Sequence record: MN850609.1
DNA from: Escherichia phage dhaeg
Reading direction: 5' to 3' (one strand)
Length of the DNA stretch: 64,000 nt
Positions 1 through 64,000 of this stretch are shown here, piece by piece. The notes below the pieces were generated by a model, which did no database searches, was not told the origin of the DNA, and saw only the letters and a list, made by a program, of their open reading frames with translations. How positions within the stretch are numbered: position 1 is the stretch's first letter; each line of letters begins with the position of its first letter. The position numbers were made by a program, and so were the translations under genes.

Positions 1-51
1 ACTGATTTCTATTAATGGGCTTCAGACTGAAACTCTGCTTGTCATGTAATA

Positions 52-76
52 TGCTTTAAGAATAGCGTGTTATTAT
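52..76 (+). promoter_or_regulatory. candidate MotA-type middle promoter upstream of gene 31
   Basis: TGCTTTA-like box, about 12 nt spacer, then TATTAT, roughly 30 nt before the gene 31 ATG; coordinates approximate. Confidence 0.3.
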
Positions 77-107
77 TAATCTATCAACAAAACAACATGG
101 ATTAAAT

Positions 108-431
108 ATGGAACTTCCTATTAAAGCGGTCGGAGAATATGTTATTCTCGTTTCCGAACCAAAACAAGCTGGCGATGAAGAAACTACTGCATCTGGTATC
201 GTTATTGGTAAACTTCACCAAGGTGAAATCCCTGAACTTTGTGAAATTTATTCTGTAGGACCTGATGTCCCTGAAGGGTTTTGTGAAGTAGGTGATTTGA
301 CTCCACTTCCTGTTGGTAAGATTGCTAACGTGCCGCATCCTTTAGTTGCATTGGGTATTAAACAGCCTAAAGAAATTAAACAGAAATTCGTTACCTGTCA
401 CTATAAAGCTATTCCGTGTCTTTATAAGTGA
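108..431 (+). CDS. 31: GroES-like co-chaperonin for capsid protein folding (gp31)
   Basis: 107-aa ORF; [16 protein letters not shown]...[17 protein letters not shown] matches remembered T4 gp31; next to rIII as in T4. Confidence 0.9.
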
Positions 432-591
432 TATAAATAATAATATGGATTGGCTGATGTCATACAGAGCTTTGCTGGTGTATGGGGTTAGCTAATCCTA
501 AGCGGTGGACTACAACTGAGAGACTTGCCGAAAGGAAGTGAAATTCAGAAGAACGTGTCCACCAATCTTTATCTCGAATCGAGAATTTAAA

Positions 592-840
592 ATGAACAAA
601 CATCTGAATCACGCTCTTGAACTGCAACGCAACGCTTGGAACAACGGTCACGAAAATTACGGCGCATCTATTGATGTTGAAGCCGAAGCACTGGAAATCC
701 TGCGTTATTTCAAACATCTTAATCCTGCTCAGGCTGCTCTGGCTGCTGAACTGGAAGCAAAAGATGAACTGAAATATGCTAAGCCTTTGGCTTCAGCAGC
801 TCGTAAAGCAGTACGTCATTTTATTATTACCCTGAAGTAA
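592..840 (+). CDS. rIII: lysis-inhibition accessory protein rIII
   Basis: 82-aa product from internal ATG (MNKHLNHALELQRNAWNNGHENYG...), 18 codons into the listed ORF, preceded by gagaatttaaa; size and position match T4 rIII. Confidence 0.85.
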   Translation: MNKHLNHALELQRNAWNNGHENYGASIDVEAEALEILRYFKHLNPAQAALAAELEAKDELKYAKPLASAARKAVRHFIITLK

Positions 841-867
841 AATCGAGGAGCCGTCGAACTGTCTGAT

Positions 868-887
868 TAATGATTTGCGAATCATTA
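868..887 (+). terminator. perfect 8-bp hairpin (taatgatt-tgcg-aatcatta) downstream of rIII
   Basis: Inverted repeat read directly, followed by tagtttt; AT-rich stem so termination efficiency is uncertain. Confidence 0.3.
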
Positions 888-1193
888 TAGTTTTAAGACC
901 CCGGCAGTTTTACGGTGTACCTCTTGAATGTTATTTTATAGCGGCAAGTGCATGCTACCCCGAGGTGATGGCCAATCGGGAGTACGCCTCAAGGCCTATA
1001 TACCCATCAGTATATATCTTATCCTCGAGAAATCGAACCCGGAACCTTTAAGCTAACGGTGCGCAACAGATAAGAGCTATGATGACGAGGTTTATGGTTA
1101 TCCTGTCGTTAAATATCCGAAACCTATGTTCCCCTTGAGGGCTTGCGCAGGCAACGCCAATAAGTCCTGCATTCTAATTTAAGAGATTTAAAA

Positions 1194-1355
1194 ATGGCTA
1201 AGAAAGAAGTTAAAGTAGTTGACGGAACCTCTAAACGCGCTGGTTACAAGCGTGCGTCTAACAAGCGTATCAATCAGGTAGTTGATAAGCTTCAAGCTCG
1301 TGCTCGTGCAGTATTGCGTGCAGATGCTGCTTGCTTCGGTAAAGTTATTGCATAA
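1194..1355 (+). CDS. small basic protein, 53 aa, below the ORF-track size cut-off
   Basis: ATG...TAA ORF translating to MAKKEVKVVDGTSKRAGYKRASNKRINQVVDKLQARARAVLRADAACFGKVIA, immediately followed by a strong terminator; weak SD. Confidence 0.4.
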   Translation: MAKKEVKVVDGTSKRAGYKRASNKRINQVVDKLQARARAVLRADAACFGKVIA

Positions 1356-1360
1356 GTTAT

Positions 1361-1386
1361 GGGACTCTTCGGAGTCCCATTTTTGT
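1361..1386 (+). terminator. rho-independent terminator
   Basis: gggactc-ttcg-gagtccc hairpin followed by atttttgtttct. Confidence 0.7.
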
Positions 1387-1406
1387 TTCTAAATCTTTAA
1401 AAAAGG

Positions 1407-1435
1407 GTATACATCTCCGGTAGGCATGATACTAT
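1407..1435 (+). promoter_or_regulatory. candidate sigma70-type early promoter (GTATAC-17-TACTAT)
   Basis: -35/-10-like hexamers with 17-nt spacing, directly upstream of a leader duplicated at 1874-1923. Confidence 0.4.
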
Positions 1436-1480
1436 AGACATGTACCAAATAATACGAAAACAAACCGGAGAATAAAATGA
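1431..1480 (+). repeat. about 50-bp leader repeat, copy 1
   Basis: 40 of its last 40 nt match 1884-1923 with one mismatch (tgtaccaaataatacgaaaacaaacYggagaataaaatga). Confidence 0.8.
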
Positions 1481-1845
1481 AAATCAATCTTAACTCATAT
1501 ATCAAATGTAAAGACCACGACGGTTATAAAGCTATTGAAACTAAAGAGATGCAATGGCGCTTGTACAAAGAACAATTTGAATTTGTAGGTTGTATGACTC
1601 CTGAAGGTCCTTCCGATGACTTCTCTTGGAAAATTTTGGTAACAAACTTTTTTACTGGTGATACCTACGAACTGAAAACTATCATAACCGGTAAGATTCG
1701 TTGTAAGACCTATGAAGATGAAGAAACCGGTTATTCTGAAGATGTTACATGGTATCAAAATGGTCGTATAACTGCAGATAACTTGATCGAAAAAATGAAA
1801 GCCAAAGGTGAATTAAATTTAGATAATTGGATTAAAGTTGCATAA
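1477..1845 (+). CDS. hypothetical early protein (122 aa)
   Basis: ORF with strong RBS (ggagaataaaATG) behind an early-type promoter; shares a CMTP motif at the same position with the next ORF. Confidence 0.6.
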   Translation: MKINLNSYIKCKDHDGYKAIETKEMQWRLYKEQFEFVGCMTPEGPSDDFSWKILVTNFFTGDTYELKTIITGKIRCKTYEDEETGYSEDVTWYQNGRITADNLIEKMKAKGELNLDNWIKVA

Positions 1846-1849
1846 AACG

Positions 1850-1890
1850 GTTTACTTTGGTACAGGTTGTGTTATTATAGACCTGTACCA
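1850..1890 (+). promoter_or_regulatory. early promoter inside a stem-loop (PeSL-like): GTTTAC-17-TATTAT with 9-bp stem tggtacagg/cctgtacca
   Basis: -35 gtttac and -10 tattat separated by 17 nt; the -10 lies in the loop of a perfect 9-bp inverted repeat. Confidence 0.5.
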
Positions 1891-1923
1891 AATAATACGA
1901 AAACAAACTGGAGAATAAAATGA
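1874..1923 (+). repeat. about 50-bp leader repeat, copy 2
   Basis: Near-identical to 1431-1480; covers the -10 region, 5' UTR, SD and start codon of the downstream ORF. Confidence 0.8.
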
Positions 1924-2285
1924 ACTACATCAACTTCGAACGTAAATATGTTTCTAACGGTATCGCTGGTTCTTCTGAAGTTATTTGCCTGTGGAAACAC
2001 AACAACGGCACAGTGTGCGAAATCGAACAGTGCATGACTCCTAACTACGTTTATATGCGCTTTGAAAATGGTATCACGGTTTCAATCACTATGGAAGGTT
2101 CTACTTTTAAAATCGCTTTAGACGATGATTTCCGTCAACGTGATTTAGGTACCCATCCTTGCTGGAACGGCGCTAATCGTAAGCTTCTGGTTAAAACTTG
2201 GATTCGTCATATCCTGAGCAACCGTGCTAAACCTGAACACCTGGAAGCAATCTTTGATGTAGTTCTGAATGAATTTGATATCTAA
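1920..2285 (+). CDS. hypothetical early protein (121 aa), distant paralogue of the 1477 ORF
   Basis: Same leader/RBS as the 1477 ORF; CMTP motif at residues 38-41 versus 39-42. Confidence 0.6.
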   Translation: MNYINFERKYVSNGIAGSSEVICLWKHNNGTVCEIEQCMTPNYVYMRFENGITVSITMEGSTFKIALDDDFRQRDLGTHPCWNGANRKLLVKTWIRHILSNRAKPEHLEAIFDVVLNEFDI

Positions 2286-2295
2286 TCTTAAAAAT

Positions 2296-2311
2296 GGAGG
2301 CTTCGGCCTCC
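2296..2311 (+). terminator. hairpin ggaggc-ttcg-gcctcc after the 1920 ORF stop
   Basis: 6-bp GC stem with tetraloop 10 nt past the stop codon; short T tract only. Confidence 0.35.
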
Positions 2312-2326
2312 TTTGAGGAAAATATT

Positions 2327-2614
2327 ATGTTTATGACCACTTATTTCGATACTCGTAAAAATTTCTGTGAAGTTGTTTTCTCTAAGGCAGGTAAAGATGT
2401 TCCTGCTGACAAACAGCCTACTCGTGAATCCATTAAGGCCTATGCTGATGTGGTTTGTCCAGTAGAATTCCGTACAGTCAATGGTCGTGACACCCTAGCA
2501 ATCACTAAGCTCAGCCATGATATTAACATCGACCCTAGCGCTGCCCGCGAAGTCAATACTTCTGACATCTACGGTGGTAATGTTAAATCACATGGATTTC
2601 AGATGAGGTTCTAA
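2327..2614 (+). CDS. hypothetical protein (about 95 aa)
   Basis: Internal ATG 11 codons into the listed ORF, preceded by gaggaaaat SD; the listed upstream ATG lies in the hairpin and has no SD. Confidence 0.5.
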   Translation: MFMTTYFDTRKNFCEVVFSKAGKDVPADKQPTRESIKAYADVVCPVEFRTVNGRDTLAITKLSHDINIDPSAAREVNTSDIYGGNVKSHGFQMRF

Positions 2615-2808
2615 TGCAACTATTCTTATCACAAACCGTCCAGTTAAAAGGTGTAGGTATTCCTGGAATGATTTCTAAGGTCTTGCCTGGTTTTAAATTA
2701 GGTAATGCTACTATTAAAGAAGCCTACACCGTCCTGTGGGTCGATGGAACTGAAGACGTTCGTATGGGTTCTGAATTGTCTGTAATCAAATGTTTGAAGC
2801 GAGGATAA
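2614..2808 (+). CDS. hypothetical protein (64 aa)
   Basis: ORF with GAGG SD; start overlaps the upstream stop (TAATG). Confidence 0.5.
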   Translation: MQLFLSQTVQLKGVGIPGMISKVLPGFKLGNATIKEAYTVLWVDGTEDVRMGSELSVIKCLKRG

Positions 2809-2809
2809 T

Positions 2810-3025
2810 ATGGTTAAGAAACTGATTCAGAAATTGTTAGGTACGGAAATGGTTGAAGTGACTTATCGTGTGACTGATGTTTCTCCTCATACGGCAGACC
2901 ATTTAGAACCTTATATCATGACAATTAAAATGCCTAAACATGACGGTGGCTTATCCATTGAAGACCGACTACCTGGTTATGGTCATTGGGCTGATGTGGA
3001 GATTATCAGTGTCAAAGATATTTAA
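2810..3025 (+). CDS. small protein, tandem paralogue A (71 aa)
   Basis: Shares the frame KLxQKLxGxEMVEVTYRVxDxSP...IISVKD with the next ORF; gaggataat SD. Confidence 0.55.
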   Translation: MVKKLIQKLLGTEMVEVTYRVTDVSPHTADHLEPYIMTIKMPKHDGGLSIEDRLPGYGHWADVEIISVKDI

Positions 3026-3034
3026 GGAACCTTC

Positions 3035-3247
3035 ATGATTAATAAATTATTTAAAAAGCTGTTTGGTTTGGAAATGGTTGAAGTGACTTATCGTGTTATT
3101 GATTTATCACCGCCATATGCTTGCGATGAAGATGCTATTAAAACTGTTGTTATGCGAAAAACATATCGCGGGCGGTCAATTAAAGAAAGATTACCGGACC
3201 ATGGCATGTGGTATGCAACCAAGATTATAAGTGTCAAAGATGTCTGA
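3035..3247 (+). CDS. small protein, tandem paralogue B (70 aa)
   Basis: Paralogue of 2810..3025 with conserved N- and C-terminal segments. Confidence 0.55.
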   Translation: MINKLFKKLFGLEMVEVTYRVIDLSPPYACDEDAIKTVVMRKTYRGRSIKERLPDHGMWYATKIISVKDV

Positions 3248-3698
3248 GTTAGAGATAAGAAGTAACTTTCCGTGGCCATCATGCGCATTAAGTAACTTTG
3301 CTAAATGGCCTTTCGTTATGGATGGTATCCAATTCGGTGGGCTCGAAGGATTCCTCCAAGGATGTAAGGTGAAAAATGTTGAACAGCAAAGACGTATATT
3401 TAGGATGTCCGGGTTGGACGCGCAAAAAGCTGGACGAGCTTATGCTAGAGCTCAGGACCGTGGCACGTTGTTCTGGCTTGGAACCCCGTTTTCAAGATAT
3501 TCCGAAGCATGGAAAGAGCTTTACGAAAGTGCGTATTTTGAAGCAGCGCTCCAGAACAAAGGATTTCGCGATGCGTTACAAGCCACTAAAGGTAAGGTTT
3601 TAAAGCATTCAATGGCAAGCCACCTAAAAGAATGTGATACAATACTAACTGAAAAAGAGTTTATCGACATCCTAAACAAATTGAGAGATTTATTATGA
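3240..3698 (+). CDS. NADAR/YbiA-like (DUF1768-type) domain protein
   Basis: LSNFAKWPFVMDGIQF...EGFLQ and W-x3-YESAYFEAALQNKGFRDALQATKGKVLKHS resemble the remembered E. coli YbiA/NADAR core (FSNFAAWPIKVDGKTW...SEHYFQ); start overlaps the upstream stop. Confidence 0.55.
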   Translation: MSELEIRSNFPWPSCALSNFAKWPFVMDGIQFGGLEGFLQGCKVKNVEQQRRIFRMSGLDAQKAGRAYARAQDRGTLFWLGTPFSRYSEAWKELYESAYFEAALQNKGFRDALQATKGKVLKHSMASHLKECDTILTEKEFIDILNKLRDLL

Positions 3699-4333
3699 AA
3701 CCAGTTATCTTAACAGATATCGATGGAGTATGTTTAAGTTGGCAGTCCGGCTTGCCTTATTTCGCACAGAAATATAATTTGCCTTTAGAACATATTTTGA
3801 ATATGATTCAGGACGAACGTTTCTTATCTCCAGGCGAACTGTTTAATTGTGACGACGAATTAGGCGCACGTTTAATCGAGAAGTATAACCAGTCAGATTT
3901 TATTCGTTATCTGTCCCCTTACATGGACGCATTAAAACACATCAACAAGCTCAAAAAAGACTTCGATTTTGTAGCCGTGACTGCGCTAGGCGACTCAATT
4001 GATGCCCTGCTGAATAGACAATTCAATTTGAATGCTTTGTTCCCTGGCGCATTCAAGGAGATTCTGATGTGTGGTCATTCAGAATCAAAAGAAGACCTGT
4101 TCATAAGAGCTAAAAATACGTACGGCAAACGTATTAAGTTTTATGTCGATGATTTGGCTCACCACTGTGATGCTGCATCTAATATTCTCATGGATATCCA
4201 AGTTTATTGGTTAGCCCGTGGTGAACGCGACTTTAAACCTAATTTAGCCGTAAAGGTTAATTCATGGGACGATATCGCAGCTATCGAATCCCTTCGTAAT
4301 AATGCAGCAGTTGAATGGATTGCTCGAGGTTAA
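3695..4333 (+). CDS. HAD-superfamily hydrolase (putative phosphatase/nucleotidase)
   Basis: N-terminal ILTDIDGV (HAD motif I DxDG[TV]) and C-terminal YVDDLAHH acidic motif; ATGA overlap with the NADAR-like gene. Confidence 0.5.
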   Translation: MKPVILTDIDGVCLSWQSGLPYFAQKYNLPLEHILNMIQDERFLSPGELFNCDDELGARLIEKYNQSDFIRYLSPYMDALKHINKLKKDFDFVAVTALGDSIDALLNRQFNLNALFPGAFKEILMCGHSESKEDLFIRAKNTYGKRIKFYVDDLAHHCDAASNILMDIQVYWLARGERDFKPNLAVKVNSWDDIAAIESLRNNAAVEWIARG

Positions 4334-4334
4334 T

Positions 4335-4607
4335 ATGTTTGTTGTTCATACAATTTCGGACCATGGCCCTACCACTACAATGGATTATGGTCACGTCAAT
4401 CAGTTCTTTCGTCATCAACCTTTATTTAGGATTGCCAAAGAAAATCCTTTATTTAAAGAATGTGTGGAGCAAGGGTTTATTTACATCAGCAAATACGATG
4501 TAAATATGTTTTCCACAGGCAATAATAGAATGATTACCTACAATAAACGCCTTGACTTGCTGTTAGAAGAAGTGGCGTATAATAGAAATCAATCCGGAAG
4601 AAGGTAA
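4335..4607 (+). CDS. hypothetical protein (about 90 aa)
   Basis: Internal ATG 11 codons into the listed ORF, immediately after the upstream TAA. Confidence 0.45.
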   Translation: MFVVHTISDHGPTTTMDYGHVNQFFRHQPLFRIAKENPLFKECVEQGFIYISKYDVNMFSTGNNRMITYNKRLDLLLEEVAYNRNQSGRR

Positions 4608-4610
4608 ATT

Positions 4611-6116
4611 ATGATTTTAGATATTTTGAACGAAATTGCTGCTATCGATTCTACTAAAGCTAAAGAAGCTATTATTGCTCGTGAAAAGGATAACGAGCTT
4701 CTGAAACGTGTTTATCATATGGCTTATACCCGTCGTCTGAACTACGGTATTAAAAAGTGGCCAGAACCTGGATTTACGTCTCAATCCTTTGGTATGATTA
4801 CACTTGAAGACCTTCTTGATTTCGCTGAGTTCACACTAGCAACCCGTAAGATTACAGGTAATGCTGCTATTGAAGAACTTGCTCAAATTATTGCTGATGC
4901 CAAGGGTCCTGACGCTGAGGTATTACGTCGCGTAATGATGCGTGACCTTGAATGTGGTGCATCGATTTCTATTGCCAACAAGGTTTGGAAAGGTTTAATC
5001 CCTGAACAACCTCAAATGTTGGCTAGTTCTTATGACGAAGCTCTAATTAAGAAAAATATTAAATGGCCAGCGTTCGCTCAATTAAAAGCTGACGGTGCTC
5101 GTTGTTTTGCTGAAGTTCGTAACGATGGGGTAACATTCCTTACTCGTGGTGGTAATGAATATCAAGGGCTTACTAAGCTTGCAGCCGAACTTATTAAAAT
5201 GACTGAAGAAGCTCGTCAGCGCCATCCTAATGGTGTTATGATTGACGGCGAATTAGTTTACCATACACCTAAAGTAGAACCTAAAGCATCTAATGATTTG
5301 TTTAGTATGTTTGATGAGGAACTTCCTGAATTAAGTAAGGCTAAGGAATTCCAAACCGTAGCTGATCGTTCTACGTCAAATGGCTTGGCTAATAAAGCCC
5401 TCCAAGGAACTATTACTCCGGCTGAAGCTGATGGTATGGTATTACAGGCATGGGACTTTGTTCCACTGGATGAAGTTTATTCTGAAGGCAAAATTAAAGG
5501 TCAAAAATACGATGTTCGTTTAGCGGCATTAGTACAAATGGCTGAAGGTTTTACACGTGTCGAGCCTATCGAAACGCAATGGGTTAATAATCTTGACGAA
5601 GCTAAAGTCGTTTATAAGAAATATGTCGACCAAGGTCTGGAAGGTATTATCCTTAAGAACATGGACTCCTACTGGGAAAACCGCCGTTCTAAGAATCTTA
5701 TCAAGTTCAAAGAAGTAATTGATATCGCTTTAGAAGTGGTGGGTTATTATGAACACTCGAAGGACCCTAACAAACTTGGTGGTGTCGAGCTAGTATCGCG
5801 GTGTCGTCGAATTACATCCGACTGTGGTTCAGGCTTTAAAGATACTACCCATAAGAAAGATAAATCAGGTAAAAAGGTATTGATTCCATTGGAAGACCGT
5901 CCTGATTTAGACCGTGAACTTCTTATGAAACAAGCTCGTGAAGGTAAGTTGATTGGACGTATTGCTGACTGTGAATGTAATGGTTGGGTTCATTCTAAAG
6001 GACGTACAGATACTGTAGGTATTTTCCTTCCAATTATTAAAGGTTGGCGTTTCGATAAAACAGAAGCTGATACATTTGAAGATGTATTTGGTGATTGGTC
6101 TCAAACTGGACTATAA
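4611..6116 (+). CDS. 30: ATP-dependent DNA ligase (gp30)
   Basis: 501 aa; adenylation motif I lysine in FAQLKADGARCF (KxDG); size and position as T4 gene 30. Confidence 0.9.
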   Translation: MILDILNEIAAIDSTKAKEAIIAREKDNELLKRVYHMAYTRRLNYGIKKWPEPGFTSQSFGMITLEDLLDFAEFTLATRKITGNAAIEELAQIIADAKGPDAEVLRRVMMRDLECGASISIANKVWKGLIPEQPQMLASSYDEALIKKNIKWPAFAQLKADGARCFAEVRNDGVTFLTRGGNEYQGLTKLAAELIKMTEEARQRHPNGVMIDGELVYHTPKVEPKASNDLFSMFDEELPELSKAKEFQTVADRSTSNGLANKALQGTITPAEADGMVLQAWDFVPLDEVYSEGKIKGQKYDVRLAALVQMAEGFTRVEPIETQWVNNLDEAKVVYKKYVDQGLEGIILKNMDSYWENRRSKNLIKFKEVIDIALEVVGYYEHSKDPNKLGGVELVSRCRRITSDCGSGFKDTTHKKDKSGKKVLIPLEDRPDLDRELLMKQAREGKLIGRIADCECNGWVHSKGRTDTVGIFLPIIKGWRFDKTEADTFEDVFGDWSQTGL

Positions 6117-6117
6117 T

Positions 6118-6288
6118 ATGAAAGCTTATTTAGAAACAATTGTTGTAACAAATACAAATACCACCGCGGCCTCTCAAATCATCCTAGAGTTTGAGGATGA
6201 AATAGCTTTTGCCGATTTTAAAGACGTGTTTGATGGCTATGAAAAAGGCCCGACATTCGAAGTATATCGTACGTTGCTACCACTTTAA
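6118..6288 (+). CDS. hypothetical small protein (56 aa)
   Basis: ATG 14 codons into the listed TTG-initiated ORF, directly after the ligase stop; followed by a terminator. Confidence 0.4.
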   Translation: MKAYLETIVVTNTNTTAASQIILEFEDEIAFADFKDVFDGYEKGPTFEVYRTLLPL

Positions 6289-6305
6289 GGCCTTCGGGCC
6301 TTTTA
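6287..6305 (+). terminator. rho-independent terminator (aaggcc-ttcg-ggcctt + ttttat)
   Basis: GC stem with tetraloop and a T tract directly after the 6118 ORF stop. Confidence 0.55.
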
Positions 6306-6338
6306 TGGCATAAATACGGTTATTAAAGAGGAATTATT

Positions 6339-8399
6339 ATGACCGAACAATTGAATGAGGTGTTTGAGTCCGAAGGCACCCTGCCTACTGTAAACTTAAA
6401 CCCAAAACTTAAAGTACCGCAGATTTGGAAGATTGGCGACGCCGAATCCCAATTAGTGGCCCGTATGGTATCTTATGCCTCTGAAGGCGATGCTATTAAA
6501 CAGGTTAAATTAGGTGATAAATACGCCCATGTTATCCTTATGAGCCTTTCAGCTAAAGGTTCTCCGGCCGAACTTAAAGGTGGCTTAGGCCCTACTCCTA
6601 TTGATGCTATTAATACCATTTTCGACGTAGTATTCGAACAAGTTAAAAAGCTTCGTATGGATGCTGTGATGTTCCGTTTTCCAACCAAGAAAATGAAAGG
6701 GCAAGGACCTATTGTCCAACGGATTATCCAACGTTTGGTAGCACAGAAAACCGGTGGACGTTTTAAAGTAGTTCCGGCTATGTACCAATTTACCGGTAAA
6801 CATACTTATATCCTAGTAGTTCGTAAACAAGCTGATATCGAAGATATCAAAGGTATGCCTGGAATTAATGCCGAATTGTATACTAAGGTAGATTCTGATG
6901 TTGGTGAAGTTTATATTTCTAAAAAAGAAGGCCTGCAGGTTACTAAAGAAACTGCTATTGCCGGCAGTATTGCTAAAGTTGAAGAACGTCGCACTGATAA
7001 AATGGTTATAACCAAGACTAAGATTTCTCGTCGCGCTATTGCAGCAAGCCAGTCTTTAGAATCCTATCGTAATGAAAGTGAACTGTTTAAGAAATATGAA
7101 GCCACTGCCGCTGATTTTAATAAACCGGCAACAGCTCCATTAATCCCTGATGCCCAAGAAATGGTTACTAATAACAATTCTCCTGCGGCTAAAAATAAGG
7201 TTGCTAATATAGTAGCTGAAGGCACTGCTGAAGAGTTGCATTACGATTATAAAATGTTTCCTCTTCACGGTATAGGTGAAATCCAAGAGAAAATTAAAGA
7301 GAGAATCCTTACGGCCATCAAAAACGAACCTTTGACATCTGTTAAAGCTCTAGAAAAATATGCCTCTGTTATTAATACCGTTTTCGAAGAATACAAAGGT
7401 GAATGGCTGGCTAAGCATAACAAAACTCGTAAAGGTCAGCCTGATGACGTCTGGAATGAATTAACCGAGTCCAAGTGGAAAGCAGCCAAGACCAAGTTCA
7501 TTAAAAAACGTGTGTATAGTTTTGCTGGTGTAGGTGGTGGTATTATGGTTGATATTACTTTAGGTCATAGTGCAGATAAATACACCCCTTCTCAAAAACG
7601 TGGTATTCGTGAATATTGTGGCTCCGGATATGGCGATATCAATAACCTTCTTTTAGGACGATATAATCCTCAGAACTATGAGGTTATGAGCGAAAAAGAT
7701 ATCGAATCTGCAGTTAATAATTTGGATTCTGCTTTTGAAAACGGTGATAGATTACCTGAAGGCATTACTGTTTATCGTGCACAGAGTATGACGTGGGCCA
7801 TATATAATGCTTTAGTCAAAAATAAAGTATTCTATTTTAGAAACTTTGTATCCACTTCACTGACTCCTATTATTTTCGGCCGTTTTGGTGTTACTCATGC
7901 GGGTGTGGGTCTTTTAGAGCCTGAAGTTAGAGCCGAACTTACCGTAGATAAAAATGATGAAGGTTATACTAAGGTCCAAGGTTCCGGCGACAAGTTGGTT
8001 AAAGTTGGTTGGGCTATTGATGGGGCTTCTAAGGTTAACGTAGTATTCCCTGGGCAACTTGGCATTGCTACTGAAGCTGAAATCATTCTCCCGCGTGGAC
8101 TAATGGTAAAAATTAATAAAATAACAGATGCATCCAATAATGACGGTATAATATCCAACAATACAAAACTCATTCAAGCTGAAGTTATGACAACAGATGA
8201 GCTTCAAGAGTCAGTGGTATATGATGGTGATGTACTAATGGAAACTGGTGAATTGGTTGTATACCAAGATGACTTCGATACTTCCGAAAGCCCTGTATCT
8301 TTTGATTCATTTGTTAAATCTACACGGTTTGACGTACTGCCTCTTTTGGCTTCATGCATAGACCTCTATGACATCCCAGAAAAATTCATCCAAGGGTAA
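6339..8399 (+). CDS. alt: Alt-type ADP-ribosyltransferase, paralogue 1 (packaged, injected)
   Basis: 686 aa (T4 Alt about 682); C-terminal R-S-ExE triad (TVYRAQ / FVSTSL / ATEAEIILPRG); N-terminal LNE motif consistent with gp21 processing; position between 54 and 30 as in T4. Confidence 0.85.
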   Translation: MTEQLNEVFESEGTLPTVNLNPKLKVPQIWKIGDAESQLVARMVSYASEGDAIKQVKLGDKYAHVILMSLSAKGSPAELKGGLGPTPIDAINTIFDVVFEQVKKLRMDAVMFRFPTKKMKGQGPIVQRIIQRLVAQKTGGRFKVVPAMYQFTGKHTYILVVRKQADIEDIKGMPGINAELYTKVDSDVGEVYISKKEGLQVTKETAIAGSIAKVEERRTDKMVITKTKISRRAIAASQSLESYRNESELFKKYEATAADFNKPATAPLIPDAQEMVTNNNSPAAKNKVANIVAEGTAEELHYDYKMFPLHGIGEIQEKIKERILTAIKNEPLTSVKALEKYASVINTVFEEYKGEWLAKHNKTRKGQPDDVWNELTESKWKAAKTKFIKKRVYSFAGVGGGIMVDITLGHSADKYTPSQKRGIREYCGSGYGDINNLLLGRYNPQNYEVMSEKDIESAVNNLDSAFENGDRLPEGITVYRAQSMTWAIYNALVKNKVFYFRNFVSTSLTPIIFGRFGVTHAGVGLLEPEVRAELTVDKNDEGYTKVQGSGDKLVKVGWAIDGASKVNVVFPGQLGIATEAEIILPRGLMVKINKITDASNNDGIISNNTKLIQAEVMTTDELQESVVYDGDVLMETGELVVYQDDFDTSESPVSFDSFVKSTRFDVLPLLASCIDLYDIPEKFIQG

Positions 8400-8402
8400 A
8401 TA

Positions 8403-10526
8403 ATGGAAAATTTAAACGAAGTTTTTGATAGTGATTCCGCTAAAAACTATCCAGTAACAAATCTTAAACCAGGCTCCGGTATCCCACAGATTTTCTCTAT
8501 TCAAGCACCAGGTAACGATAACCTGGTTGCTCGTATGGTATCTTATGCGTCTCAAGGAGACGCTATTAAAATGGTTAAGCCCGGCGACAAATACGTTCAT
8601 GTTATTTTAATGAGTTTGTCGAGCAAGGGTGCTCCAGCTGAACTAAAAGGTGGCCTTGGTTCCGACCCACTTGGTACATTGAATACTATTTTCGATACGA
8701 TATATGAACAAGTAAATAAACTTAAAATGGATGCGGTTTTGTTCCGTTTCCCTACCAAGAAAATGAAAGGTAAGGGCCCTACTGTTCAGCGTGTATTAGC
8801 TCGTTTGGCGATGGCACGTACCGGTGGTAAGTTTAAAGTTGTCGATAGCATGTTCCAGTTTAGTGGTAAACATACATACGTTCTTTTAGCACGTCGTGGC
8901 ACTAATATCGAAGATATCAAGGGTATGCCTGAAATTGATGCGGACCTTTATACCAAGGTTGAGTCTAAAGTCGGTGAAGTTTATGTTTCTAAGAAAACCG
9001 GCCAGGCCGTAAGTAAGGTCGAAGCCGTAGCAGCATCTATTGCACAGGTTGAAGAGAAACGTACCGATAAGGCTGTTATCTCTCGTACTAAAATTTCCCG
9101 TCGTATGGCTGCAGCAGCGCAGTATTCTACTGCCGAACCTGAAACTTTATCACCTAAAGAATTGCAGGTTTATAACGAGTTTGAAGCTTCCGTCCCTGTT
9201 CACTCGGCCGAAGGCCCTGAGAACGAAGGTATTGAACAAATTAGCCAGAACTTTAAAAAAGGTGCTATTACTAAAATGCGTCAGGCCTCTCAGTTTAAAT
9301 CTAAGAGTGAGGACCTTGCCAACTTTAGATACACCATTGCTCTCACACACGCTTTAATGACTGATAGTAAATTTAAACTAAATTATGCTAATAGAGATAA
9401 ACAAGGGTTTGAAATTTACTCTAATAATATGGCATTTTTTAATACGGAAGTCGATAGACTTTTAAGCGGCCTTTCTCAAATCAATACTACCAATAGTCTG
9501 GATATTATTAAGAGAATTGTTAATAACCTGAGTGCCCGTTTTCAGGGGTCTCCTTCAGAGAAAGCATCCCGAATTGCTTTCGCTATGGAAGCCGTTTATA
9601 AACTGATTAACGATTCTATTAGCGATGCATATGCTTATTCAGGCGAGCTCATTAAACCTAAGGGCTTGACCAAAGACGAAAGTAATGCCATTATTGAATA
9701 TTGTGCGGCTGAATATGCTCCTATGAACTTATTCCTTTTAGGTAAACCTGAATCCGAAAACAATACAACAGCTATTAAATTGATTAAGGATTTAGACTCA
9801 GCATTTACCAAGGGTATTAAACTTCCTAAGGGTACTATTTTGTATCGTGGTCAGGATTTACCATACAAAATTCTGCGCCATAATATTGATAACAAAACCT
9901 TTTACTTTAAGAACTTTGTATCCGCTTCATTAAAGCCTAATATCTTTGGTGAATTTGGTAAAAATTATATGGCCCTCGACAACCAAGCAGTTTTTGTTGG
10001 TGATGAAGGTTCTTTATCCTCCGCCGATGAGTTGTTTAAATTGGCCAGTGGTAGTTCATCTGACGTAGGTGAAGTTGATGATGAAGAGGTAGAATGGGAA
10101 GAAGACGAGTTTGGTAATCCAATTGCACCTGAAGGCCCTGCAGACAGGATTGCTGAAATTGGTATGGTTATTCGAGGTGCTGAAGCAGTTAAAGTTATCG
10201 CTCCTGGTGACCTTACAGAATATGCCGAAGAAGCGGAAATTATCCTTCCGCGCGGATTATTGTTGAAGGTTGATAAAGTAGCAGCTTTTGCTATGAATGA
10301 TAGGGTATCTCACAAATACCTTATGGAAGCTACAGTGACATCTCCTTCAGAACTCAGTGAGTCCGTTTACGATGGTGACCATCTGATGGAAACCGGCGAA
10401 GTTAAATTGATGAATGGGTTTAAAGAATTCCTAGTTTCAGAATCTGTTTCAGAAAGTAACGAGGCTATGGAAATCCTTGCTGCATCTTTGGACATCTCTT
10501 CTTTACCAAATAAATTCAAAATGTAG
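8403..10526 (+). CDS. Alt-type ADP-ribosyltransferase, paralogue 2
   Basis: 707 aa; first about 180 aa strongly similar to paralogue 1; own R-S-ExE triad (ILYRGQ / FVSASL / AEEAEIILPRG); divergent centre and an acidic insertion (DDEEVEWEEDEFG). Confidence 0.8.
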   Translation: MENLNEVFDSDSAKNYPVTNLKPGSGIPQIFSIQAPGNDNLVARMVSYASQGDAIKMVKPGDKYVHVILMSLSSKGAPAELKGGLGSDPLGTLNTIFDTIYEQVNKLKMDAVLFRFPTKKMKGKGPTVQRVLARLAMARTGGKFKVVDSMFQFSGKHTYVLLARRGTNIEDIKGMPEIDADLYTKVESKVGEVYVSKKTGQAVSKVEAVAASIAQVEEKRTDKAVISRTKISRRMAAAAQYSTAEPETLSPKELQVYNEFEASVPVHSAEGPENEGIEQISQNFKKGAITKMRQASQFKSKSEDLANFRYTIALTHALMTDSKFKLNYANRDKQGFEIYSNNMAFFNTEVDRLLSGLSQINTTNSLDIIKRIVNNLSARFQGSPSEKASRIAFAMEAVYKLINDSISDAYAYSGELIKPKGLTKDESNAIIEYCAAEYAPMNLFLLGKPESENNTTAIKLIKDLDSAFTKGIKLPKGTILYRGQDLPYKILRHNIDNKTFYFKNFVSASLKPNIFGEFGKNYMALDNQAVFVGDEGSLSSADELFKLASGSSSDVGEVDDEEVEWEEDEFGNPIAPEGPADRIAEIGMVIRGAEAVKVIAPGDLTEYAEEAEIILPRGLLLKVDKVAAFAMNDRVSHKYLMEATVTSPSELSESVYDGDHLMETGEVKLMNGFKEFLVSESVSESNEAMEILAASLDISSLPNKFKM

Positions 10527-10555
10527 TTTACAACACCACAAGGATGTGGTACTAT
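10526..10555 (+). promoter_or_regulatory. candidate early promoter GTTTAC-18-TACTAT with internal hairpin
   Basis: Same architecture as the promoters at 1850, 25527, 62616 and 62967; hairpin accaca-agga-tgtggt between -35 and -10. Confidence 0.4.
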
Positions 10556-10583
10556 TACCTTACACAAACATGAGGAGAACATT

Positions 10584-10874
10584 ATGAAATCTGCATTCCG
10601 TTTTAATGGTCAAGAACTGGTAGTTGAAAACGTTATCCCTGCTTCTGAAGAGTTCGACAGTGCAGTAGGTAATGAATTACGTCGAGTTTTCGGCGAAGAC
10701 AAACAGTTCGACTTACGCCCGGTTGAAAATTTTTCACAACCTGAGCAAACCGAAAATATTTTTAATGGTGTAGTAACCGGTCAGCTTGAATCTGAAGCTC
10801 CTATTTCTATCACGGTCTTTGTTAAAAAGCAGCCATTAATGACCGCTGCAGGTTTTATCTCGTTCCGTAAATAA
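10584..10874 (+). CDS. hypothetical protein (96 aa) downstream of alt
   Basis: ORF with gaggag SD; followed by a bidirectional terminator. Confidence 0.5.
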   Translation: MKSAFRFNGQELVVENVIPASEEFDSAVGNELRRVFGEDKQFDLRPVENFSQPEQTENIFNGVVTGQLESEAPISITVFVKKQPLMTAAGFISFRK

Positions 10875-10880
10875 ACCCCT

Positions 10881-10906
10881 AAAGGAGAGCGTAAGCTCTC
10901 CTTTTT
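10881..10906. terminator. bidirectional terminator between the 10584 ORF and gene 54
   Basis: 10-bp stem aaaggagagc/gctctccttt, loop gtaa, T tract on the plus strand and A tract (T on minus) upstream. Confidence 0.7.
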
Positions 10907-10908
10907 TG

Positions 10909-11862
10909 TTATAACAACCTGGATACTCCATTATTAATAGCACGCCCACCAAATGTATTAACCAACCCGGTCAATCCACTAGAAGCTCCTGAAAGTCTAC
11001 TTAATTTAGCTACAGAAGAACTTAATGAGTTACTCTCACTTATACCTGCTACGCCTTTAAGGACTTTATCTTCCAGCCATTCATAAGCAGCTTGTTTACC
11101 GACTGCACCCGTCTGTACACTTCTATAAGCAAATGTAACATCAAACGAAGCAATCTGGTTATCGCCATCATAAGATAATTCCGGCGATGAAACACTTACA
11201 GGAACACATCCATTAAGCATTACTACCGTATGTGGCAATCCATTACGAGAATGAAGGTTGACTTGGATATCGGCTTCAACATCCTCTGGCAATGCTCTTA
11301 ATTGTGTAATAGGGTCTTGGACACTGTTGACCCAATCATTAAAAGCACGGTAGTTAGCAGCTTCAGAATCCATACGGAAGCTTAATACCAATGGAGAATA
11401 TTCTCTTCCGGTAATTTTGATATTAGGCGAGTTGTGATTCAAATCCATTTCATAGTTCAAAGTATTATCTGGGATTTTAACAGCATGGACTAAAAGACCT
11501 GCCGTAGGATAAGCCATATTGAAAAAATCCATCAGATAAGTCCCGACTTCAAACTCACCTAGTAAGCTCTGCACAACCCTGGATGACATAGCACCAATCA
11601 GATATTTACTTATGCCTGACTTACGAATCAACTTCTGAGTGCCCGCGGTCACTAATGTCGTAACACCTTGAGTCAACTCTCCTTGAGTAATTCCAAACAA
11701 ATCAGTGTTCAATGGGATATTGTTAAATAAAGCTCCACCGAACTGGTCGAGGAGCGCTTGGGATTTAGAAGAAGGAACTGTAGCAAATACTACACTAAAC
11801 AGGTTATTCCTCTGTAGGTCAATATTAATTGCCTGGTTTTGAAATTCTTGTAAAGTATACAT
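10909..11862 (-). CDS. 54: baseplate tail-tube initiator (gp54)
   Basis: 317 aa (T4 gp54 about 320); synteny 54-48-29-28-27-51. Confidence 0.85.
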   Translation of the reverse strand: MYTLQEFQNQAINIDLQRNNLFSVVFATVPSSKSQALLDQFGGALFNNIPLNTDLFGITQGELTQGVTTLVTAGTQKLIRKSGISKYLIGAMSSRVVQSLLGEFEVGTYLMDFFNMAYPTAGLLVHAVKIPDNTLNYEMDLNHNSPNIKITGREYSPLVLSFRMDSEAANYRAFNDWVNSVQDPITQLRALPEDVEADIQVNLHSRNGLPHTVVMLNGCVPVSVSSPELSYDGDNQIASFDVTFAYRSVQTGAVGKQAAYEWLEDKVLKGVAGISESNSLSSSVAKLSRLSGASSGLTGLVNTFGGRAINNGVSRLL

Positions 11863-12950
11863 TAGAATCCTTCCGTATAAAGTGAGCCACGGTTCAAAGT
11901 AATGATTTCACGGAAAGTAACTTCTAAACTAAACGTAGATGGTAAGTTAGGAGCAATAGCCAAACCGTTAAAATGTCCATCAGGAGTTTTATCAAATCGT
12001 ATACTTTGGATTTGGCAGGGTCCGAAAATATCTTCACGGCCATCGTATGAACTACTATCACCAAAGTTTCGAATATACCAAATAGTTGGGTTACTTACCA
12101 CAATAACATTAGAAAGGAAGCTCGTAATACCTTCGCCTAATAGTTTGCCGTCAAAGTTATCAATAGCTTCTTTTTTAAATGTGGAACGGTACCAAGTATC
12201 AATCTTCTCTTTTAATTCACCGGCGAAGGCAGAGTTACCGGTTTCACCATAAGAATAGTAATTAAAGATTTCGTATATTTTAATAATCTGAATAAGGTCT
12301 TGGGCGTTTCTAGGGGTCATTTCCCAAGTAAATACCTTAGTACGGTTATCTGGCCCTGCATACATACTACGGGCGGTTGTGTATATTTGCTCACCTGAAT
12401 CGGCCATTACGCCGTTAGTTACGGATTCCAATGCTCCAAATACAGCAGTACTGGCAACGTTACTCAAAATACCGGTAGCAGTACCACCACCTTTAGTAAT
12501 TAATGATTCGCCTACATCATTAAATTTATGGGTAACCGAATCAACATCAGATTTAGAACGTGGGAGCAAAATATTGGCTAAAGCCTGGCTATCAAATTTA
12601 ACTCCTTTAGAGTTGTTACTAAACAAGTTTTTAACCGCACTGAATCCTCCGGTATTACCGGTAAGTTTACTAGCGGCTTTTGAAAACTTTTTAGTCATTT
12701 GGCTTGAACGGTCATTACGCAAATCGGGTGATACACGAGAGCTAAAATTATATGCTGTAAAAAGTAGCCCGTTTTTATATAAATCGCTTAACACCATATC
12801 CGTAGAGGTGTCATTACCAGAGGCCCTTTCTGCCGGGTATTGGGCCGTTACTGTAGTTTGGACCGGTTTAGCTTTAGACTGGCCGGCGGAGGTCTTTGAA
12901 CCTCCTTTAAACAAGGAGGCTACGTCAATGTCAATTTCTTTTACTTTCAT
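11862..12950 (-). CDS. 48: baseplate tail-tube cap (gp48)
   Basis: About 362 aa from the ATG two codons inside the TTG-initiated listed ORF, with AGGAT SD; T4 gp48 is about 364 aa. Confidence 0.85.
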   Translation of the reverse strand: MKVKEIDIDVASLFKGGSKTSAGQSKAKPVQTTVTAQYPAERASGNDTSTDMVLSDLYKNGLLFTAYNFSSRVSPDLRNDRSSQMTKKFSKAASKLTGNTGGFSAVKNLFSNNSKGVKFDSQALANILLPRSKSDVDSVTHKFNDVGESLITKGGGTATGILSNVASTAVFGALESVTNGVMADSGEQIYTTARSMYAGPDNRTKVFTWEMTPRNAQDLIQIIKIYEIFNYYSYGETGNSAFAGELKEKIDTWYRSTFKKEAIDNFDGKLLGEGITSFLSNVIVVSNPTIWYIRNFGDSSSYDGREDIFGPCQIQSIRFDKTPDGHFNGLAIAPNLPSTFSLEVTFREIITLNRGSLYTEGF

Positions 12951-12958
12951 TATCAATC

Positions 12959-14695
12959 CTAATTAACTTTAGTAGCTTGACGCATACCAGGAGCAGGAGT
13001 AGAAGACTGTGGTGGTAAATTATAACTGGTCTTACTCGTTTTCTTGATATTCGTTTGCTGATTTATTTGAGTTGGAGCTTGCTGACTATATTTAGCATTT
13101 TCCTTTGCTCTCATTTGCTCGTCAACCTTTTTAACCTGGGTGTTTTCAGGAGATTCCGCTACAGAAGCAGGTTTAGGCTTTTCAGCTTCGTTAAATTTCT
13201 CTAAAGATTTATTCATCTTATCAAGTAATTGCTGGATATTAAGGTCCTTAGGTGCTCCACCTTTAGCCATAATAGGGTCAGCCAATTGTTTCTCGATATC
13301 CGCTTTAAATGCCTTGGCATTTTCGATATCTTTAGAATCAGGCTTCATTATATTATCGGCGGTTTGAGTTAAACGAATAATATCGGCCTGTGCTTTATCA
13401 CGTTTCTTGAAATACTCTAAACGTTCTTCTTCAGGGAGGTCACGGAAGCTTGTGTCAATTCCACCTGCGCGTAATTGGTCAGCTTGTTCTTTAGTAAGGT
13501 TACCGTATTTCTCTGCCTGGTTTATAAGCTCGGGTTTATCCTTATACTTCTTATTCATTTTCTCGGCTGCTTCTAAAGCCTCGGCAGAACGTCTATCATG
13601 ATACTTGGCTACTTTAGTTTGGTCTTCGTCATCTAAAGTGGCTCCGGTATTTTGTTGATATGACATTAAAGCGGATGCCTCTACGTTTTCAGCCAACTCG
13701 CCCATACCTGGTATTTTACTTAAAATAGCAGAAATCAATTTAGAAATACCGAGCATTAACAGTTGTGCCATATTTTTGGTAAGATTAACCATACCGCGAA
13801 TAATAGCTTCTGCCAGACCTAGCCAATTTCTTTCGCTAAACATAGCTTCAGCATTCTTGGCCCAGGTCATTAAGCCTTCAAGTACAGGTCCCCACTCTTT
13901 AAACTTATCGTTAAATTTTTTCCATCCTTCATTAAATTGGTCCATGAAATATTGGAAGTATACACGAATAGCATCTATACCAAATATTAAAAGGGCTAAA
14001 CCTGCGGCAAGTTTAGCGGCTTCTGCAGCAGCAGTAATAGTATACTTAAAAAGCATGCCTGAAATTCTATCAGCGACGCCTATAGAAGCTTTAAATCCTT
14101 TTTCGGTTATTTTTGTAAGGGCTTCGATTTTATCAGAAAGAGAAGACTTATCACCTTCTTTACCTTCATCCGAATTTTTAGGAGGCTCTGGCATAAATTC
14201 GGCGTCAGGTTTATTATCTTCAGGCGGAAGAATATCTTCAACAACAGCAGGGACTTTAGGAGTTTCGGCCTTGGGTTCTTCCGGAATAGAGTCTTCAATA
14301 ACCTTTAATGAGCTCCCGTCCGGTGGAATAGAAATACCGGAAAATTTAGCCTCCAACATATTAGAAAGCTTATTAATCTTTTCGTTTAATGCATCCGAAA
14401 GAGCTTTAGACTGTTGGGTTTGTTCTGATATAGCTTCAGCTGTTAATTCTGTTCCAGCGACAACGTCTTGGACGCTTTTATCTACTCTATCTACAGAATT
14501 AATAATCTGATTGGACTTTGTCTCAACCACTTCAGAGAGCAATTCAGACGCCGCCTGGGAATCAGATAAAACATCTGATATATTTCCTAATTCATCGTTC
14601 TGAGTTTGGGCTAGCGCCTCAGCACGACGCTGAGGAGCCATTTCTTCAATCAGTTTATTGCGACGAAAACTATTCTGATTAGATTCATTCTTCAT
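12959..14695 (-). CDS. 29: tail-length tape measure / baseplate hub protein (gp29)
   Basis: 578 aa (T4 gp29 about 590); N-terminus [19 protein letters not shown]; coiled-coil-rich. Confidence 0.85.
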   Translation of the reverse strand: MKNESNQNSFRRNKLIEEMAPQRRAEALAQTQNDELGNISDVLSDSQAASELLSEVVETKSNQIINSVDRVDKSVQDVVAGTELTAEAISEQTQQSKALSDALNEKINKLSNMLEAKFSGISIPPDGSSLKVIEDSIPEEPKAETPKVPAVVEDILPPEDNKPDAEFMPEPPKNSDEGKEGDKSSLSDKIEALTKITEKGFKASIGVADRISGMLFKYTITAAAEAAKLAAGLALLIFGIDAIRVYFQYFMDQFNEGWKKFNDKFKEWGPVLEGLMTWAKNAEAMFSERNWLGLAEAIIRGMVNLTKNMAQLLMLGISKLISAILSKIPGMGELAENVEASALMSYQQNTGATLDDEDQTKVAKYHDRRSAEALEAAEKMNKKYKDKPELINQAEKYGNLTKEQADQLRAGGIDTSFRDLPEEERLEYFKKRDKAQADIIRLTQTADNIMKPDSKDIENAKAFKADIEKQLADPIMAKGGAPKDLNIQQLLDKMNKSLEKFNEAEKPKPASVAESPENTQVKKVDEQMRAKENAKYSQQAPTQINQQTNIKKTSKTSYNLPPQSSTPAPGMRQATKVN

Positions 14696-15206
14696 TTAAG
14701 ATATCCATGATTTTAAGCAATCCTTTGATAGGACCATTAGGACCAGGGATAGCTACAGTAGAAGTTATATCGTCGGCCCATGTAGCAACAAAGGCAGGCA
14801 TATCCAGAAAATCTGGTACATCGTTACCAAGGTAAAGAGATTGTAATACACTATCAACCGGACCAAAGGTTTGGAATGGTTCGTGCGATTTGAATTTAAA
14901 TGTTTTACCTTGGAATTGGAATTCAAGTCGCTGGCAGATATAAAGGTCATTTAGGTTATACGTAAACCCGTCCTTAGTTACCTTTTCTTTCAACCGTCCG
15001 TTGAATTCTAAAAGATGAAGAGCAGCGAAATCGGTTTCGGCCGCAGTTAAACCCTTATAAATGGAATTCATTAATATATGAAGAGCTTTATATGGGTCTT
15101 TTTCATCTTTAACCAATTTTTGGTGTTTAAGACCTAATTTAGGAATGGAAATCTCTTTATCACCCAGCGTTATTTTCTTGATCGGGAGTATCAGTTTTAA
15201 GTTCAT
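14685..15206 (-). CDS. 28: baseplate distal hub protein (gp28)
   Basis: 173 aa from the internal ATG with GAAGG SD (T4 gp28 about 177); overlaps the gp27 3' end in another frame. Confidence 0.75.
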
Positions 15207-16329
15207 TTTTAACCTTCGGTGGTTCTTCAATCTTAATAGGCTTACCATTAGTAAACATATAAAGGTTTGTAATTGATGTATTGTTACTCACTTCATGAAT
15301 AACTTCGTCTACATAAAAATCGTACTGGAATTGGTTTTTAGGGTCATAGAAATTAATCTTATCACCTGGAGTTAATTCAAAGTTACCGTATACCTTACAA
15401 TGAGCATAGCCATCATACTGGGCCATTGTAACTAATCTATCAGCTTCTTCAAATCCGTTTCGGTAGGTATAATCAGAATATCCACCTGAACGAGAAACCA
15501 ATATACTGTTTTGTCCATCACCAAAAGTAATTCGTGTAGCGTTTTTATCTAGGAACGAATGGGCATATACTGTAGCATTTTCGTATGGCTTTCTGGTATG
15601 TTGGTTAGCTTTAGTTAGCCACTCAAAATCAAATGCAATAGGGGTATCCATATCTTGGACGTATTGGCCTATTAAACGAGGCTCACCAACCACAAAATTG
15701 ATAGGCTCCTGATTAACCATAAATTCGTAGTCCATGATAGAAATACCATCTATATCTTCCCAGACAAATACAAATTTATCGGATTCAACAGCCATACCTA
15801 CTTCTCGCACAAATTCCATATATCTGTCCATAGAATCACACCACGGAACATTAGGAACGTAAACGTTTATTCCGTTCAAAGGAGGAGCAAGTAACGGACG
15901 GTCTTGGTAAATAACACCAATCATTTCTGTTAATGTTTCTTGAACGCTAGGGAAGAACATACGTCCGAATTTAAGATTTTCTAAAAAGTGGATAGGGGCG
16001 AGTTGTATTGTTATGATATTGTCGCCCTTAGAATCCACCCCTACTGCAAAGTGTTTACTTCCGTAAATTCTTGATTGGGTACGTTCAGAGTTGGCATTCT
16101 TAACAGAAACTTGGATAATTTGTTCACCATCCATTTTAGTATGAAGGTTTTTTGCATCATAAAACTGGAGCAATCCTTCATTACTACCGTAAAGGCCATC
16201 ACGCATTGTTAGGGTAGTAAATGTCGCGCCTAGTTCAACAAAACGATGCTCTAACCAGGCGTCATAATCTTCGTAAAGGCGTATACTAATATTAGGAAAG
16301 CCTTCACGCTGCATAGTTTTTGAACTCAT
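15160..16329 (-). CDS. 27: baseplate hub protein (gp27)
   Basis: 389 aa (T4 gp27 391); N-terminus ...[41 protein letters not shown] resembles T4 gp27. Confidence 0.9.
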
Positions 16330-17078
16330 TTCTTAAGGTCCTTTTCAACCAAAGACAAAGCAATACCGCGTTCGATTGGAATCATCTGCATAATGCTTTC
16401 TAATGAATAATTGTTCTTTACCAATAAATGGTTTATTTGGTAAAATAAAAATATCTCATCCGGATTGACTATAAGCTTAAACACCTCTAAAATATCGGTA
16501 TACGTAATTGTTCTACGATTACAGCATCCATATTTGAGTTCGAAATGAATAGGGCTTGTTTGTTTGACTATATCCTCTAAAGTGGATAAGTCTATAGCAT
16601 CTATTACGGCCAACTGGTCTTCTTCAGAAAGGTCAGTCCAATTATATGTCCCATTTTCATCTTCGACGGTTTGGAGGGTGTTCAAAATCAATTCAGATTT
16701 GTCGTGATATTCTATTTCCGGAAATTTGAATGTTAGTTTCAAGCCAGCCACTTCAATTGTAGGGTTATCTAACTTGGCCTGTTTCAAATTGAATAAGACT
16801 TGTTTATCCTTTTCACACTTACTGCAAGTGTATCGGATAGGAATTTTGGTCTTGCCGAGTGATGACGTGTAAAGTTCAATGAACATATACGGGCGCCATG
16901 ACATAGGATATTCACCGAAGTATTCTTCCAGTAACTCATCTAAAATTTGTTTTTGCTCTTCAGGTGATTTATTATTCATGTCATTTCGAATCAAAATAAA
17001 ATCACGATAATCAGCTACTGTAAAAGGTTTAAATCGGTGGACTCCATCGGGCATTTCACAACGTACTATATTAGCCAT
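16326..17078 (-). CDS. 51: baseplate hub assembly catalyst (gp51)
   Basis: 250 aa from the internal ATG ([12 protein letters not shown]...) with AAGAGGA SD; T4 gp51 about 249 aa. Confidence 0.75.
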
Positions 17079-17098
17079 AGGGTGTCCTCTTATTGATG

Positions 17099-17110
17099 TA
17101 TTTATAAATA
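17099..17110. promoter_or_regulatory. palindromic divergent late promoter TATTTATAAATA between genes 51 and 26
   Basis: Perfect 12-nt palindrome containing TATAAATA on both strands, about 20 nt upstream of each divergent start codon. Confidence 0.6.
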
Positions 17111-17128
17111 AGCTTAAAGGAGAAGACA

Positions 17129-17752
17129 ATGAATTATACTTTTGACGTAAAAATTAAAAACAAAACCATAAAATGCAGAGCATTTACCCTCAGAGAGTAT
17201 AAGGACTTGCTCCAAGCTAAATTAGAAGGCAGAATAGAGTCCTTTATCAATGAACTCATTTCGAATTGCACAGATGCTCGTGATTTAAACAAGCAAGAAT
17301 CTGAGCTCCTGGTGATAAACCTGTGGGCCCATTCATTAGCTGAAGTTAATATAGAACGTGAGTGGGTTTGTAGTTGTGGTCGCTCACAGGTTGTTCCTAT
17401 GACACTAACTCGCGCAACATTAGGTAAAGAGCCAGATGTTATTAAAGACTTTGGCAACTTTAAAATCGTGTTCAGATATCCTAAACTCTTTGAAGATAAA
17501 AATAGAGCTATGATGGTCGCAGGGTGTATCGATTATATTTTAACTTCTGCAGGCGAAAAGCTTTTTCTTTCCGATTTAAGTGATGCGGAACTTGATGACC
17601 TTTATTCTGTGATAACAGAAAAAGATATAAAAGAAGTTTATGATGCTCTAGTTGCCCCTAAGCCTATTTTGGCCATACCTATTTCTTGTGAATGTGGTGA
17701 ACATACCGTCCATGTTATTGAGGGACTTAAAGAGTTCTTTAAGGTGATGTAA
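17129..17752 (+). CDS. 26: baseplate hub subunit (gp26)
   Basis: 207 aa (T4 gp26 about 208); AGGAG SD; divergent from 51 as in T4. Confidence 0.75.
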   Translation: MNYTFDVKIKNKTIKCRAFTLREYKDLLQAKLEGRIESFINELISNCTDARDLNKQESELLVINLWAHSLAEVNIEREWVCSCGRSQVVPMTLTRATLGKEPDVIKDFGNFKIVFRYPKLFEDKNRAMMVAGCIDYILTSAGEKLFLSDLSDAELDDLYSVITEKDIKEVYDALVAPKPILAIPISCECGEHTVHVIEGLKEFFKVM

Positions 17753-18141
17753 TGAATATCAATAAAATGTATTCAGATTTAGACCCTGAAATGAGGACGT
17801 CTTGGAATAGAGACGTCGCTAAAGCTACAGGGGCCCGTGCAGTAAAAAACAGTTTGCTAGGCATTATTACCACCCGTAAGGGTTCTCGCCCTTTTATGCC
17901 TGAATTTGGTTGTGATATCAGTAATCAACTATTTGAGAATATTACTCCATTAATCACAGATACCATTAAGCGTAATATAGTTTCCGCTGTGCGGAACTTC
18001 GAACCTAGAATTTCTGCTCTTGCCGTAGGCGTTACCCCTGTTTATGATGACAACTCTATTATAGTAACTGTCCAGTTTAGTATTGTTGATGACCCGGATA
18101 CATTAGAGCAAATTAGAATCCAGCTCTCACAGAGTGGTTAA
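17752..18141 (+). CDS. 25: baseplate wedge protein gp25 (gpW/lysozyme-like fold)
   Basis: 129 aa; MNINKMYSDLDPEMRTSWNRD...GSRPFMPEFGCDISNQLFEN...VQFSIVDDPDTLEQIRIQL matches remembered T4 gp25 almost residue by residue. Confidence 0.92.
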   Translation: MNINKMYSDLDPEMRTSWNRDVAKATGARAVKNSLLGIITTRKGSRPFMPEFGCDISNQLFENITPLITDTIKRNIVSAVRNFEPRISALAVGVTPVYDDNSIIVTVQFSIVDDPDTLEQIRIQLSQSG

Positions 18142-18199
18142 TTGCTGTTCAAATGAATAGTGTATAATGGTCCTATGGTTATTACACAGGAAACATGCG

Positions 18200-18634
18200 A
18201 TGAGTAAAGAGATTGAATATAAATTGGAATCATTCCAAGATGCATTAGATGAAGATTTAAAGATTGATGGGACCCGTTTACAGTATGAAGTACAGAACAA
18301 CGTTTTGCTGCACAGCAAATGGCTAAGGCTGTATACGAATTGTAAGAAAGAGATAATGCGATTAGAAATCCAGAAAAAGACCTCTCTTAAGAAGCGATTA
18401 GATTTCTACACGGGACGTGGAGAGCCCGGTGATGAGGTTTGTATGGACCAGTATGAGAAGTCAGAATTAAAGACTGTAATGGCCGCAGATTCTAGCGTGA
18501 TTAAAATAGATACATCAATTCAATATTGGGCTTTATTACAGGACTTTTGTAGTTCAGCCCTTGATGCTATTAAAGCGCGAGGTTTTAACCTTAAGACCAT
18601 GCATGAGATGAGGCAATTTGAGGCAGGTAAATAA
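18200..18634 (+). CDS. uvsY: recombination mediator UvsY
   Basis: About 144 aa from the internal ATG with AGGAAA SD; TRLQYEVQNNVLLHSKWLRLY...YEKSELKTVMAAD...IQYWALLQDFCSSALDAIKARGF...FEAGK matches remembered T4 UvsY. Confidence 0.88.
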   Translation: MSKEIEYKLESFQDALDEDLKIDGTRLQYEVQNNVLLHSKWLRLYTNCKKEIMRLEIQKKTSLKKRLDFYTGRGEPGDEVCMDQYEKSELKTVMAADSSVIKIDTSIQYWALLQDFCSSALDAIKARGFNLKTMHEMRQFEAGK

Positions 18635-18732
18635 TGAGACGTACTAAAAATACCAAACCCATTAAAGTAGATGCCGATAAGATGAAACTTCTCCAAGAAT
18701 TCATTAATGCCGCTTTAGCAAGTAATAAATAG
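18634..18732 (+). CDS. small ORF (32 aa), uvsY.-1-like by position
   Basis: TAATG-coupled ORF MRRTKNTKPIKVDADKMKLLQEFINAALASNK; called by position only. Confidence 0.3.
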   Translation: MRRTKNTKPIKVDADKMKLLQEFINAALASNK

Positions 18733-18760
18733 ATATGTAAGATAAACTAAGGAGACAATC

Positions 18761-18928
18761 ATGTCAGATAAGATTTGCGTTGTCTGTAAAACTCCAATCG
18801 ATGCTGCATTGGTTGTTGAAACAGAAAAAGGTCCGGTTCATCCGGGTCCATGTTATAATTACGTTCAAAGCATGCCTGTTACGGAAAACACTGAAGAACA
18901 GCTGAACGAAACCCAATTATTACTTTAG
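18761..18928 (+). CDS. small Cys-containing protein (55 aa), uvsY.-2-like by position
   Basis: AGGAG SD; MSDKICVVCKTPIDAALVVETEKGPVHPGPCYNY... with CxxC plus a downstream Cys. Confidence 0.4.
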   Translation: MSDKICVVCKTPIDAALVVETEKGPVHPGPCYNYVQSMPVTENTEEQLNETQLLL

Positions 18929-18958
18929 TCTAGTGTGTATAGCCATTTTATGGTTATT

Positions 18959-18993
18959 GGCCCTTCCGAAAGGTTGGGCCCTTTTTTGTTTTT
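18959..18993 (+). terminator. rho-independent terminator between convergent uvsY-side genes and uvsW.1
   Basis: ggccc...gggcc stem with inner GAAA loop, followed by cttttttgttttt. Confidence 0.6.
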
Positions 18994-19219
18994 AGAACTC
19001 TTCTTGCTCTTCGTCATCCATGGATTCTAATTCAGCCCGTTTACCTGCCAGGGCATCACGAACACTGATATCATCCGAATCTCGAAGTTCAGCTTCTTTA
19101 CTACGAGTTTTGTAATACTTCTCCAATTCCTTCAAACCGTCCATGGTTTGACAAGAACTAATTTTAGACATGAAGCTCTCGATAGAGGCTTCATAGATAA
19201 CTTCTTTAAAGGACTTCAT
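18992..19219 (-). CDS. uvsW.1: UvsW.1-like small protein
   Basis: 75 aa; ATGA-coupled to the uvsW stop; T4 UvsW.1 is about 76 aa. Confidence 0.6.
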   Translation of the reverse strand: MKSFKEVIYEASIESFMSKISSCQTMDGLKELEKYYKTRSKEAELRDSDDISVRDALAGKRAELESMDDEEQEEF

Positions 19220-20712
19220 AAATCCACCTGTTTCATTACGTAATTAAATTTCTCGTCAGCATAACGTTGAATACGTTCTAAGGCATGTTTTAATGCATAA
19301 TTCAAATGAACATATTTCTTTTTAGCATTTGCTGATTTAGGCTTAACGCCCATGTCGTCTATAATGTCCCAAACTTGTGCTGTTGATTTAGAAGCATGTT
19401 TACGGAGCACACGACCTATTGTCTGGAGTACAATGATTTTGGATTTTACCGGATGTGCAAATATTACATGGTGGAGGTTCTTAACGGAAATACCAGTAGA
19501 GAACACACCATAACTTGCCACAACAATAATACCCTTACCATTTTCCGCCATTACTTTAAGAGCATTACGAGTTTCTGTATTAACTTCACCTGATACGTAA
19601 TAAACTTCTTTATGTTGCTCTTTAACCATTTCAAAAAGAGTTTTACCGTGCTCGATGTTTTTAAACATCAGGAATACGTTCTCTTCTTTCTTAGCGAGTT
19701 TAACAGCTAAATTAGCAACCCATTTATTACGACGAGTAGCCTTAGTAATGACTTTAATTTCTGATTGGTAATCTTTACCTTTCATCTTAACAGTGAATTC
19801 ATCCGGATAACGAAGGAAAATACTGTTTATTTTTAAATCAGTTACCTGTCCTTCTTCCATTAACTGTGAAGTGGATACTGGCTTAAACACATCACCAAAC
19901 AAACCCATATATTGCATTAAATTGGCTTTACCGTCTTTTAAAGAACCGGACAAACCGAATTTAAACATACAATTGGTAAGGCCTTCGATGATGGTAGAAA
20001 TTGATTTACCTGTTGCCAAATGGCATTCGTCATTCATAAACATACCAAACTGAGCAAACCATTCTTTAGGTTGTTTAATAGCCGTTTGATAAGTTGAAAC
20101 ATAAATCATTGCATCAGAATCACGAGCAGTACCTGAACGAATACCAAGCATAGCGGCTTTAGGGAACAAACGATAATCGATGAAGTCATTAATCATCTGG
20201 TCGACAAGTGCAGTAGTAGGAACTAAGATAAGAATTTTACCTTCATAGTTCTCAACGTAATATCGACTCAGGAGCGCCTGAATCAATGATTTACCTGCGG
20301 ATGTAGGTAAATTCAGAATTGCACGACGTTTTGTCAGACCGTTGTATACGGCTTCATTCTGGTACCAATGTGGCTCAATCTTGGTAGAACCTGAATAAAT
20401 CTCTTGTGAAGCCACCCATGAGTCAAAATCTTCGCGAGAAATATCTTCCTGTTCAAGAATACGTGGGTCTATCCAAAGAGAGTATTCAAACTGGTCAGCG
20501 AATTTTTTAATTTGTGGGACTAGACCATACGGAAGTTTACGGTTATAATCTAGAAGACGAATTCTCCCGTCCCATTGCCCGTAACGGTATTTAGGGTTAA
20601 ATTTATATCCATCAGCTTCAAAGCTGAAATAGTCTCTGAGTTCGTAGAAGGTGGATTCATCACACTCAACACGAACATGACTAAAATTATCAAAATGTAC
20701 TTGAATTTGCAT
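19216..20712 (-). CDS. uvsW: UvsW RNA-DNA / DNA-DNA helicase
   Basis: 498 aa; helicase motifs LPTSAGKS (Walker A) and MNDECH (DECH box); extensive match to remembered T4 UvsW. Confidence 0.92.
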   Translation of the reverse strand: MQIQVHFDNFSHVRVECDESTFYELRDYFSFEADGYKFNPKYRYGQWDGRIRLLDYNRKLPYGLVPQIKKFADQFEYSLWIDPRILEQEDISREDFDSWVASQEIYSGSTKIEPHWYQNEAVYNGLTKRRAILNLPTSAGKSLIQALLSRYYVENYEGKILILVPTTALVDQMINDFIDYRLFPKAAMLGIRSGTARDSDAMIYVSTYQTAIKQPKEWFAQFGMFMNDECHLATGKSISTIIEGLTNCMFKFGLSGSLKDGKANLMQYMGLFGDVFKPVSTSQLMEEGQVTDLKINSIFLRYPDEFTVKMKGKDYQSEIKVITKATRRNKWVANLAVKLAKKEENVFLMFKNIEHGKTLFEMVKEQHKEVYYVSGEVNTETRNALKVMAENGKGIIVVASYGVFSTGISVKNLHHVIFAHPVKSKIIVLQTIGRVLRKHASKSTAQVWDIIDDMGVKPKSANAKKKYVHLNYALKHALERIQRYADEKFNYVMKQVDL

Positions 20713-20726
20713 GTCTAATTCTCAGT

Positions 20727-20748
20727 TATAAATATAATTATATTTATA
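20727..20748. promoter_or_regulatory. divergent late promoter pair (TATAAATA plus strand for 20768 gene; TATAAATA minus strand for uvsW)
   Basis: tataaata at about 20727-20734 and tatttata at about 20741-20748 in the 55-nt divergent intergenic region. Confidence 0.55.
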
Positions 20749-20767
20749 CACCAACAAGAGACTAATT

Positions 20768-21439
20768 ATGGATACTCAATATATTGAAGAGCTTCGTGCA
20801 CTCGAAGATAAAAAAGAAGCTAAAGCTAAGTTAATCGAATACGGCGAACAATTCGGTTTGAAACTTAAGAAAACCCGTTCGTTTGATAATTTGATTATCG
20901 ATATCTCTGAAGGCCTTAAAGCCCTGGCTGATGAACCACTTCCAGAAACCGAAGGTTTGTCTATTTCTGATTTGATTGATGCCGCCGACGAACTCACAGG
21001 CGCTAACGAATTTGTTGATGGTGCCGAACCCGCCAAAGAAGAGGCTACCCTATTATTTGATGCCCCTGAAGCGGTAGTTGAAGTTATTGAGGTAGCCGAA
21101 CTTCCTAAGGTAGAGATTATTGAAGAAGACGTCCCGTTTGTCGAAGAGAAATTCAAAGAGGCTGTGGCCGAGGTTATTGAATCTGAAAAACCTGTATTCT
21201 CTTTACCTGAAAACTTTAGCCCTAATCTTTTACTCATTGGTAAAAACCCAGGGTATTGTACTGTGCCTTGGTGGATTTATCAATGGATTACCGAAACCCC
21301 TGATTGGAAAGAACGCCCTAAAGATTTCCAACACCCATCTGCCCACCAAACACTATTCAGTCTGATTTATTACATCAATCGTAATGGTTCAGTATTAGTA
21401 CGTGAAACGCGTAATTCATCTTTCGTAACTTTAAAATAA
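20768..21439 (+). CDS. acidic protein, inh-like by position, with C-terminal WW/DW/RNG module
   Basis: 223 aa; highly acidic N-terminal two-thirds; C-terminal PWWIYQWITETPDWKERP...INRNGSVLVRE echoes the C-termini of both Hoc-like proteins; T4 inh occupies this position. Confidence 0.45.
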   Translation: MDTQYIEELRALEDKKEAKAKLIEYGEQFGLKLKKTRSFDNLIIDISEGLKALADEPLPETEGLSISDLIDAADELTGANEFVDGAEPAKEEATLLFDAPEAVVEVIEVAELPKVEIIEEDVPFVEEKFKEAVAEVIESEKPVFSLPENFSPNLLLIGKNPGYCTVPWWIYQWITETPDWKERPKDFQHPSAHQTLFSLIYYINRNGSVLVRETRNSSFVTLK

Positions 21440-21448
21440 GGGTAAAAT

Positions 21449-22861
21449 ATGGCTTTTACTGTAAGTATAGCCGGCACAGCGTCTATTAAAATAGGCGAAA
21501 GTGCTAACTACACTGCTACCGCAACAGGTGCAGCTGTAGAAGGAACCATTACATATGTATGGTCTATTGATGGTGCTTCTAATCCAGAAGCAACCAATGT
21601 TTTGAAATATACAGGTGCTGCACCTGTAGGTAAGAAAGTTTTAAAAGTAGTAGCAACTTCTACTCCGGCTGAAGGCGAACCTGAGGTAGCTGAAGATACT
21701 TTTGAAGTTACCGTAGCTAATAAGACCATGTCTATTTCTTTGGCTTTGGACCCTATTTCTGTTTCTAAAGAAGTTGGCCAATCTCAAGTTGTTACTGCTA
21801 ACGTGACGGGTGCACCTGCAGGTGCAACAATTGCTTATGTTTGGAAACGTAACACCAGCGTAATCTCTGGCCAAACTGGTAAAACTATTACTGTAACCGA
21901 AGCCGCGGAAGCAAATTACACGTTGAACTGTGAAGTTACTGTTACCGCCCCTGAATATAACCCGGGTACCGCTACTAAAGGTGCTGCGGTAACTTTTGTT
22001 AAGAAAACTATATCAGGTGTTTCTGTTACTTTAACACCGGCCTCAATTAGTACAGAGAAAGACTCATCTGCACAGTTTAAAGCGGATGTAGTCGGCGCTC
22101 CTTCCGGCGTAAATGCAACTTATTCTTGGAAGAAAAACGGTTCTATTATTCCGGGCGAAAGCAGTAATACTCTTGCTGTTGATACGTCTACAATAGGTTC
22201 TTACTCTATTGAAGTTTCGGTACTCCTAAAAGGTACGGATTATAATGATTTAACCGTTACCAAAACAGGAAGTGTAACAATTACTAAAAAGACTATGGCA
22301 GGTGTTTCTGTTAATTTAACGCCTGCTTCTATTACTGTCTCTGAAGGAATCCCGGCTTCTTTTAAAGCCACGGTAGTCGGTGCGCCTAGTGGTGCTACTT
22401 TTGCTTATTCTTGGAAGAAAGATGGTTCACCTGTTGTGGGTGCTACGGATACATTAGTAATTGACACAAGCGCTGAAGGTTCACAGGTTATTGAAGTTTC
22501 TGTTGTGGTTTCGGCTACCGACTATAATTCTGTGACCGTCACAAAATCCGGTAATGTAACAATTACGGCTAAAGTCGCTCCTGAACCAGAGGGCGAACTA
22601 CCTTACGTTCATCCGCTACCAGTTCGTAATTCAGCTTATATTTGGTGTGGTTGGTGGGTTATGGACGAAATTCAGAAAATGACCCTTGAAGGCAAAGACT
22701 GGAAAACTGACGAACCTGATAGTGAATATTATCTCCATCGTTATACCCTTCAAAAAATGGTAGCCGATTATCCTGAGGTTGATGTACAGGAATCTCGTAA
22801 TGGTAGAATTATTCACAGAACCGCTTTGGATGCTGGAATTATTTACGATTACGTTTATTAA
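21449..22861 (+). CDS. hoc: Hoc-like capsid decoration protein with four Ig-like (BIG2-type) repeats
   Basis: 470 aa; four tandem ~90-aa repeats each containing Y(S/V)WK(K/R)(N/D)(G/T)S; C-terminal YIWCGWWVMDEI...DW...YPEVDVQESRNGRII shared with the 23135 ORF. Confidence 0.75.
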   Translation: MAFTVSIAGTASIKIGESANYTATATGAAVEGTITYVWSIDGASNPEATNVLKYTGAAPVGKKVLKVVATSTPAEGEPEVAEDTFEVTVANKTMSISLALDPISVSKEVGQSQVVTANVTGAPAGATIAYVWKRNTSVISGQTGKTITVTEAAEANYTLNCEVTVTAPEYNPGTATKGAAVTFVKKTISGVSVTLTPASISTEKDSSAQFKADVVGAPSGVNATYSWKKNGSIIPGESSNTLAVDTSTIGSYSIEVSVLLKGTDYNDLTVTKTGSVTITKKTMAGVSVNLTPASITVSEGIPASFKATVVGAPSGATFAYSWKKDGSPVVGATDTLVIDTSAEGSQVIEVSVVVSATDYNSVTVTKSGNVTITAKVAPEPEGELPYVHPLPVRNSAYIWCGWWVMDEIQKMTLEGKDWKTDEPDSEYYLHRYTLQKMVADYPEVDVQESRNGRIIHRTALDAGIIYDYVY

Positions 22862-22863
22862 TA

Positions 22864-22881
22864 AAGGGCCGCAAGGCCCTT
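22864..22881 (+). terminator. hairpin aagggcc-gcaa-ggccctt after hoc
   Basis: 7-bp stem directly after the hoc stop; modest T tract. Confidence 0.5.
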
Positions 22882-22946
22882 ATTTAGTTTATGATAATGT
22901 TTCGGGAGATTAAGTTATTGACGAATAATTTTTAATAGGTGGATAT

Positions 22947-23126
22947 ATGAAATTTAACAAAGATATAGGGTTGTTGGTTTTCTTTATAGTGCTGTTTTTG
23001 TTTTCGTTAATTTCATTAACTAGTGGGTTGTTTGCTTCTATATTGGCTCTTTTCACATGCATTAGTTCCTTTTTTGGGATAATAGCTACTATAGATAAAA
23101 TTTTACATACCAAAAAGGGCCCGTAG
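22947..23126 (+). CDS. small two-helix membrane protein (59 aa), not in the ORF track
   Basis: ATG preceded by AGGTGGA; MKFNKDIGLLVFFIVLFLFSLISLTSGLFASILALFTCISSFFGIIATIDKILHTKKGP; stop lies in the downstream terminator stem. Confidence 0.45.
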   Translation: MKFNKDIGLLVFFIVLFLFSLISLTSGLFASILALFTCISSFFGIIATIDKILHTKKGP

Positions 23127-23133
23127 GCCCTTT
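23114..23133. terminator. bidirectional terminator aaagggcc-cgta-ggcccttt between the convergent hoc-type genes
   Basis: 8-bp stem flanked by A run upstream and T run downstream, so it reads as a terminator on both strands. Confidence 0.65.
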
Positions 23134-23134
23134 A

Positions 23135-24001
23135 TTATTTTTCAGGAGGGACGTAAACTAAGTCTTTCCTTTCTAAGATGTAGCCATTTCTCGACTCTTG
23201 TATCTCTACTTCAGGATACTTAGACAAAAGGTCGGCTACTTTTTGTAACTCACATTTATACTTGTATGGGCTGTTGTTTATATCCAAAGTCCAATCTTCT
23301 CCCAATCTAACGGCTTCTCTTATTTCGTCCCATACCCACCAACCTATCCACATATACGATTCATTTCTTCCACCGCCATAGGGTAAATAAGCATTAAGGT
23401 CGTTATCATATATGAAAGGGCACTGCAATACATCATCCCTAGGTTTTATTTCAACTAAAAGTTCTTCAGAAGCAGGGATATATGCTCCTTCGCAGGTCGC
23501 TATAGATTTTAATGTATAATCTCCAAATTTATCAGGGTCGTCTATTAATATATCAATATCTTCGTCTTTAGATAATTCTACTCCATCTCTATACCATCTA
23601 CAAATTCTTTCGGCATAAGTGGGTTCCACTCTACACGACGGGCGAAGTGAAACTGTTTCTCCTATATTGGCATATATTAATTCCCTAGAGTTTATATCTA
23701 GGACTATTCTTCTTGGAAGGGTACCTATTTCAAGTTCTATTTCGTTACTCTTTGTTATTTCACCACTTTTCTTATTTGTTATGGTCGCATAAAATGTTCC
23801 TGCCGCCGGGAATCCTACTTCCCATAAATTTAATTCAAAAGGGTCTTCGGTAGGAAGTTGTGGAATATGGACATCGTTTTTATACCAATTAATTTCTACG
23901 TCATCTAGAGTAGAACCGGGTGGTAATACAAACCCGGTATAAAAGGTTACTGTCCTGCCAACCAATTCATATCTAGGACCATTTATTTTAAGTACAATCA
24001 T
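23135..24001 (-). CDS. second Hoc-like decoration protein (two Ig-like domains plus shared C-terminal module)
   Basis: 288 aa; Ig-like segments with WYKND / WYRDG motifs; C-terminal YMWIGWWVWDEI...DW...YPEVEIQESRNGYIL parallels the 21449 ORF; strong AAGGAGG SD. Confidence 0.7.
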   Translation of the reverse strand: MIVLKINGPRYELVGRTVTFYTGFVLPPGSTLDDVEINWYKNDVHIPQLPTEDPFELNLWEVGFPAAGTFYATITNKKSGEITKSNEIELEIGTLPRRIVLDINSRELIYANIGETVSLRPSCRVEPTYAERICRWYRDGVELSKDEDIDILIDDPDKFGDYTLKSIATCEGAYIPASEELLVEIKPRDDVLQCPFIYDNDLNAYLPYGGGRNESYMWIGWWVWDEIREAVRLGEDWTLDINNSPYKYKCELQKVADLLSKYPEVEIQESRNGYILERKDLVYVPPEK

Positions 24002-24010
24002 TTAACCTCC

Positions 24011-25516
24011 TTAAAACGTGCTCATATTGGTATGGTCTTCGACAGAAAATAAAACTTCAACAGGGATATCTGTAGTCGTATTAAGAGGGCCGCCTACAAT
24101 AAACACAGATACAGTGTAGTATTTTCTAGTATCACGGTCAAATATTTCGTAACGGTTAAATTGTCTTGCACTAGAATAAGCCAAATCGTCGAATAATTCA
24201 GGAGATGATGACCACAACACATTACTCCAGTTGGCACATTCTATTCCGTTTTCATAGTTGGTAAATCTTTTAATATCAAGCCTATTAGTAAGACCTGCAT
24301 TAGTAGCCCTTATATGGATGCCTACAGATGAGTACATGCGAACATGAAGAACCATATTAAGGTCCCACAAACGTATTTCCTTCCACTCTGAAGTGTTCAG
24401 AGGCTTATCAAATCTTAAAGAGCCTTTCCAATATCTAGGTGGATAGAATGGGAAAAGTTTATCATATAAAGATTTTAATTGAGACTGGGTTAAAGAATCG
24501 ACATCAAATACTGCATCTTTGCCTGGCGCACCTGCAGGACCTATAGGACCTTGAATACCTTGTGGCCCGGGTTCACCCTTTTCACCTTTAGGACCTGGGT
24601 CGCCTTGCGGTCCTTGGGCACCTTGCTCTCCAGGTGCACCATCTTCTCCGGGATTTCCTGGACGCCCTTCTTTTACAAATAAATTCCAATAATCGGCCCA
24701 CAGGTCTCCACTCCCAGGATAACTATCATTATTTGCTATATTATCCTGGATACAAATCCAAGAAGACCCTTCGCACTGGACCAAATCGTTTATATAATAA
24801 GACGAACCAAGGGCCCAGTTTCCGGCCCAGATAAACCCATTACCATCTTGGCCTGGCGCGCCTTGTGGACCTTGAGGGCCGGTTGGGCCTGTTGGTCCTT
24901 GAGGACCTGGTGCACCGATATTAGCCAATAGTGCCCAAACTCCTTCGCTAGGAGGTATTGTTCCTGTATTAGAACTGATGCAAAAATAAGAAGCTCCCTG
25001 GTATCCAACTGCATCGTCTTTAGAGTATTGGGTAGATTCATCCCAGGCTCCCTTCCACACCAAACCTGCCGGGCCTATAGGACCTTGTGGTCCTTGCGGT
25101 CCTACTTCTCCTTGGGCCCCTTGTAAACCCTGAGGGCCTTCTTTTCCTGGTGAACCCGGGTCTCCTTTAGGACCTTCTGGACCTGCTGGTCCTGGTTCGC
25201 CCTTTTCTCCTTTAGGACCGGGGTTACCTTGAATACCTTGCGGCCCTGGGTCTCCTTTAGGGCCTTGTGGACCTTCAGTACCAGGTGTTAGCATCTCATT
25301 AGTTATACCTAAATGGGCCAACGCGCCTTCCCTAGAAGCTTGTTTTATAAATTCAAGTCCATAGCTTTGAGAAGAATCTAGCATAGTAGGGTCTAAGGTG
25401 CTTTCACTAGTGAGTATGTCCACAAATTCCAATGATTTGTTCTGTGGAACTTCTACTAATGATACGCCTCTAAAGTGGCCTCTACCATCATGCCCGTATA
25501 ATGGATTGTCTGACAT
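24011..25516 (-). CDS. collagen-like protein with two CBM5/12-like aromatic modules and a C-terminal globular domain
   Basis: 501 aa; three blocks of uninterrupted Gly-X-Y triplets ([13 protein letters not shown]...) separated by two ~45-aa modules fitting AW-x5-Y-x3-D-x-V-x-Y-x-G-x2-Y-x-C...W; AGGAGA SD; 10 nt upstream of the 23135 ORF. Confidence 0.8.
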
Positions 25517-25526
25517 AAAATCTCCT

Positions 25527-25556
25527 GTTTACAAGTTAAAATTCTCATGTTACTAT
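25527..25556 (+). promoter_or_regulatory. candidate early promoter GTTTAC-18-TACTAT
   Basis: Same hexamer pair as other early promoters in the window; drives the small HTH ORF. Confidence 0.4.
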
Positions 25557-25585
25557 TGAATAGTTCAAATCACAAGAGAACTGTT

Positions 25586-25798
25586 ATGGATAAGATTAAA
25601 GTACATTTTTTACATGAATCGGGTATGAATTTTATTGATATTGCTAAAAAGATTGGCGGAACTGCCAGAGATATGGCTAAAGCCTGGGCCGAAGTTGAGA
25701 ATGCTAAGGCCAAGTTTAAAGCAAAAGAGAAAGTTGTGTATCGTAAAAGATTAAACAACAAAAAGGTCAGCGCAAAGCGCGTTTTTGGTCTAAAGTAA
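25586..25798 (+). CDS. small putative HTH DNA-binding protein (70 aa)
   Basis: Internal ATG (MDKIKVHFL...); helix-turn-helix-like MNFIDIAKKIGGTARDMAKAW followed by a Lys/Arg-rich tail. Confidence 0.45.
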   Translation: MDKIKVHFLHESGMNFIDIAKKIGGTARDMAKAWAEVENAKAKFKAKEKVVYRKRLNNKKVSAKRVFGLK

Positions 25799-25826
25799 TA
25801 TGCTTTAAATTTAGGTGTGTTATAAT
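25799..25826 (+). promoter_or_regulatory. MotA-box middle promoter with extended -10 (TGCTTTA, 13-nt spacer, TGtTATAAT) upstream of rnlB
   Basis: taTGCTTTAaat then tgttataat; matches the T4 middle promoter architecture. Confidence 0.5.
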
Positions 25827-25912
25827 GGGTCTAGGTCCTTCCGTTAAACCATTTGGCTTGGTGACAGAAGATTACTAGCTCTTCTATTTAATTATATTTA
25901 TTATGGTGATTT

Positions 25913-26920
25913 ATGTTCAAGAAATATAGCAGTCTGGAAAACCACTACAACAGTAAGTTTATCGAAAAACTCCGTACCAATGGTTTGACTGGTGGTGAAT
26001 GGGTAGCACGTGAGAAGATTCATGGAACCAACTTTAGTTTAATCATAGAACGTGACGCAGTCACATGCGCCAAGCGCACTGGCCCAATTCTCCCTGCTGA
26101 AGATTTCTATGGTTATGAAATTGTACTTAAGAACTACGCTGATTCTATTAAATCTATACAAGATATTATGGAAACTTCAGCAGCCGTATCTTATCAAGTT
26201 TTCGGTGAATTCGCTGGAACAGGCATTCAGAAGAACGTTGATTACGGTGATAAAGATTTTTATGTATTTGACATTATTGTTACCACCGAAAGCGGCGATG
26301 TGACTTATGTCGACGATTATATGATGGAATCATTTTGTAAGACGTTCAAATTTAAAATGGCACCACTTTTAGGTCGTGGTAAATTTGAAGACCTTATTAA
26401 ATTGCCAAATGATTTAGATTCCGTCCTTCCTGATTATAATTTTACAGTAGATAATGTCGGGCTAGCCGAAGCTAATGCTCATGTGTGGAATGCCGAAGCA
26501 AAAGGCGAAGTATTTACCGCTGAAGGGTACGTATTAAAACCTTGTTATCCGCTTTGGCTGCCTAATGGAAATCGTGTAGCAATTAAATGCAAGAACTCTA
26601 AATTCAGCGAGAAGAAAAAAACTGATAAGCCTATTAAAGTTGCAGTAGTATTATCCCAAGACGATTTAGATTTATTACAACAATTCACAGATTATGTGAC
26701 TGTTAACCGTATTAACAACGTTATCAGTAAGATTGGTGAAGTATCACCTAAAGATTTTGGAAAGGTAATGGGACTGACGGTCCAAGATATTTTGGAAGAG
26801 GCAGCCCGCGAAGAATTAGAATTAACCGATGCAGAAAACCCTGTTGAAGTTAAAAAGCAGCTTATTGAGTGCGTTAAAGATACGCTACGAGCTGTATGGA
26901 TTGAATTAGTATCCAAATAA
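25913..26920 (+). CDS. rnlB: RNA ligase 2 (Rnl2)
   Basis: 335 aa; nucleotidyltransferase motif [10 protein letters not shown] (KxHGxN); long colinear match to remembered T4 Rnl2. Confidence 0.92.
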
Positions 26921-26925
26921 ACAAT

Positions 26926-26947
26926 AAAGGGACCTTACGGTCCCTTT
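26926..26947. terminator. bidirectional terminator aaagggacc-ttac-ggtcccttt between rnlB and the gene 24 paralogue
   Basis: 9-bp stem; T tract downstream on the plus strand and on the minus strand; overlaps the gene 24 paralogue stop codon. Confidence 0.7.
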
Positions 26948-28227
26948 TATTTTTCTAGTGGTGGAAGTTTAACACCGAGATAAGAACTCAACTGGCTTTG
27001 GTTAGCCATTTTGTCCATATCAGAACCATCAATAATGCGGGCTTCTTTATCGTCCTTAGCGACGGTATAAGGGTTTGCAGTCAATGCATAACGAGCAAGC
27101 AATGCTACTGTAGGTTGTAAGCTTTCTGGGTCAACAATAACCTTAAATTCACCTACTGAAGTATCACCTTCTTCATCAACCACATCCAAACCTTCCGTAT
27201 AAGGCGCATAATATAAAGATGCGACCGTCTGTCCTTCACCCATCTGAGCATTTACACCAACAATAACATAATCACATGGACTATTCATATCGGCATAAAG
27301 AGGTAGACCATTCTTTAATACACCATAAGCCAATTCATCTTGGTCTTCCTTTTTCTCAACCCAACCGGATGCAGCGAGAATAGCAGCACAACGAGAACTA
27401 GCTACGGCATAAGTCCCAGCGAAAGAAGTTTGACGTTGGACGGCAGAGTTCATCTCACACATGTAATAATATAATGTACGAGCACGGTCCTGGGCATTAT
27501 CATAACGTGGGTTAGTAAGGTCCAATACGCCCTTTTCAGAAACACCCTGGACTTTAAAACGAGAACTCACTGTAATTAATGACTGTAATACGTCCTTATT
27601 AATTTCTTCTGCCATTTGAATGCCTAGCAGATTTTCAATGAAATTAGGAGCATTAAACCCGTTTGATTCTAGGTCTTGGGCTAATTCGACTGTCAATGAA
27701 GTTTTCAGTTTACGTGATTTAACTTCAGATTGCCATTTGTCAATACGGAAGCCTGCTTCAGCAATTTCAGGATGGCCTTGTTCGAATTTAGAAGTAATAG
27801 CAGCATCTGATACCATACGAATATGCCCAGCGGCCACTGCTTCAGAAATAACTTCACCGAGGTCGGTTTCCGTGGTTCCGGCGAAAGGAGATGCTTCTAG
27901 AACTTTAAACACTACACTTTCAAACTGGAACATATCGCCGGCTGCATAAGCTGTAGACGAATCGGTAAATTCAGGAATATTTTCACGTTCCGACATACCA
28001 ATCTGGCCTGCAAATGTAGCGCCACCAAGATAAGTCATTTTGTCGTCAGGGTTAAGTACACGAACCCCGTACAGAGCAGCAACAGGTTGGCTTGTTTTTT
28101 GTTCAGCAACTAGGGCTTTAAAGATTCGTTTATTAGTTGCTTGGGTGTATGAAAGAAGAGCAGGACGGCCAACCGAGTTGGCAGCCGTCAATGTGGATTC
28201 TTTAATTAGGTCTATAATCTTAGACAT
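26947..28227 (-). CDS. capsid vertex protein gp24 paralogue (divergent second copy)
   Basis: 426 aa; colinear with the adjacent gp24 at roughly half identity by eye (SVGRPALL.. vs SLGRPNLV.., conserved LKTxLTVELAQDLESNGF, ANPYTVAKDDKEARIIDG); 1-nt TAATG overlap. Confidence 0.85.
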   Translation of the reverse strand: MSKIIDLIKESTLTAANSVGRPALLSYTQATNKRIFKALVAEQKTSQPVAALYGVRVLNPDDKMTYLGGATFAGQIGMSERENIPEFTDSSTAYAAGDMFQFESVVFKVLEASPFAGTTETDLGEVISEAVAAGHIRMVSDAAITSKFEQGHPEIAEAGFRIDKWQSEVKSRKLKTSLTVELAQDLESNGFNAPNFIENLLGIQMAEEINKDVLQSLITVSSRFKVQGVSEKGVLDLTNPRYDNAQDRARTLYYYMCEMNSAVQRQTSFAGTYAVASSRCAAILAASGWVEKKEDQDELAYGVLKNGLPLYADMNSPCDYVIVGVNAQMGEGQTVASLYYAPYTEGLDVVDEEGDTSVGEFKVIVDPESLQPTVALLARYALTANPYTVAKDDKEARIIDGSDMDKMANQSQLSSYLGVKLPPLEK

Positions 28228-29510
28228 TAATCAGCCTCGTAAATAATTGCTGGAAGTTTAACACCAAGCAGATAAGACATATTACTCTGACCAGCCATTA
28301 AATCCATATTGGTTGCATCGATAACACGAGCTTCTTTATCGTCTTTAGCTACGGTGTACGGGTTAGCGGACAGTGCATAACGAACCATCAGAGAAATAGA
28401 AGGCTGTAATGAATCCGGGTCGACAATAACCTTATAAGCACCAACGTGTTCTTGGTCGTCTAAATCCAGGCCTTCTGTATATGGGGCATAGAAAATAGAA
28501 CCGACAACTTCATTACCACCATAGTTCTCTTTAACACCTACGATAACATAATCCAATGGGCTGTTAACGTCACAGAACAGAGGTAATCCATTCAACAAAT
28601 AACCATAGGCCGTTTCTGGGAGCCAATTATTATCTTCAGGTCTATGTTTTAACCAGCCAGAACCTGCAAGCATTGCAGCCACACGACTTGAAGCCACAAC
28701 AAACGTACCCGAATAAGAAGTAGTTTTCTGGATTTCAGAATTCATCTCACAAACAATTTCATAAAGTTTACGTGCAGATTCTGGAGCACTATCATAAGTC
28801 AAATCGATGATGCCATTATCAGATACACCCGTAACTTTATAGCGTTTGGATACGGTTATTAGAGATTGCAGAACATCTTTATTAATTTCATCTGCCATTA
28901 CTGTAGCCAGGAGGTCTTCTAAGAATGCAGGGGCGTCGAAGCCATTTGATTCCATATCCTGTGCTAATTCTACGGTCAAAGCAGTCTTCAATTTACGGGT
29001 CTTAACAGGGGCATTCCATTTATTAACCTGGAATACAGCATCAGAGATTTCTACATCACTCTCTTCAAATTTAGTGGTATGGGCTGCATCAGGAACCAAA
29101 CGACACGTTAATGACACCAAACCTTCTTGAAGAGCATCGGCCAATTCTGTAGCGCTAGTGGATGCGAGTGGGCTTGCTTGAAGAGCCTTATAAACCACAT
29201 TCTGATACTTAAAGTAGTCACCCTTGGCAATCGCCTGGGCTTTATCTGTGAGTTCCGGGATAGTTTCACGGTCTTTAGAACCAACTTCACCACCATAAAC
29301 TGCACCGGTTTGGAAACTGAATTCATTATCAGGGGTAAGATATTTGACACCATACAACGCAGCGATAGGTTGGTTTGTACGTTGTTCAGCGATGATATCG
29401 CGATAAATTAGTTTAGTGGTAGCACGGGTCAAAGCAACAAGATTAGGGCGACCCAATGAGTTGCTGGTAGTAGTTGTTGACTCGCGCAGTAATTCGTTAA
29501 TCTTTGCCAT
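28227..29510 (-). CDS. 24: capsid vertex protein gp24
   Basis: 427 aa; MAKINELLRESTTT...SIFYAPYTEGLDLDD...LGVKLP closely matches remembered T4 gp24; LRE near the N-terminus consistent with gp21 processing. Confidence 0.92.
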   Translation of the reverse strand: MAKINELLRESTTTTSNSLGRPNLVALTRATTKLIYRDIIAEQRTNQPIAALYGVKYLTPDNEFSFQTGAVYGGEVGSKDRETIPELTDKAQAIAKGDYFKYQNVVYKALQASPLASTSATELADALQEGLVSLTCRLVPDAAHTTKFEESDVEISDAVFQVNKWNAPVKTRKLKTALTVELAQDMESNGFDAPAFLEDLLATVMADEINKDVLQSLITVSKRYKVTGVSDNGIIDLTYDSAPESARKLYEIVCEMNSEIQKTTSYSGTFVVASSRVAAMLAGSGWLKHRPEDNNWLPETAYGYLLNGLPLFCDVNSPLDYVIVGVKENYGGNEVVGSIFYAPYTEGLDLDDQEHVGAYKVIVDPDSLQPSISLMVRYALSANPYTVAKDDKEARVIDATNMDLMAGQSNMSYLLGVKLPAIIYEAD

Positions 29511-29538
29511 TGCGCTTTCCTTATTGAGGGTATATGTT

Positions 29539-29546
29539 TATTTATA
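29539..29546 (-). promoter_or_regulatory. late promoter TATAAATA for gene 24
   Basis: Reverse complement of tatttata about 29 nt upstream of the gene 24 ATG. Confidence 0.6.
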
Positions 29547-29598
29547 AAAGTTGTTTACAGCAAGGTTCCCACGTGTTACTATAGTACAGAAACAAGAA

Positions 29599-29618
29599 TG
29601 GGAGACCGAAGTCTCCCA
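29599..29618 (-). terminator. hairpin tgggagac-NNNN-gtctccca after gene 23
   Basis: 8-bp stem 16 nt past the gene 23 stop; T-rich on the minus strand after the stem. Confidence 0.6.
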
Positions 29619-29633
29619 TAATAAGGTTAGGTC

Positions 29634-31193
29634 TTAGATACCTTTAACATAAACGCGACGGAAGTAACCATTCAGACCGAGGCTGTTAACGATGTCCGGC
29701 ATACCATTCTGAATACGTTTGGTAGGTGCCTGAGCAGCTGGGTCAGCGAACGGGTTAATACCGATACCGTAACGAGTTTTGAAGCCCATTACCGGCTGGA
29801 AGTTCTTCGGATCGGAACCGCGCAGTGGGGTCAGTGCAACGTAAGGGGCGTAGTAGATACCTGCGTCCATTTCGTTGGAACCTTTATAACCGATGGTGAA
29901 GTAATCAGCACGGGCATACTGGTCGATGTAAACGCGATATTTACCACCAAGAACACCGGCAAATACTGCTTTAGTGGTGTCAACGTTGAAACCTTGACCC
30001 AGACCTTGAGCTGCATAACTTACAGAAGTATCAACTGCAGCCAGTACGTTAACTACGTTACGGGAAGCGATGATGAAGTTACCAGCACCACGACCGGTCT
30101 GACGAGCGATTTCGGCTGCTTCTTTATCAATCTGGAACAGAAGGGCTTTAAAGCTCTCACCGGCCCAACGAGCACCACGGATATCGATCGGGTCCTGGAA
30201 GTCAAACACACCAGCTTTAGCGCCAACGGTGTTGGTCATACCAGATTTACCAACCTGTGCAGAGTAGTTAATCCAATCAATAACTTCACGGTTGATTTCG
30301 AGCATAATTTCGGTAGCAAGGATACCGGACAGTTCAGCATCTGCATCCATACCGTGTACTGCACGAAGGTCCTGTGCCAGTTCGATGGAGTAACTTGCTT
30401 TCAGCTGACGGGATTTAGCTTCGATAACTTGTTTATCGATACGGAAGCCCATTTCGTTCCACGGGTTGTCCTGAGAACCGTTAAAGCCTTCCTGAAGTTC
30501 AGCGATAGAAGTAGCCATACCTTCAGCCAATTCAGCCAGCTGACCAGCTTCCAACAGAGAGGTTACGGCAACATCCAGTTTAGCAGCATCGGTAGCAGCA
30601 GCATCAACGGTTACGGCTTCAACAGCCTGGAAGTGTGCAGAACCGGTAGCTTCGAAGAAGTGAGAATAAATTTTACCAACTTCCAGAACTTTACCTGCAG
30701 CCAGTGCTTCAAAAGTCTGAGCAGCACCCTGACCAGAGAACATAGCATTCGGAGCATACATCGGGTGGAAAGCTTCTTTAGCGCCAGCAGCGATAGGGTC
30801 TTTACCGTATACTGCGCGCAGTGCAAATACCTGGCCGGTAGGGTTATTCAGAGGCTGAACACCACAAATATCAAAAGCAATCAGATGAGGAATAGCACGA
30901 CGAACCATACCCATTACTGCCGGCCCAATCTGAGTTACAGCACCAGAGGTCTGGCCAGCTGCGATATTGGTAGCATCATAACCGTGGTCACCACCGATTT
31001 CAGCTTCAGTCAGGAAAGAACCAAATGCTTCGGAGATTTTTTCGTCACGATATTCAGGAGCGGTCAGAATATCTTGTTCCTGGTTTTCAAAGATTTTAGC
31101 GATGATAGCTTGTTTAGAAGCACCAACGATTTCAGGAAGAGCTTCGTTTTCCAGCAGAGCGGACCATTTTTGTACTAATGCATTCTTTTTCAT
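29634..31193 (-). CDS. 23: major capsid protein gp23
   Basis: 519 aa; long near-identical stretches to remembered T4 gp23 (AIIAKIFENQE..., GDHGY.ATNIAAGQTSGAVTQIGPAVMGMVRRAIP, ...FRRVYVKGI). Confidence 0.97.
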   Translation of the reverse strand: MKKNALVQKWSALLENEALPEIVGASKQAIIAKIFENQEQDILTAPEYRDEKISEAFGSFLTEAEIGGDHGYDATNIAAGQTSGAVTQIGPAVMGMVRRAIPHLIAFDICGVQPLNNPTGQVFALRAVYGKDPIAAGAKEAFHPMYAPNAMFSGQGAAQTFEALAAGKVLEVGKIYSHFFEATGSAHFQAVEAVTVDAAATDAAKLDVAVTSLLEAGQLAELAEGMATSIAELQEGFNGSQDNPWNEMGFRIDKQVIEAKSRQLKASYSIELAQDLRAVHGMDADAELSGILATEIMLEINREVIDWINYSAQVGKSGMTNTVGAKAGVFDFQDPIDIRGARWAGESFKALLFQIDKEAAEIARQTGRGAGNFIIASRNVVNVLAAVDTSVSYAAQGLGQGFNVDTTKAVFAGVLGGKYRVYIDQYARADYFTIGYKGSNEMDAGIYYAPYVALTPLRGSDPKNFQPVMGFKTRYGIGINPFADPAAQAPTKRIQNGMPDIVNSLGLNGYFRRVYVKGI

Positions 31194-31214
31194 GTGTTGT
31201 ATAACCTTATTAAA

Positions 31215-32030
31215 TTAAGAAATTCGAGATGCTGCGATTGCAGACAGGTCCGCGAAGGACAGGGTAGGCTTAGCGCCTTTTTCTTCAACTGCTTCCGAAA
31301 TATAATTCAGTGCTGCAGCATCGTCTTCAGTTTTATTTATAGCGGCTTCAGTGATTGGTTTTTCAACGTCGGTCTGACCCTTAACCATTTCAACGATAGC
31401 GCCAATTTTTTTACCAAATGCATCGGAATAATCCATGCCTTCTACCAGAGAACTAACTTTTTCTTTCTGAGATTCAGTCAGGTCTTTGGTTGCTTCCATA
31501 ACAGCTTGTTCACGCTGTACGTAATTAATATATGCGTCACGCTTGCCAACTTCTTCGAACAAACGAGCGGTTTCAGCTTTCTGTTCAGCCAATTCTTCTT
31601 CCATTTCAGCGACAACGTCTACTGCTTCTTCTGGAACAACCACGTTATGTTCAACAAACAGTTCTTTCATACCCATCAACATGGATTCGAACAGTTCGGC
31701 TTTAATACCTTTATCAACAGCCAGCTGGTTTTCAGCCATCCATTCTTTAGCGACGTGGTCAAGGAAACGACCGGCAGCTTCTTGGATTTTCTTATCAGCT
31801 TTTTCTTCAGCTTCTTCTTTATTTTTCTCAACTTCTTCTTCCGCTTTTTCAGCGATTTTAGCGATATGAGATTCAGCCAGTTTAACGGCGTGTTGCTTGA
31901 CGGTAGCTTCGAATACAGTGCCGAAAGTTTCTTTTGCTTCCGGAGAAATATTAACTGATTCGAAAATACTGTCAAGAGCAACGGAAGCATCAATATTCTG
32001 TGCTTCGGCGATCAGTTGTTCTTTAAGCAT
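31215..32030 (-). CDS. 22: prohead core scaffold protein gp22
   Basis: 271 aa; acidic, Lys/Glu-rich coiled-coil scaffold; between 21 and 23. Confidence 0.85.
   Translation of the reverse strand: MLKEQLIAEAQNIDASVALDSIFESVNISPEAKETFGTVFEATVKQHAVKLAESHIAKIAEKAEEEVEKNKEEAEEKADKKIQEAAGRFLDHVAKEWMAENQLAVDKGIKAELFESMLMGMKELFVEHNVVVPEEAVDVVAEMEEELAEQKAETARLFEEVGKRDAYINYVQREQAVMEATKDLTESQKEKVSSLVEGMDYSDAFGKKIGAIVEMVKGQTDVEKPITEAAINKTEDDAAALNYISEAVEEKGAKPTLSFADLSAIAASRIS
31334..31341 (-). promoter_or_regulatory. candidate late promoter TATAAATA for gene 23, inside the gene 22 coding region
   Basis: Reverse complement of tatttata about 140 nt upstream of the gene 23 ATG; T4 is remembered to have its gene 23 late promoter inside gene 22. 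Confidence 0.45.
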
Positions 32031-32057
32031 TTTGTAGTCCTGTTGTTTAGATAATAA

Positions 32058-32065
32058 TATTTATA
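32058..32065 (-). promoter_or_regulatory. late promoter TATAAATA for gene 22, overlapping the gene 21 stop
   Basis: Reverse complement of tatttata about 28 nt upstream of the gene 22 ATG. Confidence 0.55.
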
Positions 32066-32696
32066 ACGCTTTTTTCATGGCCTCTGCGAGAGCCATAAAG
32101 GCGTCATCGGCACTGGTATCGGTATCTACCGTTTGTGATTCTGTAATTTGTTTAGGAGTTACATAAGCATCAGGAGCAGATGGACCCCATACTGCATCAA
32201 CACCGACGGTTAATTTATAACCTTCGTTTACACGCTTATATCCTTTATTGGTTTCAGTTAAAGAACCTAGACCACGAGAACTAACACCAGGCACCCAACC
32301 GGCTCTAATATTAGCAGCTAGTTTATCACCAGGACCATGGTCGCCTTCAATAATACGAGCACGTCCATAAACGTCATTACCTTTCCACCACATATCTTCA
32401 ATAATAATAGCGGCTTGCATAGGGTCGACGTTAGCACGAGGCGGATGATTTAATTCTCCTAAAGCTTGTTTAGTAGCAACCTGTTCTGCCATATAATCAG
32501 CAACAGCTTTTTCCAAAATAGGTTTTGGATAAAGGCGTTTATTACGGTTAACCACTTCGGCTTGCATGAATATGCCTTCTATATAAAGGCCCGGGGCAAG
32601 TCCAGAATCTTTTCCATCATGAGATTCCAACATCGGAACCCCATCGATAATTTCACCTGGTTGTCCCCAATGTTCGATGAGCAATTCAGGTTTCAT
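32061..32696 (-). CDS. 21: prohead protease gp21
   Basis: 211 aa (T4 gp21 about 212); position 68-21-22. Confidence 0.88.
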   Translation of the reverse strand: MKPELLIEHWGQPGEIIDGVPMLESHDGKDSGLAPGLYIEGIFMQAEVVNRNKRLYPKPILEKAVADYMAEQVATKQALGELNHPPRANVDPMQAAIIIEDMWWKGNDVYGRARIIEGDHGPGDKLAANIRAGWVPGVSSRGLGSLTETNKGYKRVNEGYKLTVGVDAVWGPSAPDAYVTPKQITESQTVDTDTSADDAFMALAEAMKKAL

Positions 32697-33124
32697 TAGT
32701 TAAGTCCAAAGGCTTTACGTTTAGAACGAGCTTTCTTACGCTTACGTTCAGCACGTACTTGAGTAGACGGGTTAGCACGTTTGGTTTTAGACGCTTTGCG
32801 AGCAATCTGACGGCGTTTTGCTTTAGACAACCCAGTCGTTTGATAAGCGTTGCGTTGACGGGTTTTAATATCTTTAGTACGAGTAAGCTCACCTTTAGAA
32901 GAGACGTGCTTAACGATAAATTCGTTAAGAGCCATATTTTCATTCAAAGAGGCAATGGCGATAGCTGTATCGATATCACCATCAGCAATCATGTTCTCTA
33001 CAAGATTATTTATATCGCTTTTCTCGAGGGCTTCAGAAAGAGTAGCAAAACGTCCCTGTGCTTCTGGAATTTTGGCCTCTACGCTTTCTAGAGTTAATTC
33101 GTAATCATCAGGGATAAGGAACAT
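32696..33124 (-). CDS. 68: prohead core protein gp68
   Basis: 142 aa with basic C-terminal tail; size and order match T4 gene 68. Confidence 0.7.
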
Positions 33125-33402
33125 TATTCGTCGTCCTCGTCTTCATCATCATCGCCGTCATCACCTTCATCCGCATCGTCAGATTCTTTTTTGTCTTTCT
33201 TATCTGCTTTATCGGATTTTTCGTCTTTATCTTCGTCTTCGTCATCTTCGTCGGCTTCTTCGCCTTCAATCATAACGGAGCGAGCAATTTCTGCTTTACG
33301 GGCTTCAATCAAAGCGGCTACTCGAGATTCGATAAGCGGGGCTGCTGCTTTACGAACTGCTACGAGGTCGTTTGATTTAATAGCTTCGATTAAATCTTCC
33401 AT
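33124..33402 (-). CDS. 67: prohead core protein gp67 (highly acidic)
   Basis: 92 aa ending in a poly-Asp/Glu tract; order 20-67-68-21 as in T4. Confidence 0.7.
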
Positions 33403-34976
33403 TAGAAATCCTCTTCTTCTTCATCTGGGTTTTGGAAACGAGCCTCTTTAGACTCTTCTTCAATTTGCTTAGCTTCTTGATTAATTTCTTCGTCAGTCAT
33501 CTGAAGGAAATCTTTCATAGCCGTTTGATGTGAAATATACTTACCAATAAATGGTTCAGCCATCGTTAGCATATTGATTCTGCGTTCCATGATTTCCGCA
33601 TCTTTCATTTCACTGAAATAGCTATCACGATTGAACGTAACTTTAATATTATTTATTTCCTTTTCCCACTCATCTTCTGTAATAATCTTTTTAAGAATGA
33701 GGTTTGTTTTTAACGGGTCTAGGAAAATTTCTTCAAATTTGTTTTGTAGCTGGCGAATCCATTTAGCAAATTTCAACTCATCACGAGTGATTGCTGTACC
33801 GGCATCAAACATAACGCCTGAATTAGATTCACTAGGGATACGTGACTCTGGAATACGCAGTGCACGATAAAGTGCTGTGCGGAAATAAAGAACATCATCC
33901 ATATCACTCATACCAGTAGCACCTGGCATTGTATCAACTTCTGTTACCGCTTTACCGTCACGACGTTGCAACCAATAGTCTTCAGTCATAGACATATTAT
34001 GTTGTTGGTTTTTAATTTTACCTGTCGAAGCATCATACACCACACGGTTTTTCATCGTGTTCATGATATGTTGCATTTGTGCTGCAGCCTTACGTGAAGG
34101 CATATTACCTGTATCGATATAAAACACACGACGGTCAGGAGCACGTGTAATACGGTAGATGACCATTGCGTCTTCCATCAATTTAAGCTGGTTTGCAGGC
34201 TTAATAGCACGTTGCAAATAGCCAATGATGTTTTTACCGCAACAATCTAATAATCCGGAATGTGCATAAACTACGGCAGCACGAGGAATTTTAACTTTAG
34301 TCCCGGCTGAATAAATGCGTCCATCAGCGCAATAACTTTCATGGCCTGTGTCGTAAACGAAAAACTCGCGATACCCGTCTACAATTTTAACGCCGTCTTC
34401 CATACGTGTAACGATTTCACGAATATATTGGACTTGGCGCGGGTCTAAGCGTCGAAGCTCTTGTACGCCATCTTTCATTTTTTTAGGGTTTATAATTTTA
34501 TGAAAGAATATTCTCGAGTCTACATACCAACGTTGGAAATGGTCAGTGCCTTTACGTTGGAAATTTAAAAGGTTTAAAACTTCACTAAATTCAGCCAAAA
34601 TTTTATCTTTAATTGATTGACTAAATTCCGTGCCGTCTAAATTCAATGCAACTACTTCTTTATCATCCTCGTAGACAATAGCGTCAGACACAATTTCTTG
34701 AACGGCATTGTCGACTTCATAGTTGTTCATCAAATTACGGTAGGTATCAATGAGTTCCCTGGTGTTTTTAACTTCAGGCTCATTACTACCAAACATTTGT
34801 TGCATAAGAGCATTATAAGGAATATTTTGCTCTTGGGTTTCAATTTCGCGAGCGCCATCATCAAGCTTAGGTGCAGTGACAGACTCTAAATTGTTATTTA
34901 ATTGTTGTTTATATTCTTTTTCGTCTTCATTAGCCCATGGCTTAAGAAAACTTAATATTGTATTAAAGTTTGCCAT
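33402..34976 (-). CDS. 20: portal vertex protein gp20
   Basis: 524 aa (T4 gp20 about 524); GGAG SD; position after gene 19. Confidence 0.95.
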
Positions 34977-35000
34977 TAGAGTCTCCGATGAATGGGATAA

Positions 35001-35014
35001 GGAGCCGAAGCTCC
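35001..35014 (-). other. hairpin ggagc-NNNN-gctcc in the gene 20 leader
   Basis: 5-bp GC stem between the late promoter and the gene 20 RBS. Confidence 0.4.
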
Positions 35015-35024
35015 TTTATAATTC

Positions 35025-35032
35025 TATTTATA
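35025..35032 (-). promoter_or_regulatory. late promoter TATAAATA for gene 20
   Basis: Reverse complement of tatttata between the gene 19 stop and the gene 20 start. Confidence 0.6.
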
Positions 35033-35033
35033 C

Positions 35034-35537
35034 TCATTCCCACCAATCGATAGCGAACGTAGATTCGAAAGTTTCTACCTCGTTGTTTGAATCCCAATCC
35101 ATCTGGACTTCACCAACGTTAGTAGGCCATAAGCCATAAATTGTAACTTCTTTAGTCACAGTCTTACCATCACGGTGGAACTGTCGAACAATTGCTTGTT
35201 TCTTATATTCTGCAGGTGCAGCACCGGTAATTTCATTGGTCATACCGTGGCAGAGGTTTTGCCAATCGACAATTGCCTGACGGGTGTCATGGGCATCATC
35301 GTTATAAATGGTAATAGTCCAATCATCAAACGTACGGTCGCCAGCTACGTTAATTTTACGGTTCATGTAGCCAACCGGTACTTTTTCTACAATGCCTGCC
35401 GGCATAGGTGCTGCTTTACATTTAAAGCTAAAGTTTTTACCAAGAAATGGAATTTCCACTTCGAAAAGGTTAGGGCGTGCAAAGTCACCTGACTCAAACG
35501 CACGAGTGATATCTGTCAACTCCATGGGATGCCTCAT
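35034..35537 (-). CDS. 19: tail tube protein gp19
   Basis: 167 aa (T4 gp19 about 163); between 18 and 20. Confidence 0.9.
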   Translation of the reverse strand: MRHPMELTDITRAFESGDFARPNLFEVEIPFLGKNFSFKCKAAPMPAGIVEKVPVGYMNRKINVAGDRTFDDWTITIYNDDAHDTRQAIVDWQNLCHGMTNEITGAAPAEYKKQAIVRQFHRDGKTVTKEVTIYGLWPTNVGEVQMDWDSNNEVETFESTFAIDWWE

Positions 35538-35543
35538 AAGTCA

Positions 35544-35564
35544 GTTCCTGGCCACACCAGGAAC
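35544..35564 (-). other. 5' UTR hairpin (gttcctgg-ccaca-ccaggaac) overlapping the gene 19 RBS
   Basis: 8-bp perfect stem between the late promoter and the ATG; the AGGAA SD lies within the stem. Confidence 0.5.
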
Positions 35565-35577
35565 GTTCTGATTAATT

Positions 35578-35585
35578 TATTTATA
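35578..35585 (-). promoter_or_regulatory. late promoter TATAAATA for gene 19
   Basis: Reverse complement of tatttata about 40 nt upstream of the gene 19 ATG. Confidence 0.6.
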
Positions 35586-35710
35586 ACAGTTGATAAATCA
35601 TATTCCTGATAGTTAATCAATCCCAGGCGCAATTCTACGTGATGTACGCTGTAACCAAACCCATGGTATAATGGTTTTAGGTTCTTTATATTACAGCCTG
35701 GGATAATAGA

Positions 35711-37693
35711 TTATACTAAAGGTCCAATCAATTCATCAAAATCAGCACCAGTGCTCGTTGCAACGAAGTTCAACGTGATGTAGTTAATAGAACGAGAAGG
35801 TTTTACGTATATATTAGCAATAAACTCGTTACGGTCGATAACCGCAGGGGTGTTCACTGTAGTATCACAAACCACACGTCCTTCATAAATCCCACCAAGT
35901 GCCTTAATACCATCTAAGTACTGAGAAACTTCCATACGGAAGCTTGAACGAGTGAAGTTATCGTTCAATTCAAACAGTTTATATTTAGAGGCATCACCGA
36001 TATTTTTCTTAAGCATGTTGAACAGACGGCGAACGTTAATGTGGTCCATCGGAGATGGAACTTTAGTTGCAGTCTTATCACCAAACAATACGAAACCATC
36101 ACCACCAGCAAAACCAACAACTGGGTTAATAGCTTCCTGGTACATGCGGTCGCGTTGTGCTTGGCGTGGTTCAATTGCCAATTTCAGAACGTTAAGAATC
36201 TGACCACGGTTATAACCAGCAGGAGACATCCAAGGCTGAGACACATCATCAGTACGTGCACACAAACCAGCCATATCAGCAGCCAGTGGTACCCAACGGT
36301 TTACGTCATTATATTTGTCATACTGATATTTATAGTTACCATCAATAGCAGCATAAGTGGTACTGATGTTCATGTTGTTGGCATCGAAATTACCAGCACC
36401 GGTACGCCAGTCAATAAGGTTATCTACTGCACGAGTCAGTGGAACGTTAACCAACAGTCCTTTAGGAGGAGAAATAAATGCTAAGCAATCCTGACGTTCA
36501 TCAGCAATACTCACAACGTGTTTCTGAACAGTAGAAGCCACTTCGTCGCCTTCACCAGCAACAGCACCGGCAATAAGCAGGTTAATATGGAGTGCTTCAC
36601 GATCGGCAAACAAATCCCAACCTTGCATCAAATCGCCTGCAGTAACTTTATCGTTAGCAGAAACACCGCCCATCAGATTAATGATACCGCTGAAGCCTTT
36701 AGGCCAGTTCAAAGAGGTAGCAAAAATATAGTTGGAAGTACCTTTAGCGAAATAGTCGTCAAGATAAATGTTATTACCGTAAACGTCTTTTTCACCTTCT
36801 TTGGTAGAAAGTACGACAGATTCTACGATAGCGCCATCGCGACGAACAATAATTGCGTATTGGTCATCTGTTTGCGGTCCGTAATTAAATACTGCCTTGG
36901 CAATAGAAGCACGGGTACCACCGCCAGGATAAATATCCAGCATTTTAGAAGAACCAGCATCATAAGCGGCTTTGGAAACGATTTCTACTTCCAGAGTAGA
37001 ACCAATTTCACCGGGATAAAGAGCCACTACGCCTGGCATAGCAAATTTCTTAAGAGAAGCTTGGAATTCAAGAGAAGTAATAGCTTCTTCACTATTCTCT
37101 GCTTCAGTCAAAAGAATACCGGAATCCGTAACAATTTTACCTACGGTAATAGTACCAGAAACACCGGAAGATGCAGAAGTAACTTCAGCGGTCCAAGCTG
37201 GGCCAAGGGTAGGATACTGGTTTAAAGAACGTGCATAAGCAATAATTTTTGCTGACGGAATAAACACGGAAAGAATTTTACCGTCTGTATCTACAGAAGT
37301 CACACGACCTTCAGATTCGACTACAGTTTGGTTATATTTAATATTGATTTTATCGCCTACTGCATAGTTGGAACCGGCCGTAGTAATAGTGGTCTCAATG
37401 TTACCAGCGATAGGAGATGCGTTTTTAGCAAATTCGCGACTAACAACACGAACTGTGCGAAGGTCATTACCATACTGGAGGAAGTTCATACCAGACATAA
37501 AGTAATCTGCTACTTCGTTATTAGGACCTCCAAATAAATCAACCAGTTCAACTTCATTAGTAATCTGAGTTACCTGGAAAGCAGGGCCCCACTGGAATTT
37601 ACCTACCAGCGCTGCACGACCCGTTGCGTTACGAACGACAGTACTCTGTACGGACGTTTCTTTGAGCTCAATGCCCGGTGATAATAAAGCCAT
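35711..37693 (-). CDS. 18: tail sheath protein gp18
   Basis: 660 aa (T4 gp18 about 659); between 17 and 19. Confidence 0.95.
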   Translation of the reverse strand: MALLSPGIELKETSVQSTVVRNATGRAALVGKFQWGPAFQVTQITNEVELVDLFGGPNNEVADYFMSGMNFLQYGNDLRTVRVVSREFAKNASPIAGNIETTITTAGSNYAVGDKINIKYNQTVVESEGRVTSVDTDGKILSVFIPSAKIIAYARSLNQYPTLGPAWTAEVTSASSGVSGTITVGKIVTDSGILLTEAENSEEAITSLEFQASLKKFAMPGVVALYPGEIGSTLEVEIVSKAAYDAGSSKMLDIYPGGGTRASIAKAVFNYGPQTDDQYAIIVRRDGAIVESVVLSTKEGEKDVYGNNIYLDDYFAKGTSNYIFATSLNWPKGFSGIINLMGGVSANDKVTAGDLMQGWDLFADREALHINLLIAGAVAGEGDEVASTVQKHVVSIADERQDCLAFISPPKGLLVNVPLTRAVDNLIDWRTGAGNFDANNMNISTTYAAIDGNYKYQYDKYNDVNRWVPLAADMAGLCARTDDVSQPWMSPAGYNRGQILNVLKLAIEPRQAQRDRMYQEAINPVVGFAGGDGFVLFGDKTATKVPSPMDHINVRRLFNMLKKNIGDASKYKLFELNDNFTRSSFRMEVSQYLDGIKALGGIYEGRVVCDTTVNTPAVIDRNEFIANIYVKPSRSINYITLNFVATSTGADFDELIGPLV

Positions 37694-37722
37694 TTTGAAT
37701 CCTCTTGGTTATGCTTTATTGT

Positions 37723-40032
<2,310 letters not shown>

Positions 40033-40036
<4 letters not shown>

Positions 40037-40899
40037 GGGTTTCTCCTTGGTGCTGGAGGCTCTGGTTCAACAGGCACCGGAATATCTTGTGAATACGTTT
40101 GAATGGACTTACCATCCCATTCTTTTTCTTCTACGCCTCTAGGAACTACTTCGCTATCAACCGATTCAAAATTACCTTCAGGAGCGAGTTCTTTAGAGTT
40201 GGCAAAGAAATCAAGATAAATGGTTTTGATTTCGCCTTCCATTTCTTTAACAGGAGGATATAGCCATCCGTTAACCTCAAACATCATAGACCATTCTAAG
40301 CGACGACGTGAAGTGGTATCACCTTCTAATTGTTCGTCCATTGCTATAGATTGGAACACAATACGAATATCACGGTCAAATTTAATTTCGTTTGTATAGA
40401 GTTCGGTAATTGTTGTATTAAAGTGAGGTTGGAAATACGGCATAATTTGTTCCACAATCTGGAACATATCATCTTGAGTTCTAGTGTAAATACCCAGTTC
40501 AAAAATCATTTTTACTGGAGTAGGAGAATATTGGCTGACTCGTTTCCGAGGGTCTCCATTCTCAAATTGAATTTGTGTTCTATTTTGAAGAGCCGTTTTG
40601 TATTGTGAGTTATAAAGCATGTCAACCATTTGGAGGTTCATACGTGGAAGAACAGTTTCCACTTTAGCTTTTTGTTCAGCCCTTTCTTTTGGGGACATAT
40701 TAGGATTTGGGATATTTTGAACTGCGGTCCACTTACCTAAATTAGCCATAAATCTTTCTTTAGAAGCATACGTAATAGGAACCTTAATAAATTTAAGCCC
40801 TGTATCTTCTCTTTGACGTGCTACTTGAACATGGGAAAATAAATCACCCATCAAAACAATATAGCGACGTAGCGAACTATTATACCAATGTCCAAACAT
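40033..40899 (-). CDS. 15: tail sheath stabiliser / tail completion protein gp15
   Basis: 288 aa from the ATG one codon inside the TTG-initiated listed ORF, with AGGAGG SD. Confidence 0.85.
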
Positions 40900-40913
40900 C
40901 AAACCTCCTAAAA

Positions 40914-40930
40914 TGGCGCATAGTGCGCCA
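40914..40930 (-). other. hairpin tggcgca-NNN-tgcgcca between genes 14 and 15
   Basis: 7-bp stem directly upstream of the gene 15 SD. Confidence 0.4.
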
Positions 40931-40938
40931 TGTATTAT

Positions 40939-41712
40939 TTAATCATCTAAAAAAGCATCATCAAATGCTGTAGGAGGAGCATCTTCTCCTCTACCATTAA
41001 TCACCACATAAGGATGTACGAATTCCGCTGCTTCAGCATTAATCTCATTAACCTCTTCATATTGGATATCAGAGATATCAGCCAACCCGTCGATATTTTT
41101 AACAGGCATTAAATCAAGCTCACTGAATTCAGGAATATTAATACCTTCATTTCTCTGTAATTCAGGACGAAGTTCTTCACCATTATAAATGAACTTGGTA
41201 GCAGTAATACGACGCTGGACGTTTGTACCAACTTGATAGAACGGGTCGTAAGGTTGAACCCAATTAATTTCAAATAGACTGTTGTCCATAGGGAAATAAA
41301 TCAAGTCACCTGAAACAGGTTCAGTACCATTGCATTGATGTTTAAAAAGGTTAGGGTTAATTGTGATTGTTACTTCATCATTAACCATCATACCGAACTT
41401 ACTGAAATAAGTATTGTCACCGGAATAACCTTCAAAGGAATCTAAATAACCTGCAAACTTCCAGGCTTTAGTAAATTTGTTCTGAAGGTCTTCGCCAAAT
41501 AGCTGGTCTGGTTTAACATATTCACGTGGTATATAATAAAGCTCGATACCACGCATTTGAATAGACTCAGCAACTAAAGCATCAGCCAATGTTTGGGTGT
41601 TCTCATGGCGATAAAAGTTGACGAATGGGTTCATTATTTCAGTTTCGTTCGTGTTAGCATAGCCAGTATTATCTTCTAGCTTAGCGAATAAACTCGAATC
41701 GAAAGTAGCCAT
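40939..41712 (-). CDS. 14: neck protein gp14
   Basis: 257 aa (T4 gp14 about 256); position 13-14-15. Confidence 0.85.
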
Positions 41713-41714
41713 AA

Positions 41715-42647
41715 TTATCCAATTAAAATAGGTGTTGGTGGGTCGAGCAAATCTAATTCTTCACGAAGACGTTCTTTTTCTAAACGAGCCTCTTCAATCA
41801 ATCGAATACCATCTACAGTGGTTCCACCTGCAAGTTGCATGCCTTGGTGTTTGGCTAGAATATTGCCATTGACTTCTTTAACCAATGCAGTGGCATAATC
41901 TTTAACCCAACGGTTATTATATGCACCGTCCTGAAGGCCGAGGTCCTCGCCTACGCGCATACCGGAAATACGACGAGATGGGTTATCCCAAATAGCACCT
42001 GGGCTCCATTCGTTTTCACCACAGGCCGAAGCATAACCATAGCCTACGGTATTTCCAACCATAGAATCAACCCCATTAAAAGAACGAGTATAAACTTCGA
42101 TTACAATAAAATCGCCTTTAACAAAGTTACCCATTACCTTCAATTGTTCAGTGGCATCGTTATACCAATAATCTGGTAGTGGAACCAAAAGGTCCTGCAT
42201 CATAGAACGATATTGCATTAGCTGCGTAAAATAACCAAGGTCGGCGCCGAAGGCATTAGGTCCGAAACTGTTACATGAAGACCCAAGCCCACCATTAATA
42301 CCAGCTAAGCCTAATACAAAATCTGTAAACCAGGGATAAGTTGCTTGCCCATCCATAGATGTTAAAGAACCAACGTTAGTTCTCAAAATTTGTGTTACTG
42401 CAAATATATTACGTCCTTTAAGGTCGAATACACCATTACGGAATTTTTCTTCATCGTCGTGGCCGATATAAAAAGCCTGATATCCTTTGTTATACCCGTT
42501 ATAATGGTATTCACCGTAGAGCTCTAGAGCACGCTGGATGCAATCATATACTTGGTCTGTAGTTACTTCAATATTTGTAATCGGTGCACCCAGGCGGCGC
42601 AGAATAGCGTCCTTGAGTTGCTTAGGGTTGAATGATTCGCTTGCCAT
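41715..42647 (-). CDS. 13: neck protein gp13
   Basis: 310 aa (T4 gp13 about 309); position wac-13-14. Confidence 0.85.
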
Positions 42648-42668
42648 ATTTTATTCCTCTAATAACCG

Positions 42669-42676
42669 TATTTATA
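42669..42676 (-). promoter_or_regulatory. late promoter TATAAATA for gene 13
   Basis: Reverse complement of tatttata about 22 nt upstream of the gene 13 ATG. Confidence 0.6.
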
Positions 42677-42680
42677 GCAA

Positions 42681-42700
42681 AAAAGGGCCGAAGCCCTTTT
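42681..42700 (-). terminator. terminator hairpin aaaagggc-cgaa-gccctttt after wac
   Basis: 8-bp stem with T tract immediately after the wac stop. Confidence 0.65.
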
Positions 42701-42702
42701 TA

Positions 42703-44772
42703 TTATGGTGCTGAGTTTAAAGTCACAAAATCAGACAATAATACCCATGCGTTATCAACCAGAACGTACGGGAGTCCGTCTGCAGCAGGAGCCACCGGCG
42801 GACGTTTAGCTAATTCTGTTTCTAAGGCTGTAATTTTACCTTCGGCGGTGGTTAAACGGGTTCCTAAATCGGCAACTTTATCCGATTCAACCTTAACTGC
42901 GGCTAAATCGGACTGAAGGGTAGTTATTTTACCTTCAGCTGTTGTTACACGAGTTGTTAAAGGAGCTATTTTAGCGGTATCTAATTTAATATCAGTAATT
43001 TCGCCTTCATTAGCTGCTACTCGCCCGGTTAAAGTAACGATATCACCTTTATTCTTGGTTATATCGGCTTTAATAGGGGTTAATTGTGATTCTATAGAAC
43101 TCACATCTAAAGCCAAAGCCGTAACATCAGAATCGGTTGTATCCGTCTTGGTTTCCAATGCGGTTATTTTGCCATTAATAGTTACGTCACTTTCTTCCAA
43201 AGCAGTAATACGATTATCTTGCTCAGTGTCTTTGGATTTTAACAAAACAACATCGGCTTTAATTTCTCCTACTGAAGTGTTTAAAGCACCAGTTCTGGTA
43301 TCAAGAGAAGAAATGGAGGCGTCATTAGTATCGACTCTAGCCGTTAAGGCTGATACCTTACCATCAGTAACCAATAAAGAAGCTTTTACTGCATCGATTT
43401 CTGTAGTACCATCAAGGATTTCCGTCCATGCCGAATCCTTACGTCCATACAATTTACCATCAGTAGGTGCTTCACCCAATTTAGTAGGCATCTGAGCTTC
43501 AAGGCCTTTAACCGAGTTTATTAATCCTCGTTCTTCTACGGTACTACCGTTAGGGTTGGTTCCTTCAATTTGGTTGGTGATTTTAAGAATAGAACCTTTG
43601 ATGCCTGTTTGGTTATTACCAATTTCGGCCTGCAAATCCTGAATAGTAGAGGCTGAAGTATTGCCTTGAGTTGTAAGGTCGTTCAAACGTTTATTGATTG
43701 TTCCTGCTGCCGGACTCACATCCGCACCGATTTTACGGTCTATATCAGAAACCTGGAAACGAAGCCCTTCAGATGAACTAGCACCAACTATGGTTTTTAA
43801 CTCATTAACATCAGTACGCAAGCCGCCCAATCTGCCGTTAATAGACGTAGGGGTATCGGCAGTACCGATGGCAGTTTCTACTGCAGTAACCCTAGGGACC
43901 AATCCATTATTAACAGTGTTTTCTAAAGTAGACGTTTTAGTTTCTAATGTAGTTACTCTGGTATCAATAGAGCCCTTATTAAAGCCTATACTGGTTTTGA
44001 TAGAATCTATCGATTCATTAAAGTTTACGGCTGCCGTTTCGAGAGCTGAAATTCTAGTATAAGCAGGTTGTTTACCTACCGTATCAATATGTGGACCAAG
44101 TTCTTCACGAATTTCGTTAAGTTTAAGCCCAAGTTGACCTACATCAGAATCTTCATAATTCTTTTCAAGGGTATCTATACGTTGCGAATGGTCGACAATA
44201 GCACTGGTATTATCCATAATACGACGTTTCATACCGGTGGCTTCAGAAGTTTCACCGGGAGGAAGCGGCTGGCTGTTTATATCTTGGTTTGCATAATGGC
44301 CAATTTCTGATTTAAGAAGATTTATATTTTCTCTAACAGTGAGATACGGGCCATCTAAAGACGGGTCATAATAACCGACATCTTCTTCTAAAAAATTAAA
44401 ATTAACTGTTAAGTCGCCTAAGTCCTTTTTAGTCTCGGAAGCCTTTTCATCTACAGCCAATATATCGACACGGTTCTTTTCAATTTGCTGAATAACAGCC
44501 GTATCAGTAGAAATATCAAGGGCTTCATTAATCAAATTAACGTTATCCACAAGCTCGTTAATTTTGTCTTTAGAAGCTATGCTGTTTTCTTCTAATCTAA
44601 CTACGTTAGTTTGTACTCCTAAAGCAGGGGCATTCAAATTACCGTCGTGACCGTATTTAGTCGTGGCTCCTTCAATACATTCGCCATTGCGTATCCAACG
44701 GATACGCTCTTGGGATGCATCAGGTACACCATCGACAAACGGAAGTTCTTTAATACTCAGTTTGTCAATCAT
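42703..44772 (-). CDS. wac: fibritin (whisker / neck fibre, wac), extended form
   Basis: 689 aa, largely coiled-coil; C-terminal foldon-like ...APAADGLPYVLVDNAWVLLSDF (T4 foldon [20 protein letters not shown]); between 12 and 13. Confidence 0.8.
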   Translation of the reverse strand: MIDKLSIKELPFVDGVPDASQERIRWIRNGECIEGATTKYGHDGNLNAPALGVQTNVVRLEENSIASKDKINELVDNVNLINEALDISTDTAVIQQIEKNRVDILAVDEKASETKKDLGDLTVNFNFLEEDVGYYDPSLDGPYLTVRENINLLKSEIGHYANQDINSQPLPPGETSEATGMKRRIMDNTSAIVDHSQRIDTLEKNYEDSDVGQLGLKLNEIREELGPHIDTVGKQPAYTRISALETAAVNFNESIDSIKTSIGFNKGSIDTRVTTLETKTSTLENTVNNGLVPRVTAVETAIGTADTPTSINGRLGGLRTDVNELKTIVGASSSEGLRFQVSDIDRKIGADVSPAAGTINKRLNDLTTQGNTSASTIQDLQAEIGNNQTGIKGSILKITNQIEGTNPNGSTVEERGLINSVKGLEAQMPTKLGEAPTDGKLYGRKDSAWTEILDGTTEIDAVKASLLVTDGKVSALTARVDTNDASISSLDTRTGALNTSVGEIKADVVLLKSKDTEQDNRITALEESDVTINGKITALETKTDTTDSDVTALALDVSSIESQLTPIKADITKNKGDIVTLTGRVAANEGEITDIKLDTAKIAPLTTRVTTAEGKITTLQSDLAAVKVESDKVADLGTRLTTAEGKITALETELAKRPPVAPAADGLPYVLVDNAWVLLSDFVTLNSAP

Positions 44773-44781
44773 TTTATTTCC

Positions 44782-46314
44782 TTAAGCAACTTTAATAATG
44801 AATAGGATGGACATAGTCCAAGGACGGTTTTCGTTACCAATTAACCCTTCACTGTTTAGGGTAGTTCTTGAATCTCGTGAACCGGAACCGTCAATTTCGT
44901 ATCCTTCGTTTGTAAAGTAAGAACGGTTATCCCAGTCTAATCCTTTACGAGTACCGGCAAAGTTGGAACGAACAGTGTTACCAAAAGCACCTGCGTTATC
45001 ATGTTCACCAAAACCACCTGCATGTTTATGGAACCGAAGTTGTTGAGCTTGTACTGTACCGTGTCCATATGAACCACAACCTACACCTAATTTTGGTTTG
45101 CCTTTGGCGTCGTTACCTTTGGCGTCTCTAATTCTAACGTTGGCGTCCCATTCTTTTAATCCACCGTCATTAGTTTGGTTTGCACCTCTAGGATATAATC
45201 CACGGAAGTCAGGACGAGCACCAGTTGAGCCCCATTTACTACCAACTACGTTTCGGAATCCTTGCTCACCAGAGTTACCACCATCACAAACGGCCCAACC
45301 TGCAGGGATATTGTTAATTTGGCCTCCCCACATAACGATAGTACCAATAGGAACAGAATCTTTTAATTGGTCGACAGTAACAACATCACGCCCATTACGA
45401 CGTAAAGTACCATTAACGTTTAAAGTACCATTAATAGTACCACCGGTGGTAGAAATAACGTTAGCATTATATGCCAATGCTGTACTTCCATCGCCAGAAC
45501 CCACGGTAGTTGTGGTTTTAAGAAGGCCTATTCTACCGGTATTACCCGTTCTTGACAAAAGGGTTTGAGGCGTAATAGCTTTATTTGCATCAATTCCGGC
45601 CGAAACTTCAGCTCCAGTGGCTAATTGAACCAGTCCACGTCGAGAAGTATTAGAAGTTAAAGAAATAAGCCCTGATGGAGAAATTGCGACGCCATTAGTC
45701 AATGTGCCATTTGCCACTTCGGCATTTGTCGCGATTCTAACAATACCTTCAGTAGTTTGTGTTGCACTTGCATAAGTTGGTAAGGCCGATGTAGCGGCTC
45801 CAATTGCCTGTGCGGTTTTAAGAGGCGTCATAGCCGTAGTATCATCTGTACCCGCTAAAGCCGCTGGCAAGGTTGAAATCTTGAGTACACCTGTAGTGTT
45901 CTCTGTGGCTAAACGATTGGTGAATGTATAATCTATAGTAGCCTTCAAAGATGATGCTACGATTGCAGCCTGGGTCTCTGTCCCAGCGATGGCCTCATCA
46001 TTAGTAGCATAACGTGTGATACCTACATAGGTTTCAGTTGCTTGAGTAGGAATGTCCAAGCGGCCTTTTAAAGTAGCCGGGGTCACAGCAGAGAAAGTAT
46101 CAGTGCCATCAATAACTTCTTGTTGGGTGGCTAATCTAATAATACCCTGTTCTGTTTCGGATGCGGCCGGAATATTACCTGTAACACCTATAGCAGAAAT
46201 GGATGATAAGGCGTCTTGGACGTTGGTAATACTAGGGTCAAAATTCGACCCGGTAGGGTCGAATGTTTTAAATTCCGATTTATCACTTATATGTTTTAGT
46301 GTATTTGTAGACAT
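44782..46314 (-). CDS. 12: short tail fibre protein gp12
   Basis: 510 aa (T4 gp12 527); position 11-12-wac. Confidence 0.8.
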   Translation of the reverse strand: MSTNTLKHISDKSEFKTFDPTGSNFDPSITNVQDALSSISAIGVTGNIPAASETEQGIIRLATQQEVIDGTDTFSAVTPATLKGRLDIPTQATETYVGITRYATNDEAIAGTETQAAIVASSLKATIDYTFTNRLATENTTGVLKISTLPAALAGTDDTTAMTPLKTAQAIGAATSALPTYASATQTTEGIVRIATNAEVANGTLTNGVAISPSGLISLTSNTSRRGLVQLATGAEVSAGIDANKAITPQTLLSRTGNTGRIGLLKTTTTVGSGDGSTALAYNANVISTTGGTINGTLNVNGTLRRNGRDVVTVDQLKDSVPIGTIVMWGGQINNIPAGWAVCDGGNSGEQGFRNVVGSKWGSTGARPDFRGLYPRGANQTNDGGLKEWDANVRIRDAKGNDAKGKPKLGVGCGSYGHGTVQAQQLRFHKHAGGFGEHDNAGAFGNTVRSNFAGTRKGLDWDNRSYFTNEGYEIDGSGSRDSRTTLNSEGLIGNENRPWTMSILFIIKVA

Positions 46315-46979
46315 TAACTTACTCGCTTATAGTGATATAAAGTTGTAGTTCCATTTATAGTTCCACCGGTCATAGATTCTGTAGTAGAACCTAAATATTC
46401 CCAGTATCCATAACCTGCACGAGGCTCTTGGACTATAGTTTGGGAAATGGTACATCCAGCCTGTTTAAATGGCTCAAAAATATGGTTTTGGTAGTCGTTA
46501 TATTTAATGTTTAAAGTAGATTGGTCCAGAGGGTCGATAGAGGTTTCTGCTAAAATATAACTATTAGCAATAGCGCTTATAAAAACATCGTTAACTTTAG
46601 AAGCAACCAGAACCGAAGAATCACCCACAATAACTTCAACAGGCAAACCAAATACCTTAATTATAACCGTATCGCCTAATTCGCCACCAGAAGAAATGGA
46701 GCCAGAGAAAGTTAATTTATCAGATTGTTGGATAAAGCCAGGCGCTCTGTTTTCGGTAGTAGTTACCACCGCATTAACAGGAAGTTCTGCGCGGAAAGCA
46801 ATATCATCAATAGCACTTTGGACTGTAGGGTAATAAACGCCTTTTCGGGTTTGGTTTGCCGATGGACCACCAATAGGGCGTTGACCTGCCACTGCGGCAG
46901 GTTGATTAGTTGTAAAAGAAAATTCTAAAAAGTCGGCAAGGCGGGATTTTAACCCGCTTTTCATTTCTGTTAAAGTCAT
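46314..46979 (-). CDS. 11: baseplate wedge / short-tail-fibre attachment protein gp11
   Basis: 221 aa (T4 gp11 219); translationally coupled to 10 and 12. Confidence 0.8.
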   Translation of the reverse strand: MTLTEMKSGLKSRLADFLEFSFTTNQPAAVAGQRPIGGPSANQTRKGVYYPTVQSAIDDIAFRAELPVNAVVTTTENRAPGFIQQSDKLTFSGSISSGGELGDTVIIKVFGLPVEVIVGDSSVLVASKVNDVFISAIANSYILAETSIDPLDQSTLNIKYNDYQNHIFEPFKQAGCTISQTIVQEPRAGYGYWEYLGSTTESMTGGTINGTTTLYHYKRVS

Positions 46980-48790
46980 TACGCAATCCTCACCCAGCGA
47001 TAAACGGTTGTATATGGAGGCAATGTATTAATTGGAATAGGCGTTGTAGATTGCTGCTTGTTTATTGTAGCTTTATCTTCACGATATTTGGTATAAGCAG
47101 GACCTTGTGCATCCGGGTCTACCAAACATCCACCGATAACAATAGGGCCATTATCATCAGCAACTAATACCTTGTCATCTGTATTAAGTTCAGGAACATT
47201 TTCATATTTAATCGAAATATTATGAGAACCACCTGTTCCACCTGCGGTAGATTTAGGAATACCAGAAGAATCCAAATCGTTATTGTTCGCATTGAACAAT
47301 GAATCTGCATCCGGCGACCAACCTACAAGGAAACTATCAGATAAACGTTTCCAACTACCCATACCCATATAAGTTGCAGGGTTATTAGGGTTCACCGTGT
47401 TCTCGTAAATTGTCCCTATTGGATGGAACAAATCGAACATCACTGCAGCCGTATTAATAGAAACTTCGGATTCTGCAACAGGTTCAAAGTTAGGAGAAAA
47501 TGGATTATCCACATCAGTAATACGAACCTGGCCGGTTAAAGACACCGAAGGACCTTGAGAAATGTAGATATCATTTGTAGTATCCAAAATCTCATCAATA
47601 GTCATGGTAGTACCAATATCATTATTATACCAAATTACGGTAAGGATATCACCATGTTCTAATTTACGTCCAAATTCGAATGATTCGATTTTATCGTCAT
47701 CTGCAATATTCAAAATATAATCAGATTTAGATTGTGTCCATACACCACCCGAATCAGCACAAAGAGCTGCATCATCAGTATCAACACCTTCACAATAGAA
47801 AGCAGGGAACCCTGCAGTACCAGCTTGGTGCAATAAAGTACTGTTAAGCATTACCTGGCAAGCATTAGGGTTAATAGGGCTTGTAGGAGAAACATTTAAT
47901 TCCACCGCGGTAATAGTCTGTATGGTAGAAAGGTCTAATACTACTTTAGAACCGTTAACTGTGGTTTCATGGGTAAGGGTTTTATCTAAAATAGTAATAT
48001 CACGACGATTATAAGAACTACGCCATTGGGCCAATCCATCGTTATAGGATTTAATGATTACTGTATCACCGGCTTCACATGGATATTTCAAACGGATATC
48101 TTTACCGTTCAATTCAACCAATTCGCCTGGGTTAGCGCCTGGGCTACCGAACTCTGAAGTGGCTTCATCAAATATATCATCTACACCATAAAACAAGGTG
48201 TTACCACGTTGAATTACGCTAAGACTAGAAATATTATAGGTTAATCCTGGGAAAATATCCAAGAAATCGGTTTGGCCTTCAGTAGCAATAAACTGTTTGG
48301 TTGCTACAGTAGCGAGGTCGTTATTTGGAATACGGTTAACTTGCTTGTTCTCAACATATTCCCAGCGACCCGGAGCACAATAGACAAGTTCAAGGTCAGC
48401 AAAGTTACGGGCTATTTCAACCTGTACAGCAGAGCCTTTAATCGTATCACCTGGAGCAGGTATAATTGTTACAGGGTTAGCTTGCCAAGAAGAATAAACG
48501 TCACGCAAACGAATTACAAAGTTATATTCTGAAGGGGTACCTTTAGGAAGTTGAACGTTAATCCTTCCACCCTGGGTATTCAACGTATAGCTATGACCCA
48601 TAACAGCATTAAGTAAAGGACCATCTGCAGTAGAATATTGTTTCCAGGCACCAGCAGCGTGAGGATTATCTCCATCACCTAATTGATAGTATAACTCGTT
48701 AAAGTTATTATTGATTTTTAGACCACCTGCGCGCAGGTAATCTCCGGAGCCATCATCAACGGCCTGGCCTATTTTTAATTCTTGTTTCAT
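46979..48790 (-). CDS. 10: baseplate wedge protein gp10
   Basis: 603 aa (T4 gp10 602). Confidence 0.85.
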   Translation of the reverse strand: MKQELKIGQAVDDGSGDYLRAGGLKINNNFNELYYQLGDGDNPHAAGAWKQYSTADGPLLNAVMGHSYTLNTQGGRINVQLPKGTPSEYNFVIRLRDVYSSWQANPVTIIPAPGDTIKGSAVQVEIARNFADLELVYCAPGRWEYVENKQVNRIPNNDLATVATKQFIATEGQTDFLDIFPGLTYNISSLSVIQRGNTLFYGVDDIFDEATSEFGSPGANPGELVELNGKDIRLKYPCEAGDTVIIKSYNDGLAQWRSSYNRRDITILDKTLTHETTVNGSKVVLDLSTIQTITAVELNVSPTSPINPNACQVMLNSTLLHQAGTAGFPAFYCEGVDTDDAALCADSGGVWTQSKSDYILNIADDDKIESFEFGRKLEHGDILTVIWYNNDIGTTMTIDEILDTTNDIYISQGPSVSLTGQVRITDVDNPFSPNFEPVAESEVSINTAAVMFDLFHPIGTIYENTVNPNNPATYMGMGSWKRLSDSFLVGWSPDADSLFNANNNDLDSSGIPKSTAGGTGGSHNISIKYENVPELNTDDKVLVADDNGPIVIGGCLVDPDAQGPAYTKYREDKATINKQQSTTPIPINTLPPYTTVYRWVRIA

Positions 48791-49650
48791 TATAATGGAA
48801 CTCCAATAGTTTGGGTATCTACGACTTTAATTGCTAATCTCATAGGGGTTTCAGATGATGCCGTAGCCACTATATAGTTAGAGGTATCAAATTTAAAATC
48901 GAGTTTGTAAATTTCGTCTTCATCAGTGGTCTGTCCACGACGGATAACAGCATATTCGGTGGAATATATTTTTTTAGCTTGGTTATCCATAAACAAAAGA
49001 TATTCAGAAGCTTTATAAATGGTTTCATTAGCATTTACTGCGGTAACTAAAAGCTTGACCAAAGAATATTGACCTGAAAAAACCACCGGTATATCTCTAG
49101 GTACGTTAGAAATGTTATATGTTCTATTTAACGGCACTCGTTTATCACCAAACATGCTCTCAATAGAATAATCCCATACAGCTATACCGTTGATGTCACT
49201 TACACACCATAATAGAACTCTAGTATAAGGAGTTACTATTCTTAGGGTTGATGTAGGATGGTTTAAAAACGAATCCAATATACGGATTTCAAGATAGTTG
49301 GTAGCTGAAATACTTCCATTAGAGTTAATTATTTCAATACCTTCACCTACGGCTCCTTTTACCGTGGTTAACACTATAGAACCTGTAGAAGCATCAATAT
49401 CAACCAAAGAACCAAGGTCAACAGAACTTGCTTGGTCGGTATCGCCAAATTTTTGATAGTATCCAGTGGCATGTAATTTCTGACCGGTAGTTTCGCCTGT
49501 AAGAGCGGTTTTACGTTGGTCACCAAAGGTATTATAGATGTTGTTTAAGTCGGTGTTTAGTTTAACACCACCGTCATAAAGAATGTCGCCGGTGCTAGCA
49601 TTACCAATTTCACCAACGTCAATTAGTAATTTACCAGTTTGCTTAATCAT
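48790..49650 (-). CDS. 9: baseplate wedge / long-tail-fibre socket protein gp9
   Basis: 286 aa (T4 gp9 288). Confidence 0.8.
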   Translation of the reverse strand: MIKQTGKLLIDVGEIGNASTGDILYDGGVKLNTDLNNIYNTFGDQRKTALTGETTGQKLHATGYYQKFGDTDQASSVDLGSLVDIDASTGSIVLTTVKGAVGEGIEIINSNGSISATNYLEIRILDSFLNHPTSTLRIVTPYTRVLLWCVSDINGIAVWDYSIESMFGDKRVPLNRTYNISNVPRDIPVVFSGQYSLVKLLVTAVNANETIYKASEYLLFMDNQAKKIYSTEYAVIRRGQTTDEDEIYKLDFKFDTSNYIVATASSETPMRLAIKVVDTQTIGVPL

Positions 49651-49676
49651 AGGTATGCCTCATTATTGATATAATG

Positions 49677-49684
49677 TATTTATA
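49677..49684 (-). promoter_or_regulatory. late promoter TATAAATA for gene 9
   Basis: Reverse complement of tatttata about 27 nt upstream of the gene 9 ATG. Confidence 0.6.
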
Positions 49685-49690
49685 CCCCCG

Positions 49691-49710
49691 AAAGGGCCTT
49701 GCGGCCCTTT
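49691..49710 (-). terminator. terminator hairpin aaagggcc-ttgc-ggcccttt after gene 8
   Basis: 8-bp stem flanked by T tract directly after the gene 8 stop. Confidence 0.65.
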
Positions 49711-49711
49711 A

Positions 49712-50716
49712 TTAGAATTCGAAGATAATGTTAATTTCTTCGGTTTGGTCCATGGAACGAATAACCGGAGGACGGTTTTCCATATAAATCATTTCACCGG
49801 AGTGGCGGGAGAGGTCTATAACGTCATAGTACTCTTTTTCGGCTTTAATGATCGGGTCTGATGGGTGGGCTTTAGCTTCCAATGGGTTGGAAATTATTGA
49901 AAGTTGTCTAAATCCTTTATTCCCTGGCAAACTAAATTCAGGGAAATAAACTGAATCTAAGAATGCTTTAAAACGAATAGTATTGCCTTTAATACGATAA
50001 ATCAATCCGTAATCGTCTTGTTGCCAAGTGAGGTTATTCTCGTATCCCCAACGTTCAGGGTCTTCAGCAATTTCTTCCGGCCATGGAACTACAATATATT
50101 CATTGGTACAACGGTTGATACTTACATCAGGTGGAATCTCATAAAGATATTCCCAAAGATACCCATCGCCGGTATCAACCATACCTTCGGTATCGCCTTG
50201 TCCTGCTGGAGCTTTAACTGAAGGGACGTTTGCGGTCCATTTACCACCAAGTTTAATACACTCGGTTTTATTATCAAGAGATAAAATAGAGCATGCTCCG
50301 GATTCAGGAACATCCACACAACGATAAACCATCCAACCTGCACCAACATCAGTACGGTTTTGCGGCTGGCTATTCGCCACTACAATTTCACCAATCTGGA
50401 ATGTGAAAGGATTAGGATAAGAGGTATCGCCCCAGTCTTTGCGAGGAACAACACAATCCAACATACTCTTATAAACCTTAACACAACCCATCATGTTTGT
50501 CCAGACGTCCTCTACGCCCTCAGAATCATCTACAGGATACGGTGGAGCAAAGCCTGGGTCGTTTTCGTTAGGAGCCCATGGTTGGGCTCTCCCGAAAGAT
50601 ACATACATCGTGTTCTGGTCTTCACCATCACCGATTGTTCTGTAAAAGTTGTACATCTTTTCCGTTCTAAATTTAGAAGTAACAATAGAACGATATATTA
50701 CTGTTGAATTAATCAT
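49712..50716 (-). CDS. 8: baseplate wedge protein gp8
   Basis: 334 aa from the ATG one codon inside the TTG-initiated listed ORF (T4 gp8 334). Confidence 0.85.
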   Translation of the reverse strand: MINSTVIYRSIVTSKFRTEKMYNFYRTIGDGEDQNTMYVSFGRAQPWAPNENDPGFAPPYPVDDSEGVEDVWTNMMGCVKVYKSMLDCVVPRKDWGDTSYPNPFTFQIGEIVVANSQPQNRTDVGAGWMVYRCVDVPESGACSILSLDNKTECIKLGGKWTANVPSVKAPAGQGDTEGMVDTGDGYLWEYLYEIPPDVSINRCTNEYIVVPWPEEIAEDPERWGYENNLTWQQDDYGLIYRIKGNTIRFKAFLDSVYFPEFSLPGNKGFRQLSIISNPLEAKAHPSDPIIKAEKEYYDVIDLSRHSGEMIYMENRPPVIRSMDQTEEINIIFEF

Positions 50717-53700
50717 CAATTTTTACCTGAGTTGGGTCTTGCGGGTCTCTAGGGTTTCCTATATCAGCTTTAAGTCTGTCATCAACTAAAGCACGCCATT
50801 TTGAAAATGTTACTGCACTTTGGTCAAATAAAGGACTATGCTTTTTAATACGTTCATGAGGTAATTGGCCTTGGAATACAGAGAAATCATTTTCTGCGTC
50901 ATAATCAGCAGGAATATCAAACGGTTCACCTGCTTTAGGTCCAACGTTATAAACCGGGAGCCCTGTTCTAGGGTCTCGTTCTATATTACCATCAAATCCG
51001 ATTACAGCAACTCTATCATACCATTCAGATGGAAGACCTGAGTCCCACTTATAGTTCTTAAGTATATTAATAATGGTTTCCGTGTGCTTTAATGTCAAAC
51101 CGACGTTAACAAACATAGAAAGCAACGTAATCCCTATAAAACCAAATCCTACAGGGTGGACAAATCTCAATACATCATTACGATATCGAGAAGTAGGGAG
51201 GTTGGATTTAATAGTCATAACATAATAAGAACGGTTGCGGTTAATATAATCGATATTGTTACTTAACAATTCTTTACCGCGTACACCCTGCACTATCATA
51301 CCTTTAAATGATGTGCGTTCAGATTTAATCTCTTGACCCACTATAAAACGACCTAAAAGATTATGAATGGTTAAACGCCATTGCAATTTACCATCTTTAT
51401 AATTTCGTTCTATATAAGTAACATTACTTCTTCCTGTAGGGGTATAAATTGTTTGGCCGACAATATCTTCACTGATGTTATCGGATTCTACAATGATATC
51501 ATATTCAATAGAGTTCTTAGACTCTATATCAATTTCGACATCTTCGTTATAAAGCAATTTAAACAGGAACTTATAAGAAGCCTCGGTACCTTTTGTAGAC
51601 CAGAAATCCGATTGACGAGCCTGGAAGAAACGAACCACTTCGTCGCGCTTTTCTTTAGACAGGTAGATATTACGTTTATAGATTTCGGACCACAAATATT
51701 CCCACGAGTCTTCTTCACGAGGATATTGGTTACGAATAAGATTTAATAGGTTATTATAATGAGTGCCAGAGCCATCACTAATAAACTGAAGATAATATTC
51801 GCAGAATTTTTCAAAGTTAGAATCTTGAAGCAAATAACTATCAGGGACCATTTTAACCAATAAAGGACGCAAATCAGGGTCTTGTTCACCTGTTTCTTCT
51901 TTAGGGGTCCATGGGATTTCATGCTCTTGGTTTTGGAGCTCTGCGGTAAACATTATTTCTTTAGGCTTCCAAATTATTCTAACTTCATCTCGAACTCGAT
52001 AATCGAACTCGAAATATCCTACCAATTCACCTGATGATTTGTGAATCATAATACCTGAAGAATATTTTTTAAATCCGCTGAATTCAATGTTAGGGCATGT
52101 TACGGTACAAAAGCCTTTATCCCAAATTTCACGGATAATACGCTCTGGAGAAGAACCACTGTTTAAATCAATAATTTTCTGATATAATGCATCGTTATAA
52201 ACTACCATCGCATGATTACTTGTGGTAATCCAAGAGCGGGTTCCATCGCGTCTAGACCAACTAAAGAATGGTTCGGCGTAATAAGCCATTCGGCCAGGTT
52301 TGAATTCTTTAAAATCTGATTTACTGTTGGCTCTAAAGCTCATCATCAGATAATGTTTATCATGAATCCACTGCTCATCCTTAACGTATTTTACGGCAGA
52401 AGCCACGATAGGGTATTCTAAAGGCAATTCGTTGTCAACTTCCACCTCGTATTTGAAGTTACTTGAGCTAAAGAATATTTCTTCACCGTCTGTAGACATG
52501 CTGGTATAACCATGCTCAATACGACGTCTCTCTTCTTCAGTATTACCAAATACTCTGGTCCATGTATCAGTTTCAGCATCCAACCAATAAACGCCTTTAG
52601 ATTCAGAATCAACCACGTTTTCTTCTTTAGTAGGGTCCATTCTTTCTTCTTTAACTTCACCCGTAATTAAGGCAAAAGTATTTCCTTGAATAGAGTCCAA
52701 TTTATAACAAACTGCTTTAGGGTTGCCGGTTATGGTCGAATATCCACTTTCAAATATTTTTTCACCATAAGTAGGAGAACCTGGGTCGGTATCAATAGGC
52801 GCATCGGTGGTTTTTGCTTTATAAACTCTGTCTCTAGCAGCCACGTAAATAAAATCATCCGAAGCACACATTGCCTCTGCTATAGTAGAAATAGCTAATG
52901 GTAAACGGGCATAAGAACCAAAAATTTCAATTTCAAAATCAAGGTCGATATCACTACCAATTTTAGCAAATGTCACGTCTTGTGAGCTAAAACGTACATC
53001 GTCAGCAGACCATCTGATATCGCTCGATTTACGTCCGTAAAATATACGGTCATAACCTAAAACATAAGTTGTGGTGTCCGTTTGGTAATGGGCCGTACGT
53101 GAAACCGGGTTACCTACTCGGTCATTAAACAAACGAATATAGTGCCAGTTTTGAGCTTTGTCATTAGATACCTTAGCAGTGTTCTGAAATCTTTCTAAAA
53201 GATAAAGTACACCACCAAGCTCCATTAAAATGGAACGATTAGGGTCCTTACATACGGCTTGAATACTTCCTTGAATCTCATGAAAGCGGTCAGCCTTTAA
53301 TACATAATTAGAAATTGAAGAAAGGTGAGAATACGATGGAGTCCAAGTAAAATCCTCTGTCATCATAGAAGCCATAATGGCATCACTATTAAAATCCACG
53401 TAATTCTGGTTATTTTTGGTAAATTTTTCTTCAATGAATTTATTGGATAAAGTGAATTCTCGCATATGCTCGAAGGTATATGCGTTGGTAGAAAATGTCT
53501 CGAATTCTTCTGTATAAACCCATTCAGATTGTTCAAATCCTTGAGCAGCTACAGCGACACGCATTTTATAAAACGAATTAGGAGAAATAAATCTTTCTTC
53601 GAACCAGTTATTGTTCGGGGTGTAACCTAAATTTCTCCAAAATAACTTATCATCGGGTATAGATTCACCCGCATCCTTGGTTTGGGCCAGTTCTACGAAA

Positions 53701-53801
53701 TAATAGAAATTGGCGCCTACGTCATCCCAAAGAATACTTACATGGTTAGCCGAGAGTTTATCAATTCTCAAACTAGTAACGGAAGGCGCTTGCACAGACA
53801 T
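50709..53801 (-). CDS. 7: baseplate wedge protein gp7
   Basis: 1030 aa (T4 gp7 1032). Confidence 0.9.
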   Translation of the reverse strand: MSVQAPSVTSLRIDKLSANHVSILWDDVGANFYYFVELAQTKDAGESIPDDKLFWRNLGYTPNNNWFEERFISPNSFYKMRVAVAAQGFEQSEWVYTEEFETFSTNAYTFEHMREFTLSNKFIEEKFTKNNQNYVDFNSDAIMASMMTEDFTWTPSYSHLSSISNYVLKADRFHEIQGSIQAVCKDPNRSILMELGGVLYLLERFQNTAKVSNDKAQNWHYIRLFNDRVGNPVSRTAHYQTDTTTYVLGYDRIFYGRKSSDIRWSADDVRFSSQDVTFAKIGSDIDLDFEIEIFGSYARLPLAISTIAEAMCASDDFIYVAARDRVYKAKTTDAPIDTDPGSPTYGEKIFESGYSTITGNPKAVCYKLDSIQGNTFALITGEVKEERMDPTKEENVVDSESKGVYWLDAETDTWTRVFGNTEEERRRIEHGYTSMSTDGEEIFFSSSNFKYEVEVDNELPLEYPIVASAVKYVKDEQWIHDKHYLMMSFRANSKSDFKEFKPGRMAYYAEPFFSWSRRDGTRSWITTSNHAMVVYNDALYQKIIDLNSGSSPERIIREIWDKGFCTVTCPNIEFSGFKKYSSGIMIHKSSGELVGYFEFDYRVRDEVRIIWKPKEIMFTAELQNQEHEIPWTPKEETGEQDPDLRPLLVKMVPDSYLLQDSNFEKFCEYYLQFISDGSGTHYNNLLNLIRNQYPREEDSWEYLWSEIYKRNIYLSKEKRDEVVRFFQARQSDFWSTKGTEASYKFLFKLLYNEDVEIDIESKNSIEYDIIVESDNISEDIVGQTIYTPTGRSNVTYIERNYKDGKLQWRLTIHNLLGRFIVGQEIKSERTSFKGMIVQGVRGKELLSNNIDYINRNRSYYVMTIKSNLPTSRYRNDVLRFVHPVGFGFIGITLLSMFVNVGLTLKHTETIINILKNYKWDSGLPSEWYDRVAVIGFDGNIERDPRTGLPVYNVGPKAGEPFDIPADYDAENDFSVFQGQLPHERIKKHSPLFDQSAVTFSKWRALVDDRLKADIGNPRDPQDPTQVKIDD

Positions 53802-53813
53802 TAAATCTCCTCA

Positions 53814-53831
53814 AAGCCTCCTAAGAGGCTT
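53814..53831 (-). other. intergenic hairpin aagcctc-NNNN-gaggctt between genes 6 and 7
   Basis: 7-bp stem overlapping the gene 6 stop and just upstream of the gene 7 SD. Confidence 0.4.
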
Positions 53832-55788
53832 ATATTGTAATAGGTTCTAATTCAATGGTCGTGTATTGAGGGCGGAGGTCATCTTCAAATACGATTAATG
53901 AACCATCTTTTGTAAAGATGTTATCTTGGTCAGGTCCCGCATAAAGTTCTATAGATTGAACTTCAAAACGGTCGGACGTTAAACCAATAGCCGCGATGTC
54001 CCAGAAAATGAAATCTGAATAATAATCGATTTCACCTATAACGTAATAAACGGATTGGTCTGCAGGAGCAGGCATTTTATCAAAGTCATTTCCTGTATAT
54101 GGTTTAATATATTGGTTTTCAATTACATCTCCTGGACGGAAAGGCCCAATAACCATTTTACCATCACCACGTTCGTCTTTATCTGTAGCGGCAATTCGTA
54201 CATTATATGCCGGGTGGTCTTCAGAAACGTTAGTAGGGACAAACTCAAATTCACTAGAAACCACAGAACGGTTAGTGTATTGATTATAGTATTTAATACC
54301 TGACTCAGGAGTTTTGAAAAAGTTCAATACCTCACGAACCATTGTTATGGTAGCAGAGGAGCCTAAAATACTATGGTCAGCATTATCAATATAAGTCAGC
54401 ATTTTTGACTTAGCGAATCCGTGGTTAAAAATTTCTACTTCGTTAATATAATAACGGTCTATCTGAGAAAGAATTTGGGCCGATAACCACTGTTCAGATT
54501 CCTGTAATTTATTCAAGGCATACGATACCTTAATTTTATGCTTTAAGAACAAATAATCGGGAGAAATAACAGAAGCGGTAATAGGGGCTAAGTTAAATTC
54601 TTTTAGATAGTCTTGGATATCTTCACGTTGGACCGCGGTCAAATATAGCCCTGATTTAGGTTTAATGGTGACAAAAGCATAACCGGGTTTATTTGGGTCT
54701 GTAAAGGTTTGTACTGCTTGCACGATAGAACCAAAACGTTCGGATACGAATGTATCGTAGTCGGTTCCTGTTACAGCACGCATCTGGGCTTCACGCTTAA
54801 CTACAGCCAATTCACGGATTCGTTCAATATCTTCAGGGTCGCCACCACCATCAGCACCCACATAATCAGGGTCGTCGTTATAGTTTTCAGTAATTTTTTC
54901 TACAGTAATATAAGCCAAGGAGTCAGCATAACTGAAGTCCACCGCACCGTTAGCAACTTCACCATCTGTACGAAGATATTCGATGACGATAGTAGAATCT
55001 TTAACAGGTTTTAGGCCGCCGATATAATTAGCTTCCAATACTCCACCCGCAACAGATTTCTCGGCTTCACCCTCACCAAAGAAGAATTCTGTATTACCAT
55101 CTACGGTTTCACGCATATAATAAATTGTTGAAGTACTGCCAGCGTGGACCATTGATTTATTGGTCCAGTTAATCCATTCTGAGCCATCAACGTAAAGTCT
55201 AACTTCTTGTCTATCAATATCAGGGTCACGAATAAGAATAGGAGTTTTAGGGTCATATTTAAGTTCAGTACGAATAATACGTCCCTGGGCCAAAGAAACA
55301 ATAGGCCAATACTGATTATTAACGTCTCGCACTGCGATAACGTTATCAGTTGTCACAAAAGAATATGGGTCTGCTGATGTATCACGTGCATAAGCCAAGA
55401 ATTTGGTACCTCTAGGGATACGAATATTCTTTTCATTAAGGGCTTGCGTGCATGTGAGCATTACCGTAGTTTTAGCTGCAGACTTAGAACTAGGGAGATA
55501 TCCATTGTCTTGTGCAGCTTGGACAACAGAAGAACGAAGGTTTGCTGTTCCTATAAAAGATTCGTATAAAGCTGTGTTAGCAAATTGCTGCATATAAAGG
55601 GTATTATAAGCAAGCATATCAATAAGGATATTCATTCGAGAACCAACGAAATCATAATCCTTAAATTCGTCCTGGCTGGAAAGCCAGTCTATAATATTCT
55701 TTTTAATTTCTTCAAACGTAGCTCCCACAAATACTTTTGGGATAGCGTTAACGGTTCTTGTTAATTGGTAATTCGTAGGAGTAGCCAT
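53830..55788 (-). CDS. 6: baseplate wedge protein gp6
   Basis: 652 aa (T4 gp6 660). Confidence 0.9.
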   Translation of the reverse strand: MATPTNYQLTRTVNAIPKVFVGATFEEIKKNIIDWLSSQDEFKDYDFVGSRMNILIDMLAYNTLYMQQFANTALYESFIGTANLRSSVVQAAQDNGYLPSSKSAAKTTVMLTCTQALNEKNIRIPRGTKFLAYARDTSADPYSFVTTDNVIAVRDVNNQYWPIVSLAQGRIIRTELKYDPKTPILIRDPDIDRQEVRLYVDGSEWINWTNKSMVHAGSTSTIYYMRETVDGNTEFFFGEGEAEKSVAGGVLEANYIGGLKPVKDSTIVIEYLRTDGEVANGAVDFSYADSLAYITVEKITENYNDDPDYVGADGGGDPEDIERIRELAVVKREAQMRAVTGTDYDTFVSERFGSIVQAVQTFTDPNKPGYAFVTIKPKSGLYLTAVQREDIQDYLKEFNLAPITASVISPDYLFLKHKIKVSYALNKLQESEQWLSAQILSQIDRYYINEVEIFNHGFAKSKMLTYIDNADHSILGSSATITMVREVLNFFKTPESGIKYYNQYTNRSVVSSEFEFVPTNVSEDHPAYNVRIAATDKDERGDGKMVIGPFRPGDVIENQYIKPYTGNDFDKMPAPADQSVYYVIGEIDYYSDFIFWDIAAIGLTSDRFEVQSIELYAGPDQDNIFTKDGSLIVFEDDLRPQYTTIELEPITI

Positions 55789-55796
55789 TTTAATTC

Positions 55797-56090
55797 CTAT
55801 TTTATGAATACTTTAGATGAGGCTTGTGCGACTGTATCACCGCACGAAATAGGGTCTGCCATCTGGACAGCCTTTTTGCCTGTAACATATACCTTTGATG
55901 TTCTAGGTTGGGTTACCCCACCGTGGGTTTCATATGGTTTTTTAATTTCTGTATGAGGAGTTATTGGGTCCCCATCGACTAATACAGGAATGCCGCCTGT
56001 AAATACTTTACCCTGGGTGGCATTTATTACTGTAGGAGGCCATGCTTCATGACCTGCGGTTACGCATTGGTTATAACTTAAGCCCGACAT
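55797..56090 (-). CDS. 5.4: PAAR-repeat spike-tip protein gp5.4
   Basis: 97 aa (T4 gp5.4 is 97 aa); between the gp5 region and gene 6. Confidence 0.8.
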
Positions 56091-56647
56091 TATGGCCTCG
56101 CATATACATATTCTCTGAGTTGATTAGCCCATTTGCTCCAATTACCCACTATAACCTTGGTATAAACCTTAGTAAGGGTTTTTCTTACTGGTGCTGGAGG
56201 AGGGTCGGTTTCGCTACCGGCTCTAGAATTACTTCCTCCTGAGCTCCCTGTATCACCTCCTGATGACTCTTCCTGAAAGTCATAGATTAATGTGACAGTA
56301 TAGGAAAAAGTCTTCTGAAGATTACCAGGGGCTTTCCAGAGGTATAATTGAGTGCTCTTGTCCTCTGGTAAATCTTTCCATGAACCTGCTGTTTTAAATT
56401 CATCACCTAATCGATATTTTAACGCATCTTCAGAGAATCCAAATACCGATTCATAGGTTCCGTATAAACGAGCCCCATCGACAATAATGCCTTCTGTTGG
56501 CTCATATTCTGTTATATTTATTTCAACTAATGTTTCGTTTGTTTCTAATTGAGCGGTAAACGTAACATCGATTGAGGCTCCTTCCATGGAGTCTCCTAAA
56601 TCAGTGCTCATAGGTAAAATATTAGCCAATGTCAATCCTCGAACCAT
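56090..56647 (-). CDS. gp5.1-like protein with Gly/Ser-rich linker
   Basis: Listed ORF opens on TTG; likely ATG 8 or 20 codons in; overlaps the gene 5 3' end; contains [18 protein letters not shown] linker; called by position. Confidence 0.5.
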
Positions 56648-58364
56648 CAATAGTATATTGACCGGATGCAATAGAACTCATAGTCGACATAGTTTCAGAC
56701 CAATTACCAGCAACGGTCATATCAACGTTTCCGTTTACCGACCATTTAACGTTTCCATTTACTGTATAATCATGGTTGCCTTCAACTAATGTTTTTGCAT
56801 CACCTTTAACAGTTATATCAGCATTGCCTTCAACAATAACCGTAACATTTCCTTTAACAATAAGGGTTCCGTCGCCTTCTACCGTTTTGGTTTCGTTACC
56901 ACGAATATGGATGCTTTCAGAACCGTCAGTTTGACGTCGAACGTTTGCCATATTATAATAGGTTTCATCACCACCTATATTGACTTTATTATTACCGCCA
57001 ACATAAGTATTAGAATCGCCTTGGGTCATATAATATCCGTCGGCTACGGTCTTAGAAGTTTTACGTCCATCAGGAGCAACTTCTTCATAACTACCTGTAG
57101 GGTGAATTAATCGGTAACGTTCTTGCCCTGGTGTGTTATCGAATTCTTGGATATGCCCACCTTCAGTTTGCATGGTTTGGACATATGGATATTCGCCTTT
57201 ATAACTGGAATCCGGCTCTTTAAAAAGAATCCTTGTATCTTCTGGAGTCCATGGGTCGGCTGGGTCTGAATTTGTAGGGGCTGCAAAGGTTTGAATCATC
57301 CTATAAGAACGGCCATTAAATTCTCTTTCTTTAGGGGCCATAATACCGTATGATTCCATATTACCGGTAAGGATAATCATTGATACCCTTGAGGCACGTC
57401 CCTTAGTTTGGTTAAACCATACTGAATTACGAGCTTCCTCAAATGCCTTTTTATAATCGCCTATTAACATAGCACTGAGCATACCACGGAATTTAGCAAG
57501 TCCACCTAAACCCATTTGGAAAGCCATGTTTTCAAGAGCCATTTGTCTTGAACGGTTTTCTTTATTGTAAACCGGACCTACAACACTATGCCTACCTATA
57601 TCGTTTTGAACTTTTTTAAGGTCTTCCTGGAATAACTTAGAAGCCTCGTCCATTGATATTGCACCTGGATTACCTTTAACTTCTCGACCTATTTGATTAG
57701 ATAATATTTTGTTTATCTGGGTCATATCTCTAATAGGTTGTGGAGTAATAAGGTGGCCTATACCAATAGTAGGGTATCCTTCGGTGTCCCAATATACCTT
57801 CAGTCTAAGCCCTTCATCACGATGAAGCATGTTTTCTATTGTGAAATTAGGATTATCATCAGGCTTAACTTGGCTTAAATCCAAACCGTCAGGATTAATA
57901 CCTACATCAGTGTTTGCATCTTGTATTACGTTAGAAGTGGCATCATATCCAACTTCACCACCTCGGTTTAGTGCAGCGGCATCATTACCTAAATAAAGCG
58001 GATACTGCCCTGTAGGGTCACTAAAACCTTCGTTTGGATTTGCCTTTTGTTTTGATGCTGAACCGTACGTACCAAGGACAAGCCCGTTTAATTTCCACTT
58101 ATCAAGAAAATGGCCATAAACTTGTGTACCAGGGACCATACCAGTCATAGCGGTTTGGATACCGGAAACAGAGGCAGAAGATGTAGGCATTAATACCGAC
58201 ATCCATGGTAAATCTTCCGTACGAAGGCCTTTTACAGGGCCCTGTACTTTTTCATACGGGTGCATACCCCATACGCGTACGCGTACACGACCTTGTTGGA
58301 GTGGGTCCATTCGGTCTTCAACTACACCGACGAACCAACTTACGTTATCAGACATGTTAATCAT
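56622..58364 (-). CDS. 5: baseplate hub spike protein with lysozyme domain (gp5)
   Basis: 580 aa (T4 gp5 575); lysozyme segment DTEGYPTIGIGHLI (T4 lysozyme DTEGYYTIGIGHLL); C-terminal V-x-G-N repeats of the beta-helix needle. Confidence 0.95.
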   Translation of the reverse strand: MINMSDNVSWFVGVVEDRMDPLQQGRVRVRVWGMHPYEKVQGPVKGLRTEDLPWMSVLMPTSSASVSGIQTAMTGMVPGTQVYGHFLDKWKLNGLVLGTYGSASKQKANPNEGFSDPTGQYPLYLGNDAAALNRGGEVGYDATSNVIQDANTDVGINPDGLDLSQVKPDDNPNFTIENMLHRDEGLRLKVYWDTEGYPTIGIGHLITPQPIRDMTQINKILSNQIGREVKGNPGAISMDEASKLFQEDLKKVQNDIGRHSVVGPVYNKENRSRQMALENMAFQMGLGGLAKFRGMLSAMLIGDYKKAFEEARNSVWFNQTKGRASRVSMIILTGNMESYGIMAPKEREFNGRSYRMIQTFAAPTNSDPADPWTPEDTRILFKEPDSSYKGEYPYVQTMQTEGGHIQEFDNTPGQERYRLIHPTGSYEEVAPDGRKTSKTVADGYYMTQGDSNTYVGGNNKVNIGGDETYYNMANVRRQTDGSESIHIRGNETKTVEGDGTLIVKGNVTVIVEGNADITVKGDAKTLVEGNHDYTVNGNVKWSVNGNVDMTVAGNWSETMSTMSSIASGQYTIDGSRIDIG

Positions 58365-58966
58365 TAGAGGGCTTTCTCCATTTCACGAATAAGGGCAGAA
58401 ATAAAAGACTCAATATCATTAGGGTCAATAATCTTTATTTCGCGCTTATATTCATTTTTACGAATGGCATCCTCGTAAATATCTACTGCGGCTAATGGAC
58501 CTTCGTATTGAGGATAACGTTTTTCTGTATCGCCTTTATCATACCAAGTATACGGATTTTCCGGTGTGTTGACAAGATTCCAGAATTTCTCACCTTTTTC
58601 GTTTACATGGTAAAGGACCTGGTTTCCGCCGTCGGTAGAATATCTTTGGATTGCCGCTTGATATGCTGCTTCTTGCCCGGTAATCCATCCATAATAAGGG
58701 TCATATATATTGTTGCACATAAGTAGAACCCAATATAATTGGACATTGCCATAAAGAAGATGGGCCAATTCTTCTGGACGAGGGGCCCCATTGATATAAT
58801 AAGTCTTTAGTGTATAATTTTTAGCCACTTTATCAAAATATTCTTTATAATTTCTAAATATATCAGTCATCGGCACGCTCAATACATCGGCATTTGTTAA
58901 TGAGCCCGAATCCGGCTTGACTGTTTTTGATTCGTAATCGATAGGATCGAAAAATGAGAAGAGCAT
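58364..58966 (-). CDS. 53: baseplate wedge protein gp53
   Basis: 200 aa (T4 gp53 196); precedes gene 5. Confidence 0.85.
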   Translation of the reverse strand: MLFSFFDPIDYESKTVKPDSGSLTNADVLSVPMTDIFRNYKEYFDKVAKNYTLKTYYINGAPRPEELAHLLYGNVQLYWVLLMCNNIYDPYYGWITGQEAAYQAAIQRYSTDGGNQVLYHVNEKGEKFWNLVNTPENPYTWYDKGDTEKRYPQYEGPLAAVDIYEDAIRKNEYKREIKIIDPNDIESFISALIREMEKAL

Positions 58967-58978
58967 AGGGCCTCCGAG

Positions 58979-59001
58979 TATAAATAATATTAATATTTAT
59001 A
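58979..59001. promoter_or_regulatory. divergent late promoter pair between genes 53 and 4
   Basis: tataaata at about 58979-58986 (plus, gene 4) and tatttata at about 58994-59001 (minus-strand TATAAATA, gene 53) in a 46-nt intergenic region. Confidence 0.6.
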
Positions 59002-59012
59002 AGGAGGCAACT

Positions 59013-59462
59013 ATGGCTTACTCAGGGAAATTTAAACCTACAAACTTACAAAAATATAAAGGTGACTGGAAGAAAATCCAATATCGTTCCTCTTGGGAAG
59101 CATGGCTAATGAGATGGCTTGATAATCATCCTAATGTAGTCCAATGGAATTCAGAAGAGGTTGTGATTCCATATTTTTGTAATGCTGAAGGAAAGAAACG
59201 TCGATATTATATGGACTTCTGGGTTAAGTTTGATAATGGTCAACAATTCTTTTTTGAAGTCAAACCTTTTAAAGAGACCCACCCTCCAGCGATTCCGGTA
59301 AAAATGACCACTGCCGCTAAAAAGAGATATATTAACGAACATTATACTTGGTCTGTGAATAGTGACAAGTGGAAAGCCGCTAAAGCTACCGCAGATAAAA
59401 TGGGTATCAACTTTAGATTGATTACCGAACATTCACTGAAAAAATTAGGATGGAAAGGATGA
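59013..59462 (+). CDS. 4: head completion protein gp4
   Basis: 149 aa (T4 gp4 150); GGAGG SD; order 53 / 4-2-3-1. Confidence 0.8.
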
Positions 59463-60286
59463 GTATATTTTCCTACATCAATGAGGCCACTGAAACCACA
59501 AAAGGTTCTAAGCCTACTCGTTCAGAGCAACAATGGATAGCTTTAGGTGTTGAATATGCCAAAGCTAAGGCCAAAGGTGTCTCGTCTAAGAAATTCGCTG
59601 AAGATAAAGGCATTAAGTATTCTAGCTTTACATCTGCGATGTCTCGATACTCGAGTCGAATTAAAACTGCCGTACAGGTCGAAAAACTTCAGAAGAAACC
59701 TGGCAATAAATTGACCAAAGCCGAACGTCAATTAATTTTGGTGAATAGTTTTAGAAAGAGTATTCGTGATAAGATTGCTAACGAAGGCGCTGCTGTAAAC
59801 AATAAATCAGCTAAATGGTTTACAGAAACATTAAAGAAAGGAATTCGTGGACACCAGGTATCTAAACCATCTCCTGGTAAGCTTTATGCTTATATCTATG
59901 ATGCTAAACACAAGGACACATTACCCTACTGGGACAAATATCCTTTAATCATTTATCTTGGGCTCGGTAAGCATAATCTGATGTATGGGTTGAACTTACA
60001 CTATATTCCGCCTAAAGCACGCCAACAATTTCTAGAAGAATTGCTGAAGCAATACGCGAGTACGCCTACCATTACGAACTCGACCAAATTAAAAATTGAT
60101 TGGAGTAAGGTAAAAGGATTTGCTGGTGCTGACGCGATGATTAAGGCTTATATCCCTGGAAATATCAAGGGACCTTTAGTAGAGATAAAACCTTCTGATT
60201 GGGCTAATGTCGTAATGATGCCTCTCCAGCAGTTCATGTCTAAAGGTAAGCGTTACTCAGCTCAGAAAGTATGGAAGAACGCATAA
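59459..60286 (+). CDS. 2: DNA end protector protein gp2
   Basis: About 275 aa from the ATG overlapping the gene 4 stop (ATGA), with GGAAAGG SD (T4 gp2 274). Confidence 0.8.
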
Positions 60287-60368
60287 TCTATTATCCCAGC
60301 CAGTTATTGAATGGAACAGACCTAGGACCATTATACACTGTCTGGGACTTAAGCAATATAGGAATCCT

Positions 60369-60959
60369 ATGAACGGTTTATTTAACCAAACTAACACTAC
60401 CAACTTTATCTTAGAGGTTAGTGACTCAGGAATGACGCAGTCATTCAAATTGAACGTACAAGATGTAACACTACCGGGTATCCATATTCCTATCTCAGAC
60501 GTCCCCGGATCGACCCAGGGCATACATCGTGCTAAGCTGCCAGGTTCTACAGTAGAATTCGATCCCTTGATTGTAAACTTTCTTGTAGACCGTGAGTTGA
60601 AATCATGGATGGACGTTTATAAATGGATGCTATCATTAAACAACTATGTAACACATGAATCCGAAGCCTGGCATCCTAAAGGCTTGCCTGAAGCGATTAC
60701 CCTCCATATCCTTGATAACAACAAACAGAAAATCGTAATGAGCATTCATTACTACGGCGGTTGGCCATCCGACTTATCGGAAATCCAATACTCGTATAAA
60801 GAAGATTCTGACCCTGCTATAATCGCTACGGCAACATTCAACTTCAAGTCGTTTGCTGTAGAAATAGATGGTACAATAGTTACAGGTCGTCCACAAATTG
60901 ATTCGTATGCCGAACAACGTGTGGCTCGTATGTCTATGCATCCATCTATGAGAAAATAA
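60369..60959 (+). CDS. 3: tail tube terminator / sheath stabiliser gp3
   Basis: 196 aa (T4 gp3 176); called by position between 2 and 1. Confidence 0.7.
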   Translation: MNGLFNQTNTTNFILEVSDSGMTQSFKLNVQDVTLPGIHIPISDVPGSTQGIHRAKLPGSTVEFDPLIVNFLVDRELKSWMDVYKWMLSLNNYVTHESEAWHPKGLPEAITLHILDNNKQKIVMSIHYYGGWPSDLSEIQYSYKEDSDPAIIATATFNFKSFAVEIDGTIVTGRPQIDSYAEQRVARMSMHPSMRK

Positions 60960-61712
60960 TGAAACTAATATCAATTGTAGGAATCAAACGTAGCGGTAAG
61001 GATACCGTTGCTAACTATGTAATTGAGAATACGGATTCCGTAAAATTCCAACTCGCTGGTCCTATTAAAAAGTATCTGGCTGAAGCTTATGAATACATAT
61101 CTGATGACCCTGTATTTGACCGTAGCTATATGCCTAAATTAGATTTTAATTGTTTTGAAGGTATCGGTTATGACCGTGAAGAAATAATTCCTTTAAAACC
61201 GTATGATGTGGTTGATATTTTTGAACATGCTATTGTTAAGCTGAATAATATCCTTCCTATTCCAGGAATTGATGTTCGTATCGCATATCATTATGGTCTT
61301 ACCCCGGTCCAGTATCTGTCTGAAGAAACAAAAGACCAGCTATTTGAAGTAATAAATAAAAATAACAATTGGTCAGTACGTCGTCTCATGCAGACCCTTG
61401 GGACTGATATTATTGTTAACCAATTTGATAAGATGTATTGGGTTAAGTTGTTCGCTTTAGACTATTTTGATAAAATATACTCTGATGCGAAATACTATGT
61501 CGTACCTGATGTTCGTCAAACACACGAAATTGATTCACTCAGAGCGATGGGTGCTACGATTATTCATGTAGTTCGCGCTGAAACCGGTCAAGTACAAGAC
61601 TCGCACATCACTGAAGCGGGTCTACCAATTTTACCTGGTGACGTTGTTATTGAAAATAACGGCACTCTTTCTGAACTATACACTACTATTGATAAATTAT
61701 TAGGAAATAAAA

Positions 61713-61720
<8 letters not shown>
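60959..61720 (+). CDS. 1: deoxynucleoside monophosphate kinase gp1
   Basis: 253 aa (T4 gp1 241); P-loop GIKRSGKDT at the N-terminus. Confidence 0.85.
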
Positions 61721-62604
<884 letters not shown>

Positions 62605-62615
62605 TTTAAAAATGT

Positions 62616-62657
62616 TTTACAAAGGGCTTTAGTGATGATACTATAGGCCTATCAAAA
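62616..62657 (+). repeat. promoter-containing repeat, copy 1 (TTTACA-17-TACTAT)
   Basis: About 42 nt with 3 mismatches to 62967-63008; contains -35/-10-like hexamers and a short stem. Confidence 0.6.
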
Positions 62658-62670
62658 ACAAACTAACCAA

Positions 62671-62961
62671 ATGGAAATCAAAATGAAAACTTATCAAGAA
62701 TTTAGTAAATCCCAAAAAGTGGCTCCTATCACTGAAGCCAGTGTTATGAGTGAAGTTATAGCCCTAAACAAAGGCCGTGAAGGTAAACCGGTTATCGGTC
62801 TTAATGGTGATGAACTTAAAGGTACTGTTTATCTGGGCGACGGTTACCATGCTAAAAAAGACGGTGGGAGCATTGTTATTTCCCCGGCTCAAGAATCTTC
62901 TGTAATGAAAACCGTTTACATCGCCACCAAGCACTTTGATATTTTGAAAAAAGCACTTTAA
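62671..62961 (+). CDS. hypothetical protein (96 aa)
   Basis: ORF downstream of the repeat promoter; a second in-frame ATG lies at 62683. Confidence 0.5.
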   Translation: MEIKMKTYQEFSKSQKVAPITEASVMSEVIALNKGREGKPVIGLNGDELKGTVYLGDGYHAKKDGGSIVISPAQESSVMKTVYIATKHFDILKKAL

Positions 62962-62966
62962 AGTTA

Positions 62967-63008
62967 TTTACAACGGGCTCTAGTGATGATACTATAGCCC
63001 TATCAAAA
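62967..63008 (+). repeat. promoter-containing repeat, copy 2 (TTTACA-17-TACTAT) with gggct/agccc stem
   Basis: Near-identical to 62616-62657. Confidence 0.6.
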
Positions 63009-63031
63009 CAAATGAGTGATTGGAGAATAAA

Positions 63032-63217
63032 ATGAAACGTTGTGAATTAATTAGAAATGTTACTGCACTGGCCGCCGTTACTGCTTTTGGCTTTAGTATG
63101 TTTGCAGGATTCATGTTGGATTTGCTTACAACTTCCGAGAATATAATCTCTTTAGTAGTGGCATTCTTAATTGGTTCAATCTCTTTCGTTATGGATAAAA
63201 TCTCTAAAGGTGAGTAA
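63032..63217 (+). CDS. small membrane protein (61 aa, two hydrophobic helices)
   Basis: Internal ATG with ggagaataaaATG leader (same SD context as the 1477 and 1920 ORFs); ALAAVTAFGFSMFAGFML and [14 protein letters not shown] hydrophobic stretches. Confidence 0.5.
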   Translation: MKRCELIRNVTALAAVTAFGFSMFAGFMLDLLTTSENIISLVVAFLIGSISFVMDKISKGE

Positions 63218-63218
63218 A

Positions 63219-63599
63219 ATGTATAAAGTGTATGCGGATTATCAAGCAAATCCATCTGAAAAACCAGATTGCCAAATTGGGTGGGCGCATGACACCCTGC
63301 TTGAAGCGGTAAATGAAGCACAGAAATTAGGATATAGTTATGTAGATATTGTTCAACCGGGTGGAACAGTTATTACTCTTGAAGAATTCAAGAATATCAA
63401 AACAAACTTTTTGCTCTTTGCCGGTGATAACTATTATCCTCGTGGCGGTTATGCTGACTTAATCGCAAAGGCCGCGACTGAAGATGAACTGCGCGATATC
63501 ATTAAAGAAAACGAGAATAAGCCTTGTTACGGTTCCAATCGTTTTGACTGGTGGCAGATTGTCAATGCCAATACCCACACTATTGTAGACGAGGGTTAA
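63219..63599 (+). CDS. hypothetical protein (126 aa)
   Basis: Internal ATG with AAGGTGAG SD, directly after the upstream stop. Confidence 0.5.
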   Translation: MYKVYADYQANPSEKPDCQIGWAHDTLLEAVNEAQKLGYSYVDIVQPGGTVITLEEFKNIKTNFLLFAGDNYYPRGGYADLIAKAATEDELRDIIKENENKPCYGSNRFDWWQIVNANTHTIVDEG

Positions 63600-63884
63600 A
63601 TGTTATACGTTAAGGTTACTAATCCAGAGAATGGCTATAAATCCGATCAGGTTGCAGCCGAGTTGTTGATTCGAAATTACGGCAAAGATGCCGTGCTTGA
63701 TGTTCAACAGGTTAATATTGGCCGTAGTTCAAGCGATGTTAAACTCAAAGTTAACAGCCATCGCTATAATTCTGTTAACTTTACTTTTTATACCGCAACT
63801 GAAAATGGATTGGTCGAATACGACATCTTTAAAAACCCTTTGAAGATTGCTTCTATTAAACTTGACTATATTAATATGCTTTAA
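63600..63884 (+). CDS. hypothetical protein (94 aa)
   Basis: TAAATG-coupled ORF. Confidence 0.5.
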   Translation: MLYVKVTNPENGYKSDQVAAELLIRNYGKDAVLDVQQVNIGRSSSDVKLKVNSHRYNSVNFTFYTATENGLVEYDIFKNPLKIASIKLDYINML

Positions 63885-64000
63885 GAATTATGTGATATTA
63901 TTACTCTATCATTAATACCCTCTATTACCAAAGGTTCTTCCCTCAAAGAGCCTTTCATAATAGAATTAAGGCCCTGTAGCTGGACGGTCAAGCGAGCGAC

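Follow-up and report, generated by a model that had tools for sequence, protein, structure and literature searches.

Comparative analysis of phage genomes shows that the spacer between rIII and gene 30.9 (positions 841 to 1193 of the window, by which we mean the whole 64,000-nucleotide stretch of Escherichia phage dhaeg DNA that was analyzed) specifies a conserved, multidomain structured RNA on the plus strand. The window comes from a T4-like phage of the genus Dhakavirus, and over its first 3 kb it shares 97% identity with Escherichia phage CLB_P2; for JS98, 88% of this part aligns, at ~97% identity. The original prediction preferred a structured RNA to mere spacer DNA, and this view is borne out by covariation in every module and by conservation above that of the flanking genes. 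Support for a structured RNA thus comes from comparative evidence and not from thermodynamics, GC content, or the pairing of distant 8-mers. Compensatory substitutions beyond those of controls, the general mark of a structured noncoding RNA, are found when the spacers are aligned.

The spacer fills the exact interval between two plus-strand genes. Upstream are gp31 (108 to 431) and rIII (592 to 840), the product of which matches PHROG 1457, "lysis inhibition accessory protein," with an E value of 4e-43; the rIII stop codon (838 to 840) adjoins the first module directly. Downstream is gene 30.9 (1194 to 1355), which encodes a 53-aa basic protein homologous to T4 30.9 (PHROG 1427, "unknown function," E value of 6.5e-26). 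Neither a plus-strand sigma-70 promoter nor an intrinsic terminator is found in 841 to 1193, and the nearest terminator is an intrinsic one 3' of 30.9, at 1359 to 1380; the T4 late and middle promoter consensus sequences were searched for in the spacer by eye only. A weak 9/12 promoter-like match on the minus strand (1200 to 1171) overlaps the 3' end of the spacer, and such matches are no more frequent than in shuffled sequence. Because the spacer has no promoter or terminator of its own, we take it to be cotranscribed with rIII and 30.9. A scan of the window detected no tRNA or tmRNA. An N/nut-like antitermination system, to which a small basic 30.9 protein, a structured leader, and a downstream terminator might be likened, was considered and set aside as analogy only.

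Two other features of this neighborhood were seen. Each of the two genes that follow 30.9 has its −10 region, its leader, and its start codon within a copy of a 55-nt direct repeat (1427 to 1481 and 1870 to 1924, 93% identical), which resembles the mobile promoter/leader cassettes of T4-type phages. The gp31-rIII spacer (432 to 591) likewise appears to be modular structured RNA, with a late-promoter box (TATAAATA) at 432 to 439, a variable first hairpin, a long GAAA-capped hairpin at 504 to 563 (GGTGGAC...GTCCACC) that has a homolog in the terminal hairpin preceding 30.9 of Klebsiella-type phages, and a hairpin at 572 to 584 that covers the rIII Shine-Dalgarno sequence.

The rIII-30.9 spacer matches 997 phage records, in which it occurs once per genome and at the same locus each time. 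When it is aligned with its counterparts from T4, RB69, and a Klebsiella phage, its 5' and 3' parts are nearly identical between genera while the adjoining rIII is heavily substituted; its central 135 nt are missing in T4, are replaced by 45 other nucleotides in RB69, and are 94% identical in Klebsiella phages with differing flanks. Across genera, the modules described below are 92 to 100% identical, compared with 68 to 91% for the flanking genes. Identity to the window is 95 to 99% for module A in T4, RB69, and other genera that carry it, 94 to 98% for module B (72% in L056, the most divergent phage), and 90 to 98% for module C in E. coli-type phages. The corresponding values are 68 to 91% for rIII (83 to 91% in the comparison of module A with T4, RB69, and others), 69 to 82% for gp31, and 73 to 90% for 30.9. 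In Klebsiella phages, module B is 94% identical and rIII is 68 to 72% identical.

Module A (841 to 935, plus strand) is predicted to form a long branched stem for which the minimum-free-energy structure equals the centroid (z = −2.74). Its helices (845 to 848 with 920 to 923, 850 to 854 with 912 to 916, and 856 to 863 with 903 to 910) enclose a hairpin at 868 to 887 and a conserved single-stranded stretch at 888 to 902. The hairpin, TAATGATT-TGCG-AATCATTA, has 8 bp and a 4-nt loop and is perfect, just as it had been described originally, and relatives show compensatory changes at two of its pairs, to TATCGATT/AATCGGTA. When 14 distinct sequences are compared over 25 pairs, 98.9% of the alignment cells are paired, and compensatory change is seen at 5 of the 25 pairs (1.7 in shuffled alignments and 0 to 1 with slid partners).

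Module B (938 to 1080, plus strand) is an autonomous domain of ~140 nt with a predicted four-way junction, in which three arms, one of them GNRA capped, accompany the closing stem. This stem, P1, pairs 938 to 942 with 1076 to 1080, and the remaining helices are 943 to 945 with 994 to 996, 954 to 963 with 976 to 987, P3 (997 to 1003 with 1010 to 1016), P4 (1017 to 1023 with 1069 to 1075), P5 (1025 to 1028 with 1033 to 1036, with a GAAA loop), and P6 (1037 to 1041 with 1057 to 1062). An arm loop (966 to 971) would form a 6-bp kissing helix with the entire loop of the next hairpin (1004 to 1009). This kissing helix covaries, appearing as UGAUGG/CCAUCA, CGAUGG/CCAUCG, CUAUGG/CCAUAG, and, in a shifted register, CAAUGA/UCAUUG. 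P1 also covaries between phages (ATAGC/GCTAT, TAAAC/GTTTA, ACAC/GTGT, and TTTATAAGC/GCTTATAAA), and the unpaired stretches CAAGUGCAU and CUCAAG are invariant. With 17 sequences, RNAalifold and pair counts yield 46 pairs; 98.5% of cells are paired, and 18 of the 46 pairs are compensatory. Shuffled alignments give 7.0 ± 1.7 compensatory pairs, with none of 500 reaching 18, and slid partners give 0 to 4. A covariance model of module B detects it once in the 64-kb window (170.7 bits), with no additional copy there or in unrelated phages. Judged by its covariation, which is comparable in strength to that of accepted RNA families, module B is a new RNA with a complex fold.

Module C (1081 to 1193, plus strand) comprises a pseudoknot and three hairpins, one of them small, one terminal, and one weak and lying over the ribosome-binding site. 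C1 (1081 to 1128) probably folds as an H-type pseudoknot. Its stem 1 (1082 to 1086 with 1105 to 1109) is paired in 94.8% of cells, with 3 of 5 pairs compensatory, and its stem 2 joins a loop segment (1088 to 1093) to 1120 to 1125, beyond a conserved CGUUAAAUA stretch, with 72% pairing in the raw alignment and 4 compensatory pairs. The complementary loop and tail switch together by phage type (TTAGTAGT/ACTACTAA, TTGTGAG/CTCACAA, and TTGGTT/AACCAA). We call the pseudoknot probable because this evidence comes mainly from divergent types and because the contiguous-helix test is noisy (6.9 bp for own, 5.4 for cross, and 5.5 for shuffled combinations). C2a (1131 to 1147) is a small hairpin, CCC-UUGA-GGG, followed by a conserved CUUGCG; it is conserved in every E. 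coli-type spacer and in most Klebsiella-type ones, whether or not module B is present, and varies only in its loop. The terminal hairpin (1147 to 1170) has the form GCAGG-CAACGCCAAUAAGU-CCUGC, in which the 14-nt loop is conserved. Inspection by eye indicates that its stem is swapped to AACTGG/CCAGTT in L053 and that Klebsiella-type phages have a different, longer terminal hairpin with the stem GGGAGC/GCTCCC. In the 30.9 initiation region (1172 to 1196, with the ATG at 1194), as read from the sequence, a weak putative hairpin of UUCU (1172 to 1175) with AGAG (1182 to 1185) overlaps AAGAGA, the Shine-Dalgarno sequence of 30.9. Stronger equivalents over the 30.9 ribosome-binding site are predicted in T4 (AUUUUC/GAGAAU) and L050 (AUUCU/AGAAU), and Klebsiella-type phages have a conserved CUCC...GGAAGA motif at this position.

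Covariation among related phages had been named as a check of the original prediction, and the compensatory changes in A, B, and C1 do go beyond those of controls. Other indications on which the prediction was built fare less well. The minimum-free-energy fold of the whole region is unremarkable against shuffled sequence (z = −1.79 on the plus strand and −0.65 on the minus strand), and the z scores by module are −2.74 for A, −0.91 for B, and −0.19 for C, so that on folding energy alone two of the three modules would have been taken for no better than shuffled sequence. The claim that the segment is visibly GC richer than its surroundings is weakly true. Its GC content of 0.439 is above the window mean of 0.398 (standard deviation of 0.033 for 353-nt windows, of which 10.5% equal or exceed the spacer), but rIII (0.434) and 30.9 (0.444) are its equals, and module B, at 0.49, is the sole part that stands out. 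The long-range complementary 8-mers do exist, CCTCAAGG at 987 to 994 and CCTTGAGG at 1133 to 1140 (within C2a), but their spacing is 146 nt rather than the ~135 nt originally given, their number is at chance level, and they do not covary. One perfect complementary 8-mer pair is seen, compared with a mean of 1.0 in dinucleotide shuffles, 52% of which contain at least one. The partner at 1133 to 1140 lies in the small hairpin that is kept in T4 and RB69, both of which lack the partner at 987 to 994, and in spacers with both partners, a spacer's own duplex (−9.5 kcal/mol) is no better than one formed with swapped partners (−9.2 kcal/mol). Based on the shuffle frequency and the swapped partners, we rejected the long-range helix as a conserved feature.

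The structured domains are not fixed in number or order. The 45 related spacers collected from IMG/VR, metagenomes, and GenBank are built from about 10 distinguishable modules (A0, A, B, B', C1, C2a, H, H2, X, and Y). At least 12 different orders are seen, among them A-B-C1-C2a-H2, X-C1-A0-B-C2a-H, C2a-B-C1, and B'-C1-C2a-H2. Spacer length ranges from 150 to 420 nt among phages. Even within Tequatrovirus module B varies, being absent from T4 and present in L089 and L093, and in L063 and some other T4 relatives 30.9 directly follows rIII with no spacer. From these alignments, the rIII-30.9 locus is shown to be a cassette array in which each domain is closed by its own stem and is nearly invariant in sequence. 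A T4-type block (A0-A-C1-C2) is also found inside the tRNA operon of a phi92-like myovirus, without the 30.9 gene. Near identity to a copy in Tequatrovirus marks it as recent, and it therefore carries little information on selection.

The phi92-like block lies on the reverse strand of contig L025 (~2404 to 2747), between tRNA-Gly and tRNA-Gln. It comprises a ToxI-like unit, A, C1, C2, and the 30.9 start codon, which is joined to the final 27 codons of rIII, and it is flanked by a 13-bp direct repeat, TTTATTGGAGATT, of which TGGAGATT matches the 5' end of tRNA-Gln. A further variant occurs on a 1.5-kb metagenome contig (L095), in which C2a runs directly into the interior of 30.9, with loss of the terminal hairpin, ribosome-binding site, and 30.9 N terminus and retention of A, B, and C1. 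Either a natural deletion or an error of assembly could account for it.

One cassette of the array has a recognizable counterpart in bacteria. A0 is absent from the window, where module A directly follows the rIII stop codon, and is present in T4 and many relatives. Used as a query, it gives multiple matches in each of 68 small mobilizable enterobacterial plasmids. Those in E. coli plasmid NZ_CP030113.1 form a tandem array of 5.6 copies of a 36-nt repeat, AGGTGATTTGCTACCTTTAAGTGCAGCTAGAAATTC. The gene immediately downstream of the array carries the annotation "type III toxin-antitoxin ToxN/AbiQ family toxin," and this position leads us to identify the array as the ToxI antitoxin of a ToxIN abortive-infection system. 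With this plasmid repeat as the reference, A0 is identical at 31 of 36 positions in L039, in the Klebsiella type, and in L107 and at 26 of 36 positions in T4. ToxI positions C27 and U28 are reported to be critical, and the pseudo-ToxI of phage phiTE, whose expanded ToxI-like repeat array suppresses ToxN, carries U9C/A25G and an extra 3' A (PMC3475682). The phage ToxI-like units described here keep C27 and U28, and the L039 unit has both the U9C/A25G compensatory pair and the extra 3' A, as in phiTE. We found no mention of a ToxI-like unit in the T-even spacer in the ToxIN/T4 literature consulted (PMC5449768, PMC9391042, and PMC10853763).

The unit is single in T4 (L001, GenBank accession no. 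X54536, ~1356 to 1390), and in relatives, including L039 and L002, a single unit lies right after rIII or between other modules. Solitary, nearly perfect ToxI-like units (AGGTGATTTGCTACCTTAAGTGCAGCTAGAAA) also occur in intergenic positions on unrelated phage contigs from IMG/VR (L102, L103/L105/L110/L111, L108, and L109). Some of these stand behind promoter-like sequence or before a terminator, and in one family further hairpin-rich noncoding sequence follows. A putative resemblance of the T4 unit (ATTCACTGCC...GAGCTAAAA) to type I-F CRISPR repeats, in TTCACTGCC and a GCTAA-AAA tail, may be coincidence.

The other cassettes have no such counterpart in the collections searched. Plasmids and E. 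coli genomes were searched by blastn, and species genomes and metagenomes were scanned for exact patterns; these searches returned only the same phage locus or chance matches. No bacterial counterpart of A, B, C, or any other non-ToxI cassette was found in 72,556 plasmids, where only chance-level matches occur (E values of 1 to 4), or in 5,426 E. coli genomes and 185,579 GTDB species genomes, where there are no matches. As far as these collections go, the non-ToxI cassettes, A, B, and C included, are not mimics of any bacterial RNA.

A covariance-model scan, also suggested with the original prediction, matched the spacer to no Rfam family. Nothing relevant was found at E values of up to 10 among the 4227 models of Rfam 15, whether the window, the spacer alone, or five relatives were searched. 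The only match at an E value of ≤10 within 830 to 1200 or in homologous spacers is on the minus strand of L056 (14 bits, E value of 7.5) to a 27-nt plant-virus pseudoknot model, and it is not in the spacer of the window; the Rfam matches with better E values are all outside the spacer and all below gathering scores. The T4 stable RNAs rnaC and rnaD (species 1 and 2) were tried as candidates and rejected, as they give only chance matches of 9 to 12 nt. We found no description of the rIII-30.9 spacer in the literature consulted, and the reference T4 record has no annotation there.

As to function, we favor, with a probability of roughly 45%, the reading that the spacer modules are protein-binding or decoy RNA cargo. 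The domains would be carried as cargo in a transcribed, noncoding safe harbor, each of them serving as a specific binding platform or decoy for a host or phage RNA-binding protein, as the ToxI-like cassette would for the ToxN nuclease. The domains could do so as parts of the abundant rIII transcript or once released from it by cleavage, and only the 3'-most hairpins, beside the 30.9 ribosome-binding site, would act in cis on 30.9 translation. The autonomous folds, the irrelevance of order, the patchy gain and loss, the near-invariant loops, and the presence of an antitoxin mimic in the array all suggest independent cargo. The window itself lacks the ToxI-like cassette, so for this phage the decoy reading rests on association, and the failure of A, B, C, and the other non-ToxI cassettes to match a bacterial RNA also counts against it. 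So do the facts that in every case a hairpin over the ribosome-binding site closes the array at the start of 30.9 and that the upstream rIII leader has the same architecture and shares a hairpin type, since both fit a purely cis-acting leader. A bolder version, which we advance only tentatively, is that the spacer is an "RNA anti-defense island" in which phages collect and exchange structured RNAs, each neutralizing a different RNA-binding immunity protein. The ToxI mimic would be its recognizable member, and module B would be a new class of decoy or aptamer directed against a defense system with an RNA ligand that is yet to be described.

The main rival holds that the whole spacer is a cis-acting leader, that is, a structured 5' untranslated region of 30.9 joined to the 3' region of rIII, which would control translation initiation by occluding the Shine-Dalgarno sequence and, as a barrier to exonucleases or a site for RNase III/E, would also govern the stability or processing of the mRNA. 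Its location immediately upstream of the 30.9 start in every spacer, the terminal and ribosome-binding-site hairpins in all types, and the lack of an internal promoter or terminator are all what a leader would lead one to expect. The gp31-rIII leader, moreover, has the same layout, in which a CCTC/GAGG-type hairpin covering the Shine-Dalgarno sequence comes after other hairpins, and has the long GAAA-capped hairpin in common with the Klebsiella-type 30.9 leader. However, modules are shuffled in order and gained or lost among close relatives, which a position-dependent leader would tolerate poorly, and relatives such as L063 do without the spacer altogether. The loops and junctions are nearly invariant across genera, beyond the needs of a stability element, and the antitoxin-mimic cassette has no plausible role in cis. 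We regard a leader role for the entire spacer as less likely than the cargo reading. The last 50 nt probably do act as a cis leader of 30.9, and to this extent the leader explanation overlaps partly with that of cargo. It is improbable that module B represents a new class of ligand-sensing aptamer (riboswitch) or self-cleaving ribozyme, in which the closing stem, four-way junction, kissing loops, and invariant junction bases would make up a pocket or active site. The covarying closing P1, the covarying 6-bp loop-loop helix, the GNRA loop, and the invariant unpaired stretches are aptamer-like, but no expression platform is evident, P1 adjoining the next module without alternative pairing. Nor is the position of B relative to the gene fixed, as other modules can separate the two or flank B on either side, and no Rfam riboswitch or ribozyme matches at E values of up to 10.

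DNA-level signals, pseudogenes, and chance are unlikely explanations. A replication or packaging signal was the alternative offered alongside a structured RNA in the original prediction, and it finds no support here. Exchange of modules between phages does imply that recombination acts at the locus, and a 13-bp direct repeat does flank the phi92-like insertion, which would suit a replication origin, packaging signal, or recombination hotspot. Yet the helices contain frequent G-U pairs and do not tolerate the A-C mismatches that are their opposite-strand equivalents, which places the structure in plus-strand RNA, and covariation keeps the pairing and not the sequence. The mapped T4 origins lie elsewhere, and T4 packaging is not known to use a specific site. 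We consider a DNA element very improbable. The chance that the spacer is decayed coding sequence, whether a homing-endonuclease pseudogene, as had been raised earlier, or a set of small unannotated ORFs, appears slighter still. Several GenBank records do annotate small hypothetical ORFs or "glycogen branching enzyme" over the spacer; OL964735, OK275722, PV402692, and others, for example, carry small hypothetical ORFs or "1,4-alpha-glucan branching enzyme, GH-13-type." As originally stated, there is no ORF of 60 aa or more on either strand of 841 to 1193; the longest, 58 aa from a TTG, extends from 875 to 1051, and the longest stop-to-stop frame is 71 aa. Translated searches with the ten longest stop-to-stop segments (≥20 aa, chosen from all six frames) gave no Pfam match at an E value of ≤1 and a single PHROG match at chance level (E value of 0.22). 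The ORFs are not conserved, T4 lacking the module B that the 58-aa ORF spans, and substitutions fall on base-pair partners and not on third codon positions.

T4 and its relatives are among the best-studied viruses, yet this locus is unannotated in the T4 record, misannotated as small ORFs in many others, and missing from Rfam, and at least one new RNA with a complex fold, module B, lies within it. Should the modules prove to be decoys, counterdefense by RNA would be common and modular in a model phage family, and each orphan module would be a probe for the host protein it binds. If the spacer is instead a leader, it would amount to unusually elaborate posttranscriptional control for a 53-aa protein of unknown function.

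The spacer can be compared with several known systems. In T4, leaders that hide the ribosome-binding site are found at lysozyme e, soc, and gene 49, and the gene 32 leader forms a pseudoknot. The 3' end of the spacer is like these leaders, in which hairpins or pseudoknots of the untranslated region gate translation, in that its hairpin overlaps the Shine-Dalgarno sequence. The T4 leaders are short and serve a single gene, whereas the spacer is 150 to 420 nt long, multidomain, shuffled, and far more conserved than its genes. Aptamer domains such as that of the purine riboswitch combine a closing stem with kissing hairpin loops. Module B resembles the purine riboswitch in its closing stem, which covaries, its multiway junction, its kissing hairpin loops, and its invariant junction nucleotides; it differs in having four arms, a length of ~140 nt, no Rfam match, and no recognizable expression platform. 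The PeSL of T4-type phages are promoter-early plus stem-loop mobile cassettes, promoter-bearing repeats that are scattered over the genome. Like them, the spacer modules are short noncoding cassettes exchanged among T4-type genomes, and unlike them, the spacer modules have no promoter, occur once per genome, and adopt complex folds. In contrast to the tandem array of Pectobacterium phage phiTE, the T-even ToxI-like unit is single and embedded among unrelated structured modules, and the window lacks it; modules A, B, and C themselves resemble no antitoxin in the plasmid and genome collections searched. The likeness to the pseudo-ToxI of phiTE (PMC3475682) is that both are phage-encoded, noncoding, structured RNAs at an intergenic locus and that relatives of the window carry a ToxI-like unit within this same rIII-30.9 spacer.

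What the first reader, a model, noticed from the sequence alone, without database searches (positions are those of the whole stretch)
1400..1923. Duplicated promoter / stem-loop / leader cassettes (PeSL-like) in front of divergent paralogous early genes
A ~50-bp block containing the -10 region, leader, SD and start codon occurs twice (1431-1480 and 1874-1923, one mismatch in the 40-nt core), each in front of a different ~120-aa ORF. The second promoter's -10 sits in the loop of a perfect 9-bp stem. A second repeat pair occurs at 62616-62657 and 62967-63008. Such cassettes are proposed in T4-type phages to mediate modular gene shuffling.
Basis: partly seen in the sequence, partly recalled or inferred. 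Interest (0 to 1): 0.45.

Follow-up and report, generated by a model that had tools for sequence, protein, structure and literature searches.

The report
Repeated early-promoter cassettes flanking swappable phage genes
In this T4-like (Dhakavirus) phage, two small early genes are each flanked by near-identical promoter/leader/ribosome-site cassettes that sit where related phages have swapped, lost or gained genes, a known kind of element (PeSL) seen here in a new phage group.

Summary
Positions 1427-1481 and 1870-1924 are 93% identical over 55 nt (40/41 in the core). Positions 62598-62657 and 62949-63008 are 83% identical over 60 nt.

The window is a JS98-like Dhakavirus. Pair 1 flanks gene 30.8 and precedes 30.7. 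Pair 2 flanks an IPI-type internal-protein gene.

Each cassette has a T4-type early promoter (-35, TGn, -10), a roughly 35-nt leader and a GGAG ribosome site. Three of them carry GGAGAATAAAA, the published strong RegB cleavage consensus.

The stem at the second promoter is 11 bp, not 9, with the -10 in its loop. At the 30.7 promoter, distant T4-like genera keep this hairpin with at least five unrelated arm sequences.

Cassette edges coincide with gene-content breakpoints:
- 30.8 occurs as two alleles (39% aa identity) that diverge from codon 3 to the stop codon.
- JS10 lacks 30.8 and 30.7, with its left junction inside cassette 1.
- Klebsiella phages (L060, Mineola) carry one hybrid cassette where relatives carry cassette-30.8-ORF-cassette.
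- IP genes are swapped between the pair 2 cassettes.

The "paralogous genes" claim fails. Verdict: PeSL-type regulatory and recombination cassettes, a new member of a known kind.

Separately, window 942-1076 holds a strongly covarying ~135-nt structured RNA with no Rfam match.

The parts
1359..1391 (+). Intrinsic terminator after gene 30.9: 9-bp stem with a UUCG loop (1359-1380) followed by a T-run. This is the upstream stem-loop of cassette 1.
   Evidence: Terminator scan. Fold -16.2 kcal/mol, z = -4.3. Conserved in JS98, IME08, WG01, T4 and TH44.
1392..1435 (+). Cassette 1 promoter: A/T tract, -35 GTATAC/TATACA (1407-1413), TGn (1427-1429), -10 TACTAT (1430-1435). Predicted transcription start near 1442.
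   Evidence: Consensus scan. Conserved in 7 Dhakavirus genomes. Activity not tested.
1414..1421 (+). Anti-SD segment TCTCCGGT inside the promoter spacer. It pairs with 1464-1471 (ACCGGAGA, which contains the SD GGAG at 1467-1470) only in transcripts that read through from upstream.
   Evidence: MFE structure. Duplex -16.2 kcal/mol, p = 0.0005 vs shuffles. SD fully paired in the read-through RNA; the own-promoter RNA has no stable structure (MFE -0.9). Pair 1419-1466 is G-C here, G.U in most Dhakaviruses and A-U in phage C6. T4 has an analogous UUCCUUUGU/ACAAAGGAG helix.
1427..1481 (+). Repeat copy 1: extended -10, 5' leader, SD GGAG (1467-1470) and ATG (1477) of gene 30.8.
1477..1845 (+). Gene 30.8 (122 aa, Pfam PF06019), allele type A. 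This is the gene bracketed by the two cassettes.
   Evidence: 39% aa identity to the JS98/T4 type B allele. About 58% nt identity to type B between flanks that are 96-100% identical.
1846..1919 (+). Cassette 2: -35 GTTTAC (1850-1855), TGn (1870-1872), -10 TATTAT (1873-1878), leader, SD GGAG (1910-1913). Predicted transcription start near 1885.
   Evidence: 27-29/30 identical upstream of the -10 in Mosigvirus and Gaprivervirus, 23/30 in T4.
1856..1892 (+). Promoter-straddling hairpin: arms 1856-1866 and 1882-1892 (11 bp perfect), with the -10 in the loop.
   Evidence: z = -4.1. Spacer-leader complementarity has p <= 0.0065 in 13 of 15 representative 30.7 promoters, with at least 5 unrelated arm sequences.
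1870..1924 (+). Repeat copy 2, ending in the ATG (1920) of gene 30.7.
1920..2285 (+). Gene 30.7 (121 aa, Pfam PF06919). Highly conserved across genera and not a paralogue of 30.8.
62598..62682 (+). IP-locus cassette A: A/T tract, -35 TTTACA (62616-62621), TGn, -10 TACTAT (62639-62644), imperfect stem 62623-62632 / 62641-62650, and the leader up to the ATG at 62683.
   Evidence: In JS10, IME08 and WG01 the stem is a perfect GGTCTATAG/CTATAGACC.
62683..62961 (+). Internal head protein gene (IPI family, PF11634, nuclease inhibitor; begins with the MKTYQEF capsid-targeting leader), bracketed by cassettes A and B.
   Evidence: Its body is replaced in JS98, IME08, JS10 and WG01.
62949..63031 (+). 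IP-locus cassette B: -35 TTTACA (62967-62972), -10 TACTAT (62990-62995), stem GGGCTCTAG 62975-62983 / CTATAGCCC 62992-63000, SD GGAG 63022-63025. It lies upstream of the trna.4-like gene (ATG 63032).
   Evidence: WG01 has an unrelated perfect stem, GATAGGGTA/TACCCTATC, at the same position.

Best explanation
These are PeSL-type composite regulatory cassettes of a T4-like phage. I read them as working in three ways.

1. Expression (inferred from sequence and from T4 knowledge). Host sigma70 RNA polymerase starts at a strong UP/-35/TGn/-10 early promoter. This makes a roughly 35-nt leader whose ribosome site, GGAGAATAAAA, is also the consensus target of the phage RegB/S1 endoribonuclease. The gene would therefore be expressed in an immediate-early burst and then shut off.

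2. Insulation (structure shown by comparison, function inferred). A hairpin is built around each promoter. Its 5' arm lies upstream of the transcription start, in the -35/-10 spacer. Its 3' arm lies in the leader. The hairpin can therefore form only in RNA that reads through from upstream genes. In that RNA it attenuates transcription or, in cassette 1 and in many relatives of cassette 2, buries the Shine-Dalgarno sequence. Each gene would then be translated essentially from its own promoter.

3. Recombination (shown by comparison). The cassettes are the best-conserved sequence in a region of fast-diverging small genes, and neighbouring copies are nearly identical. They therefore serve as portable homology for the phage recombination system. 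Genes lying between two cassettes are exchanged for divergent alleles, deleted or inserted as units that keep their own promoter and ribosome site.
For: Anatomy:
- Promoter elements, TGn, SD and ATG are read directly from the sequence.
- T4 early promoters are described as UP/-35/TGn/-10 promoters (PMC2988021).
- The strong RegB consensus is GG*AGRAYARAA (PMC3014915). The 15-mer GGAGAATAAAATGAA occurs 3 times against 0.01 expected.

Hairpins:
- z = -4.1 for cassette 2.
- At the orthologous 30.7 promoter, 13 of 15 representative promoters from T4-like lineages show spacer-leader complementarity with p <= 0.0065.
- The arm sequences are unrelated: GGTACAGG/CCTGTACC; TTGGTGTAGGAGTA/TACTCTTACACCAA; GCTGATTGAGTGT/ACACTCAATCAGC; CTCCGTTGTAT/ATACAACGGAG and its compensated form CTCCGAGGTTT/AAACCTCGGAG, both containing the SD; TTGGGTGGT/ACCACCCAA.
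- Non-Watson-Crick pairs inside stems are G.U on the sense strand (L024, L050-52, L057, Dhakavirus cassette 1). This favours an RNA-level role.
- Cassette 1's SD is fully paired in read-through RNA, while the own-promoter RNA has no stable structure.

Recombination:
- The two 30.8 alleles are about 58% nt identical between flanks that are 96-100% identical. Divergence starts at codon 3 and ends at the stop codon.
- Allele distribution is discordant with flank similarity and crosses genera.
- The JS10 deletion has its left junction after TACTATAGAC in cassette 1.
- Phage C6 carries an extra ORF plus terminator inserted exactly between the terminator and promoter of cassette 1.
- L060, like Mineola, has 30.9 followed directly by 30.7 through one hybrid cassette. 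Related L059/LilPanda have cassette-30.8-ORF-cassette. The two HSPs overlap by 83 nt in the cassette, and the crossover lies in ACGGAGAATAAAA.
- L053 carries a chimera of the cassette 2 promoter and the cassette 1 leader.
- The IP gene body is replaced between cassette A (plus the targeting-peptide codons) and cassette B in four relatives.
- Neighbouring cassettes are homogenised within lineages. Cassette 1 vs cassette 2 is 28/30 in this phage, 27/30 in Jiaodavirus, and 12-13/30 in T4 and TH44.
Against: - No transcription, RegB cleavage, translation or recombination was measured. Promoters are consensus matches only.
- No Dhakavirus among the 40 best records shows a precise cassette-to-cassette deletion of 30.8. 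The clean example comes from another genus.
- Breakpoints at gene edges are also what selection for intact genes would leave. Other breakpoints in the same region do not involve cassettes: 940/1078, 2314 and 3019/3224.
- The two copies of pair 1 show independent substitutions in different genomes. There is no sign of ongoing gene conversion within Dhakavirus.
- The window's cassette 2 hairpin does not touch the SD, and SD accessibility is unchanged between the two RNAs.
- No hairpin is followed by a U-run, so intrinsic termination is not evident.
- Cassette 1 anti-SD pairing is not significant in most other genera.
- The pair 2 stems are imperfect (z = -2.1 and -1.75).
Confidence: 0.75

Rival explanations
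1. The similarity is only shared function. All strong early promoters and RegB-sensitive ribosome sites in this phage converge on the same consensus. On this view the repeats say nothing about recombination, and breakpoints sit at gene edges because only intact genes survive.
For: - The 15-nt SD-ATG module equals the RegB/S1 consensus and is shared by cassettes from both loci.
- TGATACTATAG is shared by three promoters.
- Non-cassette breakpoints exist in the same region.
- No concerted substitutions are seen within Dhakavirus.
Against: - The 25-nt leader segment between the start site and the SD (TGTACCAAATAATACGAAAACAAAC) is identical in cassettes 1 and 2. It is absent from the pair 2 cassettes of the same genome.
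- It is also absent from the orthologous cassette 1 of T4 and TH44. It is therefore a copied sequence, not a consensus.
- Other lineages have homogenised cassettes 1 and 2 with different sequences.
- L060 and L053 carry hybrid cassettes whose junctions lie inside the repeat.
Confidence: 0.12
2. The repeat is the remnant of a tandem duplication of one ancestral gene together with its promoter. On this view 30.8 and 30.7 are paralogues whose coding parts diverged while the regulatory parts were kept.
For: - The ORF lengths are almost equal (122 and 121 aa).
- A CMTP tetrapeptide sits at nearly the same position in both.
Against: - There is no detectable homology: BLASTP E = 0.036, separate Pfam families, hhalign probability 0.06%.
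- CMTP is YMTP or WVSP in other 30.7 proteins and ETTE in type B 30.8.
- Both genes already exist in T4 and TH44, where the two leaders are unrelated (12-13/30). The leader identity is therefore far younger than the genes.
Confidence: 0.03
3. The inverted repeats act on DNA rather than RNA. They could be a cruciform or a binding site for a dimeric protein over the -10 that tunes or shuts off the early promoter. They could also mark a recombination site, as the PeSL authors speculated.
For: - The arms always bracket the -10, and the left arm abuts the -35 in every lineage.
- No hairpin is followed by a U-run.
- In this phage the cassette 2 hairpin does not mask the SD.
- PMC2839356 raises a stem-loop-binding recombination protein as a possibility.
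Against: - The arm sequences differ completely between lineages. That argues against one sequence-specific binding protein.
- Imperfections inside stems are G.U on the sense strand rather than A.C. A DNA cruciform would not show that asymmetry, but the count is only about 5 to 0-1.
- In about ten of the lineages sampled the 3' arm is the SD itself.
Confidence: 0.1

Closest known systems
PeSL (promoter-early stem-loop) cassettes of T4-type phages: RB49/phi1 (Arbiol et al. 2010, PMC2839356); T4/PST and KVP40/nt-1 (Comeau et al. 2014, PMC4122927)
   Same: [quoted passage not shown]
- A/T tract and a sigma70-type early promoter. The T4/PST consensus is TTTACW-N17-TAYWAT; here the promoters are TTTACT-N16-TATTAT and TTTACA-N17-TACTAT.
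- A stem-loop between -35 and -10 or overlapping the -10, then SD and ATG.
- Clustered in hyperplastic regions next to small genes of unknown function.
- Located at insertion, deletion and replacement boundaries. Crossovers lie between the -10 and the ATG.
   Different: - Described here in Dhakavirus. The literature mentions only unspecified 'PeSL-like sequences' near gene 43 of JS98.
- The stems are not the G-tract/C-tract type of RB49.
- Pair 1 shares the leader rather than the whole promoter.
- Mini-circles and promoter or terminator activity were not tested.
- Added here: the same promoter keeps its hairpin through complete arm replacement across genera, and in many lineages the 3' arm is the SD.
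Internal-protein (IP) locus polymorphism of T-even phages (Repoila et al. 1994, as cited in PMC4122927)
   Same: Pair 2 brackets an IPI-family internal protein gene between 57B and trna.4. Relatives carry different IP genes between the same conserved flanks, and the 5' flank extends into the capsid-targeting codons (MKTYQEF).
   Different: I could not read the 1994 paper, so the comparison rests on how the PeSL papers describe it. This is a Dhakavirus locus with one IPI-type gene and one 69-aa IP-like ORF.
T4 genes e, soc, 49 and I-TevI: ribosome site sequestered in read-through RNA, with a promoter inside the hairpin (reviewed in PMC3014915)
   Same: The 5' strand of the inhibitory helix lies upstream of a promoter embedded in the structure. 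Only promoter-proximal transcripts have a free SD. This geometry is seen at cassette 1 here (1414-1421 with 1464-1471), at T4 P30.8, and at the 30.7 promoter of many distant relatives.
   Different: The known cases use late (or middle) promoters and provide temporal control. Here the embedded promoter is an early sigma70-type promoter, so the likely effect is insulation from upstream transcription rather than delay. This is untested. The window's cassette 2 hairpin does not include the SD.
Morons of lambdoid phages
   Same: A single gene travelling with its own promoter and terminator.
   Different: Moron flanks are not conserved repeats and are not thought to mediate the mobility (discussion in PMC2839356). 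Here the flanks are the homology.

Membership tests
PeSL cassette | [quoted passage not shown] | tested here: met
   30.9 stop 1355 to ATG 1477; 30.8 stop 1845 to ATG 1920; stop 62604 to ATG 62683; stop 62961 to ATG 63032. SD GGAG lies at 1467, 1910 and 63022.
PeSL cassette | Sigma70-like early promoter (-35, about 17-nt spacer, -10) preceded by an A/T-rich tract | tested here: met
   Sequence match only. Cassette 1 has a weaker -35 (TATACA). Cassette 2 has only 5 nt between the stop codon and the -35, so it has almost no A/T tract. Activity was not measured.
PeSL cassette | Stable stem-loop upstream of, within or overlapping the promoter | tested here: met
   Cassette 1 has an upstream terminator hairpin (z = -4.3) plus a spacer-SD helix (p = 0.0005). 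Cassette 2 has an 11-bp stem around the -10 (z = -4.1). Pair 2 has imperfect 9-10-bp stems (z = -2.1 and -1.75) that are perfect in relatives.
PeSL cassette | Located in hyperplastic regions among small non-essential genes | tested here: met
   The cassettes lie in the 30.9-30.1 region and the IP locus. Gene content differs among JS98, JS10, IME08, WG01, C6, PSD9 and CLB_P2.
PeSL cassette | Coincidence with insertion, deletion or replacement boundaries between close relatives | tested here: met
   Not controlled against the general preference of breakpoints for intergenic sites.
PeSL cassette | Recombination between neighbouring cassettes producing deletions or mini-circles | tested here: inconclusive
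   A hybrid single cassette is found in L060/Mineola where L059/LilPanda have two. No such deletion is seen among the 40 best Dhakavirus records. Mini-circles need inverse PCR.
PeSL cassette | Stem-loop acts as a transcription terminator or attenuator; the promoter is active in vivo | not testable with these tools
   Only the 1359-1391 hairpin has a T-run. The promoter-straddling stems are followed by A-rich sequence.
Read-through-specific SD sequestration (T4 e/soc/49/I-TevI type) | SD and/or AUG paired with a segment that lies upstream of an embedded promoter's start site | tested here: met
   Met for cassette 1 and for the 30.7 promoters of L047, L054, L062 and L063. Not met for the window's cassette 2 or for pair 2.
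Read-through-specific SD sequestration (T4 e/soc/49/I-TevI type) | Reduced translation from long transcripts, demonstrated experimentally | not testable with these tools
   No expression data are available.
RegB/S1 strong cleavage site | Intergenic GGAG followed by RAYARAA (consensus GG*AGRAYARAA) | tested here: met
   GGAGAATAAAA occurs at 1467, 1910 and 63022, matching the consensus in PMC3014915. Cleavage was not tested, and no regB gene was looked for in this window.
Paralogous gene pair (30.8 / 30.7) | Detectable sequence or profile homology between the two products | tested here: not met

The most novel reading that the evidence does not exclude
The promoter-straddling stems of PeSLs may be RNA-level insulators under direct selection, not incidental features. 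The 5' arm sits in the -35/-10 spacer. Every read-through transcript would therefore fold into a hairpin that masks or crowds the downstream ribosome and RegB site, while the gene's own transcript is born without it. Each hyperplastic-region gene would then be a self-contained expression unit that can be moved without changing its neighbours' dosage. This would extend the late-gene e/soc/49/I-TevI logic to sigma70 early promoters. It would also explain why the 30.7 promoter has replaced its arms at least five times while keeping the geometry.
Probability: 0.35. Interest if true: 0.55.

Novelty: new member of a known kind. Interest (0 to 1): 0.35.

Why it matters
These cassettes mark where T4-like phages can exchange accessory genes without breaking regulation. 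One exchanged gene is an IPI-type inhibitor of host restriction nucleases.

For therapeutic Dhakaviruses, the cassettes predict which genes are unstable or swappable.

The comparative data also give a concrete, testable reason for the odd placement of hairpins around the -10: read-through-specific masking of the ribosome site.

The unrelated structured RNA at 942-1076 may be the more novel object in this window.

Tried and rejected
- Paralogy of 30.8 and 30.7: rejected.
- Precise cassette-to-cassette deletion of 30.8, or of the IPI gene, in Dhakavirus. I searched with synthetic junction queries. All 40 best records for the 30.8 junction still carry an insert of about 400-440 nt, about 830 nt in phage C6. 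The IP query was uninformative because cassettes A and B cross-align.
- Cassettes at a different locus in other genera. Hits annotated 'baseplate hub subunit' turned out to be mis-annotated 30.7 at the same locus.
- Rfam: no match at gathering threshold for the whole window. Only a chance mir-126 hit (E = 2.7) fell over cassette 2.
- Genome-wide early-promoter census in the window: only four convincing intergenic early promoters were found, so no statistics were possible within the window.
- Intrinsic termination by the promoter-straddling stems: no U-run follows any of them.
- T4 literature on mapped promoters for 30.8 and 30.7: the Miller 2003 review is not held and no TSS dataset was found.
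- For the side RNA: it is not a tRNA, not related to T4 rnaC or rnaD, and the locus is not near oriE.
Full report
**Identity of the window**

Positions 1-5000 match JS98-like T4-type phages of the genus Dhakavirus. The best matches are CLBP2 at 96.9% and JS98 at 97.1%. JS98's annotation places these genes on the window's + strand:
- gene 31 at 108-431
- rIII at 593-840
- 30.9 at 1194-1355
- 30.8 at 1477-1845
- 30.7 at 1920-2285
- 30.6 through 30.1
- DNA ligase (gene 30) at 4611-6116

Positions 61700-64000 are 100% identical to phage dhabil. They hold gene 1, 57A, 57B, an IP-like ORF, an internal head protein gene, trna.4, trna.3 and trna.2.

**The observation**

Both repeat pairs exist.
- 1427-1481 and 1870-1924 are 93% identical over 55 nt. 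From 1441 to 1481 there is one mismatch, C1466 vs T1909.
- 62598-62657 and 62949-63008 are 83% identical over 60 nt.

The stem at the second promoter is 11 bp, not 9: 1856-1866 with 1882-1892. Its 15-nt loop holds TGn and the -10 TATTAT (1873-1878). It folds at -22.5 kcal/mol, z = -4.1.

Pair 1 shares the -10, the whole leader, the SD and the ATG. It does not share the -35 or spacer (14/30 identical). Pair 2 shares the A/T tract, -35, spacer, -10 and about the first 13 transcribed bases.

Sub-modules are shared between pairs. GGAGAATAAAATGAA occurs three times against 0.01 expected. TGATACTATAG occurs three times exactly.

**Anatomy**

*Cassette 1:*
- terminator hairpin 1359-1380 plus T-run (z = -4.3)
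- A/T tract
- -35 TATACA at 1408-1413
- TGa + TACTAT at 1427-1435
- leader, GGAG at 1467-1470, ATG at 1477

*Cassette 2:*
- 30.8 stop at 1843-1845
- GTTTAC at 1850-1855
- TGt + TATTAT at 1870-1878
- leader, GGAG at 1910-1913, ATG at 1920

*Cassettes A and B in the IP locus:* both are TTTACA-N17-TACTAT with TGn. Their 9-10-bp imperfect stems have a 3' arm that overlaps the end of the -10.

This is the T4 'UP/-35/TGn/-10' early-promoter design (PMC2988021). The ribosome site GGAGAATAAAA equals the strong RegB/S1 site consensus GG*AGRAYARAA (PMC3014915).

**The genes**

gp30.8 belongs to PF06019 and gp30.7 to PF06919. The two are not detectably related: BLASTP E = 0.036 and hhalign probability 0.06%. 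The gene between the pair 2 cassettes is an IPI-family internal protein (PF11634, nuclease inhibitor; phrog_4363).

**Breakpoints in relatives**

1. *Allele replacement of 30.8.* The window, CLBP2, IME08, PSD9, C6 and Gaprivervirus TH44 carry allele A. JS98, WG01, Bp7 and T4 carry allele B.
   - The two alleles are 39% identical in protein and about 58% in DNA.
   - The adjoining cassettes are 96-100% identical within Dhakavirus.
   - Divergence starts after ATGAAAA and ends at the stop codon.
   - JS98 has the most similar flanks but the other allele, and both alleles occur in several genera.

2. *JS10 lacks 30.8 and 30.7*. Homology to the window stops at 1439, just after TACTATAGAC. It resumes at 2314, the SD of 30.6, with 12 unrelated nt between.

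3. *Phage C6 carries an extra 118-aa ORF with its own terminator.* It is inserted exactly between the 30.9 terminator and the cassette 1 promoter.

4. *Jiaodavirus-type Klebsiella phages show the clean case.*
   - L059/LilPanda have 30.9-terminator-cassette 1-30.8-ORF-cassette 2-30.7.
   - L060 has a single cassette. The annotated phage Mineola likewise has 30.9 and its terminator followed directly by the 30.7-like gene.
   - L060 aligns to both sides of L059 with an 83-nt overlap inside the cassette.
   - Its cassette is type 1 up to ACGGAGAATAAAA and type 2 afterwards.
   - This matches the RB49 ORF192/phi1 topology. It also matches the crossover zone 'between the -10 and the ATG' reported for PeSL mini-circles.

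5. *L053 has a cassette 2 promoter joined to a cassette 1 leader*.

6. *In the IP locus,* JS98, IME08, JS10 and WG01 are homologous up to 62704-62718. That covers cassette A plus the MKTYQEF codons. Homology resumes from 62960-62987 at cassette B, with different genes between.

Not every breakpoint involves a cassette. The exceptions are 940/1078, 2314 and 3019/3224. No Dhakavirus among the 40 best records has a precise 30.8 deletion.

**History of the repeat**

In T4 and TH44 the leaders of cassettes 1 and 2 are unrelated (12-13/30). The figures are 22/30 in Mosigvirus, 27/30 in Jiaodavirus, 21-22/30 in another lineage (L047, L054) and 28/30 here. In each lineage the shared block has a different sequence.

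The shared block includes the 3' arm of the cassette 2 hairpin, whose 5' partner exists only at cassette 2. The copying therefore probably ran from cassette 2 to cassette 1 (inference).

Within Dhakavirus the two copies carry independent substitutions. The event is therefore old, not ongoing.

**The hairpins**

I collected 30.7 homologues with 45-54% protein identity. Every lineage has an inverted repeat whose 5' arm starts right after the -35 and whose loop holds the -10. The arms are unrelated in sequence.

Complementarity between the spacer and the leader beats 2000 shuffles at p <= 0.0065 in 13 of 15 representative 30.7 promoters. The two exceptions are the recombinant cassettes L053 and L060. 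Most cassette 1 sequences are not significant in the same test, which serves as an internal control.

In one large group the 3' arm is ...ACGGAG, the SD itself. L062 shows a fully compensated variant.

The window's cassette 1 behaves the same way.
- TCTCCGGT (1414-1421) pairs with ACCGGAGA (1464-1471), p = 0.0005.
- Pair 1419-1466 is G-C here, G.U in six other Dhakaviruses and A-U in C6.
- T4's P30.8 has UUCCUUUGU/ACAAAGGAG.

In silico, the SD of cassette 1 is completely paired in read-through RNA. The transcript from its own promoter has no stable structure (MFE -0.9 kcal/mol).

Mismatches within stems are G.U on the sense strand in about five cases, against none or one A.C. This weakly favours an RNA-level role.

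The geometry is that of T4 e, soc, 49 and I-TevI (PMC3014915), but with an early promoter. The window's cassette 2 hairpin does not include the SD, so its role there is open. Attenuation, as shown for one RB49 stem-loop, or RNA end protection are both possible.

**Comparison with known systems**

The PeSL papers define the element as follows:
- upstream stop codon
- A/T tract
- early promoter
- a stem-loop in any of five positions, most often between -35 and -10 or over the -10
- SD and ATG

They place it in hyperplastic regions at indel and replacement boundaries. They also name the IP locus (Repoila 1994) as an earlier example. All sequence-level criteria are met here. The functional criteria (promoter and terminator activity, mini-circles) could not be tested.

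For JS98 the literature mentions only unspecified PeSL-like sequences near gene 43. I found no paper describing these cassettes in Dhakavirus.

**Verdict**

This is a new member of a known kind.

The added value is threefold:
- the hybrid-cassette deletion variant in Klebsiella phages
- the lineage-specific homogenisation of neighbouring cassettes
- the evidence that the promoter-straddling hairpin is maintained by compensatory replacement and often masks the ribosome site

**Side finding**

Window 942-1076, in the rIII-30.9 spacer, is a ~135-nt element.
- It is 92-95% identical in 343 of 400 matching phage records, across genera whose neighbouring proteins are about 50% identical.
- It is precisely absent from T4, WG01 and JS09, and the matches to IME08, Bp7 and PSD9 skip window 941-1077.
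- On 14 distinct sequences it forms 8 helices and 42 pairs, 97.6% paired.
- 19 pairs show compensatory change, against 8.9 +/- 1.7 in shuffles (0/500) and at most 5 when the partners are slid.
- It has no Rfam match.
- It is not a tRNA and is unrelated to T4 rnaC or rnaD.
- It is absent from 185,579 bacterial and archaeal species genomes.

Noticed in passing
window 942-1076 (+), within the rIII-30.9 intergenic region 841-1193: A ~135-nt noncoding element.
- It is 92-95% identical across distant T4-like genera (Dhakavirus, Tequatrovirus PYPS2T, Moonvirus, Jiaodavirus, Enterobacter phages) and 83% identical in Serratia phage Muldoon.
- It is precisely absent from T4, WG01 and JS09, and matches to IME08, Bp7 and PSD9 skip window 941-1077.
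- It folds into 8 helices and 42 pairs. 19 pairs show compensatory changes against 8.9 +/- 1.7 in shuffles (0/500).
- A terminal helix closes the whole insert, and there is a GNRA-capped hairpin with 5 covarying sequences.
- It has no Rfam hit, is not a tRNA, is not related to T4 rnaC or rnaD, and gave no hit in 185,579 bacterial and archaeal genomes.
- It looks like an undescribed, possibly mobile, structured RNA.
   Followed up: partly
window 432-592 (+), gene 31-rIII intergenic: Two strong hairpins fold at -54.3 kcal/mol, z = -6.1. In a 6-genome alignment, helix 505-511/558-564 and its inner helices keep pairing through changes on both sides. The single-stranded stretches (TACAACTGAGAG, AGAAGAACGTG) are invariant. 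There is no Rfam match.
   Followed up: partly
window 841-940 and 1078-1193: The noncoding flanks of the 135-nt element are nearly identical to T4 (by eye). The neighbouring genes are less conserved: rIII is 84% and 30.9 is 71% identical to T4. No ORF is annotated there in T4, JS98 or others. Function unknown.
   Followed up: no
window 47-93 and 63872-63918: A 47-nt repeat (83%) contains a MotA-box middle promoter (ATGCTTTAA ... TATTAT). One copy lies upstream of gene 31, the other after trna.2. In JS98, JS10 and CLB_P2 an extra ORF (orf138) is inserted at 63871-63878, with an 8-nt overlap of the flanking matches. JS98 and JS10 carry another ORF (orf137) at 63964. This resembles the 'PmSL' variant described for phage nt-1.
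   Followed up: partly
window 2810-3025 and 3035-3247: Tandem paralogues of gene 30.4 (71 and 70 aa; the first 77 nt are 78% identical). WG01 also has two copies. JS98, JS10 and Bp7 have one, with breakpoints near 3019 and 3224. This is unequal exchange between gene copies, not cassettes.
   Followed up: partly
window 6339-8399 and 8403-10526: Two adjacent ORFs of about 690-700 aa are related to each other (repeat families at a constant 2070-nt offset, 71-78% identical). JS98 annotates the first as Alt ADP-ribosyltransferase ('alta'), so this is a tandem alt duplication.
   Followed up: no
window 24522-25274 (- strand ORF 24011-25516): Long runs of 9-nt periodic CCN-GGN repeats. In the minus-strand ORF these would encode collagen-like Gly-X-Y repeats in a 501-aa protein among the structural genes.
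   Followed up: no
window 21989-22566 (ORF 21449-22861, +): Three repeat families at 282-285-nt spacing (70-79% identical) lie inside one 470-aa ORF. This implies tandem domains of about 95 aa, as in Ig-like decoration proteins. Not examined.
   Followed up: no
L016 (phage C6) 504-860; L004 (JS10) 2420-2445; L008 (PSD9) about 3340-3360: Further local variants of the same region.
- C6 has an extra 118-aa ORF plus terminator between the 30.9 terminator and cassette 1.
- JS10's junction leader, TATAGACCTATCAA, resembles the IP-locus cassettes (TATAGGCCTATCAA).
- PSD9 and VR5-like phages replace the SD of cassette 2 with AAACCAAAGGATAATAAA.
   Followed up: partly
window 1-5000 versus 61700-64000: The end of the window is 100% identical to phage dhabil (MN850621). 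The start has no match above 97.1% in the same collection. Extrapolated, the start would fall beyond the end of dhabil's 165.6-kb record. Either that record is incomplete or permuted, or the source is a different mosaic phage.
   Followed up: no

What the first reader, a model, noticed from the sequence alone, without database searches (positions are those of the whole stretch)
2810..3247. Tandem pair of ~70-aa paralogous early proteins
The two adjacent ORFs share N- and C-terminal frames (KLxQKLxGxEMVEVTYRV ... IISVKD) but differ in the middle, and the second overlaps the NADAR-like gene start. Duplicated small early genes are typical of host take-over or anti-defence factors.
Basis: seen in the sequence. 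Interest (0 to 1): 0.35.

Follow-up and report, generated by a model that had tools for sequence, protein, structure and literature searches.

The report
Tandem gp30.4 paralogs upstream of adfN
Two neighbouring 70-residue genes in this T4-like phage are real, long-diverged copies of gene 30.4, a small early gene of unknown function found only in T-even phages, and the second copy is translationally coupled to the anti-DarTG1 gene adfN; the arrangement is rare but already present in sequenced phages.

Summary
ORFs 2810..3025 (71 aa) and 3035..3247 (70 aa) are paralogs: BLASTP gives 54% identity, E 3e-22. Both belong to the T4 gp30.4 family (phrog_2042; Pfam PF26911 Phage_T4_Y12I). The window is a JS98-like Dhakavirus, in the early rIII–30.9…30.1–ligase cluster.

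About 720 phage records carry 30.4, and only 13 records (12 phages) carry the tandem pair. All pairs examined share one junction, so the arrangement arose once. Synonymous sites between the copies are saturated and omega is about 0.2, so both copies are old and under purifying selection.

The segment holding copy 1's 3' end, the junction and copy 2 is 96–100% identical across genera whose flanks are 73–85% identical. It therefore moves as a cassette. It can also collapse by recombination at a shared 27-nt block, as in phage 212.

AlphaFold predicts a helix plus a three-stranded sheet, with a hypervariable hairpin loop. No known fold or family matches.

The downstream neighbour, 30.3, is AdfN, a NADAR enzyme that counters DarTG1. 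Its start has no Shine-Dalgarno sequence and overlaps copy 2's stop. In published T4 Tn-seq data, 30.4 is the only gene besides adfN that is significantly depleted under DarTG1. This is probably a cis coupling effect. The function of the protein itself remains unknown.

The parts
1851..1878 (+). Early-promoter-like site (TTTACT-16-TATTAT with extended TG) upstream of 30.7. It is the likely start of the polycistronic transcript that covers 30.7 through ligase.
   Evidence: consensus scan. Searches show the same 55-nt promoter/5'UTR element duplicated at 1427-1481 and 1870-1924. Promoter function is inferred, not tested.
2614..2808 (+). Gene 30.5 homolog (64 aa). Its stop abuts the copy 1 start (GAGGATAATATG).
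   Evidence: phrog_1690; JS98 annotation.
2810..3025 (+). 30.4 copy 1 (71 aa, pI 5.7). It is a JS98-type allele (loop HTADHL) with a 3' end of the tandem type (ends ...VKDI, own TAA stop). It has its own SD, GAGGA.
2845..2871 (+). The 27-nt block identical in both copies (second instance at 3070-3096). It serves as a recombination joint.
   Evidence: The phage 212, P0002 and P0003 chimeras cross over here.
3026..3034 (+). The 9-nt junction spacer GGAACCTTC. Together with the preceding TAA it forms the SD-like AAGGAA for copy 2. It is conserved in all tandem loci examined.
3035..3247 (+). 30.4 copy 2 (70 aa, pI 9.4). It is the divergent, nearly invariant paralog (loop PYACD). Its stop overlaps the adfN start.
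3070..3096 (+). Second instance of the identical 27-nt block.
3222..3248 (+). Conserved 3' block, a direct repeat of 3000-3026. It contains the ATGTCTGA stop/start overlap (3240-3247).
3240..3698 (+). Gene 30.3 = adfN (NADAR, anti-DarTG1), 152 aa. Its start has no Shine-Dalgarno sequence and is coupled to copy 2.
   Evidence: PF08010, E 8e-66; AdfN literature; anti-SD duplex -1.0 kcal/mol against -6 to -8 for neighbouring genes.

Best explanation
SHOWN. The two ORFs are paralogous members of the T-even-restricted gp30.4 family (Pfam Phage_T4_Y12I, phrog_2042). They lie in the early rIII-30 accessory cluster of a JS98-like Dhakavirus. The tandem state arose once, as every tandem locus examined has the same junction. 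It is old, because synonymous sites between the copies are saturated, and both copies are kept by purifying selection (omega about 0.2). It now moves between Dhakavirus and Gaprivervirus genomes as a cassette of about 275 bp: the 3' end of copy 1, the junction and copy 2. Movement is by homologous recombination through the conserved gene ends. The window's copy 1 is itself a recombinant, with a JS98-type body and a tandem-type 3' end. The pair can collapse again to one chimeric gene by crossover in the shared 27-nt block.

INFERRED. Each protein is a small fold, an N-terminal helix packed on a three-stranded sheet, that displays a hypervariable beta1-beta2 hairpin loop. I read it as a protein-binding accessory factor of the counter-defence or host-interaction type, with the loop setting target specificity. 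On this reading a phage with two divergent copies (acidic copy 1, basic copy 2) covers two specificities.

In addition, whichever 30.4 copy lies last acts in cis as the translational feeder of adfN. The adfN start has no Shine-Dalgarno sequence and overlaps the 30.4 stop (ATGTCTGA). This coupling is the most likely reason why transposon insertions in T4 30.4 are depleted specifically under DarTG1.
For: Paralogy and family.

Synteny with T4 and JS98 30.4.

Rarity: copy 1 type occurs in 721 phage records, and 13 records have two places.

Single origin: the junction GATATTTAAGGA(A/G)(C/T)CTTCATG is in every tandem locus where it was printed. All 11 tandem copy 1 genes end in VKDI, and all single-copy genes end in VKDV.

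Age and selection: pS 0.66, dN/dS 0.23.

Cassette mobility: window 2972-3247 is 96-100% identical to Gaprivervirus TH54, whose 30.6, 30.5, 30.3 and 30.2 are 73-85% identical. Relative to CLB_P2 the window differs by an exact insertion bounded by the repeated 3' block.

Recombinant copy 1: 4/159 against 8/54 differences to JS98 (p 0.002), and 39/156 against 1/54 to TH54 (p 4e-5).

Collapse chimeras: phage 212 and three metagenome contigs (p 8e-10).

Fold: pLDDT 87.7 and 85.7, same topology in both copies. Entropy peaks in loop columns 24-35. Between the WARNI and VHPQD alleles the middle segment has 9 nonsynonymous and 2 synonymous changes. Charge differs between the copies, pI 5.7 against 9.4.

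Coupling: anti-SD duplex is -1.0 kcal/mol for adfN (T4: -0.7) against -5.4 to -7.9 for most cluster genes.

T4 Tn-seq: under DarTG1 exactly two genes are significant, 30.3 (log2FC -7.25) and 30.4 (-1.79, padj 0.014). 30.4 is neutral in the other four comparisons read: library control, RexAB, DarTG2, and one clinical-isolate sheet whose header was not read. The transposon lets transcription read through but stops translation in all frames.

T2 carries a frameshifted 30.4 yet resists DarTG1 through AdfN.
Against: No direct evidence shows that gp30.4 binds anything. No homolog, domain or fold with a known function was found.

T4 30.4 is dispensable on E. coli K-12 (21 of 21 TA sites hit) and is broken in T2, so any benefit must be conditional.

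The diversifying-selection signal rests on few substitutions. The loop alleles look like swapped cassettes rather than accumulated point changes.

The cis interpretation of the Tn-seq signal is not proven. Insertions upstream of the essential ligase gene are tolerated, although that gene has its own SD.
Confidence: 0.45

Rival explanations
1. gp30.4 proteins act in trans within the anti-DarTG1 module. They could be a cofactor or adaptor of AdfN, or a direct, allele-specific binder of DarT1. The hypervariable loop would track DarT variants, and the second copy would widen the range.
For: The 30.4-adfN stop/start overlap is conserved from T4 to Dhakavirus, a layout typical of co-produced subunits. 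T4 30.4 is the only gene besides adfN that is significant under DarTG1, and it is neutral under RexAB and DarTG2. AdfN cannot neutralise DarT1 outside T-even infection, which leaves room for a T-even-specific helper. gp30.4 occurs only in the E. coli T-even subset of the 1509 adfN-carrying phage records.
Against: T2 has a frameshifted 30.4 but is fully DarTG1-resistant through AdfN. Plasmid-borne AdfN alone rescues RB69, though RB69 keeps its own 30.4. Copy 2 is 100% identical between the window and TH54 while their AdfN proteins are only 87.5% identical, so there is no co-evolution. The weak effect (-1.79 against -7.25), together with an SD-less adfN start, is what loss of translational coupling would give.
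Confidence: 0.15
2. The ORFs are only translational leaders for adfN. The peptides themselves have no function, and the duplication is neutral.
For: adfN has no SD and overlaps the upstream stop. RB49 has an unrelated 54-aa ORF in the same overlapping position. 30.4 is dispensable in T4 and broken in T2.
Against: dN/dS of about 0.2 at saturated dS, a confidently predicted conserved fold, and invariant residues across genera all point to selection on the protein. Copy 1 is no longer coupled to adfN, yet it stays intact with its own SD in all 11 tandem loci.
Confidence: 0.1
3. gp30.4 is a host RNA-polymerase-binding take-over factor of the T7 Gp2 / epsilon (YkzG) structural type.
For: For both models the best small-protein PDB match is YkzG (4njc_A): copy 2 at E 0.44, prob 0.82, TM 0.45-0.51; copy 1 at E 1.1, TM 0.32-0.36. 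The genes are early, small and dispensable.
Against: Neither match is significant. T7 Gp2 itself is not among the hits. Such small alpha/beta topologies recur by chance.
Confidence: 0.05

Closest known systems
T4 gp30.4 (Y12I_BPT4; Pfam PF26911 Phage_T4_Y12I; phrog_2042)
   Same: Same family, same position between 30.5 and 30.3, same ATGTCTGA overlap with 30.3/adfN, and about the same length (68 aa against 70-71 aa).
   Different: T4 has one copy. tblastn identity of copy 1 to T4-type alleles is about 47%, and the T4-type representative P0035 is 28% identical to copy 2. The conserved 27-nt block of the Dhakavirus/Gaprivervirus/Mosigvirus alleles is not conserved in T4.
Tandem 30.4 pairs in deposited phages (WG01 ORF208/ORF207, ABTNLS3, fDHCT2, 04086, LHE83, PSD2002; TH54, TH57, TH44, PSD2001, CJ20, P896)
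   Same: Same two-gene arrangement, same junction, and copy 2 at 94-100% amino-acid identity.
   Different: Their copy 1 carries the VHPQD or WARNI loop allele, whereas the window carries the JS98-type HTADHL allele. No record matches window 2700-3350 above 91.3% over its full length. Some records omit copy 2 from their annotation.
AdfN (T4 gp30.3, NADAR anti-DarTG1 factor) operon context
   Same: The window's 30.3 is a PF08010 NADAR protein, 99.3% identical to JS98 30.3. It sits directly downstream of 30.4 and is coupled to it.
   Different: gp30.4 has no NADAR or macrodomain and no similarity to AdfA, AdfN or AdfM. Its role in DarTG1 evasion, if any, is untested beyond the Tn-seq signal.
RB49ORF215c (54-aa ORF overlapping the adfN start in Krischvirus RB49)
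   Same: A small ORF whose end overlaps the adfN start, by 11 nt.
   Different: No detectable homology to gp30.4 (hhalign probability 0.4%).

Membership tests
gp30.4 / Pfam PF26911 Phage_T4_Y12I / phrog_2042 | Full-length match to the family profile | tested here: met
   phrog_2042 matches at E 3.8e-35 (copy 1) and 2.9e-26 (copy 2) over residues 1-70/71. All 36 close homologs found carry precomputed PF26911. The local Pfam copy lacks this model.
gp30.4 / Pfam PF26911 Phage_T4_Y12I / phrog_2042 | Position between 30.5 and 30.3 in the rIII-30 early cluster of a T-even phage | tested here: met
   The gene order 30.8-30.7-30.6-30.5-[30.4 x2]-30.3-30.2-30.1-30 matches JS98 and T4.
gp30.4 / Pfam PF26911 Phage_T4_Y12I / phrog_2042 | Stop codon overlapping the 30.3/adfN start (ATGTCTGA) | tested here: met
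   Met by copy 2 (3240-3247). Copy 1 instead ends in its own TAA, 9 nt before copy 2.
gp30.4 / Pfam PF26911 Phage_T4_Y12I / phrog_2042 | Invariant residues (E16, V17, Y19, D23, R53, G58, W60, S67, K69 in copy 1 numbering) and helix plus three-strand fold | tested here: met
   Alignment A2. AF2 pLDDT 87.7 and 85.7 with the same topology. BFVD match to WG01 copy 2 at TM 0.72.
Known anti-defence proteins or defence-system components | Sequence match to a described family | tested here: not met
   PADLOC-DB gives 0 hits, and NCBIfam gives only noise at E>0.1. The PDB profile search gives nothing below E 0.35. These libraries do not hold all anti-defence families.
Anti-DarTG1 factor (functional class) | Loss of the gene sensitises the phage to DarTG1 | tested here: inconclusive
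   Published T4 Tn-seq gives 30.4 a log2FC of -1.79 (padj 0.014) under DarTG1 only. A polar effect on the SD-less adfN cannot be separated from a protein effect. T2, with a broken 30.4, is resistant.
T7 Gp2 / YkzG (epsilon) RNAP-binding fold | Significant structural superposition | tested here: not met
   Best match is 4njc_A at E 0.44-1.1, TM 0.32-0.51. No hit reaches E<=0.001.

The most novel reading that the evidence does not exclude
gp30.4 proteins are the missing T-even-specific trans-acting partners of the anti-DarTG1 enzyme AdfN, or direct allele-specific DarT1 binders. The hypervariable hairpin loop would match DarT/DarG variants in different hosts, and the laterally spreading second copy would extend a phage's anti-DarTG range. 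This would explain why AdfN works only during T-even infection and why 30.4 is the only other T4 gene hit under DarTG1.
Probability: 0.13. Interest if true: 0.65.

Novelty: new member of a known kind. Interest (0 to 1): 0.33.

Why it matters
On its own this is an ordinary piece of T-even accessory-genome plasticity: a rare, already-sequenced tandem state of a catalogued gene family of unknown function.

It is still worth a note for three reasons.

1. It is a clean natural example of how small accessory genes are duplicated, shuffled between genera as sub-gene cassettes through conserved gene ends, and collapsed again.

2. It puts an uncharacterised, loop-hypervariable protein family directly in front of a proven counter-defence gene and couples it translationally to that gene. 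Published Tn-seq data contain an undiscussed DarTG1-specific signal for T4 30.4.

3. A simple genetic test would decide whether this family is a new anti-defence component or only a translational feeder of adfN: a nonsense mutant of 30.4 with trans complementation, assayed on DarTG1.

Tried and rejected
Searches that gave nothing:
- The local Pfam-A has no model for either ORF.
- PADLOC and NCBIfam give nothing meaningful.
- A profile search of PDB sequences gives nothing below E 0.35.
- Foldseek against PDB with both models has no hit at E<=0.001. The recurring YkzG (4njc) match is not significant.
- Foldseek against BFVD returns only the family itself plus weak matches to Merlin and EcS1 small ORFs, which were not followed up.
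- An exhaustive HMM search of 1.84 billion representatives finds only 3 family clusters and one spurious repeat protein, so no distant relatives are available to borrow a function from.
- Literature searches for gp30.4, T4p207, NP_049818 and PF26911 give 0 papers.
- The RNA fold of the copy 2/adfN junction is no more stable than shuffles (z 0.34). Rfam has nothing.
- The RB49 ORF upstream of adfN is not homologous to gp30.4.

One attempt was blocked.

Ideas rejected:
- A recent in-place duplication. Synonymous sites are saturated and the sequence upstream of copy 2 is unrelated to that upstream of copy 1.
- An N-terminally extended 30.3 in place of copy 2, as annotated in CJ20 and PSD2001. In the window that frame is closed by a TAA at 3228-3230, and copy 2 is under purifying selection.

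Full report
**Observation.** The window has two adjacent same-strand ORFs, 2810..3025 (71 aa) and 3035..3247 (70 aa). BLASTP of the two gives 54% identity over the full length with one gap, E 3e-22. Each matches phrog_2042 end to end, at E 3.8e-35 and 2.9e-26. At the DNA level the similarity is uneven. A 27-nt block (2845-2871 and 3070-3096) is identical. Codons 13-21 differ at 1/27 positions against 77/183 elsewhere (p 3e-5). The last ~20 nt are also shared, and the middle is only about 55-60% identical. The second ORF's TGA lies inside ATGTCTGA (3240-3247), which also holds the ATG of the next gene.

**Identity and context.** The surrounding DNA is 95-98% identical to the Dhakavirus phages JS98 and CLB_P2. 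The gene order matches the T4 early cluster rIII-30.9...30.1-30 (ligase). The ORFs are homologs of T4 gene 30.4. Close homologs carry the precomputed Pfam family PF26911, named Phage_T4_Y12I. My local Pfam copy lacks this model. The downstream gene is 30.3 (PF08010, E 8e-66). Published work renamed it adfN, a NADAR ADP-ribosylglycohydrolase that removes DarT1-made ADP-ribose from phage DNA and so defeats the DarTG1 defence system (PMC11257639; bioRxiv 10.1101/2025.11.20.689424). A T4-type early-promoter-like element with a conserved 5'UTR is duplicated in front of 30.8 and 30.7 (1427-1481 and 1870-1924). No comparable site lies between 30.7 and ligase, so the pair is probably expressed from an early polycistronic transcript. 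This is an inference from the consensus and from what is known of T4.

**Distribution.** An exhaustive profile search of 1.84 billion representative proteins finds only three family clusters, all T-even. tblastn finds the copy 1 type in 721 phage records, mostly Escherichia, Shigella and Yersinia T-evens. Only 13 of those records have two places. The copy 2 type at >90% identity occurs in just 14 records. Thirteen of these are the tandem records, representing 12 phages because WG01 is listed twice. The fourteenth is phage 212, which has copy 2 alone. Seven tandem records are labelled Dhakavirus or are Dhakavirus-like by flanking sequence, and six are labelled Gaprivervirus. No record matches the window's locus above 91.3% over its full length, so this allele combination is new to that collection.

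**Evolution of the pair.** Every tandem locus where the junction was printed has the same sequence, GATATTTAAGGA(A/G)(C/T)CTTCATG. All 11 tandem copy 1 genes end in VKDI with their own TAA, while every single-copy gene ends in VKDV and overlaps adfN. The tandem state therefore arose once.

Copy 1 and copy 2 are saturated at synonymous sites (pS 0.66 overall, 0.82 in the middle) with dN/dS of 0.23. The split is old and both genes are under purifying selection. They are real coding genes.

Copy 2 is nearly invariant across tandem loci (at most 4 aa differences). Copy 1 comes in three loop alleles (HTADHL in the window, VHPQD, WARNI), and each of these also circulates as a single-copy gene.

The window's copy 1 is a recombinant:

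| Compared with | Codons 1-54 | Codons 55-72 | Fisher p |
|---|---|---|---|
| JS98 30.4 | 4/159 differences | 8/54 differences | 0.002 |
| TH54 copy 1 | 39/156 differences | 1/54 differences | 4e-5 |

The stretch 2972-3247 (copy 1's 3' end, the junction and copy 2) is 96-100% identical to Gaprivervirus TH54, whose flanking genes are only 73-85% identical. Relative to CLB_P2 the window differs by an exact insertion bounded by the repeated 3' block. So copy 2 travels between genera as a cassette of about 275 bp, using the conserved gene ends as recombination anchors.

The reverse event also exists. Phage 212 and three metagenome contigs carry one chimeric gene with a copy 1-type N-terminus (1-4/36 differences) and a copy 2 body (3/174 differences). 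The crossover lies in the 27-nt block (p 8e-10).

**Structure.** AlphaFold2 with the family alignment gives confident and concordant models for both copies (pLDDT 87.7 and 85.7). The fold is helix 2-10, strand 14-23, a long loop at 24-34, strand 35-42, a short helix, and strand 61-70. Alignment entropy peaks in the beta1-beta2 loop and in strand 2 (1.48 and 1.27 bits, against 0.30 for strand 1). Between the WARNI and VHPQD alleles the middle segment has 9 nonsynonymous and 2 synonymous changes. The two copies differ in charge, pI 5.7 against 9.4. No solved structure matches significantly. The top small-protein hit for both models is the RNAP epsilon subunit YkzG, at E 0.44-1.1 and TM 0.32-0.51, which I treat as noise. 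PDB sequence, PADLOC and NCBIfam searches are empty.

**Functional evidence from the literature.** No paper in the library mentions gp30.4. The supplementary tables of the T4 transposon-sequencing study (HIDEN-SEQ) do list it.
- Gene 30.4 is non-essential on K-12, with 21 of 21 TA sites hit.
- It is neutral in the library control (log2FC +0.21), under RexAB (+0.12), under DarTG2 (-0.03), and in a further sheet that is probably a clinical isolate (+0.36).
- Under DarTG1 the sheet reports exactly two significant genes: 30.3/adfN (log2FC -7.25) and 30.4 (log2FC -1.79, p 1e-4, padj 0.014).

The authors discuss only adfN. The transposon has no terminator but ends with stop codons in all three frames. 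An insertion in 30.4 would therefore leave transcription of adfN intact but break translational coupling.

I tested how plausible that is. The adfN start has essentially no Shine-Dalgarno sequence, with an anti-SD duplex of -1.0 kcal/mol in the window and -0.7 in T4. Most genes of the cluster, including ligase, score -5.4 to -7.9. This also explains why insertions in 30.1, upstream of the essential ligase gene, are tolerated.

Phage T2 carries a frameshifted 30.4, and its second fragment still terminates 2 nt before the adfN ATG. T2 is nevertheless fully DarTG1-resistant through AdfN. RB49 has an unrelated 54-aa ORF overlapping its adfN start. Copy 2 is identical between the window and TH54 although their AdfN proteins are only 87.5% identical.

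Together these points favour a cis (coupling) explanation of the Tn-seq signal over a required protein partnership. They do not exclude a modest trans contribution. The report that AdfN cannot detoxify DarT1 outside T-even infection leaves that door open.

**Explanation.** The anatomy and history are shown. The function is inferred. The proteins are most likely small binders that present a hypervariable hairpin, of the counter-defence or host-interaction kind common in T-even accessory clusters. The last copy doubles as the translational feeder of adfN. I give this 0.45.

The rivals are:
- a trans role in the anti-DarTG1 module (0.15);
- a leader-only ORF with no protein function (0.10), which is contradicted by selection on the protein and by the intact, uncoupled copy 1;
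- a Gp2/epsilon-like RNAP binder (0.05).

**Novelty and verdict.** The family is catalogued (Pfam, PHROG), and the tandem state exists in 12 deposited phages, in some of which copy 2 is not annotated. This is a new member of a known kind. What this analysis adds is the single origin, the cassette-like lateral spread and collapse, the hypervariable loop, the SD-less coupled adfN start, and the overlooked DarTG1-specific Tn-seq signal for T4 30.4. Interest is modest at 0.33. It would rise substantially if gp30.4 proved to act in trans against DarTG1.

Noticed in passing
window 1427-1481 and 1870-1924: A 55-nt direct repeat, 93% identical, lies in front of 30.8 and 30.7. It looks like a duplicated T4-type early promoter -10 region plus 5'UTR plus SD (GGAG). 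A terminator-like hairpin at 1359-1380 precedes the first copy.
   Followed up: partly
window 3219-3247 (adfN start) and 3674-3698 (30.2 start): adfN has essentially no Shine-Dalgarno sequence (anti-SD duplex -1.0 kcal/mol; T4 -0.7). 30.2 has a weak one (-2.9). This suggests a translationally coupled train 30.4 -> 30.3 -> 30.2.
   Followed up: partly
window 3376-3603 (+): A 75-aa ORF lies in a different frame inside adfN. It corresponds to T4 30.3', which is annotated in T4, PP01 and VR7 as an internal out-of-frame product. Whether it is expressed or conserved beyond chance was not examined.
   Followed up: no
L008 (CJ20) 1501-1713; L020 (PSD2001) 1501-1713: These GenBank records annotate an N-terminally extended 30.3 (from 1679) and leave copy 2 unannotated. 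In many tandem phages the 30.3 frame stays open upstream through copy 2, giving a 193-aa ORF. In the window a TAA at 3228-3230 closes it.
   Followed up: yes
L025 (phage T2, MH751506) 1501-1705: T2 gene 30.4 is split by a frameshift into 30.4-A and 30.4-B. The second fragment ends 2 nt before the adfN ATG. T2 also lacks 30.5 and 30.8, and PP01 lacks 30.5.
   Followed up: partly
T4 HIDEN-SEQ supplementary table, DarTG1 sheet (bioRxiv 10.1101/2025.11.20.689424): Gene 30.5 shows log2FC -3.0 under DarTG1, but it is not significant because one jackpot site dominates the counts. tk.3 and 24.2 show similar jackpot artefacts.
   Followed up: no
L032 (RB49) 741-905: Krischvirus RB49 has an unrelated 54-aa ORF that overlaps the adfN start by 11 nt. 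Klebsiella phage RCIP0006 has an 83-nt gap upstream of adfN instead.
   Followed up: partly
window 1477-1845: The window's 30.8 is the 122-aa CLB_P2/VR7-type version, not the 110-aa JS98-type. Identity to JS98 breaks at about 1512-1845, another mosaic joint in the same cluster.
   Followed up: no

Follow-up and report, generated by a model that had tools for sequence, protein, structure and literature searches.

Two early genes of Escherichia phage dhaeg, a T4-like phage, very probably encode products that act independently of each other: the NADAR protein AdfN and a Mg2+-dependent HAD phosphomonoesterase belonging to an NT5C-related branch. The genes, adfN (gene 30.3; positions 3240..3698, 152 residues) and gene 30.2 (positions 3695..4333, 212 residues), are on the plus strand of the 64,000-nucleotide stretch of phage DNA that we analysed as a whole and call the window (record MN850609.1). 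The first is already known, in that an orthologous protein was characterised in 2024–2025. The second encodes an ordinary, conserved, uncharacterised phage phosphatase; in T4 this gene is dispensable and stands outside the counter-defence against DarTG1.

The first 10 kb of the window contain T4-like early genes on the plus strand, in the order 31 (co-chaperonin), rIII, 30.9 to 30.1, 30 (ligase), alt, alt. By megablast, the region is closest to the JS98/JS10 (Dhakavirus) group, with 90–97% identity; some GenBank records of this group name the matching genes 30.4, 30.3, 30.2, 30.1 and 30, while most say "hypothetical protein". Directly upstream of adfN are two tandem gp30.4 paralogues (2810..3025 and 3035..3247, plus strand), both matching phrog_2042 and 54% identical to each other. 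The reading frame of adfN starts with an ATG and overlaps the stop end of the second paralogue by eight bases. An in-frame GTG is present at 3231; the T4 orthologue nevertheless begins at the same MSELEIRS as the frame starting at 3240. Gene 30.2 is followed, on the same strand, by gene 30.1 (DUF3045; 4335..4607, start read from the sequence; Pfam PF11243, E 3.7e-23), the DNA ligase gene 30 (4611..6116; Pfam DNA_ligase_A_M) and two full-length Alt-type ADP-ribosyltransferase genes in tandem, the first at 6339..8399 (Pfam PF03496, E 3.8e-32) and the second, assigned by its paralogy with the first, at 8403..10526. The preliminary description placed adfN and gene 30.2 next to the ADP-ribosyltransferase genes; this is true in a loose sense, the two Alt paralogues being about 2 kb downstream, past gene 30.1 and the ligase gene. 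A promoter and terminator scan of positions 1..6500 gave nothing exceeding shuffle expectation, and found no signal separating 30.4, 30.3, 30.2 and 30.1.

The product of 3240..3698 had been recognised from the sequence as NADAR/YbiA-like, and profile searches bear this out. Pfam PF08010 (Phage_30_3) matches with an E-value of 7.7e-66 and 220.6 bits, where the cut-off is 36 bits, over profile positions 2–138 of 138. T4 gp30.3 aligns with the protein over 152/152 residues without gaps, at 86% identity; the 22 substitutions are mostly on helices 55–75 and 124–132. Members of the gp30.3 family also match the Pfam NADAR profile PF08719 directly (10 of 38, best E 1.5e-7). The sole match in sequence searches of the PDB is E. 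coli YbiA, whose E-value improves from 0.8 with a single query to 0.0044 with a profile built from 39 sequences. The AlphaFold2 model (pLDDT 93.5) has a YbiA-like fold: Foldseek gives YbiA (2b3w) as the best match, with an E-value of 6.3e-5 and a TM-score of 0.69, followed by the NADARs of Phytophthora (8bau) and Geobacter (8bat), and every PDB match below these three solved NADARs is noise. Identity, fold and residues make the window protein an orthologue of AdfN.

The suggestion that such a NADAR could counter DarT-type ADP-ribosylation has been shown experimentally to hold for the T4 orthologue (PMC11825919, PMC11125620). Resistance of T-even phages to DarTG1 was mapped by phage crosses to gene 30.3, which was renamed adfN (Johannesman et al., bioRxiv 2024, PMC11257639; Nat Commun 2025, PMC11825919). 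T4 gp30.3 is necessary and sufficient for the resistance of T4 and T2, deletion of adfN from either phage leads to a 4-log loss of plaquing on DarTG1, and the purified protein strips ADP-ribose from DarT1-modified DNA (PMC11825919). In vitro, the T4 protein hydrolyses guanosine-ADPr, while thymidine-ADPr is left intact, and uninfected cells are not rescued from DarT1 by T4 AdfN (Cihlova et al. 2024, PMC11125620). Rescue from DarT toxicity had been put forward as a check; the published answer for T4 AdfN is negative in uninfected cells and positive for phage infection. An unidentified phage factor of the Tevenvirinae has been postulated for full AdfN activity (Johannesman et al., Nat Commun 2025, PMC11825919). 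In the T4 transposon screen HIDEN-SEQ (10.1101/2025.11.20.689424), 30.3 is dispensable on K-12 and lost on DarTG1. The resampling sheet used here gives 30.3 a log2FC of −7.25 (adjusted p 0) on DarTG1; from this value, and from its position directly before the DarTG2 sheet with its tk.4 hit, we took it to be Data S6 (control versus DarTG1).

By analogy with the 86%-identical T4 protein, AdfN of the window would be a guanine ADP-ribosylglycohydrolase that protects against DarTG1, although its strength or the range of DarT1 alleles it counters could differ, given the 22 substitutions. In the mechanism that we propose, the DarT1 toxin of the host would ADP-ribosylate guanine in replicating phage DNA, and AdfN, as a minimal, core-only N-glycosidase of NADAR fold, would hydrolyse the guanine-ADP-ribose bond; with the ADP-ribose released, replication would be restored. 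AdfN would, in effect, be an orphan antitoxin mimicking DarG1. The phage would then be expected to resist hosts carrying DarTG1, a point that bears on how host range is predicted for therapeutic T4-like phages. In place of "hypothetical protein", the annotation of 3240..3698 should read adfN (anti-DarT factor NADAR, DNA guanine ADP-ribosylglycohydrolase).

AdfN of T4, a Tequatrovirus, shares with that of the window, from a Dhakavirus, its length of 152 residues, the residues E36, K43 and H123, the slot between 30.4 and 30.2 and the ATGA overlap. Outside the phages, the closest relative of the AdfN clade is reported to be the DarT1-associated NADAR, DarG1 (PMC11257639), of the BC4488 family (G. 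lovleyi 8bat and the NADAR of E. coli C7), which has the same fold as the window protein. DarG1 hydrolyses guanine-N2-ADP-ribose (Schuller et al. 2023, PMC11543638), and AdfN probably catalyses the same reaction, to judge from the activity known for T4 AdfN. The two differ in setting and in size. The DarG1 operon contains DarT1, whereas adfN in the window is an orphan with the gp30.4 paralogues, the HAD protein gp30.2 and the DUF3045 protein gp30.1 as neighbours. DarG1 also has an N-terminal extension of two beta sheets and a helix, with a basic groove for single-stranded DNA; AdfN of the window lacks it, its first strand being formed by residues 3–5. YbiA is the best structural match and has the ExxFQxxK motif in common with AdfN, but the two are only about 17% identical, and YbiA is an N-glycosidase for riboflavin intermediates, with a physiological role unlike that of AdfN.

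The gene that follows adfN had been described as encoding a HAD-motif hydrolase, and here, too, the description was correct. The motifs DIDGV (residues 8–12) and YVDDL (residues 150–154) are both present in gp30.2, and its HAD fold is confident, with motifs I to IV intact: D8xD10 (I), T96 (II), K132 (III) and D152-D153 (IV). The protein matches phrog_420 with an E-value of 2.4e-70 and is 75% identical to T4 gp30.2 over its first 194 residues, lacking the C-terminal tail of about 85 residues of the T4 protein. In the model (pLDDT 94.5), a Rossmannoid HAD core carries a C1 cap, made up of helices 16–26, 32–40, 46–50, 54–65, 68–72 and 77–86 and located between strands 4–7 and 91–96. Among 41 gp30.2 homologues, T96 is present in at least 90%, and D8, D10, G11, K132, D152, D153, W16, R108, N111, F116 and P117 in all. 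In 95 sequences at 21–32% identity, D8, D10, R108 and K132 are still invariant. An aspartate two residues after the HAD nucleophile sets phosphotransferases apart from dehalogenases. D8 would act as nucleophile and D10 as acid/base, and motifs and model together predict that gp30.2, from an NT5C-related phage branch, is a phosphomonoesterase that is intact and depends on Mg2+.

The database search returned 123 homologues of gp30.2, and those with a named source are all from T4-like phages, save two bacterial-assembly entries; their hosts include enterobacteria, Acinetobacter, Shewanella, Pseudomonas and others. An exhaustive profile search extended this to 1242 cluster representatives at E ≤ 1e-3. 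The relationship to NT5C emerges among these relatives more clearly than in the window protein itself, which matches Pfam NT5C (PF06941) below threshold, with 12.9 bits (E 0.1) against a gathering score of 24.8. Searching Pfam, NCBIfam and the PDB with gp30.2 as the single query likewise gave nothing beyond sub-threshold NT5C/cdN matches. Its best PDB sequence match is mouse cdN (2jao; profile E 0.048), in an alignment that places W16 opposite the phenylalanine after motif I of cdN. One distant relative, from a viral contig (L075), comes close to the NT5C gathering score (E 4.3e-5, 23.9 bits), and a second relative (P0360) exceeds it (E 6.1e-10, 39.7 bits). Among 94 remote relatives (21–32% identity), 30 match Pfam NT5C at E ≤ 1e-3, eight match Hydrolase and six HAD_2; four distant relatives (P0294, P0341, P0288 and P0242) carry no informative extra Pfam domain. 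Since the window protein stays below the threshold that some relatives pass or approach, we file gp30.2 as NT5C-related and not as an NT5C member.

The NT5C structures (cdN 2jao and 6g2n, mdN 4mum and the bacterial 3bwv) are only 14–17% identical to gp30.2, which, unlike them, has its own invariant block R108-x-x-N111-L-x-x-x-F116-P117. A structural search with the gp30.2 model scored many HAD subfamilies about equally; as none of them is preferred, the assignment as a nucleotidase is a weak one. The substrate is most likely a small phosphoester of the kind of a (deoxy)nucleoside monophosphate, a nucleotide being no more than plausible. The neighbourhoods of L075 and a further relative, L076, give no functional clue, all that they yielded being PhoH and an AAA protein resembling a clamp loader, and literature searches for "gp30.2" and for a T4-like deoxyribonucleotidase returned nothing on the gp30.2 protein.

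In T4, the 30.2 gene tolerates insertions at 72/72 TA sites, is neutral in LB versus M9 (−0.10) and has a log2FC of −0.12 on DarTG1 (p 0.61, 71 TA sites; the sheet taken to be Data S6). This dispensability might be explained if gp30.2 were a counter-defence protein in its own right, an NT5C-like phosphatase acting on a toxic nucleotide, or on an immune signal derived from a nucleotide, made by a defence system that E. coli K-12 lacks. The gp30.2 family, with 123 homologues and 1242 representatives, is conserved throughout the T4-like phages and its catalytic residues do not vary, there is the affinity to NT5C (30/94 remote relatives), and the gene shares its early block with the anti-defence gene adfN. 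The dispensability of 30.2 on K-12, whether in LB or M9, and on DarTG1 also resembles the pattern of adfN, which is non-essential on K-12 and needed on DarTG1. If true, this role would explain an active site that is invariant despite complete dispensability on K-12. However, minor housekeeping of the nucleotide pool would fit the dispensability equally well, and the HIDEN-SEQ sheets examined, those for DarTG1 and for LB versus M9, contain no significant effect for 30.2. We consider a counter-defence role of gp30.2 unlikely, and prefer to regard it as a conserved phosphatase independent of adfN.

The ATGA coupling of adfN and 30.2 is real: the adfN stop and the 30.2 start overlap at 3695..3698, and the T4 annotation has the same four-base overlap of 30.3 and 30.2 (at 128307–128310), with the gene order as in the window. 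As a mark of a functional pair, the overlap does not stand up to co-location in other phages or to the T4 transposon data. Were the two products a module, the HAD protein might be the "potentiating factor" of AdfN, for which its position makes it an obvious candidate, or it might process the ADP-ribose that AdfN releases. We examined co-location at 155 viral loci, 75 of gp30.2 and 80 of gp30.3. The gp30.3 gene is present within 4 kb of gp30.2 at 39 of the 75 gp30.2 loci, always upstream and on the same strand, but at about half of these loci gp30.3 is absent from the 4 kb upstream. Seen from the other gene, a gp30.2-like HAD is found within 5 kb at only 21 of the 80 gp30.3 loci, all 21 of them T4-like, and at least eight T4-like genomes carry the two genes on a single contig at a distance of about 60 kb. 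On DarTG1, moreover, T4 does not need 30.2 (−0.12, as above, against −7.25 for 30.3). A functional module was rejected on these two grounds; for T4 it is largely refuted, and for the window we hold it to be highly improbable.

A second proposal of the preliminary description was that the NADAR protein might regulate the phage's own ADP-ribosylation. Under this reading, AdfN would reverse the modifications made by Alt, ModA and ModB instead of countering a host toxin, and the presence of two Alt genes in the same early block speaks for it. Its biochemistry does not agree with what is known of the family, as the characterised NADARs, including that of T4, act on guanine-ADPr in DNA and RNA and do not act on thymidine-ADPr or on phosphate-linked ADPr, and a report of a protein substrate for them was not found in the literature examined. 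The genetics do not agree either: T4 30.3 is non-essential, and its loss without phenotype, in the absence of DarTG1, becoming conditionally essential in its presence, and disruption of alt by insertions makes no difference on DarTG1 (−0.01 in the T4 transposon data). Nor is the place of 30.3 in the early block fixed, because in other T4-like genera about 60 kb separate it from the 30.2 locus. A role in regulating the phage's own ADP-ribosylation is thus very doubtful, and AdfN is better understood as a protein directed against host DarT1.

The active site of AdfN agrees with this function. In the alignment with YbiA, LEGFLQGCK of the window protein (LEGFLQ being residues 35–40) is opposite SEHYFQAQK, and catalytic competence had been doubted on account of this difference. 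The window protein nevertheless keeps four residues of the YbiA motif, E, F, Q and K, of which the E and K are E36 and K43, essential in T4 AdfN: the E36A and K43A mutants are inactive (PMC11257639; PMC11825919), and the corresponding catalytic residues of PnNADAR are E43 and K50. EGFLQ..K is invariant across the gp30.3 family; because this is the form that the NADAR motif takes in the family, and one that is active in T4, the doubt is answered. E36, G37, F38, Q40, K43, R86 and H123 are invariant in 38 gp30.3 homologues, down to 34% identity. In catalysis, E36 and K43 would contact the distal ribose and the diphosphate. H123, the sole invariant histidine of the family, follows the last strand of the model (residues 120–122). 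Phage NADARs have a histidine where YbiA-type proteins have a glutamate and DarG1-type proteins an aspartate (Schuller et al. 2023, PMC11543638; PMC11125620). H123 is probably the structural equivalent of this last-strand glutamate of the YbiA family or aspartate of the BC4488 family, and the phage-specific histidine would stand in for them during catalysis.

The C-terminal helix, the loss of which abolishes the function of RB69 AdfN (PMC11825919), is intact in the window protein, as judged from the gap-free alignment with T4 to residue 152 and from helix 138–151 of the model. The RB69 copy is frameshifted 15 residues before its end, and RB69 is rescued by ectopic AdfN (PMC11825919); the window protein keeps these last 15 residues, which have no counterpart in RB69. 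A further natural null allele, in the homologue L004, is an in-frame deletion that takes out E36. That the window protein is a dead enzyme, retained as a pseudo-enzyme or binding protein, could be argued from the replaced H and Y of the YbiA motif and from these null alleles in relatives, but is the least credible reading for a full-length protein that has all the invariant residues of its family and a LEGFLQGCK identical to that of the active T4 enzyme.

A second open reading frame, of uncertain coding status, is contained within adfN in an alternative frame (3376..3603, plus strand). It is open only in close relatives, and is equivalent to T4 30.3' (75 residues), with the same length and 57% identity.

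The gene for the NADAR protein AdfN (gene 30.3, 3240..3698) appears to have been inactivated naturally in a close relative. In locus L004:3522-4005 (IMGVR_UViG_2974741249_000001), of which gp30.2 is 99% identical to that of the window, adfN has lost about 34 codons through an in-frame deletion that joins MSELEIRS to IKVKN and removes the essential catalytic residue Glu36. This looks like a null allele, comparable to the frameshifted adfN of phage RB69. Two database matches, P0132 (109 residues) and P0133 (91 residues, phage UGJNEcP4), likewise look truncated.

The position of adfN also varies. In several other T4-like genomes, gp30.3 and gp30.2 are encoded around 60 kb apart on one contig (viral loci L113, L118, L131, L138, L139, L143, L147 and L152 versus L031, L049, L065, L070, L029, L033, L026 and L024), so adfN has been relocated within the T4-like backbone.

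Upstream of adfN, the window has two gp30.4 paralogues in tandem on the plus strand (2810..3025 and 3035..3247; both phrog_2042), 54% identical to each other, whereas T4 has a single 30.4. The adfN start overlaps the 30.4 stop. In the published T4 transposon screen, 30.4 is likewise depleted on DarTG1 (log2 fold change −1.79, adjusted p 0.014), possibly through polarity on adfN.

Within adfN, an alternative-frame plus-strand ORF of 75 codons (3376..3603) matches T4 30.3', with equal length and 57% identity; the T4 annotation describes 30.3' as "internal translation in a different reading frame". The equivalent frame is open over 76 codons in most close relatives. In more distantly related gp30.3 genes it is interrupted or short, which makes the coding status doubtful.

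The C-terminal tail of gp30.2 is highly variable among homologues. The window protein (3695..4333, 212 residues) has none, while T4 30.2 (L001:5475-6311) has one of about 85 residues; other homologues run up to 347-430 residues, and the tail is frequently rich in Pro, Trp and Tyr. The 302-residue homologue P0012 also contains a DUF3045 (gp30.1) domain, suggesting a read-through fusion.

Two full-length Alt-type ADP-ribosyltransferase paralogues lie in tandem on the plus strand (6339..8399 and 8403..10526), where T4 has a single alt and the remnants alt.-1 and alt.-2. Paralogue comparison gives 64% identity across the N-terminal 240 residues and 34% in the catalytic halves. The sole convincing intrinsic terminator signal within the first 6.5 kb of the window is a strong plus-strand hairpin (1359..1380; GC-rich 9 bp stem followed by a T-run), directly 3' of a 53-residue ORF (1194..1355).
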